Shown here one piece after another: positions 1 to 49,175 of a DNA stretch of 49,175 nucleotides. Made by a program: the position numbers and the translations under genes. The notes below the pieces were generated by a model, which did no database searches, was not told the origin of the DNA, and saw only the letters and a program-made list of their open reading frames with translations. The first letter of the stretch is position 1, and each line of letters starts with the position of its first letter. The DNA lies in IMG/VR virus record IMGVR_UViG_3300014208_000010, positions 1 through 49,175 of that record; one strand, 5' to 3'. The stretch is from a virus (taxonomy: Duplodnaviria > Caudoviricetes).

Positions 1-123
1 AATATCTTTGAGGCACTGTCGGCGTTTCAAGGAGAACTCACGACTATTGAGCAAAGCAAGAGTGTGAAGTTCAAAACGAAAGACGGACGCGAAGTTGATT
101 TTAAGTACGCGCCTCTCTCGGAA
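1..123. repeat. Terminal direct repeat, left copy (circular assembly overlap)
   Basis: Bases 1-123 are identical to 49053-49175; the join is in frame inside the ERF gene. Confidence 0.97.
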
Positions 124-732
124 GTTATGAAAGTAATTTACCCTATTCTTGGGCGACACGGACTTTCTGTCCGACACGAAATAACCAAGGACGGAGTTGA
201 CTGTGTTCTTTCTCACGAAACAAGAACGGAAGACACAGACAAAATTGAGGAAATTGAAACAATACAACCGGACGGAACAAAAGAAATACGGGGTGTTTCA
301 AAAACGTTTATTCAAAACGAACTTCGCTCGGGAGTAATTATGGTTTCTCGTTCCGGTGATATGAAAGAAATCGGAGGACAAATTACCTACGCTCGCCGAT
401 ATACTCTTTCTCTCGTACTCGGTATCGCAAGTGAAGAAGATAAAGACACCGAATTTGAGGAACAGAGAAAAGATAATGTTGAGAAGTTTGCAATGGCACA
501 ATCTCGCAAAGGTATTGACGCTTGCAAGACACCGGAAGATGTAGCAAAGTCCGTTGCATTTTTTGAAAACGATTTGAAACTCATTGACGCAGGTAAAGCT
601 CCGATACTCGGTTTGACGAAAGAGAACTACGCCGAACTCAAAGATTTAGCTGTGAAGAAACAGGTTGAACTTCACAAGAATAAAGCTGTCGGTGATACCA
701 CCATTGAACCGATGAACCCAAATTTCGGATAA
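1..732 (+). CDS. ERF-family ssDNA annealing protein, C-terminal part
   Basis: ERF motifs KYAPL...HGL and GGQITYARRYTLSLVLGIASEEDKD. Confidence 0.88.
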   Translation, partial: NIFEALSAFQGELTTIEQSKSVKFKTKDGREVDFKYAPLSEVMKVIYPILGRHGLSVRHEITKDGVDCVLSHETRTEDTDKIEEIETIQPDGTKEIRGVSKTFIQNELRSGVIMVSRSGDMKEIGGQITYARRYTLSLVLGIASEEDKDTEFEEQRKDNVEKFAMAQSRKGIDACKTPEDVAKSVAFFENDLKLIDAGKAPILGLTKENYAELKDLAVKKQVELHKNKAVGDTTIEPMNPNFG

Positions 733-863
733 AGAAGAATTACAGAAAAAATTTGATTATCTCACGAGAGAATTAAAAGATATGGAACACGGAGATACTC
801 ATTATCGTGATGTGTGGGAAGAAAGAGCAGAAGTTAGTAGAAAATTAAGTGCCTTAAAATAAA

Positions 864-1841
864 ATGGAAAACCAAAAACTAGAAATCAAAGAGTTCAGTG
901 TAAAAGAAAGCGAACTTATGTCGCTCGTGGCTTGCACTGAAAACGTTACGAAAGAAGCCGGAGAAGTAGAAATTAAAAAACATATTAAAATCCTCCGTGG
1001 TGCGCAAATTGAAGTGGAGAAAGAGGGTAAACTTCTTCGGGACGGTGCAAACAAATTCCGCACGTGGGTAATTGAAAAAGAAAACGCCCTTACGGATATT
1101 GTTGAACCGGAACTCCAACGACTCGGAACGCTCGCAAGTGAAATCGCACAAGACAAACTGAAAGAACAACGACTCGCCTCACTTCCTATCCGCCGTGATA
1201 GATTATCCGCTCTTGAATTTACTGGGACTGACGAATTTATCCTTTCCTTTGATGACGCGGATTTTGAAACGCATATCAACGAACTCATTGCCGAAAAGAA
1301 CGAACGCACTCGCCAAGACCTTGAACGCCGTGAACGAGATATAAAAGAAAAAGAGGAAAAAGCATTGGAAGAAAAAATATATACGCGCGGAAAAATTCTC
1401 GCAAGTATCGGAATGATACGAATTGGAAACGACTTCAACTGGGGGCAACAAAGATATTCGGTACAAGAGGTTGCCGAAATGACCGAAGAACAATTTGACA
1501 AACTCTTTGCTGAAACGAAAGACGAATACGACAAAGACCAAGCAGAAAAAGCAGAGTCTGACCGACAAGACAAAGAAAAGGACGAAGCTCGTATCCGAAA
1601 AGAAGAACAAGACAAAGCCGACAAACGAGAAGCAGATAGAATTGAGAATGAGAAAAAAGAGAAAGAGGAAAAAGAGCGAAAGGAAAAAGCCGAAGCCGAC
1701 AAGCTCGCCCAAGAGAAAGATTATCAACACTTCCTTACTCGCAACGGCTACTCGGAAAGTTTGAAAGAAAACTTTATTATTCGGAACACAGGGAAACAAT
1801 GCGATTTATTCGTTAAGGTGGATACGTACATTCAAAAATAA
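864..1841 (+). CDS. Coiled-coil, highly charged protein (DUF1351-like, recombination module)
   Basis: 325-aa E/K-rich helical ORF between ERF and the exonuclease. Confidence 0.55.
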   Translation: MENQKLEIKEFSVKESELMSLVACTENVTKEAGEVEIKKHIKILRGAQIEVEKEGKLLRDGANKFRTWVIEKENALTDIVEPELQRLGTLASEIAQDKLKEQRLASLPIRRDRLSALEFTGTDEFILSFDDADFETHINELIAEKNERTRQDLERRERDIKEKEEKALEEKIYTRGKILASIGMIRIGNDFNWGQQRYSVQEVAEMTEEQFDKLFAETKDEYDKDQAEKAESDRQDKEKDEARIRKEEQDKADKREADRIENEKKEKEEKERKEKAEADKLAQEKDYQHFLTRNGYSESLKENFIIRNTGKQCDLFVKVDTYIQK

Positions 1842-1842
1842 T

Positions 1843-2319
1843 ATGTCCTCCGGAATTTATAAAAGACCAACACAAGAAGAACGTTTTTGGAAATATGTAC
1901 AAAAAGGAAAACCGAATGAGTGTTGGTTGTGGATTGGTTGTGTTTTTAAGAAAAGACGCGGATATGGGCAATTCTTTTCTGGAAAACATTCGCGCGCCCA
2001 TAGGTTCTCTTACGAACTACATTACGGTAAAATTCCTGACGGACTTATGGTTCTACACCATTGCGATAATCCCCCCTGCGTAAACCCTAGACATTTGTTT
2101 TGTGGTACAGCAAAGGAAAATACAGAAGATATGATTAAAAAAGGAAGAATGTCAAAAGGAGAAAAACACCCAATCTCAAAACTTACCGAAAAACAAGTTG
2201 TTGAAATAAGAAAAATAGGACTTTCTGGTAAACTAACACAAGGAGAAATTGGAAAAAAATTTGGTGTTTCTAACATAACCATAAGTGATATTATGAGAAA
2301 TAAAAAATGGAAAATATGA
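1843..2319 (+). CDS. HNH homing endonuclease with C-terminal HTH
   Basis: ECWLW...AHRFSYELHYG...VLHHCDNPPCVNPRHL; C-terminal TQGEIGKKFGVS. Confidence 0.93.
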   Translation: MSSGIYKRPTQEERFWKYVQKGKPNECWLWIGCVFKKRRGYGQFFSGKHSRAHRFSYELHYGKIPDGLMVLHHCDNPPCVNPRHLFCGTAKENTEDMIKKGRMSKGEKHPISKLTEKQVVEIRKIGLSGKLTQGEIGKKFGVSNITISDIMRNKKWKI

Positions 2320-3293
2320 GCTTCTTCCCTAATATAAAACCACATTTAAGCCCTTCGGCATTTGCTTGTTGGCACGCAAGCCGTTCGTCTTATATCAAAT
2401 CGTACTTTGAAAACGGAGAAAAGTACGACAGCTACGCGATGAAAGCAGGGAAACAAATCCACGCACTCATTGAAGCCGGACTCTTAAAGGTAATCCACAA
2501 TTACGCGATAAGAGAAAAGCAACTCACTGTACCTATCGGGAATGATATTCTTGCTCTTGGTACGCCGGACTCTTATGAAGTGTTTGAAGTAAAAAATGAA
2601 ACAGAACAAATATACGAGAACTATGTTCGTTTCGTTGACTACAAATCTGGAAAAGAGAATGGCTGGGAAGACGCGGTACTCTATGGCGACCAAAAAATGC
2701 GCTTTACCTCTTGGTTAGTGTGGAAACACACAGACCGACCAAAAAAGATTTACGGAAGCATTGAATATATCCCAACCCAATGGAACGCAAAAACTCACGA
2801 GATAGAACCGACAGGAGAAGATAGCAGTATCGTTGCGGAATTTGTTTACACCTACAACGAAATGGTAGCGTTCTCTGAAACAATGATGAAAGCCGTAAAA
2901 GATATAAACGCTGAATATGATAAATGGCTTGAAAGCGCCGACTTCGTGGATAGAGAAAACGTCCGGGAGTATGTAGAACTTTACGAACAGAACGAAAAGA
3001 TAGAGGCAAGAATGGAAGAATTGAAAGAACTTATCGGGGGGCAACTTGACATAGGGGGAAAGCTTACCTTTGTAGACGAAGCCGGAAGTTTCTATTTCAA
3101 CACCAAAAAGAAGTTTGAATATCCGACAGGACTTCGTGTGAATTACAAGGATTATGGAATTACCATTGAAGACGCGGAAGAAATCGCAAAATTTGCGTCG
3201 TCCGCAAAGAAAAATTTTGAAGTTGCAAATGACCCGATCAGTGTGAGTAAAACTTTGGCATTTCGCCCAAAGAAAAAGAAAATAAAAAAATGA
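2307..3293 (+). CDS. PD-(D/E)XK (RecB/Cas4-like) exonuclease; start may be 2316
   Basis: HLSPS...GKQIHALIE...GTPD...VDYKSG. Confidence 0.8.
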   Translation: MENMSFFPNIKPHLSPSAFACWHASRSSYIKSYFENGEKYDSYAMKAGKQIHALIEAGLLKVIHNYAIREKQLTVPIGNDILALGTPDSYEVFEVKNETEQIYENYVRFVDYKSGKENGWEDAVLYGDQKMRFTSWLVWKHTDRPKKIYGSIEYIPTQWNAKTHEIEPTGEDSSIVAEFVYTYNEMVAFSETMMKAVKDINAEYDKWLESADFVDRENVREYVELYEQNEKIEARMEELKELIGGQLDIGGKLTFVDEAGSFYFNTKKKFEYPTGLRVNYKDYGITIEDAEEIAKFASSAKKNFEVANDPISVSKTLAFRPKKKKIKK

Positions 3294-3682
3294 ACCAAGA
3301 CCACGATTATTTAGTAAATAGGTGGCTCGTAACACGGGGGGGTCGTAACCGTGAGGACTTAATGACTGACGAACAGGGGCAATATGTTCCAATGCAAAGT
3401 GGACACAAACAAGTGAAAGTCTACGTCCCGAGCTACTACGAACTCAAAAATTTCTATTTCAAAAATCGGCTTGAAACTCCGAGAGAAAGAGATAGAAGAC
3501 AACACCAATATCTATATGCGAACAAAAAGCGTAACGTTGATGTATCAAATAACCCCGACTCAAATTCTTCCGCCTCCGAAACTAGACTTGGAGAGGAAAG
3601 AGGAATGGCTGAAAGAGATACAGAGAACAATACCAAGCGAGTGGGAGTTTGTCCTAGTGAAAGTGAAGTACGAACTTTTTGA
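3290..3682 (+). CDS. Hypothetical protein (3' part overlaps next gene)
   Basis: ATGA-coupled to the upstream gene; C-terminal half looks like run-on. Confidence 0.45.
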   Translation: MNQDHDYLVNRWLVTRGGRNREDLMTDEQGQYVPMQSGHKQVKVYVPSYYELKNFYFKNRLETPRERDRRQHQYLYANKKRNVDVSNNPDSNSSASETRLGEERGMAERDTENNTKRVGVCPSESEVRTF

Positions 3683-4079
3683 TCCGGCAATCCAAGACCA
3701 ACAGAGATTTTTTGAGGGGGCGTGCGTGGCTTACTACGCTATCCAAAACCTTGATATGACTGTTGGAAGACCAGACGCTGTAACCTTAAAAATGTATAGA
3801 GAAACTATCCTTGATGAAATGCTTGGCTATGATTTGCAACTCGTGAACCGAACTGCGCGAAGAAGAACCTCCACAACCGACTGGAAAAGCGTATCAAAGT
3901 GGAATACCTTTCTCAAAACTCTTGAAGAAACATTGTTTGACTCTCACGGCTATGAGTTCCCCGACTCCGAACACTTTTGGAAAATGGTAAAAGAACACGG
4001 ACACGACCAAGCGAAAGAAATCGTAATAGACCAATTACAAAACCGAATAAAATTAAAACTACAATGTCCAAAGACATAA
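3516..4079 (+). CDS. Hypothetical protein, possibly NinB-like
   Basis: ATG at 3516 after an AT-rich leader; QQRFFEG...YYA and RRTSTTDW resemble the NinB layout. Confidence 0.5.
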   Translation: MRTKSVTLMYQITPTQILPPPKLDLERKEEWLKEIQRTIPSEWEFVLVKVKYELFDPAIQDQQRFFEGACVAYYAIQNLDMTVGRPDAVTLKMYRETILDEMLGYDLQLVNRTARRRTSTTDWKSVSKWNTFLKTLEETLFDSHGYEFPDSEHFWKMVKEHGHDQAKEIVIDQLQNRIKLKLQCPKT

Positions 4080-4450
4080 AAATTTATACCGAATACGAAT
4101 ACGGCGGAAAATCTGTTGCGTACCTCACGAAGAAATACCACATCGCTCGTTCAACCCTGTATAACATTATTGACCGCGTTGAAAAAGGCGAACCGGAACG
4201 AGTGGAGGCGTGCGCCCGGAAATGCGTACAGAACGCCCGGTGGCAATATCTTTACCAAGCCCGATACCTCTCCATTCCCAAGAACCGTAAAAAAGAAACC
4301 GTGGAGAAATTGAAAACCTTAATTCGCGAAATGCACGCAGACCATTTTGTTGCGTCCGAAATTGCGAAACTTACAAAAAAAGACCGATCTACTATTAACT
4401 TTCATCTAAATTCAAATGCCAACGATACTAAAACCGTGTGCAAGAAATAA
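4064..4450 (+). CDS. HTH DNA-binding protein (two HTH-like segments)
   Basis: SVAYLTKKYHIARSTLYNII and ASEIAKLTKKDRSTINFHL. Confidence 0.7.
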   Translation: MSKDIKIYTEYEYGGKSVAYLTKKYHIARSTLYNIIDRVEKGEPERVEACARKCVQNARWQYLYQARYLSIPKNRKKETVEKLKTLIREMHADHFVASEIAKLTKKDRSTINFHLNSNANDTKTVCKK

Positions 4451-4586
4451 ACAAGGGGATATTATACACAAACTGAAAAAACTTACTGACGGACACGGGC
4501 ATTTTTTCACTGTTTGTGCTGATTGTGGGTCGTATGAAGTAACAACACAAAAATATGCTGTGGGATTATCAAAAGCAAGCCGTTGA
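4416..4586 (+). CDS. Small Cys/His protein (56 aa)
   Basis: MPTILKPCAR...VCADCGS fills the gap before the helicase. Confidence 0.35.
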   Translation: MPTILKPCARNKQGDIIHKLKKLTDGHGHFFTVCADCGSYEVTTQKYAVGLSKASR

Positions 4587-5976
4587 GTTCGTTGGAGAGG
4601 TATCAAAGGGGTATCTTGCAATGGGACTTGGCACTGGAAAAACGATCACAGCCCTTTCCGCAGGGGTACAATACTCCAAAAAAGGTGGGATACTCGTCAT
4701 TGCCGAAAAGAACGAGGTCGTAAACTCTCAAAATTTTATGCGAGAGAGCGAAAACTTTGACGGCTGGAATTATTACAACCTCCGCGACACAATGATAGGA
4801 AATTGGGGACTGAATGAGAAAGTGATATGTGGTATCAACCCGGACGCACTGGATAAGGTGGATATTCCGGCTCTGACGATATTATTTGATGTCTTGGTGG
4901 TAGATGAGTCCACTATGGCTAAAAACACCTCCACGGCTCGTTTCAAGGCAATTAAGAGGGTAGCAGATGTGATGTCGCACGTGATATTGCTATCCGGGAC
5001 GCCAATGATGAACGGCGCGTCCGAATTGTACGCTCCGTTGCTTCTCTTGGGACACCCTCTTGCTGGCGAGGGGAGGGTAAAGGATCGGGAAGCGTTTGAG
5101 AATATCTTTTGTTCCGTTTACACTATCCCGAACCGAAACGCGAAAGTGAAATGGTTAAAAATCCGAGTGGTAAAGGACGCGAAGTATATCCGAGAATTAC
5201 GCCTATTGCTTGAAGACCAGTTCTATTTTCTCCGCAAAGAGGAGGCAGGAGTATTCAAGAAGAAGAATAGGAGAGTAAAACAGATACCAATGACAGTTCC
5301 TTGGCTGATAGAGTATCAACAAGCGTGGGACGAATATATGGCGACACTAAATGTTCGGGAATTTGATACCGAGAAAAAGAAAGCAACATTTTTGAAAAAC
5401 GTAAAGCAGTTGAAAAATCTTATTGAGAATGGAAAAGTGTATCAAGTAAATTCAAAATGGAAAGCCCGACAGGTGGTGGAGGATATTAAGAAAGGTGAAT
5501 ACGGCGACAAAAGAATTGTGATATTTTCTTTATTCATTGAAACCGACGACTACATTTGCGAATTACTTACGGAGGCGTGTATAAAACACCGCAGATTTGA
5601 CGATGTGAGAGAGTTTAAGACCGGAGATGAGCAAGTTCTCGTAGGGAGGATTAAAGCGCACGGCAAGGGTGGTAACGTGCCAGAGGCAAGCGTTGTGATT
5701 ATGGTTGATATGGACTTCGTACCAGCGAATAACATTCAAGCCGAAAACAGAATTGACCGCCCCGAGCAAAAAAATGAAATGGACGTGGTTTATTACATAA
5801 CCGAGGGAGAGGACGTGGTGGACGCGCACGTGCGAGAAATCAACCGAGAAAAGAATAAAGCGATCAATGAGTTTATGCGACCATTCGCCCCGGGTGAGAG
5901 GGATAGAGTCCACGAGTCATTGGCAAAATTAAAGAGAGAACATTATAAGAACTTTAACACACTAGGATATTTATGA
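4555..5976 (+). CDS. SNF2-family (SF2) helicase
   Basis: YQKQAV, GLGTGKT (Walker A), VVDES, LSGTP, QAENRIDR. Confidence 0.92.
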   Translation: MLWDYQKQAVEFVGEVSKGYLAMGLGTGKTITALSAGVQYSKKGGILVIAEKNEVVNSQNFMRESENFDGWNYYNLRDTMIGNWGLNEKVICGINPDALDKVDIPALTILFDVLVVDESTMAKNTSTARFKAIKRVADVMSHVILLSGTPMMNGASELYAPLLLLGHPLAGEGRVKDREAFENIFCSVYTIPNRNAKVKWLKIRVVKDAKYIRELRLLLEDQFYFLRKEEAGVFKKKNRRVKQIPMTVPWLIEYQQAWDEYMATLNVREFDTEKKKATFLKNVKQLKNLIENGKVYQVNSKWKARQVVEDIKKGEYGDKRIVIFSLFIETDDYICELLTEACIKHRRFDDVREFKTGDEQVLVGRIKAHGKGGNVPEASVVIMVDMDFVPANNIQAENRIDRPEQKNEMDVVYYITEGEDVVDAHVREINREKNKAINEFMRPFAPGERDRVHESLAKLKREHYKNFNTLGYL

Positions 5977-6437
5977 AGAAAAAATATCAACCAGAAATAT
6001 GTGAACATTGTGGACAAACAAAAACCTATGAACTTCCTCTTGATAAAGGAAGTGCAAAAATAGTGATATCCATAGTATCGGCAATTTCAAAAAAAGGAGT
6101 CAATGAAATACACCCAACACGTGAAATGGATTTGTCAGGAAGTAAAAAATGGTTCACAACAAATTTATCGCGTCCACGTTTCCACGGTATTATTGCTTAT
6201 GTTAATGGGAAATCGGGATATTATTGTTTAACAAGAAAAGCCGGAAAATTTCTTCGCGGAGAAAATATACCAAGGTGCGCAATAATTTCAAAAGTAACAG
6301 GAAAACAAGAGGGATATTTACCAGAAATGACAACAATAAGTAAACTTCTTAAAGAGCCAATTATGTGGTCGGGCAATGAAAAAAATATAATAGAATTGTT
6401 AGACCCAATAGAGGTAGGACAAACACAAATGTTTTAG
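5973..6437 (+). CDS. Hypothetical protein with N-terminal CxxC and winged-helix-like region
   Basis: CEHCGQ; SGYYCLTRKAGKFLRG. Confidence 0.6.
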   Translation: MKKKYQPEICEHCGQTKTYELPLDKGSAKIVISIVSAISKKGVNEIHPTREMDLSGSKKWFTTNLSRPRFHGIIAYVNGKSGYYCLTRKAGKFLRGENIPRCAIISKVTGKQEGYLPEMTTISKLLKEPIMWSGNEKNIIELLDPIEVGQTQMF

Positions 6438-6442
6438 AAAAG

Positions 6443-6487
6443 TTATCCACAGTTTGATTTGCAAACATTCCACCGATAGTGTAGTAT
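6443..6487 (+). promoter_or_regulatory. DnaA box plus sigma70 promoter
   Basis: TTATCCACA 6443-6451; TTGCAA 6459-6464, 17 bp, TAGTAT 6482-6487. Confidence 0.7.
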
Positions 6488-6516
6488 AACTACATTATTA
6501 GTTAAGTGGAAATTGT

Positions 6517-6696
6517 ATGCAAGAAAATTATACAATAGGGTGGCGGTATTACGAGGGGAAACGTAAACGCCAAGAGTTTATAAAGGGATTAAAGGGTGCT
6601 TGCCTTATAGTCGTAGAGGGAAGTGCAATGCTGTTTATTATCGGGGCAATGCTCTATATGACGGCAGTAGGTACACTAATGTTGCAGTATAACTAA
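6517..6696 (+). CDS. Small membrane protein (59 aa)
   Basis: First ORF after the promoter; hydrophobic C-terminus. Confidence 0.6.
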   Translation: MQENYTIGWRYYEGKRKRQEFIKGLKGACLIVVEGSAMLFIIGAMLYMTAVGTLMLQYN

Positions 6697-6697
6697 T

Positions 6698-6862
6698 ATG
6701 AAAAACCCAAAAGACCAAATTTGTGAAATGGTAGACGCACTAATTATACGAATACAAAAATCAGGACAGTACATTACAGAAGACGCAAAAATGGACGCGA
6801 AAAGAATAAAGTCGTTTGTTCAAGAACTTTCGCTTAATCCTAATATCTATAATGATAACTAA
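6698..6862 (+). CDS. Hypothetical protein (54 aa)
   Basis: MKNPKDQICEMVD..., tightly packed between neighbours. Confidence 0.55.
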   Translation: MKNPKDQICEMVDALIIRIQKSGQYITEDAKMDAKRIKSFVQELSLNPNIYNDN

Positions 6863-6863
6863 T

Positions 6864-7178
6864 ATGAGAAAGAAGAAACCTTGTATAATGTTAGACCACC
6901 ACGAGAAGTGGAACGAAATGGGGGTAGAGATTTGTATAATGTGTAAAGAGAAAATAGGGAAATCATATATGGAACGTTTGAGAGATAAAATCGCTTTGAT
7001 ACCATACGAAGACAAACAGGCGTTTCTCAATCATTTACGCGAGGGAAAGAACGTCGGAGAAGCTATCAAGGCAGTTGACCCGGAGGGGAAGTACAACACA
7101 ATGAGTGAGTGGTATCAAGTTCTTTCGGATAATATCCAAACATTCTCTTATGAAGTTTTAAGAAAAGACGCTGTATGA
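6864..7178 (+). CDS. Hypothetical protein with Cys/His N-terminus
   Basis: ATG 6864; C..HH..CIMC. Confidence 0.6.
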   Translation: MRKKKPCIMLDHHEKWNEMGVEICIMCKEKIGKSYMERLRDKIALIPYEDKQAFLNHLREGKNVGEAIKAVDPEGKYNTMSEWYQVLSDNIQTFSYEVLRKDAV

Positions 7179-7345
7179 TAGGTTGCCAAAACAAAGAACA
7201 CGCGAAGTTTTGCGACAAGAACGAACGTTGTGGACGTTGTGAACTATCCACTTGCGCCGAAAACTTTGAATATCATATCTGTGCGTACGTATTAAAAGCT
7301 AAACAACAATACCGTGCTAGTATCAAATTTAATAAAACTTCTTGA
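7175..7345 (+). CDS. Small Cys-rich (Zn-binding?) protein (56 aa)
   Basis: MIGCQNKEH..C..CGRC..C..H.C; ATGA overlap with the upstream gene. Confidence 0.5.
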   Translation: MIGCQNKEHAKFCDKNERCGRCELSTCAENFEYHICAYVLKAKQQYRASIKFNKTS

Positions 7346-7481
7346 AGAAAAATACGAGGCACACGGAGATGTGAATGTATCTATTTACAAGAGTTTTGAG
7401 AAAAAAAATGTACAGTTGGACTCGTCAGATGTTTTTTATGACGAAAAAGTTAATGATATTTATATTGGAATATATGACTGA
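7314..7481 (+). CDS. Hypothetical protein (55 aa, GTG start)
   Basis: MLVSNLIKLLEEKYEAHGDVNV..., a typical small phage protein start. Confidence 0.5.
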   Translation: MLVSNLIKLLEEKYEAHGDVNVSIYKSFEKKNVQLDSSDVFYDEKVNDIYIGIYD

Positions 7482-7659
7482 ACAACAAATAGACAAAGGG
7501 CAGGAACTTTTGATTAAACATCTACGTGGGATATTGGAAGACGCGGAGAGGGGGGAGTTTGGTGATTTTACAAATGTTAAATATCCCGCTCCAAAAATGG
7601 CTCTCCGTGCAAATTTATTGGAAATGGCAGAAAACGTAATCCAAGGAATATATGATTGA
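7474..7659 (+). CDS. Hypothetical protein (61 aa)
   Basis: MTEQQIDKGQ...; flanked by a direct repeat. Confidence 0.6.
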   Translation: MTEQQIDKGQELLIKHLRGILEDAERGEFGDFTNVKYPAPKMALRANLLEMAENVIQGIYD

Positions 7660-7825
7660 ACAAATAACCGTATCAACGTGTTGCAAAGCCGATGTCCACA
7701 CCTATGAAGACGGAAACTACTGCGCGAAATGCCACAAGATGTGTGTGTTAATGACCGTTCCTCACTCTTTTGAAACAGAAGTCCCCGGCGGAGATTTTAC
7801 CGGTGCGACAGAGGGCGACAGGTAG
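7652..7825 (+). CDS. Small Zn-ribbon-like protein (57 aa)
   Basis: STCCKA...YCAKCHKMC. Confidence 0.55.
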   Translation: MIEQITVSTCCKADVHTYEDGNYCAKCHKMCVLMTVPHSFETEVPGGDFTGATEGDR

Positions 7826-8010
7826 GTGCATAGATATTCGTAAAAACCTACGCATTATAAATTAAAGTTGCATAGATTTATGGAAAAATGGTTTGCTTGG
7901 TATCCGGTAAAAGCGTGTACAAATTGTGGGAAAAAATGGGTTTGGTTTTCCACTGTTTATCGTTCAAAACGTTGCGCAGGAGGGTGGAGATATGAGATAA
8001 TATAATTATT

Positions 8011-8211
8011 ATGGACACAAAAGAATGGGGAACTATTGAGGAAGTTTTGCCAGAGCTTAACTACAAAGTAAAGCTCGCGAACGGCAGGATACTTCGTTGC
8101 TATACCGCCGGGAAACTTATTAAAAATCGTATTCGTTGCGGTATCGGCGACAGAGTAGAGGTTGTTGTACCAACCACGGGAGATATTGGGCGTGTAGTTT
8201 GGAGAAAATAA
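8011..8211 (+). CDS. infA: Translation initiation factor IF-1
   Basis: GTIEEVLP..YKVKLANG....YTAGKL.KNRIR...GDRVEV.....GRVVWR aligns by eye with bacterial IF-1 along its length. Confidence 0.92.
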   Translation: MDTKEWGTIEEVLPELNYKVKLANGRILRCYTAGKLIKNRIRCGIGDRVEVVVPTTGDIGRVVWRK

Positions 8212-8234
8212 CATTAAAAATAATTACAGAAAAT

Positions 8235-8567
8235 ATGAAAAACATTTTTGATAGTATCGTAAAATTTGGTAGAAAGTTAAAACCACAAGGACGTGGTATT
8301 GGAAACCAAGCACTACAAGCGTCCCTTTATTTTGGTATAACATTGTTTTGTGCGACAGAATTTCTTTTTATTACACAAGGCGGTTTTCTTTTTTGGGTAG
8401 CGAACATACTCTCGTGTTTCCTTTTAGTGGTAGCGTGTGAATTTATTGTTTCTTCTCTCGTAATGAACCAGCGAGCGTTGAGAGAAATCTATAAAATCAT
8501 AGACCAAGCCGGACAAATAATCTTGAAAAGAGAAGAAGAAGAAAGTAAAAAACAATCCGATGAATGA
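8235..8567 (+). CDS. Membrane protein with two TM segments
   Basis: ATG 8235; two hydrophobic stretches and a charged tail. Confidence 0.65.
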   Translation: MKNIFDSIVKFGRKLKPQGRGIGNQALQASLYFGITLFCATEFLFITQGGFLFWVANILSCFLLVVACEFIVSSLVMNQRALREIYKIIDQAGQIILKREEEESKKQSDE

Positions 8568-8934
8568 AATACCCTCACCATTTCAAAAAGAGATAAGACC
8601 GAAGACTCCAAACACCCACAGAGTATCAGCCGAAGAAGTGGAAGCATTTAAGCGTATGCTCCATCTCCAAAAACTTGTAGTCATATCAGAAAGAATGGAC
8701 GGCGGAATACAAGAACACGGAATAGTGGTAAACGGATATTCGCCGATAGAGGTTGTGGAAGTATTAAGGCACTTGCTTTCCGTACTCTCGGACGAAATGA
8801 AGCCCGGCAAGAGATTAAACAATCTCCAAAATAAAGGAGGACGCGTTGATTTTGAGAGGTTGGAAGAAGACAAAGACCCCGACACCAACGACCCAAGTCA
8901 ATTTCCGGCGGACGGAAATGATATGGAATTATAA
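8560..8934 (+). CDS. Hypothetical protein
   Basis: 124-aa ORF coupled to the upstream gene. Confidence 0.6.
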   Translation: MNEIPSPFQKEIRPKTPNTHRVSAEEVEAFKRMLHLQKLVVISERMDGGIQEHGIVVNGYSPIEVVEVLRHLLSVLSDEMKPGKRLNNLQNKGGRVDFERLEEDKDPDTNDPSQFPADGNDMEL

Positions 8935-8938
8935 AATG

Positions 8939-9013
8939 TTTCCTCTCTCGTAAAGCCCGCAGTTCAAGTCGTCTAACAGGGCGGGGCTTGAACGGGGTTT
9001 ACGGGAGAGGAGA
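8939..9013 (+). ncRNA. Long stable hairpin immediately 5' of tRNA-Tyr
   Basis: TCCTCTCTCGTAAAGCCCG pairs with CGGGGTTTACGGGAGAGGA; inner stem TTCAAGTC/GGCTTGAA. Confidence 0.5.
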
Positions 9014-9094
9014 GCGTATCTAGGACGTACGGCTCGTCGGCAGTCTGTAAAACTACTTCCATTGGACAACGTGGTTCAACTCCACGGATACGCA
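9014..9094 (+). tRNA. tRNA-Tyr(GTA), CCA not encoded
   Basis: Acceptor GCGTATC/GATACGC plus A73; D stem GACG/CGTC; anticodon loop CTGTAAA; extended variable arm; T arm CGTGG-TTCAACT-CCACG. Confidence 0.85.
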
Positions 9095-9096
9095 CT

Positions 9097-9237
9097 ATGA
9101 AAATCATAAGAAAAATCAAAGTGTGGTGGTATGGAAAATGCCACTTCTCGGGTCATAAGTGGAGAACAATTACCGATCACGAGAACTTTGACTACAAATA
9201 CCGCGCCTGTATCCGGTGCGGAACACCCAAAGAATAA
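9097..9237 (+). CDS. Small Zn-binding protein (DUF1660-like, 46 aa)
   Basis: CHFSGHKW...CIRCG. Confidence 0.6.
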   Translation: MKIIRKIKVWWYGKCHFSGHKWRTITDHENFDYKYRACIRCGTPKE

Positions 9238-9240
9238 GAA

Positions 9241-9285
9241 TTATCCACAGGTAAAACTGTGGATTTTTTGTTGACGTGGTATAAT
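9241..9285 (+). promoter_or_regulatory. DnaA box, inverted partial box and extended -10 promoter
   Basis: TTATCCACA 9241-9249; TGTGGATTT 9258-9266; TGGTATAAT 9277-9285. Confidence 0.7.
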
Positions 9286-9316
9286 TAAAGTATTATTCAT
9301 TAACCATAAAAACTAT

Positions 9317-9604
9317 ATGGTAAGCCAAGAAGAAAGTCTGCTATCCACAATCGTGGTAGCGTTAGTAGATAATCCGTCTGATGTCAAAGTAGAAAAGACA
9401 ACCGACGAAATGGGTGTATTGCTCTCAATATCACTCAACCCAGCCGATATGGGAAAAGTAATCGGGCGAGAGGGTGCGACAGCGAAAGCTATCCGCGCTA
9501 TTATGCGTGCCGTTGGAATGAACCGCCAAGCACGTATCAACGTTAAAATCGTTGAACCAGAGGGAAGACAAAAGAATTATCGCGAGGAAAAAGAAGTTTA
9601 CTAA
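9317..9604 (+). CDS. khpA: KH-domain RNA-binding protein (KhpA/YlqC family)
   Basis: LVDNPSDVKV...DMGKVIGREGATAKAIR with a GxxG loop. Confidence 0.9.
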   Translation: MVSQEESLLSTIVVALVDNPSDVKVEKTTDEMGVLLSISLNPADMGKVIGREGATAKAIRAIMRAVGMNRQARINVKIVEPEGRQKNYREEKEVY

Positions 9605-9620
9605 ATAAAATGTTATCAAA

Positions 9621-9744
9621 AATTGGGGTAATGGAGAATGAGGTAGTAATCGGCTCACTTGATGTAACCTACGGAAGCATCGGCGCTGATGTTTCGGTAG
9701 AGCAATACGAAGATGTGCCGTCCCCTATTCCCACTATCCCGGTT
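9621..9744 (+). ncRNA. Candidate rod-shaped ncRNA (about 124 nt)
   Basis: Nested complementarity: AATTGGGGTAATGGAGAAT/ATTCCCACTATCCCGGTT; CGGC/GCCG; CTAC/GTAG; GAAGCATCGG/CTGATGTTTC. Confidence 0.55.
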
Positions 9745-9760
9745 GGAGATAATTAAAAAC

Positions 9761-9979
9761 GTGGAAAACGACAAAACAATAGTGAAAGATATAGTTTGGC
9801 GTCCTATTACAGAACTATGCGCTAGCGACGAAAACAAAAACGTTCTCGTATGGGGAAAGAAGATCAAGGAGGGAAAGTTTGTACCGTGTTGGCAAGCAAC
9901 GTATTTGATGTCCGACTTGAAGTTTATGACAAGTGATATGGTGGTAGAGTATTTTGCCGAAGTCCCCGAACCTAAATAA
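9761..9979 (+). CDS. Hypothetical protein (GTG start)
   Basis: WRPITE...NVLVW...YFAEVPEP, a DUF551-like layout. Confidence 0.55.
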   Translation: MENDKTIVKDIVWRPITELCASDENKNVLVWGKKIKEGKFVPCWQATYLMSDLKFMTSDMVVEYFAEVPEPK

Positions 9980-9983
9980 GCTT

Positions 9984-10283
9984 ATGAACGACCTAAAAAA
10001 CAGAATTTCCGCTCTCAAATTTCACCAAGTAGAACCGTATTCAGATTTTTGGGAGAGGACACACACGAACGGAGATAAGATAACTACGAGCGGTTTTACG
10101 GCAAAGTTTCACAACCAAATCATTGACGAGGTGTTAAGCGTCATAAAAGAACCAAAGAGTAACGCTATTCTAAATGAGTTCGGAAGAGAAACGAGAAACG
10201 CAGTGCGAGAGGAGAGAGAAGACCGCCGGAGAGAACAACAACACACCTATTTCAAGTATGGAGGAATAAGAAAACCCTTATAA
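9984..10283 (+). CDS. Hypothetical protein
   Basis: ATG 9984, tightly packed. Confidence 0.55.
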   Translation: MNDLKNRISALKFHQVEPYSDFWERTHTNGDKITTSGFTAKFHNQIIDEVLSVIKEPKSNAILNEFGRETRNAVREEREDRRREQQHTYFKYGGIRKPL

Positions 10284-10287
10284 AATT

Positions 10288-10977
10288 ATGGCATACAAGA
10301 CATACAAAGAAATCCGAACCCACAGTGGGAAGATAGACGGAAGAACAACACGTCCTTTCAGTATTCGCAAGACAAAAGCTCTTGAAATTTATTTGGACGC
10401 AAATGGACGCAAATCAAAAGCAGTAGCGATAAGGGAAGCAGGATACCCAGAGTCAACGGCAAGACACCCAGATAAAGTCTTTTCGCGTTCAATAGAAAAG
10501 CTTATGGACGAAATGGGAGTCAACGAGAAACTTGGTATGGAGATATTACAACGAAACGCCAAAGCAAGAGTTCCGGTACATTTCACTTTCCCCCCATTCA
10601 ATTCAGCAAAGGACGAAGACGGCGGAGAGGACGGTGATGATACCGGAGAGAATATGGGCGAAAGGTTTGGAGAGCAAATGACAGATACACAGATACGAGA
10701 ATATATGGAGGGAGCAGGTTGCCGAGTAACGCGTATCGTTCACGGAGATATGGCACGACACGTTTATGGGTACGGACAAAACAATAAAGCCCAGTTGGAA
10801 ACCGCGAAGATGATATTTGAACTCACTGGCTCATTCGCCCCAAAGAAGATAGAGGGAAAGCACGACCACCGCGTTGGTATATTCTCAATGAAACAGTTGC
10901 GACAAGAAATGGAGAAAAGAAATATACAAGTAACCGACCCATTATTAGATAACGATAATCAAAATGGAAAACAATAA
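10288..10977 (+). CDS. Probable terminase small subunit
   Basis: SKAVAIREAGYPESTA HTH-like motif; lies just upstream of TerL. Confidence 0.65.
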   Translation: MAYKTYKEIRTHSGKIDGRTTRPFSIRKTKALEIYLDANGRKSKAVAIREAGYPESTARHPDKVFSRSIEKLMDEMGVNEKLGMEILQRNAKARVPVHFTFPPFNSAKDEDGGEDGDDTGENMGERFGEQMTDTQIREYMEGAGCRVTRIVHGDMARHVYGYGQNNKAQLETAKMIFELTGSFAPKKIEGKHDHRVGIFSMKQLRQEMEKRNIQVTDPLLDNDNQNGKQ

Positions 10978-11161
10978 AAATGGCGTAGAGGTAACGCCCG
11001 TTAAACAATTCAAATTCGCTATTCGCTTTCAAGACGGAGAGCGCGACGGCAAACCGCAGGACTTCGTGTATGGTTTCAACGTCGTAGCGGACGATGAAAT
11101 CACCGCAAAGGCGACAATGTTGCGACACTTGGAGGCGTGTGTTGAAGAACTGAAAAAGTAA
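10964..11161 (+). CDS. Hypothetical protein
   Basis: 65-aa ORF overlapping the upstream stop. Confidence 0.55.
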   Translation: MENNKNGVEVTPVKQFKFAIRFQDGERDGKPQDFVYGFNVVADDEITAKATMLRHLEACVEELKK

Positions 11162-11169
11162 TAAAACTA

Positions 11170-11207
11170 GCAACAGAGCCATAAAACGTGGCTCTGTATT
11201 GCATTTT
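11170..11207 (+). terminator. Hairpin / possible terminator before TerL
   Basis: CAGAGCCA-TAAAACG-TGGCTCTG followed by a T-rich stretch. Confidence 0.45.
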
Positions 11208-11224
11208 AAGCCCTCTCAAATTCT

Positions 11225-12940
11225 ATGGACGAACAACCTATCATATTAAAACACAGTATAACCGAGGATATTATGGAAGACGTGCAACACTTACAAAAGT
11301 GGGCGCGTGATGTGTTTTTGTTTGCGTCCGAAACAATGAATATGCTCCCGAGTGAACCAGTGGAGGAACTTCGCGACAGAGAAATCCCCTACACCGACCC
11401 AATGGGAAACAAACGGACAGCAAAACTATTCAGCAAGAGCGGAGAGCTATTGTGGAACGACCTCACTGTTTACGATAGGGAGATGTTTAAGAACCAAGAC
11501 CGAGCGAGCTTCAAGCAATACAACGGCACACGGTTTACGTGGCAACAAACTGTAATCCTAACCGCTTATAACCGAGCGATACGAACATTCGGGAAAGATA
11601 GCTTTGACGACATAGTGCGGTGGATCAGCGTACGTTCGGGACACGGAATAGGAAAGACGGCAGATATGAGCGTAATCGCTATTCACTTCCTATGGTGCTT
11701 CCCGGGTGCGCAGATAGGTATGACCGCGAACAGCGAGCAACAGGTGGAGGACATCTTTATGAAAGAGTTTTATGTATGGGCGAGGAAACTTCCTTTGTTC
11801 ATTCAGAACTGTATCGTTCAGACTTCCGACCACATTCAGATAGAAGACGATGAAGACTGGTTTTTAAGGGCGCAGGTTGCACGACCAGAAAAGCCCGAGG
11901 CATTGGCAGGACTCCACGGTAAATACGTTCTTATTCTCGTAGATGAGGCGTCCGGTGTGGCAGACAAGGTGTATGAGGTTATGAAAGGAGCGTTGACAGG
12001 AGATAACTATGTCGTGGTGTACTTCTCAAATCCAACACGAAACGAGGGAGAGTTCTTTGAGAGCCATAAAGACGGTAGCACATATACCAAACTGCATTTC
12101 AACAGCCGACACAGCCCGATAGTCCGCGACGGTTATGTGGACACAATGGAAAATCGCTATCCGCCGAACGGTACAGAGCATAGTGATGAAGTGAAGATAC
12201 GTGTAGACGGAGAATTTGCCGGAGTGAACGAAATGGACGACAAGGGCTGGATACCTCTATTTGCCAACGTGGTGATACATTTTGAACCAGAGCAGGGGCA
12301 AATCATAAACAGAGGAATAATCGCCGTAGACCCGAGCGGAAGTGGCAAAGACCATACGTCCGTGGGTATCAGGGACAATATCTATCTCAAAGAAGTGCTA
12401 AATGAAAACACAAGCAACGAAAAGGACTTGGCACGAAAGGTAGAAACAGTCCGGGACGCTTATAATTGCCAAAGCGCCGACATAGGCATTGACGCGTTCG
12501 GAGTGGGTGCGAAACTCGTGGCGAATATCAATACCAAGATAGGCGAAAGTGTAAACGCATTACTCACTGATAAACCACGACCCGGCACAGAGGACAGGTT
12601 TGTAACATTCAAAGACGAAATGGCGTGGGCGTTCAGAGAGTGGGTGTGTAATGGTGGTATAATTATTACCAATAACCCCGAAGCGTGGCTCAAAGAAATG
12701 AGAGCCGTGAAATTCAAACGCGTGGGAAAAGGACTCATTCACTTAATGGACAAGCCGACATTCAAGAAGATAAACAGTTTCAGCCCGGATAGATTTGATA
12801 TGGGGACGCTCACATTCTTTAAGGCGGACGCGACACGCCCGGTGATACTCACAAAGAACCAACTTGAAGCCGAGGAGAATAGGAAGTTTATTGAAAGCAC
12901 GAAGTTATCCACAGAAAACCACAACCTATCATCTATGTAA
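11225..12940 (+). CDS. terL: Terminase large subunit
   Basis: WQQ; RSGHGIGKT (Walker A); ILVDEASGV (Walker B); SNPTR; nuclease AVDPSGSGKD and SPDRFD. Confidence 0.95.
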   Translation: MDEQPIILKHSITEDIMEDVQHLQKWARDVFLFASETMNMLPSEPVEELRDREIPYTDPMGNKRTAKLFSKSGELLWNDLTVYDREMFKNQDRASFKQYNGTRFTWQQTVILTAYNRAIRTFGKDSFDDIVRWISVRSGHGIGKTADMSVIAIHFLWCFPGAQIGMTANSEQQVEDIFMKEFYVWARKLPLFIQNCIVQTSDHIQIEDDEDWFLRAQVARPEKPEALAGLHGKYVLILVDEASGVADKVYEVMKGALTGDNYVVVYFSNPTRNEGEFFESHKDGSTYTKLHFNSRHSPIVRDGYVDTMENRYPPNGTEHSDEVKIRVDGEFAGVNEMDDKGWIPLFANVVIHFEPEQGQIINRGIIAVDPSGSGKDHTSVGIRDNIYLKEVLNENTSNEKDLARKVETVRDAYNCQSADIGIDAFGVGAKLVANINTKIGESVNALLTDKPRPGTEDRFVTFKDEMAWAFREWVCNGGIIITNNPEAWLKEMRAVKFKRVGKGLIHLMDKPTFKKINSFSPDRFDMGTLTFFKADATRPVILTKNQLEAEENRKFIESTKLSTENHNLSSM

Positions 12941-12960
12941 AATCAAACGTGTGTTATAAT
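12905..12960 (+). promoter_or_regulatory. DnaA box plus extended -10 promoter
   Basis: TTATCCACA 12905-12913; TGTTATAAT 12952-12960. Confidence 0.6.
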
Positions 12961-12967
12961 TAAATAA

Positions 12968-13047
12968 ACTCACCCATTCGTAGGGACATTCAAGGGCAGT
13001 GCGTTTAACCAAATTCATTGCCGGGGAACGAAGACGATAAAGTGAGT
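12968..13047 (+). ncRNA. Candidate structured RNA 5' of tRNA-Met
   Basis: Closing stem ACTCAC/GTGAGT; inner stem GGCAGTG/CATTGCC; TTCGT/ACGAA complementarity. Confidence 0.4.
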
Positions 13048-13052
13048 GATAC

Positions 13053-13125
13053 CGCGCGGTGGTCTAGTCTGGTAGGACATCTGGCTCATAACCAGAGAGC
13101 ATAAGTTCAAATCTTATCCGCGCAA
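13053..13125 (+). tRNA. tRNA-Met(CAT), initiator (fMet)-like; CCA not encoded
   Basis: Acceptor CGCGCGG/CCGCGCA with C1:A72 mismatch; anticodon arm TCTGG-CTCATAA-CCAGA; T arm ATAAG-TTCAAAT-CTTAT. Confidence 0.9.
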
Positions 13126-13135
13126 CAATAAAATT

Positions 13136-15118
13136 ATGGAAGAAAAAAAACAAGAGGAAGTAAAAAAGAAATTGCACGCGTCCGTAATGGAGGCGTATGA
13201 CAATAACGAGGACGAAGCGAAACACGCTATTGCGGTTGTTGCTCAAATAAACAAAGACTTGGAGGGCAGAGAGAAAGCGTCCATTGTCCACAATGGTATC
13301 TCTTATTCCAAGGCATACGAATACAATGTCCGAAAGGGTATCAACTATGCACCGCCAAGAGAGCCGGGGAAAGAGAGAGAGGTTTCAATGGGGCTTGTAC
13401 ACGAAAAGATAATCGGATTTTGCGCGTTCTTCTTGAAAATGGTTTATAAGCGACAGGTAAAATGCTATGGCGAAGACGCAAAGGTTATCAAAGGACTTGG
13501 CGACATTTACGACCTTGCTATTGAACACTCGTACAGACTGGAACAGTTTATTAAAAAACTCGCTCTCATATACTGGGAGTTATTTTGCCAAGGCGACACG
13601 TTCATTCAAGAAGTGTGGGACGTTCGCAACATTCAAAACCGTATCGCAATGAAAGACGGACAGGAAATAACACCCGACCAAATGGACTACACGTATGAAT
13701 TTATGGACGGTTTAACCTATAAGGACGGCGAAATGGTACAGGTGAGGAAAGCAATAAGTAAAATCCTTGACGGACGAACTGTCATTTTGGGTAGTGAGGA
13801 GATAGAAGAAATCCAAGACCAACCGCGAATAACCATTGAAGAAGTAATCAGTACCCAAGACGCCAAAGAGATATACGGCTCACTCAAACGTTTCAAGTTC
13901 GTACCAGAGGAGAAAGAGAATATCGCGAATTGTCTAAACGGTGAAAAGGTAACATTGTTTGACGTTGACCGACTCGCAGACCCAAAGGCACAGAAGATAC
14001 TCCATATCGTGTGGGATAAAGAACACAACCTTTTTAATATCCTTTTGAACGGGATAATGCTTTTGCCAAGTAAAACAACCTTTAATCTATTCTATCCACG
14101 TGGGAACTATCCTATCACCAAAGTATCGGGAGAGAGAATGACTGGCTCGGCACGTTCACGCAGTGTCCCGGCAAAGACAAAGTTTAACGCAGACTTTGTG
14201 GACTGGGCGTTGAAAGGACTTGCGGAGAAATTTGAACAAGGTATTGACCCGGCATTATTGGTACACGGAAAATACACTTTGAGCAAAGACCTATTCAGAG
14301 CCGGACAAAGGACACACGGTATCAACAAAACGGACTATGAGAAAGCCGACCCGGACAATGCAGGTATCACAACATCAGAGTTTTCATTCGTTACAATGTT
14401 GAAATCTATCGTGGAGGCACAGACATTGAGCAAAACGACTTCCGGTGAGGTATCAAGCGAAACAGCAACCGCCGTGAATGAGGCACAAGCAAGCCAAGCA
14501 GAGAAACTCGGGTATCTTTTGGACGGAGTAGTGAATGGATTTATGGATATGGCATTAAGACGAGCTGAAACTTTTGAGAGTAAATACACTATCAAGGAAC
14601 GCGAAACTATCGTTGACGGAAAGAAAATCGCGGTGTATCAAAACTTCTCTGTTTCCATTGACGGCACAGACCACAATGTTTCCTTTGATGAGGGTTTGCG
14701 AAACGAGGACGTAGACCAACAAGCAATGAAAGACAAAATGTTTCAGACTTCTTTCAAGGAAACCAAAGAGGGTAATCCTACAAAATACTATCTCGCCGAC
14801 CCGAATTTTATACGACAAGGAAAGCATAGTATTCACATTGTAATCAAGCCGGAACGCGTGAAAGACACTATGACCCAAATTATGCAAATGCGCGACGAGT
14901 TCTCTTTCTTGAAAGATATGTGGGGAAATGGCATAGATATGGCAGAGTTGAAAAATGAGTACATAAAAATAACTGGAAGACCCGACAAGATATTCCTCCC
15001 GGCGGAAACAATGCGACTCAATAACGAACTGGAACAGATGAACGCAAACGCGCCGACTCCCAACGATATGGGGACATTCAACAAGCCAACAATTAAAAAA
15101 GCGTTAAACACAAAATAA
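13136..15118 (+). CDS. Portal protein
   Basis: 660 aa, directly after TerL; ETATAV..AQ segment like podovirus portals (position plus inference). Confidence 0.8.
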   Translation: MEEKKQEEVKKKLHASVMEAYDNNEDEAKHAIAVVAQINKDLEGREKASIVHNGISYSKAYEYNVRKGINYAPPREPGKEREVSMGLVHEKIIGFCAFFLKMVYKRQVKCYGEDAKVIKGLGDIYDLAIEHSYRLEQFIKKLALIYWELFCQGDTFIQEVWDVRNIQNRIAMKDGQEITPDQMDYTYEFMDGLTYKDGEMVQVRKAISKILDGRTVILGSEEIEEIQDQPRITIEEVISTQDAKEIYGSLKRFKFVPEEKENIANCLNGEKVTLFDVDRLADPKAQKILHIVWDKEHNLFNILLNGIMLLPSKTTFNLFYPRGNYPITKVSGERMTGSARSRSVPAKTKFNADFVDWALKGLAEKFEQGIDPALLVHGKYTLSKDLFRAGQRTHGINKTDYEKADPDNAGITTSEFSFVTMLKSIVEAQTLSKTTSGEVSSETATAVNEAQASQAEKLGYLLDGVVNGFMDMALRRAETFESKYTIKERETIVDGKKIAVYQNFSVSIDGTDHNVSFDEGLRNEDVDQQAMKDKMFQTSFKETKEGNPTKYYLADPNFIRQGKHSIHIVIKPERVKDTMTQIMQMRDEFSFLKDMWGNGIDMAELKNEYIKITGRPDKIFLPAETMRLNNELEQMNANAPTPNDMGTFNKPTIKKALNTK

Positions 15119-15122
15119 TCTT

Positions 15123-15518
15123 ATGGAAAACGACAAATCCAAAGAGAGTACGTTACAGACGTACCTATTATCTCGGGGACTTCTTAATCCCAAGGACGTA
15201 ACAGACGCAATCATTTCGGGGAAAACCGATATTGCAATGGGGGAAGAAATCTTGGTACACGACGACTTATTGGAACAGTGTGCAAATATACAAATGCACA
15301 ACAGAAAGGGCTTTGAAGCTCTTTTACGTTCGCGTATTACACCACTCGCAATGGAGTTGATAGTAACCGCCGTACCGGAAGAAACGATAGTGTTACGCCA
15401 AGCGATAATGGAAATATCTTCACTTCTTACCGACCTTGATAAACTCGCCGGGGAATATGTACGGCGAAACGAGGCGAAAGAAGTTGAGGAAAAAGAGGTA
15501 AATGAGGAAAAGTTATAA
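15123..15518 (+). CDS. Hypothetical head-module protein
   Basis: Between portal and scaffold. Confidence 0.65.
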   Translation: MENDKSKESTLQTYLLSRGLLNPKDVTDAIISGKTDIAMGEEILVHDDLLEQCANIQMHNRKGFEALLRSRITPLAMELIVTAVPEETIVLRQAIMEISSLLTDLDKLAGEYVRRNEAKEVEEKEVNEEKL

Positions 15519-15534
15519 GCTAACGACAAAATAT

Positions 15535-16356
15535 ATGGACGAAAATAATAAAGGTGGAGAAAAAGGCGGAGAGGGCGCACCAGTTGTGCCTGAACTCAAT
15601 GCGTTTGGTGAGCCAACCAAACAACCTGCGGAGAAAATATCCGAGGGTGGAGAGGGAGAGGGCGAAAAAGGAAAGGGTGAAAAAGAAACCCCGACTGATA
15701 AAATCGCCAATCTTTCAAAGAAGTTGGGAGAATACGAGCAAAAGGAAAAGGGCTGGGGCGAAACCCAAAAATCAAAGGACGAGAATATCAGAGCAATGAA
15801 AGCGACCATTGAGGGACTGAAAAAACAAATCGGCGAAAAGGGCGTAGAGAAAGGAGAGGGCGACAAAGGAGAGGGAAAGACTGTTTTATTCAAAGAGGTA
15901 AAGACATCAAAGGAACTCACACAAGACGAGAAAGACGAAATGACCGATACGGAAATCAAACAGTTTGACGAAATAGCGTCATTGAAGCAAGGAATGAACC
16001 AACTCGCCGAACTTATCGGAAAGAAGAACGCAGAGAAAGCACCGGAAGACAAGATAGATATTCAAGCAACGGTGAAAGCCGAAGCATTGAAACTCGCGAA
16101 GAATGACGTTGATATGGCGAACCAAATCATTGAAAGCGCCAAACAGTTTTCTTTTGCCGACCTTACTGTTGAAGAAATCGCGCAACGTGTAGAGAAGTCC
16201 GCGACACTTGTACCAACCTACAAACGTCCAAAAGAGCAGACCAATGCCGGAGGTGGAAAACCTGCTGGCGGTGGAACAGATACAGACCCTTACCACATTG
16301 ACGGAATTGTGAAAGACGTAACCGATAGAAATCGCAAACAGGGCTTTGACCTCTAA
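15535..16356 (+). CDS. Probable scaffolding protein
   Basis: ATG 15535; low-complexity G/E/K N-terminus and coiled coil; position in the head module. Confidence 0.7.
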   Translation: MDENNKGGEKGGEGAPVVPELNAFGEPTKQPAEKISEGGEGEGEKGKGEKETPTDKIANLSKKLGEYEQKEKGWGETQKSKDENIRAMKATIEGLKKQIGEKGVEKGEGDKGEGKTVLFKEVKTSKELTQDEKDEMTDTEIKQFDEIASLKQGMNQLAELIGKKNAEKAPEDKIDIQATVKAEALKLAKNDVDMANQIIESAKQFSFADLTVEEIAQRVEKSATLVPTYKRPKEQTNAGGGKPAGGGTDTDPYHIDGIVKDVTDRNRKQGFDL

Positions 16357-16407
16357 TTACAACACACGTGGTGTTTACAAACATTTATAAACTATTCATA
16401 AACCTAT

Positions 16408-17055
16408 ATGCAAAACGACAAAAACACAGGAAGCTCACCTGATAAAGAACCGAGCAACACTGGCGTTGGAACGACTATTCCCCCAGTAACCGCAACCAAT
16501 AACCTTGGCGACATTGGGGCAAAACTTGGTGCAAGCGTAGCCAAGCAAGAGGAAATAAAGAAAGTGTCAAACGAACCTATCCCGGAAACTCCTTTACCAT
16601 TTGATATGGCAAAACTCACAGGTGAACAGCTCAAACAGTTGAAAAGTATGTTGGCAGTAACTCCCGAACAGTCTGTACCGCAAGACGCTGGACACAAGAC
16701 AAAAATTCGTACAATGGGTGGACGGTGTGTGATCGCTATTAAAAACGCTTTTCTTTCGGTTATATACGATCCGGCAATGGGGCAAGAAAAGAACGCGGAA
16801 AAAATGCCTGTCAAATTCCTTGGCGACGAAGATTATACGGAGGTACTTTGGAAAGACTTTATGGAAAGTCCACGCGTAGAATGTGAAATCGTCAGCACTC
16901 GCGAAGAAAAATCCGTACGAAAAGAGGGAAAGATTATCCAACGAGAAACCGGACGCCTCATAGATATGGAAGTGAAAATGGTTACTCGCTTTATTACTAT
17001 CAAACTCCCGAGCGGTCAGATTGTGGAGATAGAAAACAGCGCGTCAAACGCTTAA
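16408..17055 (+). CDS. Hypothetical protein
   Basis: 215-aa ORF. Confidence 0.65.
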   Translation: MQNDKNTGSSPDKEPSNTGVGTTIPPVTATNNLGDIGAKLGASVAKQEEIKKVSNEPIPETPLPFDMAKLTGEQLKQLKSMLAVTPEQSVPQDAGHKTKIRTMGGRCVIAIKNAFLSVIYDPAMGQEKNAEKMPVKFLGDEDYTEVLWKDFMESPRVECEIVSTREEKSVRKEGKIIQRETGRLIDMEVKMVTRFITIKLPSGQIVEIENSASNA

Positions 17056-17058
17056 TAT

Positions 17059-17616
17059 ATGCAAGACATAAATAAGCCCACACCAGAAAAACAAGAGAGA
17101 TCGGAACAAGTAATGGTGATACTGGAAAGGTTTCGTGGAAAACCTATCAACCAAAACGTCCTTAACGAGTTTTGCAACCTTTATCACCTTGACGCAATGA
17201 CAATGAACGACTACGAAGACTGTTTGTTTCAGCAAGAACACGATGAACGTGTTGCAAAAGTTATTCCGGCGGTGTTTGAAATCTTGAAATCATATAAAGA
17301 CGTTCCGACATTCGCACCGAAGAAAGAACGCAAGGCAATCATTGACGCAAATGAAGACATTGAATGGCAAATTGCCAAAGTGTTTGAGGACTGCGGAGTA
17401 GTCAAAAGTGAACTTAAAATCATTACCGGAAATTTCGGAAGCAATTTGAAAATGATTATTGAGAACGCCGGGGAACGCGCGGTGAATATGTGCGACGCAG
17501 TATTGAGAGAAATCGGAGAGGACAAATTCGGTGTCGGGCTTCCTATCAAACCAATGGCGGAGTTCTATCGTGCGAAAGCAAAGAAATTATCAGAGGACTT
17601 GACAAAAACCCAATAG
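17059..17616 (+). CDS. Hypothetical protein
   Basis: 185-aa helical ORF. Confidence 0.65.
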   Translation: MQDINKPTPEKQERSEQVMVILERFRGKPINQNVLNEFCNLYHLDAMTMNDYEDCLFQQEHDERVAKVIPAVFEILKSYKDVPTFAPKKERKAIIDANEDIEWQIAKVFEDCGVVKSELKIITGNFGSNLKMIIENAGERAVNMCDAVLREIGEDKFGVGLPIKPMAEFYRAKAKKLSEDLTKTQ

Positions 17617-17626
17617 GGTATATAAT
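17599..17626 (+). promoter_or_regulatory. Consensus sigma70 promoter for a leaderless gene
   Basis: TTGACA 17599-17604, 16 bp, TATAAT 17621-17626; ATG at 17633. Confidence 0.8.
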
Positions 17627-17632
17627 ACAGTA

Positions 17633-17782
17633 ATGAAAAATGAAAACGGACAAATTCAAGATGTGGAAAGTCCTTTGGGGAAAATTATTGAGGAGGGTGC
17701 TTATGTTCTTGCCATAGGTATTGGGCTTTTAATTTTGGGATATGTTATCGCAATTATAGCGGTTGTGATAAGGGCGATATAA
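17633..17782 (+). CDS. Small single-TM protein (49 aa), moron-like
   Basis: MKNENGQIQD...AYVLAIGIGLLILGYVIAIIAVVIRAI; has its own promoter and terminator. Confidence 0.7.
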   Translation: MKNENGQIQDVESPLGKIIEEGAYVLAIGIGLLILGYVIAIIAVVIRAI

Positions 17783-17817
17783 TAAAAAATACCTCTAATT
17801 AGAGGTATTTTTTATTA
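17780..17817. terminator. Bidirectional terminator (38-bp perfect palindrome)
   Basis: TAATAAAAAATACCTCTAA-TTAGAGGTATTTTTTATTA between convergent genes. Confidence 0.85.
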
Positions 17818-18196
17818 ACTTTGTTGTCTTATTGTGGCATTCTCTACAAAGCCAATTTACTTCTAGTGGTTTTGAATAATCTTTATGGTGAGCTTGTGTT
17901 TTTGTTTTTTGTTTACAAATTTCACATACTTCTTGTTTTGTAAGGAAACCTTTTTTAACATAGTAACTTACCATTGCCCTCGCGATAATTTTATGACGAT
18001 TTTTTTTATACTGTCTTTTCATCATTTCATAATAAACTTTTTTTCCCGACTCTGTTTTTCTATAATTTCTTGAATTAAGAGATTGGCAAGTTCTACAAGA
18101 GTAATATCTATATTTTTTACCATTCCTCACGCTTACGGAGTCAACAAAATCCCCGTTATTTATTTTACAATGCCTACATATTTTTTTATTTTCCAT
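17795..18196 (-). CDS. HNH-like endonuclease (only clear minus-strand gene)
   Basis: ATG 18196; CRHC...CRTC; CEICK...AHHKDYSKPLEVNWLCRECH; more AT-rich than its surroundings. Confidence 0.85.
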   Translation of the reverse strand: MENKKICRHCKINNGDFVDSVSVRNGKKYRYYSCRTCQSLNSRNYRKTESGKKVYYEMMKRQYKKNRHKIIARAMVSYYVKKGFLTKQEVCEICKQKTKTQAHHKDYSKPLEVNWLCRECHNKTTKLIKNTSN

Positions 18197-18202
18197 ATTC
18201 TT

Positions 18203-18282
18203 AATATACAACAAAAATAAAAAAATACAATTTAGTTATCCACAAGTCTTTGTTTGTCGTATTTCAATTTGTATTTTATAAT
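18203..18282. promoter_or_regulatory. Divergent promoters around a DnaA box
   Basis: Minus strand: TTGTAT 18230-18225, 16 bp, TATATT 18208-18203. TTATCCACA 18236-18244. Plus strand: TTGTCG 18254-18259, 17 bp, TATAAT 18277-18282. Confidence 0.7.
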
Positions 18283-18289
18283 AAAGACA

Positions 18290-18515
18290 GCAAGTAGGAA
18301 CACCAGATAAGAAAAGGCGTAACCCCTTCAAATACTAATGGTTCTTAATGATGTTCCGACCTTAAAATCTATTTCCAGTTTAGTGAACTGGTAAAGCTCT
18401 GGATAAGGGCGTCCGCAAGGGCAATCACTCCTCATAAAATCCGCGTTTGCAACGTGGTCAGGCGAAAGCCAAATAGCGTGAGGCAACGACAACGTTGCCT
18501 TTTTGCACGTTGTCA
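18290..18515 (+). ncRNA. Highly structured 5' leader or ncRNA of the capsid operon
   Basis: Stems GGAACA/TGTTCC, TAAGAA/TTCTTA, AAGG/CCTT, CCAGTT/AACTGG, GCTCT/AGGGC, GTCC-GCAA-GGGC; GCAACGTG/CACGTTGT encloses GGC-GAAA-GCC and AGGCAACG/CGTTGCCT. Confidence 0.65.
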
Positions 18516-18542
18516 AAACTTTATTAAACTCACTTACATATT

Positions 18543-19340
18543 ATGATAAAAAGAATTTCAGGCGACTCCGAAGTTCTCCCGTTGAAAAAGAAAGCGTCAG
18601 AAGCGTTTTCTATTGGCGACGTGGTAACAAAGGACTCGTCCGGTTATATTACCAAAGCTACGGCTTTGACTCCTCGTTCAGAAATTATCGGACTCATTAT
18701 GAAAGATGTCGCGTCTACGGACGACGACTATGCAGATAATTCAGTTGTTGAAATTGAAGTCCCTTGCGAAAATACCATTTATGAGTTCCCCGTTGGAACT
18801 GGTACTGCTGTTCAAGCAATGGTCGGAAAGAAATTTGACCTCAAAGATGAGGACGAATTGGACGTGAACGCCCAAATCACGAAAGCGGTTGAAATTACCT
18901 TGGTACTTTCTACCTCTATCGTTCGCGGAAAATTCCGTATTCACGATAGCGAAAAAGCTCGTTACGTAACCTATCAGCAAGCAATCGCCTTTGGTGATTT
19001 CACTGACGGTACTTCAACGTCTGGTACTCTCGCTCTCACTACCTCAATTCCGGCTGGTGCTGTATTCGTACAGTCCATTATCACCTCTATCGTTGGGTTC
19101 ACTGGTGATACTTCTGCTGTAATCATAATCGGCGACGGTACTGATACTGACCGTTATATGACTGGTACTCCCTCGGTCTTTACGACTGCGACTGCTGGTG
19201 TAGACCTCGGAGTTCCCTCTGGCACGAAGTGGCACACGGACGCAAAGACTCCAACAGTTACTATCACTTCCGGCTCTGATTGGGGCGCGGTTGTGGCAGG
19301 GTCGGCTTTAATCACCCTTATATGGATTGAAGTTGACTAA
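18543..19340 (+). CDS. Probable capsid cement/decoration protein (two domains)
   Basis: Precedes the MCP; N-terminal FSIGDVV...G.I.KA beta-type domain; C-terminal IPAGAV...IGDGTDTDRY domain. Confidence 0.6.
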   Translation: MIKRISGDSEVLPLKKKASEAFSIGDVVTKDSSGYITKATALTPRSEIIGLIMKDVASTDDDYADNSVVEIEVPCENTIYEFPVGTGTAVQAMVGKKFDLKDEDELDVNAQITKAVEITLVLSTSIVRGKFRIHDSEKARYVTYQQAIAFGDFTDGTSTSGTLALTTSIPAGAVFVQSIITSIVGFTGDTSAVIIIGDGTDTDRYMTGTPSVFTTATAGVDLGVPSGTKWHTDAKTPTVTITSGSDWGAVVAGSALITLIWIEVD

Positions 19341-19397
19341 ATGAGATTTGACTAACGACCATTAGTCATTTCCATTATTCACTTTAACAAAAATTTT

Positions 19398-20408
19398 ATG
19401 TTGATCACTACAATGTCAGTTCCGGCAATTCAGTCCCTTGTTAAGAAATCCTTTGTAATGGAAACATTGCAAAAAGCCCCGGGTGATGTAAGAAAACTTT
19501 TCCACAAAGAAACACAGAGCTGGGAAAGTGATACGAAACGTATTTACGAACTTGATCGTGAACGTTTCGCCGAAAGAAAAGTGCAAGGACAAGCGTCCGC
19601 ACAGCGTGGTATTGCGCAAGGTTACTACAAAGATATTGTGCGAAACACAATTTCTATCACTCGCGTAGTTTCCGGCGAAGCGTACCAAGCTCTCTCTGCT
19701 CACAAACTCGCGGAATACGCGACACAGACCGCTCGCGACGTCGTTGACAAAATTGAGTTGGATATGAGGAACTTCCTCGGTTACTCCACGGGAGCAACCT
19801 CTTACGTGGACAATGGTGGTTTCACTATTGATCTCACCGTAGGCGACGGAAATTCTGTCTTTGATACCACACACGATTTGAAGAACTCAACGACCACCTA
19901 TTCCAACATTCTTTCCGGTGCGCCGTCCCTTTCTCCTACCGCTTTGGAGGGAGCAGAGGATTACTTCTCATACAATGTCTATGACAACTACGGTCAGAAC
20001 ATTGAAATGACTCCGAATACCCTCATTACCTCACGCAAGGCGATTATGCAGAACAGAGTAGACCGCCTCTTTGGTTCAGTTTCACCGGAAACCATTGACG
20101 GAACAGCGAACGCGAATAGTGGAGTAAAGAACTCGTATCGTAACAAATATACCCACCTCACGATTGATTTTGATAAGACCGCCCTCAATGTTACGGACTC
20201 CTCTCTCTCGTATTACTGGTTCTTGGCTTCTCTTGGTGGAATGCCGGAGGAAAGTTTCCAAGCATACTACGTATCTTGGCTCTCTCCACAGGTTGCCACC
20301 CCGGAAGTTAATCAGGACAAATGGATTATGTCCTACACCGCACGCGCTTGTAATGGACTCGGAGCGGTATCTGGTAAAGGAATACTCGTGGCAAAAGCGA
20401 CTTCCTAA
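19398..20408 (+). CDS. Probable major capsid protein (HK97 fold)
   Basis: 336 aa; position; DGNSVFDTTH and IEMTPNTLITS segments resemble Mu-like capsid proteins. Confidence 0.72.
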   Translation: MLITTMSVPAIQSLVKKSFVMETLQKAPGDVRKLFHKETQSWESDTKRIYELDRERFAERKVQGQASAQRGIAQGYYKDIVRNTISITRVVSGEAYQALSAHKLAEYATQTARDVVDKIELDMRNFLGYSTGATSYVDNGGFTIDLTVGDGNSVFDTTHDLKNSTTTYSNILSGAPSLSPTALEGAEDYFSYNVYDNYGQNIEMTPNTLITSRKAIMQNRVDRLFGSVSPETIDGTANANSGVKNSYRNKYTHLTIDFDKTALNVTDSSLSYYWFLASLGGMPEESFQAYYVSWLSPQVATPEVNQDKWIMSYTARACNGLGAVSGKGILVAKATS

Positions 20409-20412
20409 ACCA

Positions 20413-20468
20413 CAGTTAAGCCCTCTCTTTGCCTCTCAAATTGGGAGGCAAGACAGAGGGCTAAACTG
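20413..20468 (+). terminator. Long hairpin after the MCP
   Basis: AGCCCTCT..TTGCCTCTCAA-A-TTGGGAGGCAA..AGAGGGCT. Confidence 0.6.
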
Positions 20469-20495
20469 GAATTTAATAACCAATAATTTAATTTT

Positions 20496-20801
20496 ATGGA
20501 CAAAGAATTTACATACCCGAATATCGCTGACGGTATCAAAGCCGTTACCACAGCAGGAACGGCTGTCGCTCTCGTAACCGCTTCCACTCTCTGCCGTATG
20601 GTAATAATCCAAGCACGCCCGGAGAACACCGGAGTAATCGTGGTTGGAGCTTCTACCGTGGTTGCGTCGCAAACCACTCGTAGAGGTATCGCCCTCGTTC
20701 CGGGACAGTTTGTTACACTTCGCGTAACCGACCTCGCAAACCTTTACCTTGACTCCACTGTCAGTGGGGAGGGAGTATCGTTCGTGTACTTTAATAACTA
20801 A
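20496..20801 (+). CDS. Small beta-rich virion protein, paralog 1
   Basis: Clear paralog of 21420..21716. Confidence 0.75.
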   Translation: MDKEFTYPNIADGIKAVTTAGTAVALVTASTLCRMVIIQARPENTGVIVVGASTVVASQTTRRGIALVPGQFVTLRVTDLANLYLDSTVSGEGVSFVYFNN

Positions 20802-20814
20802 TCCTCCTTATTAT

Positions 20815-21351
20815 ATGGAAAATGCAAAAAAATTCGGAGGCATTGGACTTGGACTCGGTGCGATTATCGGTGTCATAATGACATTTGGTAATGCCAGTGT
20901 CGCCAGTGTAGATATTTTCCGAAAGGACGCTTCAAACGTTGTCAGGGTTTTCCCTACGACTTTGGAACTGAATTTCGGAACAAGTAAAGTTTCGCTTGGT
21001 CTTACCACACTTGGTGGTGGAACATTCGCAACGACCTCGGCTGGTACAGTAACTTATCTTGCGTCGTCTTTCAATAAAGGTGTTATTGAACACACGGCAA
21101 GCTCGGCTGTTACTGCCTCGCTCTCGGCTTCAAGTACTCTCTCCGAACAAATCCCTAACTCGGGCGACTCAATGACGCGTTATATTCACGCGATAACGAG
21201 TAATATCACCCTTGCTGGTGGAACAGGAACGGACTTAAATACAGCTTCTTCTACAAAAGTAATTCTCGCTGGAAAAACTGCACGACTTGACTTCATCAGA
21301 AAAGCGGATACTGATATTGAGGTACTTTTAACCTTACCATCTGGTAACTAG
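20815..21351 (+). CDS. S/T-rich fibre-like protein with N-terminal signal peptide
   Basis: ATG 20815: MENAKKFGGIGLGLGAIIGVIMTFGNASVA. Confidence 0.7.
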   Translation: MENAKKFGGIGLGLGAIIGVIMTFGNASVASVDIFRKDASNVVRVFPTTLELNFGTSKVSLGLTTLGGGTFATTSAGTVTYLASSFNKGVIEHTASSAVTASLSASSTLSEQIPNSGDSMTRYIHAITSNITLAGGTGTDLNTASSTKVILAGKTARLDFIRKADTDIEVLLTLPSGN

Positions 21352-21359
21352 CTTTCTGG

Positions 21360-21388
21360 CTCTGCCTCTTTTGTCGTTAGGGGCAGGG
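21360..21388 (+). promoter_or_regulatory. Intergenic hairpin carrying TTTTGTCGTTAG across its loop
   Basis: CTCTGCCTCT/AGGGGCAGGG. Confidence 0.5.
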
Positions 21389-21419
21389 ACGAGAACACTA
21401 TTATTTAATAATAAAATAT

Positions 21420-21716
21420 ATGGAAACATCATACGCAAATATAAGGGACGGACGAAAAGTTGTCGCAACTGCTGGAACGGCAGAGCGACTTGTTGCGTCA
21501 AATACGAGTTGTCGGAAAGTGGAGATAACCGCTCTCGCGGAAAATACCGGATATGTCGTTGTCGGCGACAGTACGGTTGTTGCGTCCGCCGGGACACGCC
21601 GTGGACTTCCTATATCGTCTGGTACGACCCTTACCGTATACGTGGAAGACCTATACACTCTTTTTCTTGACGTGGAAACCGCAGGAGAGGGAGTTTCGTT
21701 TATTTACTATTTCTAA
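21420..21716 (+). CDS. Small beta-rich virion protein, paralog 2
   Basis: Shared pattern YxNIxDG..TAGTA..ENTG.VVG.STVVAS..TRRG..GEGVSF. Confidence 0.75.
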   Translation: METSYANIRDGRKVVATAGTAERLVASNTSCRKVEITALAENTGYVVVGDSTVVASAGTRRGLPISSGTTLTVYVEDLYTLFLDVETAGEGVSFIYYF

Positions 21717-21720
21717 CATT

Positions 21721-22944
21721 ATGACAAAACAAAATTTCAATAGGGCATTGGCAGGTGCTTTCCTCGCAGGAGGAATACTCTTGTCTATCATTGCGGTTTT
21801 CCTCGTGAACTTCGCTCACGCGGAGGTTTCCGGTCAAACCCTTTTCAGAATGTTGGGAAATGTAGTATCTCCAATTAACCAAACAACTAAAATGGGTATT
21901 GGTACAACGACGCCAAACGCAAAACTTACCGTGCAAGGAACATCGGGAAGTACAAACGATATTATAAATATCGCTTCTTCCACTGGTTCAAGTTTATTCA
22001 AAGTAGCTTATGACGGAACGGTAACAATGCCGGGATTTTCCGTATCGGCTATCACTGGATTAAAACAAACTTACGGTACGGCACAAACAGGTGTTACTCA
22101 AACCCTCGCGACATCAACCGCCGACACAAACCTTGGAATGACAATTACTACGGGAACAAACTCACACATCTTCACTCCTTACTGGATAGGAACACTCGCT
22201 GACGCGCGTATTGCTTCGGCTTCTACTTGGAGTGCTAAACAAGACGCTATCGGGTATACCGCAATGAATAAAGCGACAACCACACTTGATATTCAGAGAA
22301 TGAGCGTGTCTTTATCTTCTTCAACCCAACAAACAATTTCAGATATTTTATGGCTTGGAAACGGAACAGTAAATACTCCCTCATTAAATATAGGTAATAC
22401 AGGTTTATACCTTGCGTCTTCCGGTAAACTGGGAATTACAAATGGAACAAGTGGTTTAACTTGGGACGGTACAATGTTTTATCCAAATACCACGAACGCA
22501 CGAAATCTTGGTGGAACTTCAAATCTATGGAACAACGCATACATAAATTACGCGTCAACCACTCAAATAACTTCTGGTTCGTTTATCGCTACAAGTACCA
22601 CGCAGGTATCCTCTTTCAAAGGCGTTAAGACAGGTACGGCGGTGGTAACGGACGCTTCCACTATAACTGTTGACTGGGCGCTTGGGTCAACGCAGGAGGT
22701 CGTTTTAGGGGCAACTGGACGTACTCTCGCTTTCTCAAATGTTTCTCCCGGTGCGACACTTAAACTCTGGGTATGGCAAGACATAACAGGTTCGCGAACA
22801 ATTACAACTTATCCAACAGGTGTTCACTGGGCAGGTGGAACAGCGCCAACTTTGACAACAACAGGAGGAAAATTTGATATGCTCGTATTTACAACTGCTT
22901 CGTCAACAACACAATTCTCGGCAGGTGCTTCGTTAAACTATTAA
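21721..22944 (+). CDS. Tail-fibre/adhesin-like protein with Sec signal peptide
   Basis: ATG 21721: MTKQNFNRALAGAFLAGGILLSIIAVFLVNFAHA; MGIGTTTPNAKLTVQG; INYASTT; C-terminal QDITGSRTIT...WAGGTAPTLTTT. Confidence 0.75.
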   Translation: MTKQNFNRALAGAFLAGGILLSIIAVFLVNFAHAEVSGQTLFRMLGNVVSPINQTTKMGIGTTTPNAKLTVQGTSGSTNDIINIASSTGSSLFKVAYDGTVTMPGFSVSAITGLKQTYGTAQTGVTQTLATSTADTNLGMTITTGTNSHIFTPYWIGTLADARIASASTWSAKQDAIGYTAMNKATTTLDIQRMSVSLSSSTQQTISDILWLGNGTVNTPSLNIGNTGLYLASSGKLGITNGTSGLTWDGTMFYPNTTNARNLGGTSNLWNNAYINYASTTQITSGSFIATSTTQVSSFKGVKTGTAVVTDASTITVDWALGSTQEVVLGATGRTLAFSNVSPGATLKLWVWQDITGSRTITTYPTGVHWAGGTAPTLTTTGGKFDMLVFTTASSTTQFSAGASLNY

Positions 22945-22948
22945 AATT

Positions 22949-23920
22949 ATGAAAAATCTCCTTAAAAAAATTGGAGTTCTCACGGCAACGATACTTATGG
23001 TTTCGTTGCCTTTGAGTGCGTTGGCTCTTAACGCTGATTACGTCATTGTCGCAGGAGGAGGTGGTGGTGGAGGTTCAAAGGCAGGAAGTAGTTCTAGCGG
23101 TAGAGTTTCCGGTGGCGGAGGCGCAGGTTCTATGTTGACAGGAACAACGGCAATTACAGCACAGGCGTATACCATAGTTGTAGGAAACCTTGGAGGTGGT
23201 GGGGGCGGTGCAACACCCTCAAATGGAACAGCCGGAGGAAACTCAACAGCTCTTGGTTTGACGGCTACTGGCGGTGCAGGCGGGGCAAGAGTTGATAATT
23301 TTGGTGCTTACGACGGTTCTAACGGTGGTTCGGGAGGAGGTGGAAGTGCTTGTGGTGATTGCCACGGATACGGAGGAACGGGTACGACAGGCGGAAACAA
23401 CGGAGGCGATGGAACACAAGTTAGTAATACGGCAGGTGGAGGCGGAGGCGGAGCAGGAGCTGTCGGAGTAACTTCAAACGGAACGACAAGACCGGACGGA
23501 GGAGCTGGAATAGCGACCTCAATTACCGGGACAGAAACGTATTATTCTGGTGGGGGTGGTGGTGCTTGGGGTGGGGGTACGTCAAATGGTGGAGTAGGTG
23601 GTTCTTCCATTGGAGGAACAGGGGCGTATTATTCGGGTGGTGATGGAATGGCTGGGGGTAACGCCACAGCAGGACGAGGGAGCGGAGGAGGTGGTTCAAT
23701 CGCTTGGTCTTATGGTCAATACGCCGGAGGCAATGGTTCAAAGGGTGTCGTTATTATCGCTTATACAACCGCAGAGTGGGAGGGTCATACAGGAGGAAAT
23801 GAAACTGGTACGAATGGTGCAAAAACTTGGGTAAAATTTACGGCTGACGGAACTCTCACAATGGAGGGTTTAAGTACGACTGATAATGGGTTAATGGCTG
23901 TAATTGGCTCTGCCTTATAA
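22949..23920 (+). CDS. Glycine-rich (polyglycine-sandwich-type) fibre protein with Sec signal peptide
   Basis: MKNLLKKIGVLTATILMVSLPLSALA; YVIVAGGGGGG ... GGNGSKGVVIIAY. Confidence 0.8.
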   Translation: MKNLLKKIGVLTATILMVSLPLSALALNADYVIVAGGGGGGGSKAGSSSSGRVSGGGGAGSMLTGTTAITAQAYTIVVGNLGGGGGGATPSNGTAGGNSTALGLTATGGAGGARVDNFGAYDGSNGGSGGGGSACGDCHGYGGTGTTGGNNGGDGTQVSNTAGGGGGGAGAVGVTSNGTTRPDGGAGIATSITGTETYYSGGGGGAWGGGTSNGGVGGSSIGGTGAYYSGGDGMAGGNATAGRGSGGGGSIAWSYGQYAGGNGSKGVVIIAYTTAEWEGHTGGNETGTNGAKTWVKFTADGTLTMEGLSTTDNGLMAVIGSAL

Positions 23921-23924
23921 TTTT

Positions 23925-24215
23925 ATGGCAAAAGAAACTATCAAAAAATTATCAGGTATCGGAATTATCACCACAATTTCTGTTGGTAGTATTCTATCTT
24001 TTTGGTATTTTGACCGTATGGGGGTACAGGCACAAATTGAAACCATTAAAACCGAACAAACAAAAAATGACGGAACACAAGACAAAGCAATTATTCTCGC
24101 AGACAAAGAACTTTCGGAAAGAGTGAGAACACTTGAAACAATACTTCCTGTTCTTCAAGACGATATTCGGGTAATAAAAAGTGATGTGAAGGAAATCTTA
24201 AAAACTGTAAAATAA
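23925..24215 (+). CDS. Single-TM coiled-coil protein
   Basis: N-terminal TM, then LSERVRTLE...IKSDVKEIL. Confidence 0.65.
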   Translation: MAKETIKKLSGIGIITTISVGSILSFWYFDRMGVQAQIETIKTEQTKNDGTQDKAIILADKELSERVRTLETILPVLQDDIRVIKSDVKEILKTVK

Positions 24216-24219
24216 AAAT

Positions 24220-24303
24220 ATGATAGACAAACTATCTCCCAGAAAAAGAGGATTACCAAAAGGTACAAAATTACCGCCTATTTCCGAAGAAATACGAATG
24301 TAA
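24220..24303 (+). pseudogene. Possible remnant of a NUMOD3-type endonuclease N-terminus
   Basis: MIDKLSPRKRGLPKGTKLPPISEEIRM* (27 aa). Confidence 0.3.
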
Positions 24304-24347
24304 TTGTAAGAAACACACTAAAATTATCAAATATAATCTATAAAGAT

Positions 24348-25802
24348 ATGTCAATCCCAATTTCACAAGAGATAAGCGACATCAAAGGAGAATTTGAGGG
24401 GGGTGTTTCTCTCTCTGTTGACTTCTATGCAATTTTACGGAGAGCGCAAAATAATGTTTTGGATAACGTTAATCCCGAAACTCTTAAAAGACGTGTAGCT
24501 ATTTACGGTGGAATAATTGGAGGTATACAAATTTATTATTGCCCGGCAGACCTTAAAGTACCTTGTGATATTTACGAAAACAACGGACGTTTTGGAAACA
24601 GTCAAGTATCTTCCGGTGTATTTCATTACGTTCCCTCAAAAGAATTTTACTCCAAACAAGAATACGATAAATACACCATTGAATATATCAACGGTGTACG
24701 TTTTTTGGTTATACGACACTCAAAGACGGAACAAAGTACAACCATAGAGGAAATGGAGGCGGTAGCAGGTATCACAAGCGACCAGACACTCTCATTGAAT
24801 GAACACGACTTTATTTATGGTTCTGCTTCACTCCAACGTTCTTTTTCCGCAGAAAGTGGCACAGCTTTTACTGTTGACGCGAGTACAGATTTTCTTACAT
24901 CATCGGCACACGGTTTACTGAACGGAGAAAGAGTTATGGTTTTTTCTTCCACAACGCTTCCGACAGGAATTTCGGCACGGACTGTTTATTTTGTAGTAAA
25001 CAAGACAGCCGACACATTTCAACTCTCTCTCACCAGTGGAGGAACGGCAATAGACCTCACTGATACTGGAACAGGGACTCACAAATGGCACGTTGCGACA
25101 CAAAACGAAGTGAGCAAAACTATCACGGCGATAGATATTTCGGACTATCTCAATGGTGCGGTTCTTTTCCCGACTGTGTTCACAAACGCTTTTAATATAA
25201 ACCGCGTAGAATTTGTTTTGGAAACCGATACGGAAAATTACTACACATTGACCTCCACCGCCGACAGTATCGGGGACAATTTCATTGACGGACAAAATAT
25301 AATCCGTTTCGGAATGGCTGGTGTAACCACGACAGGAACTCCAACGAATACAAATATCACAAAATGGCGATTACGTGTTGTCTTAAAAGACGGGGCAACG
25401 GCACAAATTGTTGTATTGGATAAACTCACTATCCAAAAATCGGCACATTATCTTTTAGAATACTATTCAAACCGAATGTTTATTGACGGAACGACAGGAG
25501 CTTGGAAAGATACTCCGGTTGCTGGCGACAGTATCAATTTGGATCGGGACGCGAGAGGAATTATTCACTATGAAGCGGTAATCCTTATCGGGCAAAATTC
25601 AACATATATTAGTTTAAGCGCCCAAGATTTACAGAATTTTTCTGACCAACTTCGCCGAAAATACACATCTTATAACGAAGACCACCCCTCATCAGCCGAG
25701 CCAATTTCTTATAACCAAGAAAGACCACAATCTTATGACGCAGGAGGTGGAATGAATTTTGGAAGTGAGCAATTAAATATAGAGGTTCAACCATATCCTT
25801 AA
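24348..25802 (+). CDS. Probable head-tail adaptor/tail protein with inserted beta domains
   Basis: Position; internal SAHGLLNGERV...YFVVNKTADTFQLS domain of a type common in virion proteins. Confidence 0.6.
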   Translation: MSIPISQEISDIKGEFEGGVSLSVDFYAILRRAQNNVLDNVNPETLKRRVAIYGGIIGGIQIYYCPADLKVPCDIYENNGRFGNSQVSSGVFHYVPSKEFYSKQEYDKYTIEYINGVRFLVIRHSKTEQSTTIEEMEAVAGITSDQTLSLNEHDFIYGSASLQRSFSAESGTAFTVDASTDFLTSSAHGLLNGERVMVFSSTTLPTGISARTVYFVVNKTADTFQLSLTSGGTAIDLTDTGTGTHKWHVATQNEVSKTITAIDISDYLNGAVLFPTVFTNAFNINRVEFVLETDTENYYTLTSTADSIGDNFIDGQNIIRFGMAGVTTTGTPTNTNITKWRLRVVLKDGATAQIVVLDKLTIQKSAHYLLEYYSNRMFIDGTTGAWKDTPVAGDSINLDRDARGIIHYEAVILIGQNSTYISLSAQDLQNFSDQLRRKYTSYNEDHPSSAEPISYNQERPQSYDAGGGMNFGSEQLNIEVQPYP

Positions 25803-25806
25803 ATTT

Positions 25807-27609
25807 ATGACAGTAGATAAATACAAAGGTTATTTAGAGGGAGTGGACATTACAAGCGTCCCAAAAGAGTATCTTACTTACCCAAGTAGAGATGTTTTTT
25901 GCTACAAAGGAAAAGTCGTTACTCGCGGAGGACTAAAAAATGACGGCACAGCAAAGACTGAAAACACAGCTATTCATAGTGAATACACGTGGAAAGGAGC
26001 GCCGGGTGGAGCGAAATCCCTCCGTGTGTGGGGAACGACACTCCAAGTAAAATACGGTGGAATTTGGATAACTCTTTTTACTGGATTTACCGCAGGGACG
26101 ACAAGCGTTCGCTTTGCCCCTTGGGTTGACACGAATGGAAGTATCATAAAACAACGTTTAATGATGATTGACGGTTCAGACAAAATCTTTGAATGGAACG
26201 GAACTATCGTTACCGTTGCCTCATATATTGGCGATACAATCACAATTTCGGGAAGTTCAACGCTTCTTGCACTGGGTTTTGACCCGGGAAATGCTACCGC
26301 GCAAGATGTTCGTGTGGTTTCTATTACCGCAAACGTGGTTACTGGCATTGTAGCTTACGCACACGATAGCACTTGTTCGGCTCTTACTTTACACCTCACA
26401 ACAACCCCAAGTCCTGTTCCCGTAGCAGGGGATTATGTAATGAGTTCGGTAAAAGAACGCACATTACTTACTGGGTTTAATAAGGAAGAAATTTTCACAT
26501 ATCGTAACCAAGTTTATGTAGGAAACCTATCATCGGGGCGTATTTATTACTCTCACGGTGCAACATACGCGGACGACACAGGTATTCTTTTTACTATTCC
26601 CGGGACAAAAACATCTATCACCGCAGGACTTTTGGATTTGGACGGAAACCTTACCGCAATGGCGAGTCGTAAAAATGTTTTGTGGATTTCTACGGTTGAC
26701 GACTGGTTCAAAATTACAAAGGGTGCGGAAGCTAATGAATTTGGATATTGGACTAATATAGAAAAATTTGAACAAAGTGCGAGAAGTGGTGCATTGCCTC
26801 ACGCTGTGGCAAATCACAAAGGCGATATTGTTTTTGTTGGACAGAATAAATATATTTATCGTATCGTAACCATTGAACTTACCGGAATAGACGATATTCG
26901 TTTGGAAAGTGATGATATAGAGGGTTTGCTCTTGCGTTTGGACGAAACCAAGGTGAGAGTATATTACGACGAACGATATATTTTTATTCTCTATCCTTTG
27001 GAAAACACACTGGTAGTTTACGATATAATTGCAGGAGAATGGCAATCACCAATGACTATTCCAATGAACTGTATGAGCGTCATAGACGGTATTCGGTATG
27101 GACATTCAAGTTCTTGCAATGAAACCTTTGAACTCTTTTCAGGACGAAATGACCTTGGTGTGAAAATTTCCGCAGTAATCGCGCCGGGGTATATCACAGG
27201 AACAAATCCTTTCAAATACCAAAAAGGGTCTACATTCGGTATGCACGCACGTGGTACGGACACCACAGAGGTTACTTTAACGCATTATTGGGAAGAAAAC
27301 GGCTCAAAGGGAACAAATGAGGTGAATTTTAGCGTAGCGAACATTAAAAAGTATGGAGTATCAGATGATGTTTCTTTCGGATCACAACCTTTTGCGACAC
27401 GCTCATTGGCTGGTGTAGAGGACTCCGGCGACGATGTACTTAATCCTTTCTTTGTTTTTGACAAACCGCCGTTTGCGTCTTGGTTTAATTACCGACCTGT
27501 TTGGACTATAACAGGGGAAGAGTGCGAATTTCATTTAATTGCGTGGACAATAGACAGCGAAAATTCAGATATTAAAATCGGTGGAGATTTATTTATCCCC
27601 AAAGGATAA
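25807..27609 (+). CDS. Probable tail nozzle/stabilisation protein (beta-propeller, P22 gp10-like)
   Basis: 600-aa beta-rich protein; GKVVTRGG start, RIYYS, DIVFVG. Confidence 0.65.
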   Translation: MTVDKYKGYLEGVDITSVPKEYLTYPSRDVFCYKGKVVTRGGLKNDGTAKTENTAIHSEYTWKGAPGGAKSLRVWGTTLQVKYGGIWITLFTGFTAGTTSVRFAPWVDTNGSIIKQRLMMIDGSDKIFEWNGTIVTVASYIGDTITISGSSTLLALGFDPGNATAQDVRVVSITANVVTGIVAYAHDSTCSALTLHLTTTPSPVPVAGDYVMSSVKERTLLTGFNKEEIFTYRNQVYVGNLSSGRIYYSHGATYADDTGILFTIPGTKTSITAGLLDLDGNLTAMASRKNVLWISTVDDWFKITKGAEANEFGYWTNIEKFEQSARSGALPHAVANHKGDIVFVGQNKYIYRIVTIELTGIDDIRLESDDIEGLLLRLDETKVRVYYDERYIFILYPLENTLVVYDIIAGEWQSPMTIPMNCMSVIDGIRYGHSSSCNETFELFSGRNDLGVKISAVIAPGYITGTNPFKYQKGSTFGMHARGTDTTEVTLTHYWEENGSKGTNEVNFSVANIKKYGVSDDVSFGSQPFATRSLAGVEDSGDDVLNPFFVFDKPPFASWFNYRPVWTITGEECEFHLIAWTIDSENSDIKIGGDLFIPKG

Positions 27610-27643
27610 AAACAAAAACAATTATTCGTGTTAAAATAAATAT

Positions 27644-29065
27644 ATGAAAATCGTAAAAGCTCTCAAAACTACACTCTATGCCCCATTGTCAAGTTCTGAT
27701 ACTTCTTTAATTTTGAAACGTTTTGTGGATTTGGACGGAAATGAACTTGCTATGTCGGATTTTGGCGATTGGGGGGTGGTTGTGTTAAAATCTGGCGACG
27801 TAGTGGAAATGATAAAATTCAGTGGGCTTTCTCAAAGTTCCACAGACACAACCTGTACCCTCACCGTTGCTACGACAGGAAGAAGTATTGCAGGAACTTC
27901 ACCATACGCAGGTGCTTCAACCGGAGAAGATTTTAACGCTGGGGCAGAGGCAATTATTTCAAATGACCCTCTTACTCTTTCTCGGTTTGCAAATCTTGAT
28001 GTCGCAGGAACATTCACAGAAATAATGACGTTCTCGGCACTTCCACAAACCACAGCAGGAAATCCCGTTGTTGCGAATGACCTCACAAGAAAAGCGTATG
28101 TTGACAGTGTTGTCGCTGGTATCGCCACCACAATAAACGTAATTGTCCCGGGGGTTGGAGGAGAAACTATAACGGCTGGACAACTCGTATATTTTGATGA
28201 TACTGATAACGAATGGAAACTTTGCGACGCGGATACAGCCGGAACAGTAGAAAATGTAATGCTCGGCGTAGCACAAGGGGCGGGATCAAACGGTGTCGCC
28301 ATAGTGGGAGGTGTTCTCGTTCGTGGTTTAGACGCAAATCAAACAGGACTCACGGCTGGTGCTATTTACTATGCCTCAAATACTCCGGGTGCTTTATCCG
28401 CGACTCCGGGAACAAAAGAAGTTACATTTGGTTTCGCTTACTCCACCACTGAATTTTATTTCAATCCTCGTTTCAACCAACAATTAACCGAAGACCAACA
28501 AGACGCACTTGCTGGTACATCGGGAACTCCGAGTACCACAAATCCTTATGCAACAAAAGCCACAACTGACCTTGCGGAAGTTTTGACCAATAAAGATACC
28601 ACAGTAACTCTTGGAACTTCGGATACCCTTTATCCGTCCCAAAAAGCGGTGAAAACTTATGCAGACGCACAAGATGTAAAAACCTGTTATCTAACCGCTT
28701 CTGATACATTACAACAAAGTGCTAACACTGAACGAACTAACAATAACGGTACTCCAACCTTGTTAAAATCAATAAGAATACACCACACGGGAACTATCAG
28801 AGTAAAATTTGATGCAAAAAGTACGACCTCAACGGCTGACGGTGCTACGTTCCGGGTATATAAAAATGGTTCAACACACGGTACACAACAAACTACCACG
28901 TCTGGTGATCCTTATACAACATTTTCAGAAGATTTAACTTTCTCTGCTGGCGATTATATTCAAGTTTATGCGTGGGTAGCAGGAACAACAATCGCTTATG
29001 TTCAAAATTTTCGTATTTATTATACACAAACACTTGGACTTGATAACGCGGTAATCACTGACTAA
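27644..29065 (+). CDS. Tail fibre protein
   Basis: TRKAYVDS and PSQKAVKTYAD fibre motifs; GETITAGQLVY domain. Confidence 0.75.
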   Translation: MKIVKALKTTLYAPLSSSDTSLILKRFVDLDGNELAMSDFGDWGVVVLKSGDVVEMIKFSGLSQSSTDTTCTLTVATTGRSIAGTSPYAGASTGEDFNAGAEAIISNDPLTLSRFANLDVAGTFTEIMTFSALPQTTAGNPVVANDLTRKAYVDSVVAGIATTINVIVPGVGGETITAGQLVYFDDTDNEWKLCDADTAGTVENVMLGVAQGAGSNGVAIVGGVLVRGLDANQTGLTAGAIYYASNTPGALSATPGTKEVTFGFAYSTTEFYFNPRFNQQLTEDQQDALAGTSGTPSTTNPYATKATTDLAEVLTNKDTTVTLGTSDTLYPSQKAVKTYADAQDVKTCYLTASDTLQQSANTERTNNNGTPTLLKSIRIHHTGTIRVKFDAKSTTSTADGATFRVYKNGSTHGTQQTTTSGDPYTTFSEDLTFSAGDYIQVYAWVAGTTIAYVQNFRIYYTQTLGLDNAVITD

Positions 29066-29075
29066 AAATAATTTT

Positions 29076-30800
29076 ATGGATAAAACAAAAGAACTTCTCG
29101 CAAAGGGAGAACTAATGTCGGCTCAAAACCGAATACAACCCGGCGTTCCTTTTGCGGGTTCTTCTTACGACCCAAATGTAATAAAAACCATTCAACTTGG
29201 TTCTCCGGTTCTTTCTTCCCAAGATGTTTCAGGCGAATTTTCTTCGCTCGGAGCGACTCTTAACCAAAAAACAAAAACCCAACAACAATTAGACACAGAA
29301 AACAAGACAATGGTTTCACAGGGGTATGACTCGCAAGGAAATCGTTTACCCGACCCAAATACACCACCTACGACGATGTATTCAAAGGACGGTGGAAAAA
29401 CTGGTGTACAAGACCCGAACGCGCCAAAAATTCAAGTCGGAACAGACGGAAAACCGATAGTGTCCGAAACCCCTCTTTATGACAAAATGGTTTCCGATAC
29501 CGCAACCAATGACGCGAAAGCTCTTGCTGACGCGGAAACAAAAAAACAGCAGGTTGCAGACCTCTTGCCAAAAACTCTCGCCCTTATAGACGACCAATAC
29601 AATAGCTCGGTTCAAAACATTCAAAATACCTATACAAAACTCATAGACGAACAAACGAGAATTAACCGCGTAAAAATTGACCGTACAAAATCGTATGGTA
29701 TCAACGACGCCGGAGGACAGTATCAACCTTTGGAATACACCGACGCTGTTTCTGACCAAGAACAAATCGCCTCAAATAAAATAGCGAGTTTGGAGGGAGA
29801 AAGAAATAATCTTTTGGCAACCGCAAAGCAAAATCGCGATAACGGAAACATATCGGCACTCCGCCAGAATATGACCGACTTGGATAAGATAGAAACCGAT
29901 ATGAGAGCAAAGACCAAAGAACTCAATGATGTCGTACAAAAACGATATGAACTTGCCGTGTCCGTACGAAAAGAACAAGAAACCAAACAAAAAGAAAGAG
30001 CCAAAAGTTTTATGTTATCGGCTCAAACAAAGTATGTAGATGAATTTGATAAAGCAAAAACCGAACAGGAAAAAGACGCGATTATAAAAAAGATAATCTT
30101 AAACTCCGGCGGAACTCTCACGGACGCAGACCGCTATGACCTATATTCCGCTCTCGTAACCGCCTCCGAAGCAAAACTTACAAAGGTTGCAGACGAAGAA
30201 AAAGCAAAAATGGAAATGCGAAAAGGAGAAGCTCAAATCAACGCCTCAAACGCCAGCGCCTCAAACGCTTGGGCAAATGCTCTCAAAACGAAAAAGGAAA
30301 CAGCTCTTTTGGGTGCGGAGGGTGATAAACCTCTTTCTATTGCCGAAGTTGAAAACTTCCAATTAACTTATCCCGACGCAGGTATTCTTCCGGGAGATAC
30401 AAAAACACAAGCTGAAAAGAAAGCGGGAATTGGCGCTACGCAAGGTGAACGAACAGGAACATCTACAAACGGAACAAAGATAACATTAAAAGCTGACGGT
30501 ACGATAGTTGACGCGCAAGGAAATCGGTATGACTCAAATGGCGATTTAATCCCGTCGTCAAAAATAAAAACAACGGCGACAGTCGTTGCACCGAAAGCAA
30601 GTCCGACTTCCGCGATTGAAAAAAGAATTGCTGAATATGGAAATGGAAAATTCACCACGGCTGATATTCGCCACGTACTCCGAACACAAGGATTTTCAGA
30701 CGTTGAAATTGCCGACTCGTCCGTTGGAAACATAGTGGAAAAAATGGGGGTTGCTGTAAACGAACTATTTAGCCCATTTAGTAGTAAAAAGAAAAAATAA
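29076..30800 (+). CDS. Probable internal virion / DNA-ejection protein
   Basis: Q/N/K/T-rich helical protein after the tail genes and before the giant protein. Confidence 0.55.
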   Translation: MDKTKELLAKGELMSAQNRIQPGVPFAGSSYDPNVIKTIQLGSPVLSSQDVSGEFSSLGATLNQKTKTQQQLDTENKTMVSQGYDSQGNRLPDPNTPPTTMYSKDGGKTGVQDPNAPKIQVGTDGKPIVSETPLYDKMVSDTATNDAKALADAETKKQQVADLLPKTLALIDDQYNSSVQNIQNTYTKLIDEQTRINRVKIDRTKSYGINDAGGQYQPLEYTDAVSDQEQIASNKIASLEGERNNLLATAKQNRDNGNISALRQNMTDLDKIETDMRAKTKELNDVVQKRYELAVSVRKEQETKQKERAKSFMLSAQTKYVDEFDKAKTEQEKDAIIKKIILNSGGTLTDADRYDLYSALVTASEAKLTKVADEEKAKMEMRKGEAQINASNASASNAWANALKTKKETALLGAEGDKPLSIAEVENFQLTYPDAGILPGDTKTQAEKKAGIGATQGERTGTSTNGTKITLKADGTIVDAQGNRYDSNGDLIPSSKIKTTATVVAPKASPTSAIEKRIAEYGNGKFTTADIRHVLRTQGFSDVEIADSSVGNIVEKMGVAVNELFSPFSSKKKK

Positions 30801-30801
30801 T

Positions 30802-33800
30802 ATGCCAATCAAATGGGACAACGCTAGTACGCCGGTAGTGCCAACCTCAACAAATCCTACTAAAAAAAGTGGGATTGTTTGGGACGACACTCCAAAACCT
30901 GTTCAAGCAGTAACGCCTCCACAACCGGGAATTTTGGAAAAAATATCGGGTGGGTATAAAGCATACGCTGACGAAACCCGGCGTCTTGCTGGTGATATTT
31001 TTGCTGGGTCGGCTCAAATGGCGTCCTCGGTTGCGTCCGGTCTTGAATGGCTCGGTTTTAATCCCGGTGGAGTAGTAGAAAAAACTCGCGTTACTCTTGA
31101 TGAAATGGCAAAAGTAAATGCCCCTGTTGATCCGACCTTTGTAGATAATCTCGCTATGGGAGTTGGTTCATTCGGTGCGTTCTTCGTTCCGGGTGTTGGT
31201 ATTGCCCGAACAACCCTTGCTCTCACAAAAGTTTCTCCGGCTATCGCAATGCTTTTCGGAAACTCTGCGTCCACAGCTCTTGAAGCAATGTCCGAAGCTG
31301 GTTCAGTATATCAGTCAAACCTTGACCAAAGTGGAGATGTTGAATTGGCAAATAAAATGGCGACAAGGACTTTTTGGGGAAATGCCGTACTCATTGGTAT
31401 TACAAACCGTTTCGGACTTTTCAACGAAAACTTAAAAGGCGCTCTTAAAAAAGCTATCTTCTCTGCCCCTGTGGAGGGTTTCCAAGAAGCCGTACAACAA
31501 GTAATTTCAAACCTCGCAACAGACAGACCGATTGATGAGGGCGTAAAAGATAGTTTTTTAATCGGTGCTATCCTTGGAGCAGGTGGTGGAGCATTGGAAC
31601 AAGTTTTTGCAAAACCTCCACTCAAACCGTCTGAAACAGACGCGGGAAAACGCGCGAAAGAAATCATTGACGCTGGCGGTACTCCAAATGAAGCAACGCT
31701 TGAACTTTCTCAAACGCTTACACCAGAACAAGCGAAGAACATTGTCAATAGCGTTGTGAGGGATAATCTCACTCCCGAAGATGTAAATTTGACCCAAAAC
31801 GCCCCTATAACCACTCCGACAGCAGAAACAGTCGTCCCAAGCGTGGAAACAACGCCAGAAGCAGGAAAACAGGCAAAAACCACCCTCCAAGACGTGTTCG
31901 CAAAGGTAGATAATACGATATTAAACCAAACCCCGGCAAATCTTCAAGAAAGCTTTAATAAACTTGATGAGGAGGTGAATAAAAGGGCAGAAAAAGCAAA
32001 AGCGGAAATGAAACTCGCTGACGAGAATTTGAAAAAAGCAAAACCAAACACCCAAGAGAAAAAAGACGCTAAATTGAATTTGGAAAAAGCGAAGACAAAA
32101 ATTCGCGAAGCAAATGGCTATGTCCAAAAAACAATGGAGGCACACGCGGAGGCGTTTCGTAAATTCTTTTCCTCACACGTAAAAACTTTGAACAAAGACC
32201 TCACTGACGCGCAAGTGAATGAAATAGTGAGTAAACTTTCTGACAAAATCACGAATGTCGCGACATACGAAAGTGTGAAAAACGATAATATGGCGAAAGT
32301 TGTTAAGACCTTAGTAGATGAAATCAATCCTCCGGCGAAAACGACTACTAAAAAAGCAAAAGTTAGTACAAAAGTGGTAGAGAAAAAAGGAAAAGAGCCA
32401 GAATTTAAGGTCGGAGATGTCCTTGATCCCCAAGGGAAAACAAATATGGTTGGAAAAGTAACCATAAGCAAAATTGAGGGAAACACAATAAAATTCACGG
32501 ACGAAAACGGTACTGAATTTTCCGGTATGCAAAAGTCCTTGGTAAAAACTCTTGTAAAAGAGGGGAGTTGGAAAAAAGGCGAAGCAAAAAAAGAAGCTCC
32601 CGAAGAAAAAGAAATTGTTAGACAGGTTGTTAAAAATGGTGAATACCCAAAAACTCCACGCGAATTTGCTAAAAAATATATGCGCGGATACGTTCTTCGT
32701 GGTAATACTTTGGCGTATTTATCAGAGGGTTACGGAGGAGAAACTGGCGGTGGATATTCTGTCGGTATAGGTGGATATGTGAATGGAAAAAGTATCGGAA
32801 ACAAAAAAATCGCCGTTACTCAATTTGCGGGCAAAGATGTCGCGGAAATCTTTTCATTAAAAGAACTCTATGACGAAATCTTGAAAGAAAAAACCACACA
32901 AAAAGAAGAAGTAAAAAAGGTTATTGAAAAAAAAGGAAAAGCGTCCATTAAAGAAATTGCCAAAGAAACTGGTATCGTTGAACCGAATATCAGACGTATT
33001 CTTGGTGTCGGAGCAAAGGACGGAACGTTTGAGCGTATCGCCGAGGGAGTATACACTATCACGAAAGACGGAGAAAAAATGGCGTACATTATTCCCGGGG
33101 ACGCACTGGAAGTAATGCCGAAACTTGTCGCAGAGGGTTTTAAGTCGGATATGGTTTTCTTGGATATTCCTTATAAAACACAAGCCGTAACAGGAGGAAA
33201 TCGTGGAGTAAAGTATGACCTTATCAGTGTTGAACAATTTGGAAAAGTCCTTGATAACGTTTCGGAAATTTTAAGGACAGAAAAAAGTCCGATAATCCAT
33301 ATGTTCAGTCAAGCCACAAGTGGTTTGAAAGAAATGCAGAAATACAATGACCTCTTTGCTGAAAAAGGTTTTGTTGCCGTGGGTAGAGGAGGACTGACAA
33401 AATTACAACAAGACGGAATTACCGAAGTTCGGAATATGAGAGGTGATGTAATGAAGCCCGAGGGTATTCTCGTTCTCACAAAAAGCGGAGAATTGAATAA
33501 AGAATTAAAAAATCTCAATTTCAAACTCGTTCGCCCAAAAGGATACGCTACGGAAAAACCAGCACAGATGATCTCTGACCTTATTAAAATGACCACAGAG
33601 GAGGGAGATGTTGTCTTTGACCCATTCGCCGGATCGGGTGTTGTTCCGCACGAAGCAGTAAAAGCCGGACGAAAAGCCGTTGCTATTGAGAAAAAAACAG
33701 AACAAGCAAAGAAAATCGCGGAGAGAGTACAAGGAAACGATATTTTAGAAAATCTGAAAGACACATTCGGAAACGATACCGAACAAACTTTGAAAGAATT

Positions 33801-36800
33801 AAGAGAAAAAGACTATGTTCTTGAATTGAAAAAGACTTCAAGTATAAATGATGATATGTGGGCGGAACATATCTCTGAACCCTCACGAAAAAAGATTGAT
33901 AAAATTAAAGAGGAAATTCTTGCAGGAAAAGAAATGCCACCGATTTTACTAAATACTGTCGGTGGAATGTATGACGGACATCACAGGTTGCAAGCATTTA
34001 AGGAATTAGGGGTTAAGGAAATAAAAACCCTTACCGAATTAAAGAAAACAAAGGGTGTTGTTCCTACTGGAAAAATTATTGACAAGTTGCTAACAAAAAT
34101 AGAGAAAACATTTTATCGTGGTGGAGGTATGGGGTCTATGCCGAAGACGGGAACAGCCCAAGACGTATTAGATTATGAGAGAGTAGAACTCGGGAATACT
34201 GATGTTGTCGCAGAAAAAGGAGTTGACCTGTCAAAAATCCCGGCGAAAAATCTTGTTTGGTTGACCGAAACGAAAGAGTCCGCAAAAGATTATGGAAAAG
34301 TTGAAGAAGTTATTTTGAATGAGGGAGAATATCAGATTGTCGCGCGAGATAGCGACGGTGGTGTTCTTATTGACAAATTACTAATTAAAGAGGATAATAA
34401 AACAAATGGAAAAGATACTACAAATAGCCCCACTGGGGGAAATAACGTTGACGAAAACGGAGTACCCGAACCTTTACCCGTGGGCGGAAAAGAACCCGGA
34501 GGGGCTGGTGTCGCAGATACTGGGAATGGCAAGGGCGTCCGGGAACAAAAACCCGCAAAGCGTAGCAATGATATTGGAAAACGACTTGGCACACGATTAA
34601 CAAATGAAGAAATTGACGCGGAAGTGTCAAAAATAGCGGAAATTGGTACTAACGGAGAAGTTAGTATCACTGGTGAAATTACTGACGAAATTTTGGAAAT
34701 CGCAAACCAATACAGACCGGGCGGAGAAACAAAATCGGGACGCGGAATACTTGATGAGTATTACACCGCTTCCGAAGTCGTTGACCTCACAAAATCTCTT
34801 TTAGACTTCCCTGTGGAAAATATGAAAGTCCTTGAACCCTCTGTTGGCTCGGGGAATTTTCTCTATGCGCTTCCCGAAACAGGGACTCACGATATTCGCT
34901 CGTATGAAATAAACCCGATCACCGCAAAGATAGCAAAAATCTTCCACAATGACGCAAGAGTTTTTAACACTTCTTTTGAAACAAACTTTGTTGACGAAAG
35001 AGGAAACAAAAAATCCTTTGACACTGATTATGACTTGGTGATAGGAAATCCACCTTACGGAGAACACAGAGGGCAGTATCTCGGACTCGGAGAAGAAAAA
35101 GGAATAAAAAAATACGAAGACTATTTCGTAAAACGCGGATTGGACGTTCTCAAAGAGGGCGGAACACTTGCATTTGTACTTCCATCGTCCTTTATGGATA
35201 GAGCCACGGTAAAAAATGCCGTACTAAAAAACGCTTTCCGACTCCCGGAGGGTGCTTTCTCTGGTACGAGTATCGGAACGGATATAGTAATCCTCACCAA
35301 AAAAACCGGGGCAGAAACAAACCTTACCAAACACTTTGAAGAAAACCCCTCAACCGTTCTCGGGGAAGAAAAGACGCGCAAAAATCGTTTTGGAAAAACC
35401 GAAACGTTTGTATCAGGAACTCTTGAAGACGCAATCACTAATTTCTATCTCGCAAAAGACACTCTTGAAGCCGTTAAAATTCTTACCGATAATAAAATTC
35501 CTGTAACAGAGGAAAGTATTGCCGAACAAGAAAAATCCGTGGAAGAAGCCGGGGAGAAAGGTGCGGAAAAACTCGCCAAAGAGGAAACACACGCCAAAAA
35601 AGTTGGTAAAAAAACCATTGAGAAAAAGATAACAAAAGTTTCAACAACCAAAGGCAAGACCGTTTCACTTTCAGAACAATTTGTAAATTTAACCGAAGAA
35701 GAAACAACGGACTGGCTCGCGACTGGCTCGGACGGAGCGTTAAAAGACGGCTCTGATACAAGCAGAGCAAACTTCTATGACGGAAAATACTACATAGATT
35801 TTAATTACCTCCAAGGGGATATTTACGAAAAACTTGACCAACTAGAAAAAGACAAAGCGACCATTGGCGACAACCAATATAATACTCAAAAAGCAAAACT
35901 TCTTTCTCTCATTCCATCAAAAGAGAGCATAGGAGATATTAAACTTTCCCCAAATATCGGGTTTGTAAAGAACCTAAAAACAAATGGAGAAGACACACTC
36001 CAATCCGATTTTTTGAAGTGGCTCGGAACTGTTCCGCGTAATTCATTCGGAGATAGTAGTACGTGGGAGATCAGAGCATACACCAAAGACGAAAGCGTAA
36101 CTGGAAGTGATAAAGACCTCAATGAACGTGTCCGTGTACGACGCAAAAAAATGGCAGACTCTCTCTTTGAAAAATACCTTAATTCAGAACTTACTGACTA
36201 TCAAAAATCACTCGTTGCCGAAGAATACAATAAAACATTCAATTTCTATCACTCACCAGACTATTCAAAAGTACCTATCTTCGCTGATGTGTTTTCAGAG
36301 TATAAGAACGGTCAACCTCTCACCCTCAATGACGCACAAAGAGCTGGTATAGGGCGACTCGTAAATATGGGTATCGGAATTATCGCTCACGAAGTAGGTT
36401 TTGGAAAAACACTCACAGGTATTCTAGCGACCTACGAAACAATGCAAAGAGGTTGGGCGCAAAAACCTCTTATCGTTTGCCCAAGCGATAACGTTTATAA
36501 TCAGTGGAAGAACGATATTGAAACACTTATTCCAAATGCAAAATTAAACTTGCTTGGAAATCTTGGAGCTTCTTTCAAAGGCGACCTTTCCTCTCTGAAA
36601 ATTGAACCGGGGACATTCACTCTCGTAACCTATGAGGGATTAAAAAAACTCTCTTTCAAAAACGAAACGTACAAAAAAATGTCCGAAAAGTTTTCGTATG
36701 TTTCAGACGACCTTACCAAACATAAGACCGCACGGGACGCAGAAAAGGCAAAAGCAAAGGGTGAAGAAACTTCCGGGACAATGAAAAAAGGGACTCGTGC

Positions 36801-39800
36801 TGACCTATTCTTTGAAGACTTGGGCTTTGACTTAATGACATTTGACGAAATCCATAACGCAAACCATATCGTATCAAAAGTGAAACTTGCCAAAGGGCAA
36901 GCGTCCGAATACTCACGCTTTGGATTAAGAGCTTCCGACCTTGGAATGAAGACGTGGCTTGCTTCTCAATATATTCAAGACAAAACAAACGGAAGAAACG
37001 TCTATCTTCTTTCCGCGACTCCGTTTACAAATCACCCATTGGAATACTATTCTATTTTCTCTCTCGTGGCAGATAAGTCCCTCAAAAAAATGGGACTCTT
37101 GAACGTAAACGACTTCTTCGGTACGTTTATGGACGCAGAACACGACTACGAATTTAAGGCGGACGGAACATATCAGAAAAAAACCGACATAAGAAAATTC
37201 AAAAACTATCGCCAATTTAGTAAATTGCGTGATACTTATATTGACATTAAACAAGACAGCCCGGAAATTGTACGTCCTACTCGCGTACAAAAGACTTACG
37301 AAATTCCACAGAATGACCTCACAAAAGAATTGAACGCAAAAGCACAAGAGATATTTAAGGAAAACGAAAAAGAAGCAGGAAAAGGAGCAAAGACTCTCCG
37401 TGCTATTACAGAACTCCGTAAAATATCTTTCAGTCCTTACGTTTCAAAGTTTGGATCAGAACTCCCCACGCCAAGCAATAAAATGTTTGTTGAAAATTCC
37501 CCTAAACTCGCTACGGTAATGGGAATAATCAAGCAGAATAAAGCGGATAAACCCGAAGCCGGGCAAATTATCTATTCCGAAGTAGGGGTGGAGTCATTTC
37601 CTATACTCAAAGAGTATTTAGTAAAAGAAATCGGGTATAAGGCGAACGAAGTTGAAATCATTTCCGGCGGAACTCCAAAACCTCGTCGCTTGGATATTCA
37701 GGAAAAATACAACGCCGGAGATGTGAAAATAATTATCGGATCGGAAGCTATCTCGGAGGGTATGAACCTCCAAAGAAATACTACCGATATGCACTTACTA
37801 TCCCTCCCGTGGAACTTTACCGCTCTCCGACAAGTAATCGGGCGCGGTTGGAGGCAGGGGAATATGTGGGCGAATGTCCGTATCAATCAGTATTTCATTC
37901 GTAACAGTGTTGACGTTTTCCTTTCTCAAAAATTGGATAACAAACAGAAAAGATACGAACAAAGTATCGCCTCAAACGCAAACGAAGTAGACGTTGGAGA
38001 TGTTTCCTATAACGATATGAAGTTTGATTTAGTACAAGACCCAAAGGAACGCGCCAAACTTGAAATCAGTGCGGAAAAAGACCGAGTAGAAAATGAAATC
38101 AAACAAGCGAAAGCCGAACTCTCTTTTGCTACCAGAAAATTGGATAAAATTCAAGAAATGGACGACAAGTTAAAAACAGAAAAAGCACAACTTGTCGCGG
38201 AACTCGCCGGGGACAAAAATGAGTATTGGTTGGAAAGACACGAACAGAATATCAAAAAATATACAGATGAAAGAATTATTGAACTTGAAAATCTTTCAAA
38301 AAAAGGAATAAATGTAAAAACACTTCTTGAAACCAAGGAAAAAGGAGAACTTGAAATTACAAAACTTGAAGAAAAACTCAAAACTATTGAAACCTCTTTT
38401 GACGAAAGAGTAAAAACCCTTACGGAACAAATGCCACCAGAGGAGAACTTCTCTCACGATATGATCGCTCAATTTATGGCAGACCGCGCGGAAGAAAACA
38501 AAACATTCTATACCAAAAAAATAGAGGAGAAGAAAGAAACTATCGCTGTTGCCCCACGCACAAAAGAGGAGAAAAAAGTTGGTAAAAAGGTTGCGGTAAC
38601 AAAAAAGACAGCCCCACGAGTAGAACGCACGGGTACGCAAGACAAACGCGTGCTTGATATTCTTGCAAAATCAGATATTACTGTTGAACAGAAAGTGAAC
38701 GAAATCTTGAACGAAAAACAGACCGGAAAGGAATTTAAGGATACAGGTGTTCGTGTTGCCGGGTCAAAAAAAGAAAGAGCCACGATAAATACCGTCCTTG
38801 AAAATGCTGACATCGCCACCATCGCCGAAATGGTAAAATCTCTCGGTGCTGATACTATCGCGGAAACGTTGCATAAAGACGAAATTTTGGAGAAAGCGAT
38901 AAAACCAGACGTGGAAGCCGACAAGAAAGCTGGTGTTCCGGCTTATATCACTGGGTGGAAAATTAAAGTCCTCAACTCTATCGGACGAACACCGACAATC
39001 GTAACCAAAAGAACCAAATATAATTCTCGTCAAGAAGTTCCGACTGACTCTCTCGTTCCGTTTCTTACGAACTATCCAAAATACTTGCAGATGTTCACCA
39101 AAGACCTTGCTGATATAAAGAATATGGAGGGTGTGAACGCTTTTGAAGCAAAATATCGCTGGAACTTTGTAAACAACGAAAGCCAGTCAATGCTCGTAAA
39201 CATTGGTGTACTTGGAAAAGCCATAAAAAAGGTAATTCAAGACGGTACAAACATCGGACGTGCTATCGCAAACGTGCAAGACCAGTTAGGAATTATCGCG
39301 AACCCGGGAAGAAAATCAGAATACTCCGAACGCTATTACGGTTTGGATTATTCCTCTACCGGATATTATGCCACAAAAGAGGAAGCTATCGCAAAAACCG
39401 AAGAATACAAAGAAGACCGTATTAAAGACCTCAACGATACTCTTGACCTTTACAACAACAATTACGATCACTGGTTGCCAAAGAAAAAAGCCATTGAACA
39501 AAAAAGCGACGACTCACACGCAAACTTTAAGCCATTGGATAAGGTAGAAAGAAGCGAACCAGACATTGCGGACGAAAAAATAAACCCGGAAACCTTGATG
39601 AAAGAAAACGGATTTAGATCGGTACAGCTCGGTAACTATATGGACGACGCAACCGCAAAAGAACACCTCCGCTATACTATCGGGGCGGTACAAGATATGT
39701 CCAAATTACTTGGGGTGGACTTCCCGAAACTCATAAACAAAAAAGGACTCTCTATCGCTTTCGGCGCTCGCGGAGGTGGACGTTTCAACGCTCACTATGA

Positions 39801-42800
39801 ACCCTCACACAATATAATCAATCTCACCAAAGGCAGAGGGGACGGCTCATTCTTCCACGAGTTTATTCATTTCCTTGACGAAAAATCAAACTCCGCAGGG
39901 TATCGCGGGACTCTCTCATCAAAAAAGGATAGGTGGTATCGTTCCAACCCTCTTGATATGGACTCGGCAGAACTTATGTCCGCCCTCACAGGAAAACGTA
40001 TCAACAAAGTAAAAGAATTTACCCCAAGAGAAGACCCCTATATTTTAGACCGACCCGAAGACCCTGTTATGGTGATGAGAGCGAATGGAAAAACTTTTGA
40101 AGAAGCTATCGCGTGGGCGAAAGGTGCGACCTATCCGGGAAGTAAATTTCAAGACATTGCTGATGTTTACCGTAAAAACGTAAAAGAAGAAGCAAAAGTC
40201 TATAATGAAAAAACCGCATTTTATGACGGCGCTGTTTTACTTGGTGGTGGTTCGCAGGAGTCGTATTGGTCAAGACCTCACGAACTTCTTGCCCGGGCTG
40301 GACAGGCGTATATTGAAGACAAAATGATAGAAGCCGGAATGAAAAACAATTACCTCACCCGAACAACCTTATCAGAGGGAGAAACTTCATACGACAAATT
40401 CATTAAAAACGCATACCCCCAAGGTGATGAACGAAAGATTTTCAAAAATCTTTTTGACAAAGTTTTTGAAGACATTGCAAAGGACTATCCTTTCAAAGAT
40501 TATAACATTGGGGACGCACGCTTTAAGTTTGTTGATAAAGTCCTTGATGTTATCGCTCCTTACCAAACAGAAAAAGCCACTGTTGGCGTGAATGACGCTA
40601 TGTGGTACTTGAATGACGCAAGAAAACGCCTTGGGATAGACTTTGACACGTACCTTGTATCCTCTATTTTGGGAACGAAGACCGATATGACAACCAAAAT
40701 GAGTAAAGAAATTGAAGCTTGGGGAGTAACTTACGACAATTCCATTGCTCTCGTTCGCCAGATGGCAACCTACACAGCACCACACGAACTCGGACATCTT
40801 GTACTCGCCAACATTGAAAAAATTGGAGTATTCAAACGCGCAGGACTTACTCGCGAAAAACTTTTGAAAGCACAGGCGGAAAAAATGGGGATAGTGTGGA
40901 ACAAGCAAACTGACAAAGAAATTGAAGAACAGATAATGCTGAACTTTGAGAAATATCTTGACAATAAATATAATCAGGGTGGAATTATCAAAAAGTATTT
41001 CAACCTCTTGAAAATTCAGTTGGTAAAATTTGCCAAAGCGATAATTGGAACAAAGGGCGACATCGTGAAAGATTTTTACGACCTACTTGATGAGGGACGA
41101 ACGAATGACGAAGAAATGGAACGCATTGAGAACTCCGGTATTATTGAAGCGTTTATGTCCGAAAATGACACAGACGTTTTGGAGGGCGACAAGGTGGAAG
41201 AATTTGCGTCAATGAAATTTAAGGAAAAACCGAAAGACGCGCGACTCCAAAAAATCTCTATCAAATATAATGACTTGGTAAAAAAACAAGTTGAAATTGA
41301 ACAGGGTATAGAAACGTGGAAAAAAGACCTTGAAATAAATATCGCAAAAGCCGAACAGACCGCAGAGGTAGTAAACGAAGCCCCGGAGAATGTAAAAGAC
41401 CTTTCTCGCTTTACGAACAGAAAAGCACCGCCAGTCGGACAACTTACCGACAGAGGTGAAGCAATGGTTGAAGAATTGGGATTTGCGAATAAAGAACTCG
41501 CACAAGCAGAAATACACGATTATCTCCAAACAAAAAACGAACTCGTTACCACAAGAGCAAAACTCCGTGAACTTCGCCGTGCAATTTCAGAAGCACGGAC
41601 GACTAAAAAGGCAGACAAGACAGTACTCCGCGACCTTGAAAGACGTTTGAAACTCCGAAAAAGATACTTGGAACAGAAAGATATTGCGGTTAAAATCGGT
41701 GTGAACAAAGGAAAGAAACAACAAATGCGAATGATATGGAAACGCGGACGTGTACTTTCCGCAATGCAAGACGCATTTACTCTTGGGGATAAGAAAGCAA
41801 AAGAGATTATCGGCGGAAGAAAAATCCACTTAATGAGCGAATGGGAATTTAATAATTTCCTTTCAGAATTTGCGTCCAAAGCTGAAATCATTTCAAATAC
41901 TCTATCCGCACAAGACGAACTGAAATCTTATATCGCAGAAATGGAATTTAAGAAAGAAGACAATCTCCGAAAAGCACTCGGACTTCCAACCAACGAAAAA
42001 ATGAACGAAAGCCAAGCCAAGCAATATCTTGACGCACTTTCAAAGTACCAATTCGGCGATACATTCCTCACAAAAAGAGAACTTGAAACCGTACACCGGA
42101 CAGACTGGGGAAAAATGGAAACCGAAAGGGAACTTTTGGCAAAAATGAAAACCCATATCGGAGTAGGAAAAGAAGAAATGATGACACTGGAAGCCCCACA
42201 AGATAAAGGTAAATATACTTCGTGGATACGACTTGCAAGACAGCACCCATTCTATAATTGGTTAATTCAAAAAAGAATTATTGCAAAAATTCAAGCCGAA
42301 AGAGAATTTTTCGCCATTGAAAAAGAAGTAAACAAACTCGCTACTTCCGCGCGAAATTCACGCACTCGCGGTGTTGGGGACGTACTCGTACCGACTGACG
42401 ACATTGTATTTGGATATTTGGAAGCCGAAGACAAGGAAGCATACGCCACCAAGGAGAAAATGACCCAAGCCGAAAAAGACTTTGCCTCATATCTTATTAC
42501 TCAATACTTCAATGCTTACGAATATCTGAACTCTGAATACGGAATGAAAGGACGCAAAAATTATATGGTACACACCCGACGTGATTTTTGGGAGGCACTG
42601 AAAGAGGGAGGCGTAATGTCTGCTCTCCGGGAAACAATGACCGCGCAAAAAGAGGAAGAAGCCGGATTTAAGATTTTGGACGAACAGACAGGGGACGTAC
42701 TCGCGTTTGAAAAGTTCTTTGGCAATATGATGCACCGAACAGGGGGTATCGTACCATCAAAGAACGTCGCAAAGGCGTCCTTACAGTACTTTAAGGCACT

Positions 42801-44334
42801 CGCAACCAAAAGAGCAATGGACTCGTTCATACCAGAGGCATTACTCGCGGTACAGGCACACAAGGCACTCAAAGGCACTACTCCGAAAGGACTCTCTCTT
42901 GATCCAACAGTGGAGGGGTTTGTAAAACGTTTCTTGAATGACGCCAAAGGCAGAAAGATAGATTTTGTAACGGAACAGGGTTCAAAAAAAGATATTGCAC
43001 TCCGTACCGCAATTTCTCTCACTTCTTTGAAATATCTCGGTGGTAATGTTGCCTCCGCTATCGGAAATATGTTTGGCGACTTCGTTGCCATAGGGTGGGA
43101 GCTGAACGCAAAAGAAGTTACCGCAGGACTTGTACGCTCTATACAATTAAAACGAGCAAGCGAATTGAATAAACAGTTTGCGTATTTCACCGGAAGAAAT
43201 CCACTCTCGGAGGTTTTTGATACCGAAAACAATTTCCCGGCGCAAATTAAACAAGGGCTTATGGTTCTTATGGGTATGGCTTCATTCCAAAGTAGTAAAT
43301 TCTTCCTCCGTTCTAAATTGACAAACGCGGAATTTATGTCTGGGATTGTTTCAGATGAACGTTTGGCAGAAATCGCCAGCTCATTAAACCGCGTGAAGCC
43401 GAATAAGTTTTACATCAAATCTCTCGCCGGAAATACTACAATGGGTAGCGCGTTCTCTCAATTCGGTTCGTGGGCTATCGCAATGTCAAACGCTGTCGCA
43501 AGCGACGGTATGGAAGTAATAAAAATGGCAGGAAAAGGAGAATACAAAAAAGCGTTTACAAGCAGAGAAGCACAAAAACTCGCGAAGTTCACTGTCCTTG
43601 CCGGATTATTCCTATGGATCGCCTCCCTTGTGGACGTTGACGACGACGACTACTCTCTCGGAGGACGAACAATGAGAAGTATAAAAAACAACCTCTCAAC
43701 ACTCTTTCAGTCCCTCCAATTCGTTACCGACCCGACAAATTACTTTATGATAGTTCAAGAAGTCATAAACGTTTCAAATCTCTTTACTCAAATTCTCACA
43801 CAAGAAGAATACAAAAAAGACGGTATCGGATATGCAAAAGGCGACCCGAAATGGATAAATTCAGGAGAAAGGATTATAACGCCGTCCGTATTAAAGCAGT
43901 TTTTCCCGAAGACAAAAGAGGACAGCGAAACGAATGTCGTATCCGAAGCTATATCTTCTGGGAATTTCAACGCGCCGAATATCGTTGACGAACTCTACAA
44001 AACTGAAATCGCTGACAGAGCTGATGATGTCAAAAACCAAAAAGAATACCGCGATAGAAAAATTGGAGAAATCACCCGACTCTATTATGCGGAAAAAAAC
44101 TACAAAGACGACCCGGTACTTGATATAGTTATCAACACCCAGAGTACAGACGATACGGTGGATAAGATGATACAATTAGGTAAGACATTGGGGGAGAAAG
44201 AAGTTTACTTAAAATTAAGAAAACTGTACGGGGACAGAAAACTATGCTCAAATTCAACAAAGAAAACAGGGTGTTTTGTTTCCGGGAATTTAATTAAAGC
44301 TTATCAGATAGCTCGTAGAAAACAAAAAATATGA
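30802..44334 (+). CDS. Giant polyvalent (DarB-like) protein: wHTH, N4/N6 MTase, ParB-like, ART-like, N6 MTase, SNF2 helicase, LPD1/metallopeptidase
   Basis: FLDIPY and FDPFAGSG; DGHHRLQA; FYRG...WLTE; LEPSVGSG and GNPPY; EVGFGKT, DEIH, SAT, QVIGRGWR; HEFIH; YWSRPHELLARA; HELGH. Confidence 0.9.
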   Translation: MPIKWDNASTPVVPTSTNPTKKSGIVWDDTPKPVQAVTPPQPGILEKISGGYKAYADETRRLAGDIFAGSAQMASSVASGLEWLGFNPGGVVEKTRVTLDEMAKVNAPVDPTFVDNLAMGVGSFGAFFVPGVGIARTTLALTKVSPAIAMLFGNSASTALEAMSEAGSVYQSNLDQSGDVELANKMATRTFWGNAVLIGITNRFGLFNENLKGALKKAIFSAPVEGFQEAVQQVISNLATDRPIDEGVKDSFLIGAILGAGGGALEQVFAKPPLKPSETDAGKRAKEIIDAGGTPNEATLELSQTLTPEQAKNIVNSVVRDNLTPEDVNLTQNAPITTPTAETVVPSVETTPEAGKQAKTTLQDVFAKVDNTILNQTPANLQESFNKLDEEVNKRAEKAKAEMKLADENLKKAKPNTQEKKDAKLNLEKAKTKIREANGYVQKTMEAHAEAFRKFFSSHVKTLNKDLTDAQVNEIVSKLSDKITNVATYESVKNDNMAKVVKTLVDEINPPAKTTTKKAKVSTKVVEKKGKEPEFKVGDVLDPQGKTNMVGKVTISKIEGNTIKFTDENGTEFSGMQKSLVKTLVKEGSWKKGEAKKEAPEEKEIVRQVVKNGEYPKTPREFAKKYMRGYVLRGNTLAYLSEGYGGETGGGYSVGIGGYVNGKSIGNKKIAVTQFAGKDVAEIFSLKELYDEILKEKTTQKEEVKKVIEKKGKASIKEIAKETGIVEPNIRRILGVGAKDGTFERIAEGVYTITKDGEKMAYIIPGDALEVMPKLVAEGFKSDMVFLDIPYKTQAVTGGNRGVKYDLISVEQFGKVLDNVSEILRTEKSPIIHMFSQATSGLKEMQKYNDLFAEKGFVAVGRGGLTKLQQDGITEVRNMRGDVMKPEGILVLTKSGELNKELKNLNFKLVRPKGYATEKPAQMISDLIKMTTEEGDVVFDPFAGSGVVPHEAVKAGRKAVAIEKKTEQAKKIAERVQGNDILENLKDTFGNDTEQTLKELREKDYVLELKKTSSINDDMWAEHISEPSRKKIDKIKEEILAGKEMPPILLNTVGGMYDGHHRLQAFKELGVKEIKTLTELKKTKGVVPTGKIIDKLLTKIEKTFYRGGGMGSMPKTGTAQDVLDYERVELGNTDVVAEKGVDLSKIPAKNLVWLTETKESAKDYGKVEEVILNEGEYQIVARDSDGGVLIDKLLIKEDNKTNGKDTTNSPTGGNNVDENGVPEPLPVGGKEPGGAGVADTGNGKGVREQKPAKRSNDIGKRLGTRLTNEEIDAEVSKIAEIGTNGEVSITGEITDEILEIANQYRPGGETKSGRGILDEYYTASEVVDLTKSLLDFPVENMKVLEPSVGSGNFLYALPETGTHDIRSYEINPITAKIAKIFHNDARVFNTSFETNFVDERGNKKSFDTDYDLVIGNPPYGEHRGQYLGLGEEKGIKKYEDYFVKRGLDVLKEGGTLAFVLPSSFMDRATVKNAVLKNAFRLPEGAFSGTSIGTDIVILTKKTGAETNLTKHFEENPSTVLGEEKTRKNRFGKTETFVSGTLEDAITNFYLAKDTLEAVKILTDNKIPVTEESIAEQEKSVEEAGEKGAEKLAKEETHAKKVGKKTIEKKITKVSTTKGKTVSLSEQFVNLTEEETTDWLATGSDGALKDGSDTSRANFYDGKYYIDFNYLQGDIYEKLDQLEKDKATIGDNQYNTQKAKLLSLIPSKESIGDIKLSPNIGFVKNLKTNGEDTLQSDFLKWLGTVPRNSFGDSSTWEIRAYTKDESVTGSDKDLNERVRVRRKKMADSLFEKYLNSELTDYQKSLVAEEYNKTFNFYHSPDYSKVPIFADVFSEYKNGQPLTLNDAQRAGIGRLVNMGIGIIAHEVGFGKTLTGILATYETMQRGWAQKPLIVCPSDNVYNQWKNDIETLIPNAKLNLLGNLGASFKGDLSSLKIEPGTFTLVTYEGLKKLSFKNETYKKMSEKFSYVSDDLTKHKTARDAEKAKAKGEETSGTMKKGTRADLFFEDLGFDLMTFDEIHNANHIVSKVKLAKGQASEYSRFGLRASDLGMKTWLASQYIQDKTNGRNVYLLSATPFTNHPLEYYSIFSLVADKSLKKMGLLNVNDFFGTFMDAEHDYEFKADGTYQKKTDIRKFKNYRQFSKLRDTYIDIKQDSPEIVRPTRVQKTYEIPQNDLTKELNAKAQEIFKENEKEAGKGAKTLRAITELRKISFSPYVSKFGSELPTPSNKMFVENSPKLATVMGIIKQNKADKPEAGQIIYSEVGVESFPILKEYLVKEIGYKANEVEIISGGTPKPRRLDIQEKYNAGDVKIIIGSEAISEGMNLQRNTTDMHLLSLPWNFTALRQVIGRGWRQGNMWANVRINQYFIRNSVDVFLSQKLDNKQKRYEQSIASNANEVDVGDVSYNDMKFDLVQDPKERAKLEISAEKDRVENEIKQAKAELSFATRKLDKIQEMDDKLKTEKAQLVAELAGDKNEYWLERHEQNIKKYTDERIIELENLSKKGINVKTLLETKEKGELEITKLEEKLKTIETSFDERVKTLTEQMPPEENFSHDMIAQFMADRAEENKTFYTKKIEEKKETIAVAPRTKEEKKVGKKVAVTKKTAPRVERTGTQDKRVLDILAKSDITVEQKVNEILNEKQTGKEFKDTGVRVAGSKKERATINTVLENADIATIAEMVKSLGADTIAETLHKDEILEKAIKPDVEADKKAGVPAYITGWKIKVLNSIGRTPTIVTKRTKYNSRQEVPTDSLVPFLTNYPKYLQMFTKDLADIKNMEGVNAFEAKYRWNFVNNESQSMLVNIGVLGKAIKKVIQDGTNIGRAIANVQDQLGIIANPGRKSEYSERYYGLDYSSTGYYATKEEAIAKTEEYKEDRIKDLNDTLDLYNNNYDHWLPKKKAIEQKSDDSHANFKPLDKVERSEPDIADEKINPETLMKENGFRSVQLGNYMDDATAKEHLRYTIGAVQDMSKLLGVDFPKLINKKGLSIAFGARGGGRFNAHYEPSHNIINLTKGRGDGSFFHEFIHFLDEKSNSAGYRGTLSSKKDRWYRSNPLDMDSAELMSALTGKRINKVKEFTPREDPYILDRPEDPVMVMRANGKTFEEAIAWAKGATYPGSKFQDIADVYRKNVKEEAKVYNEKTAFYDGAVLLGGGSQESYWSRPHELLARAGQAYIEDKMIEAGMKNNYLTRTTLSEGETSYDKFIKNAYPQGDERKIFKNLFDKVFEDIAKDYPFKDYNIGDARFKFVDKVLDVIAPYQTEKATVGVNDAMWYLNDARKRLGIDFDTYLVSSILGTKTDMTTKMSKEIEAWGVTYDNSIALVRQMATYTAPHELGHLVLANIEKIGVFKRAGLTREKLLKAQAEKMGIVWNKQTDKEIEEQIMLNFEKYLDNKYNQGGIIKKYFNLLKIQLVKFAKAIIGTKGDIVKDFYDLLDEGRTNDEEMERIENSGIIEAFMSENDTDVLEGDKVEEFASMKFKEKPKDARLQKISIKYNDLVKKQVEIEQGIETWKKDLEINIAKAEQTAEVVNEAPENVKDLSRFTNRKAPPVGQLTDRGEAMVEELGFANKELAQAEIHDYLQTKNELVTTRAKLRELRRAISEARTTKKADKTVLRDLERRLKLRKRYLEQKDIAVKIGVNKGKKQQMRMIWKRGRVLSAMQDAFTLGDKKAKEIIGGRKIHLMSEWEFNNFLSEFASKAEIISNTLSAQDELKSYIAEMEFKKEDNLRKALGLPTNEKMNESQAKQYLDALSKYQFGDTFLTKRELETVHRTDWGKMETERELLAKMKTHIGVGKEEMMTLEAPQDKGKYTSWIRLARQHPFYNWLIQKRIIAKIQAEREFFAIEKEVNKLATSARNSRTRGVGDVLVPTDDIVFGYLEAEDKEAYATKEKMTQAEKDFASYLITQYFNAYEYLNSEYGMKGRKNYMVHTRRDFWEALKEGGVMSALRETMTAQKEEEAGFKILDEQTGDVLAFEKFFGNMMHRTGGIVPSKNVAKASLQYFKALATKRAMDSFIPEALLAVQAHKALKGTTPKGLSLDPTVEGFVKRFLNDAKGRKIDFVTEQGSKKDIALRTAISLTSLKYLGGNVASAIGNMFGDFVAIGWELNAKEVTAGLVRSIQLKRASELNKQFAYFTGRNPLSEVFDTENNFPAQIKQGLMVLMGMASFQSSKFFLRSKLTNAEFMSGIVSDERLAEIASSLNRVKPNKFYIKSLAGNTTMGSAFSQFGSWAIAMSNAVASDGMEVIKMAGKGEYKKAFTSREAQKLAKFTVLAGLFLWIASLVDVDDDDYSLGGRTMRSIKNNLSTLFQSLQFVTDPTNYFMIVQEVINVSNLFTQILTQEEYKKDGIGYAKGDPKWINSGERIITPSVLKQFFPKTKEDSETNVVSEAISSGNFNAPNIVDELYKTEIADRADDVKNQKEYRDRKIGEITRLYYAEKNYKDDPVLDIVINTQSTDDTVDKMIQLGKTLGEKEVYLKLRKLYGDRKLCSNSTKKTGCFVSGNLIKAYQIARRKQKI

Positions 44335-45479
44335 AAGACAAAACAATTCGTATCTTAATCGTGAAGAACAATTTGAGTGTGGACATCTCGTCCGAACTCA
44401 ATAGGTGGAAAGAGTATGAACTAAAATACTCCGGCTTGGAATTGGATTTTAAGGTGGTGGAAACCTCAATCCCTCTCAAACATAAATCGTTTGGGATATA
44501 CACGATGTTGGAGGGTGCGAAGACCGACATGTATGGTTTGGACGGAGTAAAGGATCAGTTGAGAAAACTCGGAACAGTACCGGAGTTCATATATCATGCG
44601 GTTTTCTTTATCTACAACATTGAACAAACAGAGTTTTTCCGAAGCAAATCAACACAGAGTTTGGGAGCGTGGACATATTTTCAAGAATACAGCCCGGGAA
44701 CTATCTTTGTGGAACTTCCCTCTTTCCCGATTTTGACGAATGACCTTTTGAGAATTTTGACGCATGAAATCAGACACGTATTTGTTGCACGACTTCGCCG
44801 ACTTGGTATTCCTGTATTGGATTACATGGACTCCACCCCGAAAATGACAGACTGCGCGACCGGACAGGTTTCTCCGACAGGAAAGTGTTTGAAATGGTTT
44901 CCTTATTATAAGGAATATGATATTTACGCGTTGGACGGAAACAGAGCAATGGAAAACAGCCTACTCTTTTCTCTCTTTGATCGCGTACCGGAACAGCCGG
45001 AACTTGATACATTTATTACTCAATTAAAAAATAAAATCATGGCTCTACAAGAAAAACTCTTTGGGAAACCTGTTACGGCAGGTATCACGAAGTGGGCGGA
45101 AGCGATCAAACAACATGAGGGTTGGTTCATCGGATCGCGTTCGTACCGAAACAACAATCCCGGAAATTTCAAATTCTCTCCGGTTGGGTATCGTTCCATT
45201 TACGGAACAGTTGGAAAAGACGACAAAGGTTTTGCTATCTTCCCAACTTACGAACTCGGTTGGACGTATCTTGTGAACTCTCTTAAAAATCAGTGCTTGG
45301 GAAAAAGCGAGGGATATTTTTCAGGAATGACTTTACAAGCGTGGGCAAAAAGGTATTGTGAAGACGACAAGAACACCCCGGAAGACGACCAGAAAGTATA
45401 CGCCGATGTAATCTCCAAAGCTATTGGAAATGGGGTTACTCCGTACACCTCAATTATTAACATTTATAACATTGTATGA
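44331..45479 (+). CDS. Putative lysin: HEXXH zinc peptidase plus lysozyme-like domain
   Basis: LTHEIRHVF; WAEAIKQHEG...RNNNPGNFK...GFAIFPT. Confidence 0.7.
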   Translation: MKDKTIRILIVKNNLSVDISSELNRWKEYELKYSGLELDFKVVETSIPLKHKSFGIYTMLEGAKTDMYGLDGVKDQLRKLGTVPEFIYHAVFFIYNIEQTEFFRSKSTQSLGAWTYFQEYSPGTIFVELPSFPILTNDLLRILTHEIRHVFVARLRRLGIPVLDYMDSTPKMTDCATGQVSPTGKCLKWFPYYKEYDIYALDGNRAMENSLLFSLFDRVPEQPELDTFITQLKNKIMALQEKLFGKPVTAGITKWAEAIKQHEGWFIGSRSYRNNNPGNFKFSPVGYRSIYGTVGKDDKGFAIFPTYELGWTYLVNSLKNQCLGKSEGYFSGMTLQAWAKRYCEDDKNTPEDDQKVYADVISKAIGNGVTPYTSIINIYNIV

Positions 45480-45799
45480 AAAACTTTTTTAATCTCGTAG
45501 GGCAATGGATAAAGGACGTTTTAGTCATTGCTTGGAAGTGGGTTGTTTGGTCTTCGGCTGATCCAGCCAAAACCTCTCTTACCATTAAAGCGTTGCTCGT
45601 GAGTGGAGTAACTTATCTGACGGTGGTGTTTCAATTTGCAAACATCAATATGGGAAGTTTTGAAATGAATGTCTTAATAGACGGTATCGTGTCGTTCATT
45701 CAAGCGATCCTCATGGTGGTTTCAACCGCCACCGCGTTGTTCGGACTTCTCCGAAAGTCCTACAAAACAATCAAAGGAGAAAATCCGGTAATACAATAA
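45476..45799 (+). CDS. Putative holin
   Basis: Two TM segments; SSADPAKTSLTIKA motif; basic C-terminus; adjacent to the lysin. Confidence 0.7.
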   Translation: MKNFFNLVGQWIKDVLVIAWKWVVWSSADPAKTSLTIKALLVSGVTYLTVVFQFANINMGSFEMNVLIDGIVSFIQAILMVVSTATALFGLLRKSYKTIKGENPVIQ

Positions 45800-45883
45800 T
45801 TATCCACCATTTACCCGACATCAGGAAAATGGTATCATAGAACTTTAAGGTGGATACACCTATTATTAACTAACGACAAAATT

Positions 45884-46204
45884 ATGAAAAAATTTGTTGT
45901 AAAAGGGTATGACGCGACAGTGGAGAACGTAGATATTTTAGGAGAAGTAAGAAAGGTCGGTGATATCGTAGAACTCACTGACGAGCAAGCTCTCTCTTTG
46001 GTTCAGTCCGGGAAACTGGAAGAAGTCAAAGAAGAAACCGTGGAAGCCGGAAATGTTGCCGGAGAGCTTAAACCGGAAGCCGGTGAAGCCGGACAGGTTA
46101 TCACTCCGTCCGAAGTCAAACCGGAAACAGCAGAACAGGAAAAAGGTGATGAGGGAACTGACGAGTCAAACGCCGAAGTTGACCAAACGAAGCAGGGAGA
46201 ATAA
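45884..46204 (+). CDS. Acidic hypothetical protein
   Basis: KVGDIVELTDEQALSLV domain plus acidic tail. Confidence 0.65.
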   Translation: MKKFVVKGYDATVENVDILGEVRKVGDIVELTDEQALSLVQSGKLEEVKEETVEAGNVAGELKPEAGEAGQVITPSEVKPETAEQEKGDEGTDESNAEVDQTKQGE

Positions 46205-46251
46205 AATAAATACATGGGCTTTGCCCCGTGATCGTACAGCGATCTCTTTCG

Positions 46252-46285
46252 CAAAAATATCCCCACTCGGGGGTATTTTTGTTTT
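46252..46285 (+). terminator. Rho-independent terminator
   Basis: CAAAAATATCCCC-ACTC-GGGGGTATTTTTG followed by a T-run. Confidence 0.7.
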
Positions 46286-46307
46286 CTATATGTGGTATAA
46301 TATATTC

Positions 46308-46436
46308 ATGTCATTCCTCGCAATTATACATTTATTTTTTGGACACCCAAAAGTTGACTGTGTTCGCTTGCTGGATCGTCCGTGCGTGAAATGTAAATGC
46401 GGAGAAACTATTTGCCATTCTGATTTTTATTTATGA
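46308..46436 (+). CDS. Small Cys-rich leaderless protein (42 aa)
   Basis: TGGTATAAT 46293-46301 ends 6 nt before the ATG; FFGH...CVKCKCG. Confidence 0.55.
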   Translation: MSFLAIIHLFFGHPKVDCVRLLDRPCVKCKCGETICHSDFYL

Positions 46437-46843
46437 TCACACTTGAAAGTACAAAATCCGAAATAGACGACGCTCTTTGGGACGCTGTTTCAATTTACTA
46501 TCGTATGCTCTATACGGACGATAAAGGATATGGAAGATGTTATACTTGCGGAAAGGTTATCCATTATAAAAAATGCGATTTAGGACACTGGTTGAGCCGT
46601 GCATACAAGGCGATCAAGTTTAATCCAAAACACCTTCGTACCCAATGCAAACAGTGTAATGGATACGGCAACGGACGACCCGATGTGTTCCGGGATAACC
46701 TTGTAGATGAAATAGGAGAGGAGGAAGTGAACTGGCTGAACACTCACAAAAACGATCCACACCCGACAAAAGAATTTATGTTTTCGGAACTTCAAAGATA
46801 TAAACAGTTGACTAAAAATCTTCCATTGAAAGCTCTTGAATAA
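46433..46843 (+). CDS. ninG: NinG/Rap-family nuclease
   Basis: CYTCGK...CDLGHWLSR...QCKQCN.YGNG. Confidence 0.85.
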   Translation: MITLESTKSEIDDALWDAVSIYYRMLYTDDKGYGRCYTCGKVIHYKKCDLGHWLSRAYKAIKFNPKHLRTQCKQCNGYGNGRPDVFRDNLVDEIGEEEVNWLNTHKNDPHPTKEFMFSELQRYKQLTKNLPLKALE

Positions 46844-46854
46844 AAAGGTATAAT
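46826..46854 (+). promoter_or_regulatory. Sigma70 promoter of an ORF-less transcript
   Basis: TTGAAA 46826-46831, 17 bp, TATAAT 46849-46854. Confidence 0.7.
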
Positions 46855-46860
46855 ACAAGT

Positions 46861-46943
46861 GAGGGTATTCCACTTCCCTCTCTCGTAATGGTATTCCCCG
46901 ATACTCATTACAAAAACAACCGCGCTCGCGGTTGTTTTGCTTT
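46861..46943 (+). ncRNA. Candidate standalone sRNA (two hairpins plus terminator)
   Basis: GAGGG/CCCTC; GTAATG/CATTAC; terminator AAAACAACCGCG/CGCGGTTGTTTT. Confidence 0.6.
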
Positions 46944-46996
46944 CCACAAGTTATCCACATATTTGTTTTGCGTGTCTACTACTCTTGGGGTATACT
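46940..46996 (+). promoter_or_regulatory. Tandem DnaA boxes plus promoter of the replication operon
   Basis: CTTTCCACA 46940-46948; TTATCCACA 46951-46959; TTGCGT 46968-46973, 17 bp, TATACT 46991-46996. Confidence 0.72.
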
Positions 46997-47002
46997 AAAA
47001 TA

Positions 47003-47084
47003 GTTGAGAAAGGAGTCGGTATTTTTAATACCAAAATACCCCACGCCGACACTTTCTCAACAATCGTGTTTGTGGGGTATTTTG
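47003..47084 (+). ncRNA. Pseudoknot or alternative-structure leader of the replication initiator
   Basis: Stem GTTGAGAAAG..GTCGG/CCGAC.CTTTCTCAAC; loop CAAAATACCCCAC is perfectly complementary to GTGGGGTATTTTG at 47072-47084. Confidence 0.65.
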
Positions 47085-47107
47085 TATAATTAAACATTAA
47101 CAATTTT

Positions 47108-47830
47108 ATGGCAAACAGAAGAATGTTCTCCAAGACGATAACAAATTCCTCAAACTTTTTGATGATGCCGTTGTCTTCACAAGGACTTTATTTTCATCTT
47201 GGAATGAACGCGGACGACGACGGATTTTGTGAACACTTCGCTATTATGAGAATGGTGGAAGCAAAGCCGGACGACTTGAAAATTTTACAAGCAAAGGGGT
47301 TTATTCAGATATTTGACGAGAGGGTACTCGTGATACGCGACTGGACGGAAAACAACTACCTCCGAAACGACCGATACACACCTAGTAAATATCTTGCTAT
47401 ATATAAGGACGAAATAAAGCGGTTGACATCTGGTATACCACCGGTAGACACAGGTAAGGATAGGATAGGTAAGGATAGGATAGGACAACCTACGGGGCAA
47501 GCCCCGATAGTGGACACTCCGAAAGAAAAAAAGAAGTTTACGACACTCGGAGCAGACCTCTTAAAAGAATTTGAAAACGTTGATGTTAAGAACGGACGAT
47601 ATTACGGAGTTCCGGCGCAACGCTTGGCTTGTGATTGGCTCATTGAGCAGTATGGTTTTGAACTCGTTAAGAAAGTTATAAACGCACTTCCCTCATTAAA
47701 CAAAATGCCGTACTTTTCAAAAGCATACACACCGTGCCAACTCCGCGACAAATGGACAGCAATACGCGACTTCATTGTTCAAGAGCAAACACTACGAAAT
47801 AAAGAAAAAGATAAATATAAAGTTATATGA
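47108..47830 (+). CDS. Phage replisome organizer / replication initiator
   Basis: MANRRMFSKTI..S..FL.MP.S.Q.LYFHLGM.ADDDGF N-terminus. Confidence 0.88.
   Translation: MANRRMFSKTITNSSNFLMMPLSSQGLYFHLGMNADDDGFCEHFAIMRMVEAKPDDLKILQAKGFIQIFDERVLVIRDWTENNYLRNDRYTPSKYLAIYKDEIKRLTSGIPPVDTGKDRIGKDRIGQPTGQAPIVDTPKEKKKFTTLGADLLKEFENVDVKNGRYYGVPAQRLACDWLIEQYGFELVKKVINALPSLNKMPYFSKAYTPCQLRDKWTAIRDFIVQEQTLRNKEKDKYKVI
47453..47484 (+). repeat. Tandem repeat in the initiator linker (possible origin iterons)
   Basis: GGTAAGGATAGGATA x2, encoding GKDRIGKDRIG. Confidence 0.5.
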
Positions 47831-48219
47831 AATATGTAAAAATTATCACTGGTTTCCGGGACGACCAATTCAAACTTATCCCGGCGGAAGAAGCACACAA
47901 AGCGTACTATCTTTTTACTCACCCAAACGAGCGTACTGTATTCTCAAACGGCGTGATGTTGGTTGGTTCGGAGATTAGAGATGTTCAACCTGATATTAAC
48001 GGACTTATGGGTTGGAAAGAAAACTACCACCCTACCGCCGAAGATATGGGGTACGTTCCAAAAAGTTTTATAAAAGAAGCCCGCGCATTTCTTCTCGGGG
48101 CAAAAGACATATCATATCTCGCAGAAAACAATAACGAATTTTTGCGATTAACAATAACCGAAAGCCGACAAAAGATTTTCTTATTAGATGTTCAAAAAGA
48201 TACACCACAAATTTTATGA
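47827..48219 (+). CDS. Hypothetical protein
   Basis: ATGA-coupled to the initiator. Confidence 0.65.
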   Translation: MKYVKIITGFRDDQFKLIPAEEAHKAYYLFTHPNERTVFSNGVMLVGSEIRDVQPDINGLMGWKENYHPTAEDMGYVPKSFIKEARAFLLGAKDISYLAENNNEFLRLTITESRQKIFLLDVQKDTPQIL

Positions 48220-48434
48220 ACAATAAAAACAACTTAAAAATTGGAGATAAGATAATGGTAGAGCAAGCGTGGGAAGATGAAGCCGGAAATTACCACGACG
48301 AGGTTGCGGAAATTAAAAACATAGACTCGGACGGACAAATGCGACTTGATTTTCTTGAAGCAACAAAAGAGGTAAAAGAATTTCTTTCTCACACTGACGG
48401 ATATTACGCTAATGATTTTACAAAAGAACTATGA
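48216..48434 (+). CDS. Hypothetical SH3-like protein
   Basis: LKIGDKIMV start; coupled to neighbours. Confidence 0.6.
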   Translation: MNNKNNLKIGDKIMVEQAWEDEAGNYHDEVAEIKNIDSDGQMRLDFLEATKEVKEFLSHTDGYYANDFTKEL

Positions 48435-48892
48435 AAAAACAATCTGACGCAAGTCGTGAATATCACGAAATAAATAAGTGGATACCAAGAATATATACCG
48501 ACGATGAATTATTAAAGTTTGATAAACTGATCCGAGAGAAGTTTGGAGAGCCGAAGAAACTCCAAAATGGAAATACTTTGAACGTTCCGAACATTGATAA
48601 ATTCCTAAAATACGTCCGCGCAATTTCACCAAACGGAAGTATCTATGTGGAGGTGTTGCAACAAGGATACGGAGATACCCCAACCCAATACAAAGAGCCG
48701 ACACGGTACAAGTATTACTGGAACTTGCTAAACCAATGGAGTAGCTGGAACGCACGGACGAAATACGGACGCCAAGAGCAGTTGAAAGCATACGAGAGTT
48801 TGTCCCAAGAAGTTAAAGAACTCACTGACAATGAGATACGACAAAAGGACTGGGGAGCAATGGCTGATAGCATAACCGAATTTCCTTTTTGA
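48431..48892 (+). CDS. Hypothetical protein
   Basis: 153-aa coupled ORF. Confidence 0.6.
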   Translation: MKKQSDASREYHEINKWIPRIYTDDELLKFDKLIREKFGEPKKLQNGNTLNVPNIDKFLKYVRAISPNGSIYVEVLQQGYGDTPTQYKEPTRYKYYWNLLNQWSSWNARTKYGRQEQLKAYESLSQEVKELTDNEIRQKDWGAMADSITEFPF

Positions 48893-48893
48893 G

Positions 48894-48938
48894 TTATCCA
48901 CACAAACACTGGACAAGAAAAAGGGACTATGATAAGAT
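48894..48938 (+). promoter_or_regulatory. DnaA box plus promoter of the ERF operon
   Basis: TTATCCACA 48894-48902; TGGACA 48910-48915, 17 bp, TAAGAT 48933-48938 with TGn extension. Confidence 0.7.
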
Positions 48939-48968
48939 TAAGATATTAACAATAATCATATAACAAAT

Positions 48969-49175
48969 ATGAAAACAGTGGAAAAAGAGCCAAACGCTCT
49001 ACCGGGAACACCGGAGAAAAAGGGGAAAGAGGTAGTGAAAATATCGCACGCGAATATCTTTGAGGCACTGTCGGCGTTTCAAGGAGAACTCACGACTATT
49101 GAGCAAAGCAAGAGTGTGAAGTTCAAAACGAAAGACGGACGCGAAGTTGATTTTAAGTACGCGCCTCTCTCGGAA
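48969..49175 (+). CDS. ERF-family ssDNA annealing protein, N-terminal part (continues across the circular join to 732; about 271 aa in total)
   Basis: ATG at 48969 gives MKTVEKEP...NIFEALSAFQGEL...KYAPLSE, in frame with 1..732; promoter upstream. Confidence 0.85.
   Translation, partial: MKTVEKEPNALPGTPEKKGKEVVKISHANIFEALSAFQGELTTIEQSKSVKFKTKDGREVDFKYAPLSE
49053..49175. repeat. Terminal direct repeat, right copy
   Basis: Identical to 1-123. Confidence 0.97.

Follow-up and report, generated by a model that had tools for sequence, protein, structure and literature searches.

The 49-kb phage genome analysed here carries, beside its terminase genes, what appears to be an accessory zone of separately acquired translation helpers on three predicted transcription units, in which a homologue of initiation factor IF-1 likely docks in the A site of the host 30S subunit and tops up late initiation, a reading in which we have moderate confidence. 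The window, meaning the whole stretch of 49,175 nucleotides, is a complete genome whose host is likely a tiny-celled member of the Paceibacteria (CPR), and the host prediction supports the CPR host guessed earlier. Genetic recoding need not be invoked, as the key genes are open throughout in table 11. The features discussed below are as follows.

1..49,175: IMG/VR record IMGVR_UViG_3300014208_000010, a complete 49-kb Caudoviricetes phage
6443..6490, + strand: predicted promoter 1, a DnaA-box-like 9-mer and a -10-like hexamer, of putative function
8011..8211, + strand: IF-1 (InfA) homologue, 66 aa
8939..9013, + strand: long hairpin of ~33 bp (-46.2 kcal/mol, z -7.2), abutting the 5′ end of tRNA-Tyr
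9014..9095, + strand: degenerate tRNA-Tyr(GTA) called by ARAGORN, with a C28-A42 mismatch, a long variable arm and no encoded CCA
9241..9285, + strand: predicted promoter 2, 5′ of khpA, with a terminator-like stem (9243-9264) that overlaps it; consensus matches only
9317..9604, + strand: KhpA KH-domain protein, 95 aa
10288..10977, + strand: putative terminase small subunit, labelled from position, without a family match
11225..12940, + strand: terminase large subunit (TerL; PHROG 2, E 5.6e-30), between KhpA and tRNA-Met
12905..12960, + strand: predicted promoter 3, the 9-mer and an extended -10, from which tRNA-Met and the head genes would be transcribed
12968..13047, + strand: structured leader 5′ of tRNA-Met (z -3.0)
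13053..13125, + strand: tRNA-Met(CAT), likely initiator (Rfam 63.7 bits), with C1xA72, G2:C71, C3:G70 and A73
13136..15118, + strand: putative portal, labelled from position and size, without a family match

The original prediction was of a compact initiation kit made up of IF-1, an initiator tRNA, KhpA and tRNA-Tyr. The layout is not compact, since the four genes fill 644 of 5115 bases (13% of the 5-kb span) and have between them some nine ORFs of no related role, together with the genes for the putative small terminase and the terminase large subunit. Predicted promoter 1 would head a small-gene unit that takes in IF-1 and tRNA-Tyr, while predicted promoter 2 is composed of the 9-mer and an extended -10; with promoter 3, the four translation genes, which flank the terminase genes, are predicted to be spread over three units. 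The promoter-associated 9-mer occurs six times on the + strand and never on the - strand, against an expectation of 0.2. The putative portal gene starts 10 nt past the tRNA-Met discriminator.

The assignment of the 66-residue protein to IF-1 was borne out by a PF01176 score of 36.5 bits against a gathering cut-off of 30.2. Its score of 41.7 lies under the TIGR00008 equivalog cut-off of 61.15, and on its sequence the protein may be classed as homologous but diverged, short of an equivalog. The AlphaFold model (pLDDT 93.5; net charge of the protein +5) superimposes on 30S-bound E. coli IF1 in Foldseek with a TM of 0.97 and rmsd 0.8, and its best PDB matches are IF-1. The residues that contact the 530 loop (Tyr35, Gly38, Lys39 and Arg66) are retained, as are Pro18, the basic residue at 23, Arg46 and Arg70, the last of which is reported to be essential for 30S binding (numbered Arg69 in PMC4611024). 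The contacts to uS12 and helix 44 (h44), however, are replaced (Arg41 to Ile, Tyr60 to Thr, Asp61 to Thr, Arg/Lys64 to Ile), and Asn19 has become Glu. Among 35 host-class IF-1s, Arg41 is present in 34, Asp61 in 26 and Tyr60 in 11. The loop had been described as shortened; there is indeed a one-residue deletion just before the proline, but the octamers that had been quoted are equal in length, and the short loop is no phage trait, being common to 23 of the 35 host-class proteins. Nor is the protein a non-functional S1 fold, as had been offered as grounds for refutation: it has the IF-1 fold, keeps the key contact residues and belongs to a clade under purifying selection, so action on host ribosomes stays plausible.

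That clade is phage-only, from phages of 35-50 kb (bootstrap 99), and is nested among IF-1s of the Paceibacteria class. The window IF-1 falls among those of a 36-kb phage group (bootstrap 99) whose TerL is unrelated, and in L002 and L003, which are 70% TerL relatives of the window, another IF-1 subfamily occupies the equivalent slot. Selection on the clade is purifying, with dN/dS of 0.09-0.25 in the nine pairs with measurable dS, the other 20 being saturated; protein identity is still 50-80%. In all four small-phage IF-1 lineages the gene lies within ~3.3 kb upstream of a terminase gene. Host infA sits upstream of ribosomal-protein genes (labels recognised by eye), whereas the phage gene sits among phage genes. 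Replacement of a lost host IF-1 was rejected, as 292 of 301 host-class genomes encode one copy of their own. Because an alignment of 21 IF-1 sequences was too diverse for a locus search, the survey of short-loop loci used smaller alignments and is incomplete. Three of eight metagenome matches were dropped, L198 and L199 as longer proteins with an OB-like N-terminus and L197 as the window's own record; the IF-1s of T4-like phages (L012-L017), which have the canonical loop, served for contrast only.

The KhpA assignment also held, with 68.6 bits against a PF13083 gathering score of 32.1. Like known KhpA (YlqC/UPF0109), the phage copy is a single KH domain with an intact GXXG motif, and it is ~60% identical to Patescibacteria KhpA. 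It differs in having a predicted promoter of its own and a place away from the host operon, the rpsP-like upstream and trmD-like downstream neighbours of host khpA (labels recognised by eye) being absent, and in falling under the NCBIfam equivalog cut-offs (67.1 and 65.2 against 106, scores for the phage protein only). The window KhpA and that of L032 form a group (support 0.965), whereas identity to the KhpA of G353, a complete relative with a 63% identical TerL, is only 45%. The trees place the parts in separate ancestries. No match to KhpB was found among the 48 ORFs scanned. A single-sequence KhpA query returned no viral relatives, an alignment query being required. The KhpA-bearing viral records number 33 in 27 lineages; KhpA is thus common cargo of small CPR phages. 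KhpA is not an initiation factor. It binds RNA and acts post-transcriptionally, with a link to cell division (PMC11261784), and is not known to have a role in initiation.

Both tRNA predictions stood in part. The call of a tRNA-Tyr rests on ARAGORN, and the gene is considered degenerate because it fails the Rfam tRNA model (RF00005) at the gathering score and even at E<=5. The identity elements of tRNA-Tyr, namely a GTA anticodon, G1:C72, A73 and a long variable arm, are all present, and the D-loop is common to the tRNA-Tyr of G353, which reaches 33 bits in Rfam. For the tRNA-Met, likely an initiator by its sequence, the C1xA72 mismatch stands, accompanied by the other acceptor marks of initiators (G2:C71, C3:G70 and A73), but the secondary mark A11:U24, found in all 11 host initiator-type tRNAs seen, is replaced by U11:A24. 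Bacterial initiators as a rule have three G-C pairs in the anticodon stem; here there are two, as in 7 of the 11 host tRNAs, two of them with an identical arm, these hosts having been picked by likeness to the query. The anticodon arm is of host type, and the Glu/Gln-like D-arm is the sole unusual arm. Among the determinants of formylation, the unpaired 1x72 ranks first (PMC4611024). Phage tRNAs can offset host tRNA depletion, and a tendency of phages to avoid tRNA-fMet has been reported where this tRNA is the target of VapC-LT2 (PMC10264068); T5 tRNA-Tyr acts against retron-Eco7 (PMC11555353). Both tRNA types carried here are known nuclease targets. However, the anticodon loop of tRNA-Met is identical to a host loop, so evasion of a tRNA nuclease by loop mutation is unsupported, and a depletion defence in the CPR host is hypothetical. 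Neither the hairpin at 8939..9013 nor the leader at 12968..13047 matched an Rfam family beyond chance or had a homologue among the fetched loci.

Co-occurrence in relatives, proposed as a check, yielded partial sets only. IF-1 and KhpA were found together in no other record examined: IF-1 was absent from all 33 KhpA-bearing viral records (27 lineages), including the nine that are at least 90% complete, and KhpA from all 13 IF-1 or terminase-relative records, although many of the records are fragments. G353 has KhpA, tRNA-Met and tRNA-Tyr without IF-1, its tRNAs lying ~15 kb from khpA, and none of the four genes was found in G355 (96% complete). In a second phage group, that of L011, IF-1 is accompanied by an initiator-like tRNA-Met in all four covered loci. 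Near-complete records have a tRNA-Met in two of three cases with IF-1 and in one of 11 without (p=0.09, or 0.29 minus the window). Absences of tRNAs are soft, as Rfam missed tRNA-Met genes of G044 and G018 that ARAGORN found, and a tRNA-like element of L008 escaped ARAGORN at its default settings. Since related phages hold different mixes, the four genes were likely acquired separately and not as one kit.

The phage genes are as poor in Shine-Dalgarno (SD) motifs as predicted, with 3 of 42 (7%, chance level), but the host loci are equally poor (8% of 408), so this is no phage trait; the rate in E. coli is 47% (15/32), a control added because T4-like loci, at 16% against 7% shuffled, were a weak one. 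CPR ribosomes often lack the anti-SD tail, and host genes are SD-less (PMC9297842). The A/T-rich leader quoted as an example is located at 19387. Leaders like those of the window are also present in relatives that lack IF-1 (L007 and L008). Leaderless mRNAs are likewise not indicated: a strict -10 box 3-9 nt before the ATG occurs in 1 of 42 genes, without enrichment. A TATAAT does lie 4 nt upstream of IF-1, a gene outside the 42-gene set. With SD motifs just as scarce in host genes, the leaders offer no ground for a preference for phage mRNAs; of the proposed retuning of initiation, action on host ribosomes stays plausible, while the kit and the mRNA selectivity are not supported.

In the favoured reading, IF-1 would bind through its intact 530-loop face together with Pro18, Arg46 and Arg70, and its hold on uS12 and helix 44 would be looser owing to the substitutions at Arg41, Tyr60, Asp61 and Arg64. 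Initiation would rise on every non-SD message alike, and any benefit to the phage would then reflect how abundant its mRNAs are, with no part played by recognition of leaders. The tRNAs would likely back-fill the host fMet and Tyr pools, and KhpA would likely be an RNA chaperone, or would partner or compete with KH proteins of the host. Late action is suggested by the terminase-proximal position, by analogy with late-expressed phage bS21 (PMC9723584). The replacement of Arg/Lys64 by Ile throughout the clade would be unexpected in a simple supplement, and the recurrence of partial sets, with G353 sharing three of the four parts and the same two tRNA species, also counts against this reading, as do the trend of tRNA-Met with IF-1, the host-identical anticodon loop and the reported avoidance of tRNA-fMet. 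Residue 64 instead draws attention to a less likely alternative, in which the phage protein would be a retuned or dominant variant that occupies the A site but, for want of Arg64 and Arg41, causes less distortion of helix 44. The initiation checkpoint would thereby be relaxed, to the benefit of fast or leaderless starts or of variant tRNAs like that of the phage. The residue is basic in 35/35 hosts and in the T4-like phage IF-1s, yet it is Ile in the window protein and in 14 of the 18 relatives with a short loop, and Thr or Ser in L001-L003, a group that acquired its IF-1 separately. Arg64 of IF1 disrupts h44 pairing (PMC4611024) and contacts C1411 and uS12 (10.1101/2023.10.27.564398), and IF1 stimulates leaderless translation in vitro (PMC9031893). 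Phage and host mRNAs are not separable by leader class, however, and both the single leaderless candidate and the like leaders of the IF-1-free relatives speak against such a variant. A tentative extension, which we consider similarly doubtful, is that small CPR phages captured host IF-1 at least twice, each time losing basic residue 64, with its distortion of helix 44 and its anchorage of uS12, and that a dedicated phage IF-1 would alter the checkpoint on CPR ribosomes devoid of an anti-SD, perhaps being adjusted to accept the chimeric initiator tRNA of the phage.

RNA chaperone and antiterminator work is a side activity of IF-1, and the OB fold, the charge of +5, the lost uS12 contacts and a position just upstream of hairpin-containing terminase operons would suit a protein that has left the ribosome to act as a cold-shock-like chaperone or antiterminator for late phage RNA. 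We consider this improbable, as the ribosome-specific residues are retained, with Arg66 and the reportedly essential Arg70 (PMC4611024) invariant in 18/18 short-loop relatives. Less probable still is a single selected module of four genes that redirects initiation to phage mRNAs: all four do lie inside 5.1 kb, pairs and one trio recur, and tRNA-Met shows its weak trend with IF-1, but no other record examined pairs IF-1 with KhpA, ancestries and predicted units are separate, the G353 tRNAs are remote from khpA, and KhpA is not known to take part in initiation. Recently captured, decaying host DNA could account for the degenerate tRNA-Tyr and the sub-threshold TIGR00008 score, and has the least claim of all; saturated synonymous sites in a phage-only clade with conserved protein, and the absence of the host neighbours of khpA and infA, leave neutral cargo largely refuted for IF-1.

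Relative to bacterial IF-1 (PF01176, TIGR00008; PDB 1HR0, 9FCO), and most closely Paceibacteria IF-1, the phage protein shares the five-strand OB fold, the residues Pro18, Tyr35, Gly38, Lys39, Arg46, Arg66 and Arg70 and a short loop as in many Paceibacteria, but differs in its sub-equivalog score, in contacts 41, 60, 61 and 64 and in lacking ribosomal-protein neighbours. IF1 and other translation genes occur in huge phages, where IF1 has been put forward as a means of redirecting host translation (Al-Shayeb et al. 2020, PMC7162821), and Lak phages and phage Phosso are further carriers. Those genomes exceed 200 kb, whereas the present one is 49 kb, its IF-1 belongs to a separate clade of CPR origin, and no synthetases, IF3 or ribosomal proteins were found in it. 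The phage bS21 genes that neighbour those for terminase and capsid (Chen et al. 2022, PMC9723584) are likewise small, initiation-related and adjacent to TerL, with a late role proposed; that is a different protein in a different host group, and its expression has been shown, whereas late expression of the present IF-1 is a prediction. The wider proposal of a compact kit for initiation fails. What the analysis does is widen the range of phages with an IF-1, from giants down to CPR phages of 35-50 kb, and it provides natural, selected IF-1 variants that lack a host-conserved ribosome contact and may serve as probes of the role of Arg64 and Arg41 in initiation.

The four genes that the original prediction had gathered into a compact translation-initiation kit at 8011-13125 are real. 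IF-1 and KhpA are recognised by their Pfam families, the predicted IF-1 fold (pLDDT 93.5) has a TM of 0.97 to 30S-bound E. coli IF1, tRNA-Met scores well as an RNA, and tRNA-Tyr was detected by ARAGORN alone.

8011-8211: IF-1, passing Pfam PF01176 and failing the TIGR00008 cut-off (41.7 vs 61.15)
9317-9604: KhpA, passing PF13083, with GXXG kept
tRNA-Met(CAT): Rfam score of 63.7 bits, 1x72 mismatch

What does not hold is their compactness, as the four genes fill 644 of the 5115 bases of the span and both terminase genes (the small one putative) are interposed between KhpA and tRNA-Met.

Across related phages, subsets of the four genes recur, while the pairing of IF-1 with KhpA does not. Among nine terminase relatives (58-71% identity to the window's), IF-1 lies between helicase and terminase in five that form one close group (L002, L003, L004, L005, L009), and is missing from L007 and L008, both of which span this region; L006 and L010 are short records. 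KhpA is found in none of the nine, and a tRNA-like element only in L008 (8735-8820, Rfam 50.1 bits, extended anticodon arm, directly 5′ of the terminase gene). An alignment search for KhpA returned 33 viral loci in 27 lineages, and a profile search of the whole records found IF-1 in 0 of these 33 (0/9 near-complete) and in none of four terminase relatives, the same profile detecting IF-1 in 5/5 host genomes and in two virus records that served as positives. Three further records were added through capsid-like searches. The complete record G353 (terminase large subunit, TerL, 63%) carries KhpA in the matching pre-terminase slot and adjacent tRNA-Met and tRNA-Tyr genes ~15 kb off, and IF-1 was not found in it; in G355 (96% complete) and G354 (31% complete), none of the four was found. 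The closest IF-1s to the window's belong to a separate 36-kb phage group with an unrelated TerL, where an initiator-like tRNA-Met lies ~1.5-1.9 kb upstream of IF-1 in 4/4 covering loci and KhpA was not found in the records searched. The complete 37-kb phage L001 has IF-1 plus a tRNA-Ile with the rare TAT anticodon (10865-10938), and in one KhpA lineage (L025, L027, L042) tRNA-Met is present but IF-1 is not. Of the near-complete records, 2/3 with IF-1 and 1/11 lacking it encode tRNA-Met (p=0.09; p=0.29 if the window is left out).

Two neighbouring arrangements were also observed. Small KhpA phages carry GroES and a GroEL-family chaperonin directly 5′ of khpA (L025 1075-3703; also L027, L044, L045). 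In the 36-kb group, a very basic ORF of 57-76 aa with no Pfam family always follows IF-1 (L011 10209-10439; L023, L192, L193, L195, L196); it is a candidate ribosome- or RNA-binding partner, and was not seen adjoining the window's IF-1.

The window is a single N-free contig whose initial bases are repeated at 49052, and the database classes the record as a complete virus with direct terminal repeats. Family searches identified an Erf recombinase, a SNF2-type helicase, NinG, the terminase large subunit and a DarB-like protein; small terminase, portal and major capsid, none with a family hit, are labels inferred from position and conservation.

30802-44334: DarB-like polyvalent protein, 4510 aa, with two methylase domains and helicase and LPD1 domains (27% of the genome)

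The host is likely a member of the Paceibacteria, since the best named KhpA relatives are from Taylorbacteria, Vogelbacteria, Paceibacterota and other Patescibacteria, and the window IF-1 is nested among Paceibacteria-class IF-1s (bootstrap 94, outgroup thin). In this class, 292/301 genomes have their own IF-1, with one match each.

Two features proposed as phage adaptations are host traits taken for phage traits. The IF-1 loop does lack one residue relative to E. coli, but the same short loop is found in 23/35 IF-1s of the host class (9 long, 3 unparsed but long by eye), among them 5/5 named Paceibacteria; the remaining 30 are biased, being the top scorers of a phage-weighted profile. Likewise, with gene starts taken as the first ATG, Shine-Dalgarno (SD) motifs precede just 3/42 window genes (shuffled 6%), but also only 8% of 408 host-locus genes (shuffled 6%); the figure was 12% for 51 genes of relatives lacking IF-1, 6% for 340 genes of KhpA phages and 15/32 in the E. 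coli control (shuffled 10%). The anti-SD motif is reported in just 48% of Parcubacteria (Tsurumaki et al., PMC9297842). The suggested emphasis on leaderless mRNAs is overstated, with a strict -10 box 3-9 nt ahead of ATG in 1/42 window genes vs 8% in hosts.

A DnaA-box-like 9-mer occurs six times in the window, exclusively on the + strand (0.2 expected), mostly 35-50 nt ahead of a -10-like hexamer (7/8 for the 8-mer).

6443, 9241, 12905, 18236, 46951, 48894, + strand: DnaA-box-like 9-mer (8-mer version also at 45800)
6443, 9241, 12905, + strand: predicted promoters, 9-mer consensus match
9243-9264: terminator-like stem, consensus match

From these three sites and the stem, three units are predicted: IF-1 with tRNA-Tyr, KhpA, and tRNA-Met. 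A generic promoter scan of the window gave little more than the chance number of hits (18 vs 13.7). Related phages, too, have many copies of the 8-mer (20 in 86 kb, 9 with -10), and host loci have it at lower frequency; the 9-mer may serve as a promoter element of CPR phages or in DnaA control. A very stable hairpin (8939-9013, z -7.2) touches the tRNA-Tyr 5′ end; G353 (L225 5124-5190, - strand) has hairpins of unrelated sequence immediately ahead of tRNA-Tyr (z -1.8) and tRNA-Met, and such hairpins may be processing signals. The 3′ end of a tRNA or tRNA-like element is 1-2 nt from the next ATG in three phages (window 9095-9097, L001 10938-10940, and L008 8735-8821, where that ATG starts the terminase gene), so that 3′ processing could yield near-leaderless mRNAs; gaps after other phage tRNAs examined were 10-30 nt.

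With slightly better than even confidence, we read IF-1, KhpA and the two tRNAs as accessory genes that are independent of one another. IF-1 would bind in the A site through its 530-loop face, giving the cell extra capacity for initiation in late infection, a role suggested by its position just upstream of the terminase genes in all four small-phage lineages, as with phage bS21, whose gene is similarly placed and for which late expression is known (PMC9723584). The tRNAs would replenish those of the host; tRNA-Tyr is reported to be attacked by a retron (PMC11555353), and evasion via anticodon-loop mutation (cf. PMC10264068) was not seen in the window. KhpA, known to bind many RNAs and affect cell division (PMC11261784), would act post-transcriptionally. 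That the four form a true kit is very improbable: partial sets recur, as IF-1 with tRNA-Met or KhpA with both tRNAs, but IF-1 and KhpA were together in no other record examined.

A retuned or dominant IF-1 is unlikely, though IF1 boosts leaderless translation in vitro (PMC9031893), and an IF-1 acting as an RNA chaperone is more doubtful still. Neutral cargo is scarcely probable at all; dN/dS was 0.09-0.25 in the 9/29 measurable phage IF-1 pairs (20 saturated), and 0.105 between the window and L195.

Some features of the IF-1 and the tRNA-Met are phage-specific. The window protein replaces Arg41 (Arg in 34/35 hosts) and Lys/Arg64 (basic in 35/35) with Ile, the latter shared by 14/18 short-loop relatives taken without genomic context, and has Thr at 60 and 61; it retains Pro18, Tyr35, Gly38, Lys39, Arg46, Arg66 and Arg70 (E. 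coli numbering). Residues 35, 38, 39 and 66 contact the 530 loop, 41, 46 and 64 helix 44, and 60, 61 and 64 uS12 (10.1101/2023.10.27.564398), with Arg64 disrupting h44 pairing (PMC4611024). In the tRNA-Met, the acceptor stem is of initiator type and the anticodon arm exactly matches that of 2/11 host initiator-type tRNAs, but the D-arm resembles that of host tRNA-Glu/Gln and lacks the A11:U24 present in all 11 of those initiator-type tRNAs.

In a tree of 51 sequences and 69 columns with weak deep nodes, a phage-only clade joins the window IF-1 to the 36-kb group (bootstrap 99), separate from the IF-1s of L001-L003 (bootstrap 88). This suggests that IF-1 was captured two or more times and was exchanged between phage families; an additional FastTree tree took in more unplaced hits. 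As for KhpA, the window protein clusters with L032, and its identity to the G353 protein is 45%.

Phage IF1 has been published for huge phages (PMC7162821, whose supplementary tables may hold further cases), and the accessible text of a jumbo-phage review (PMC7824862) does not mention it. IF-1 matches occur in 24/50,697 GenBank phage records, 17 of them >400 kb and 7 being unannotated candidates of 3-153 kb. Among the publications listed by our literature search, none was devoted mainly to the IF-1 or KhpA of small CPR phages. Judged from its sequence, the window's IF-1 would extend phage-encoded IF1 from huge phages to a small CPR-phage context.
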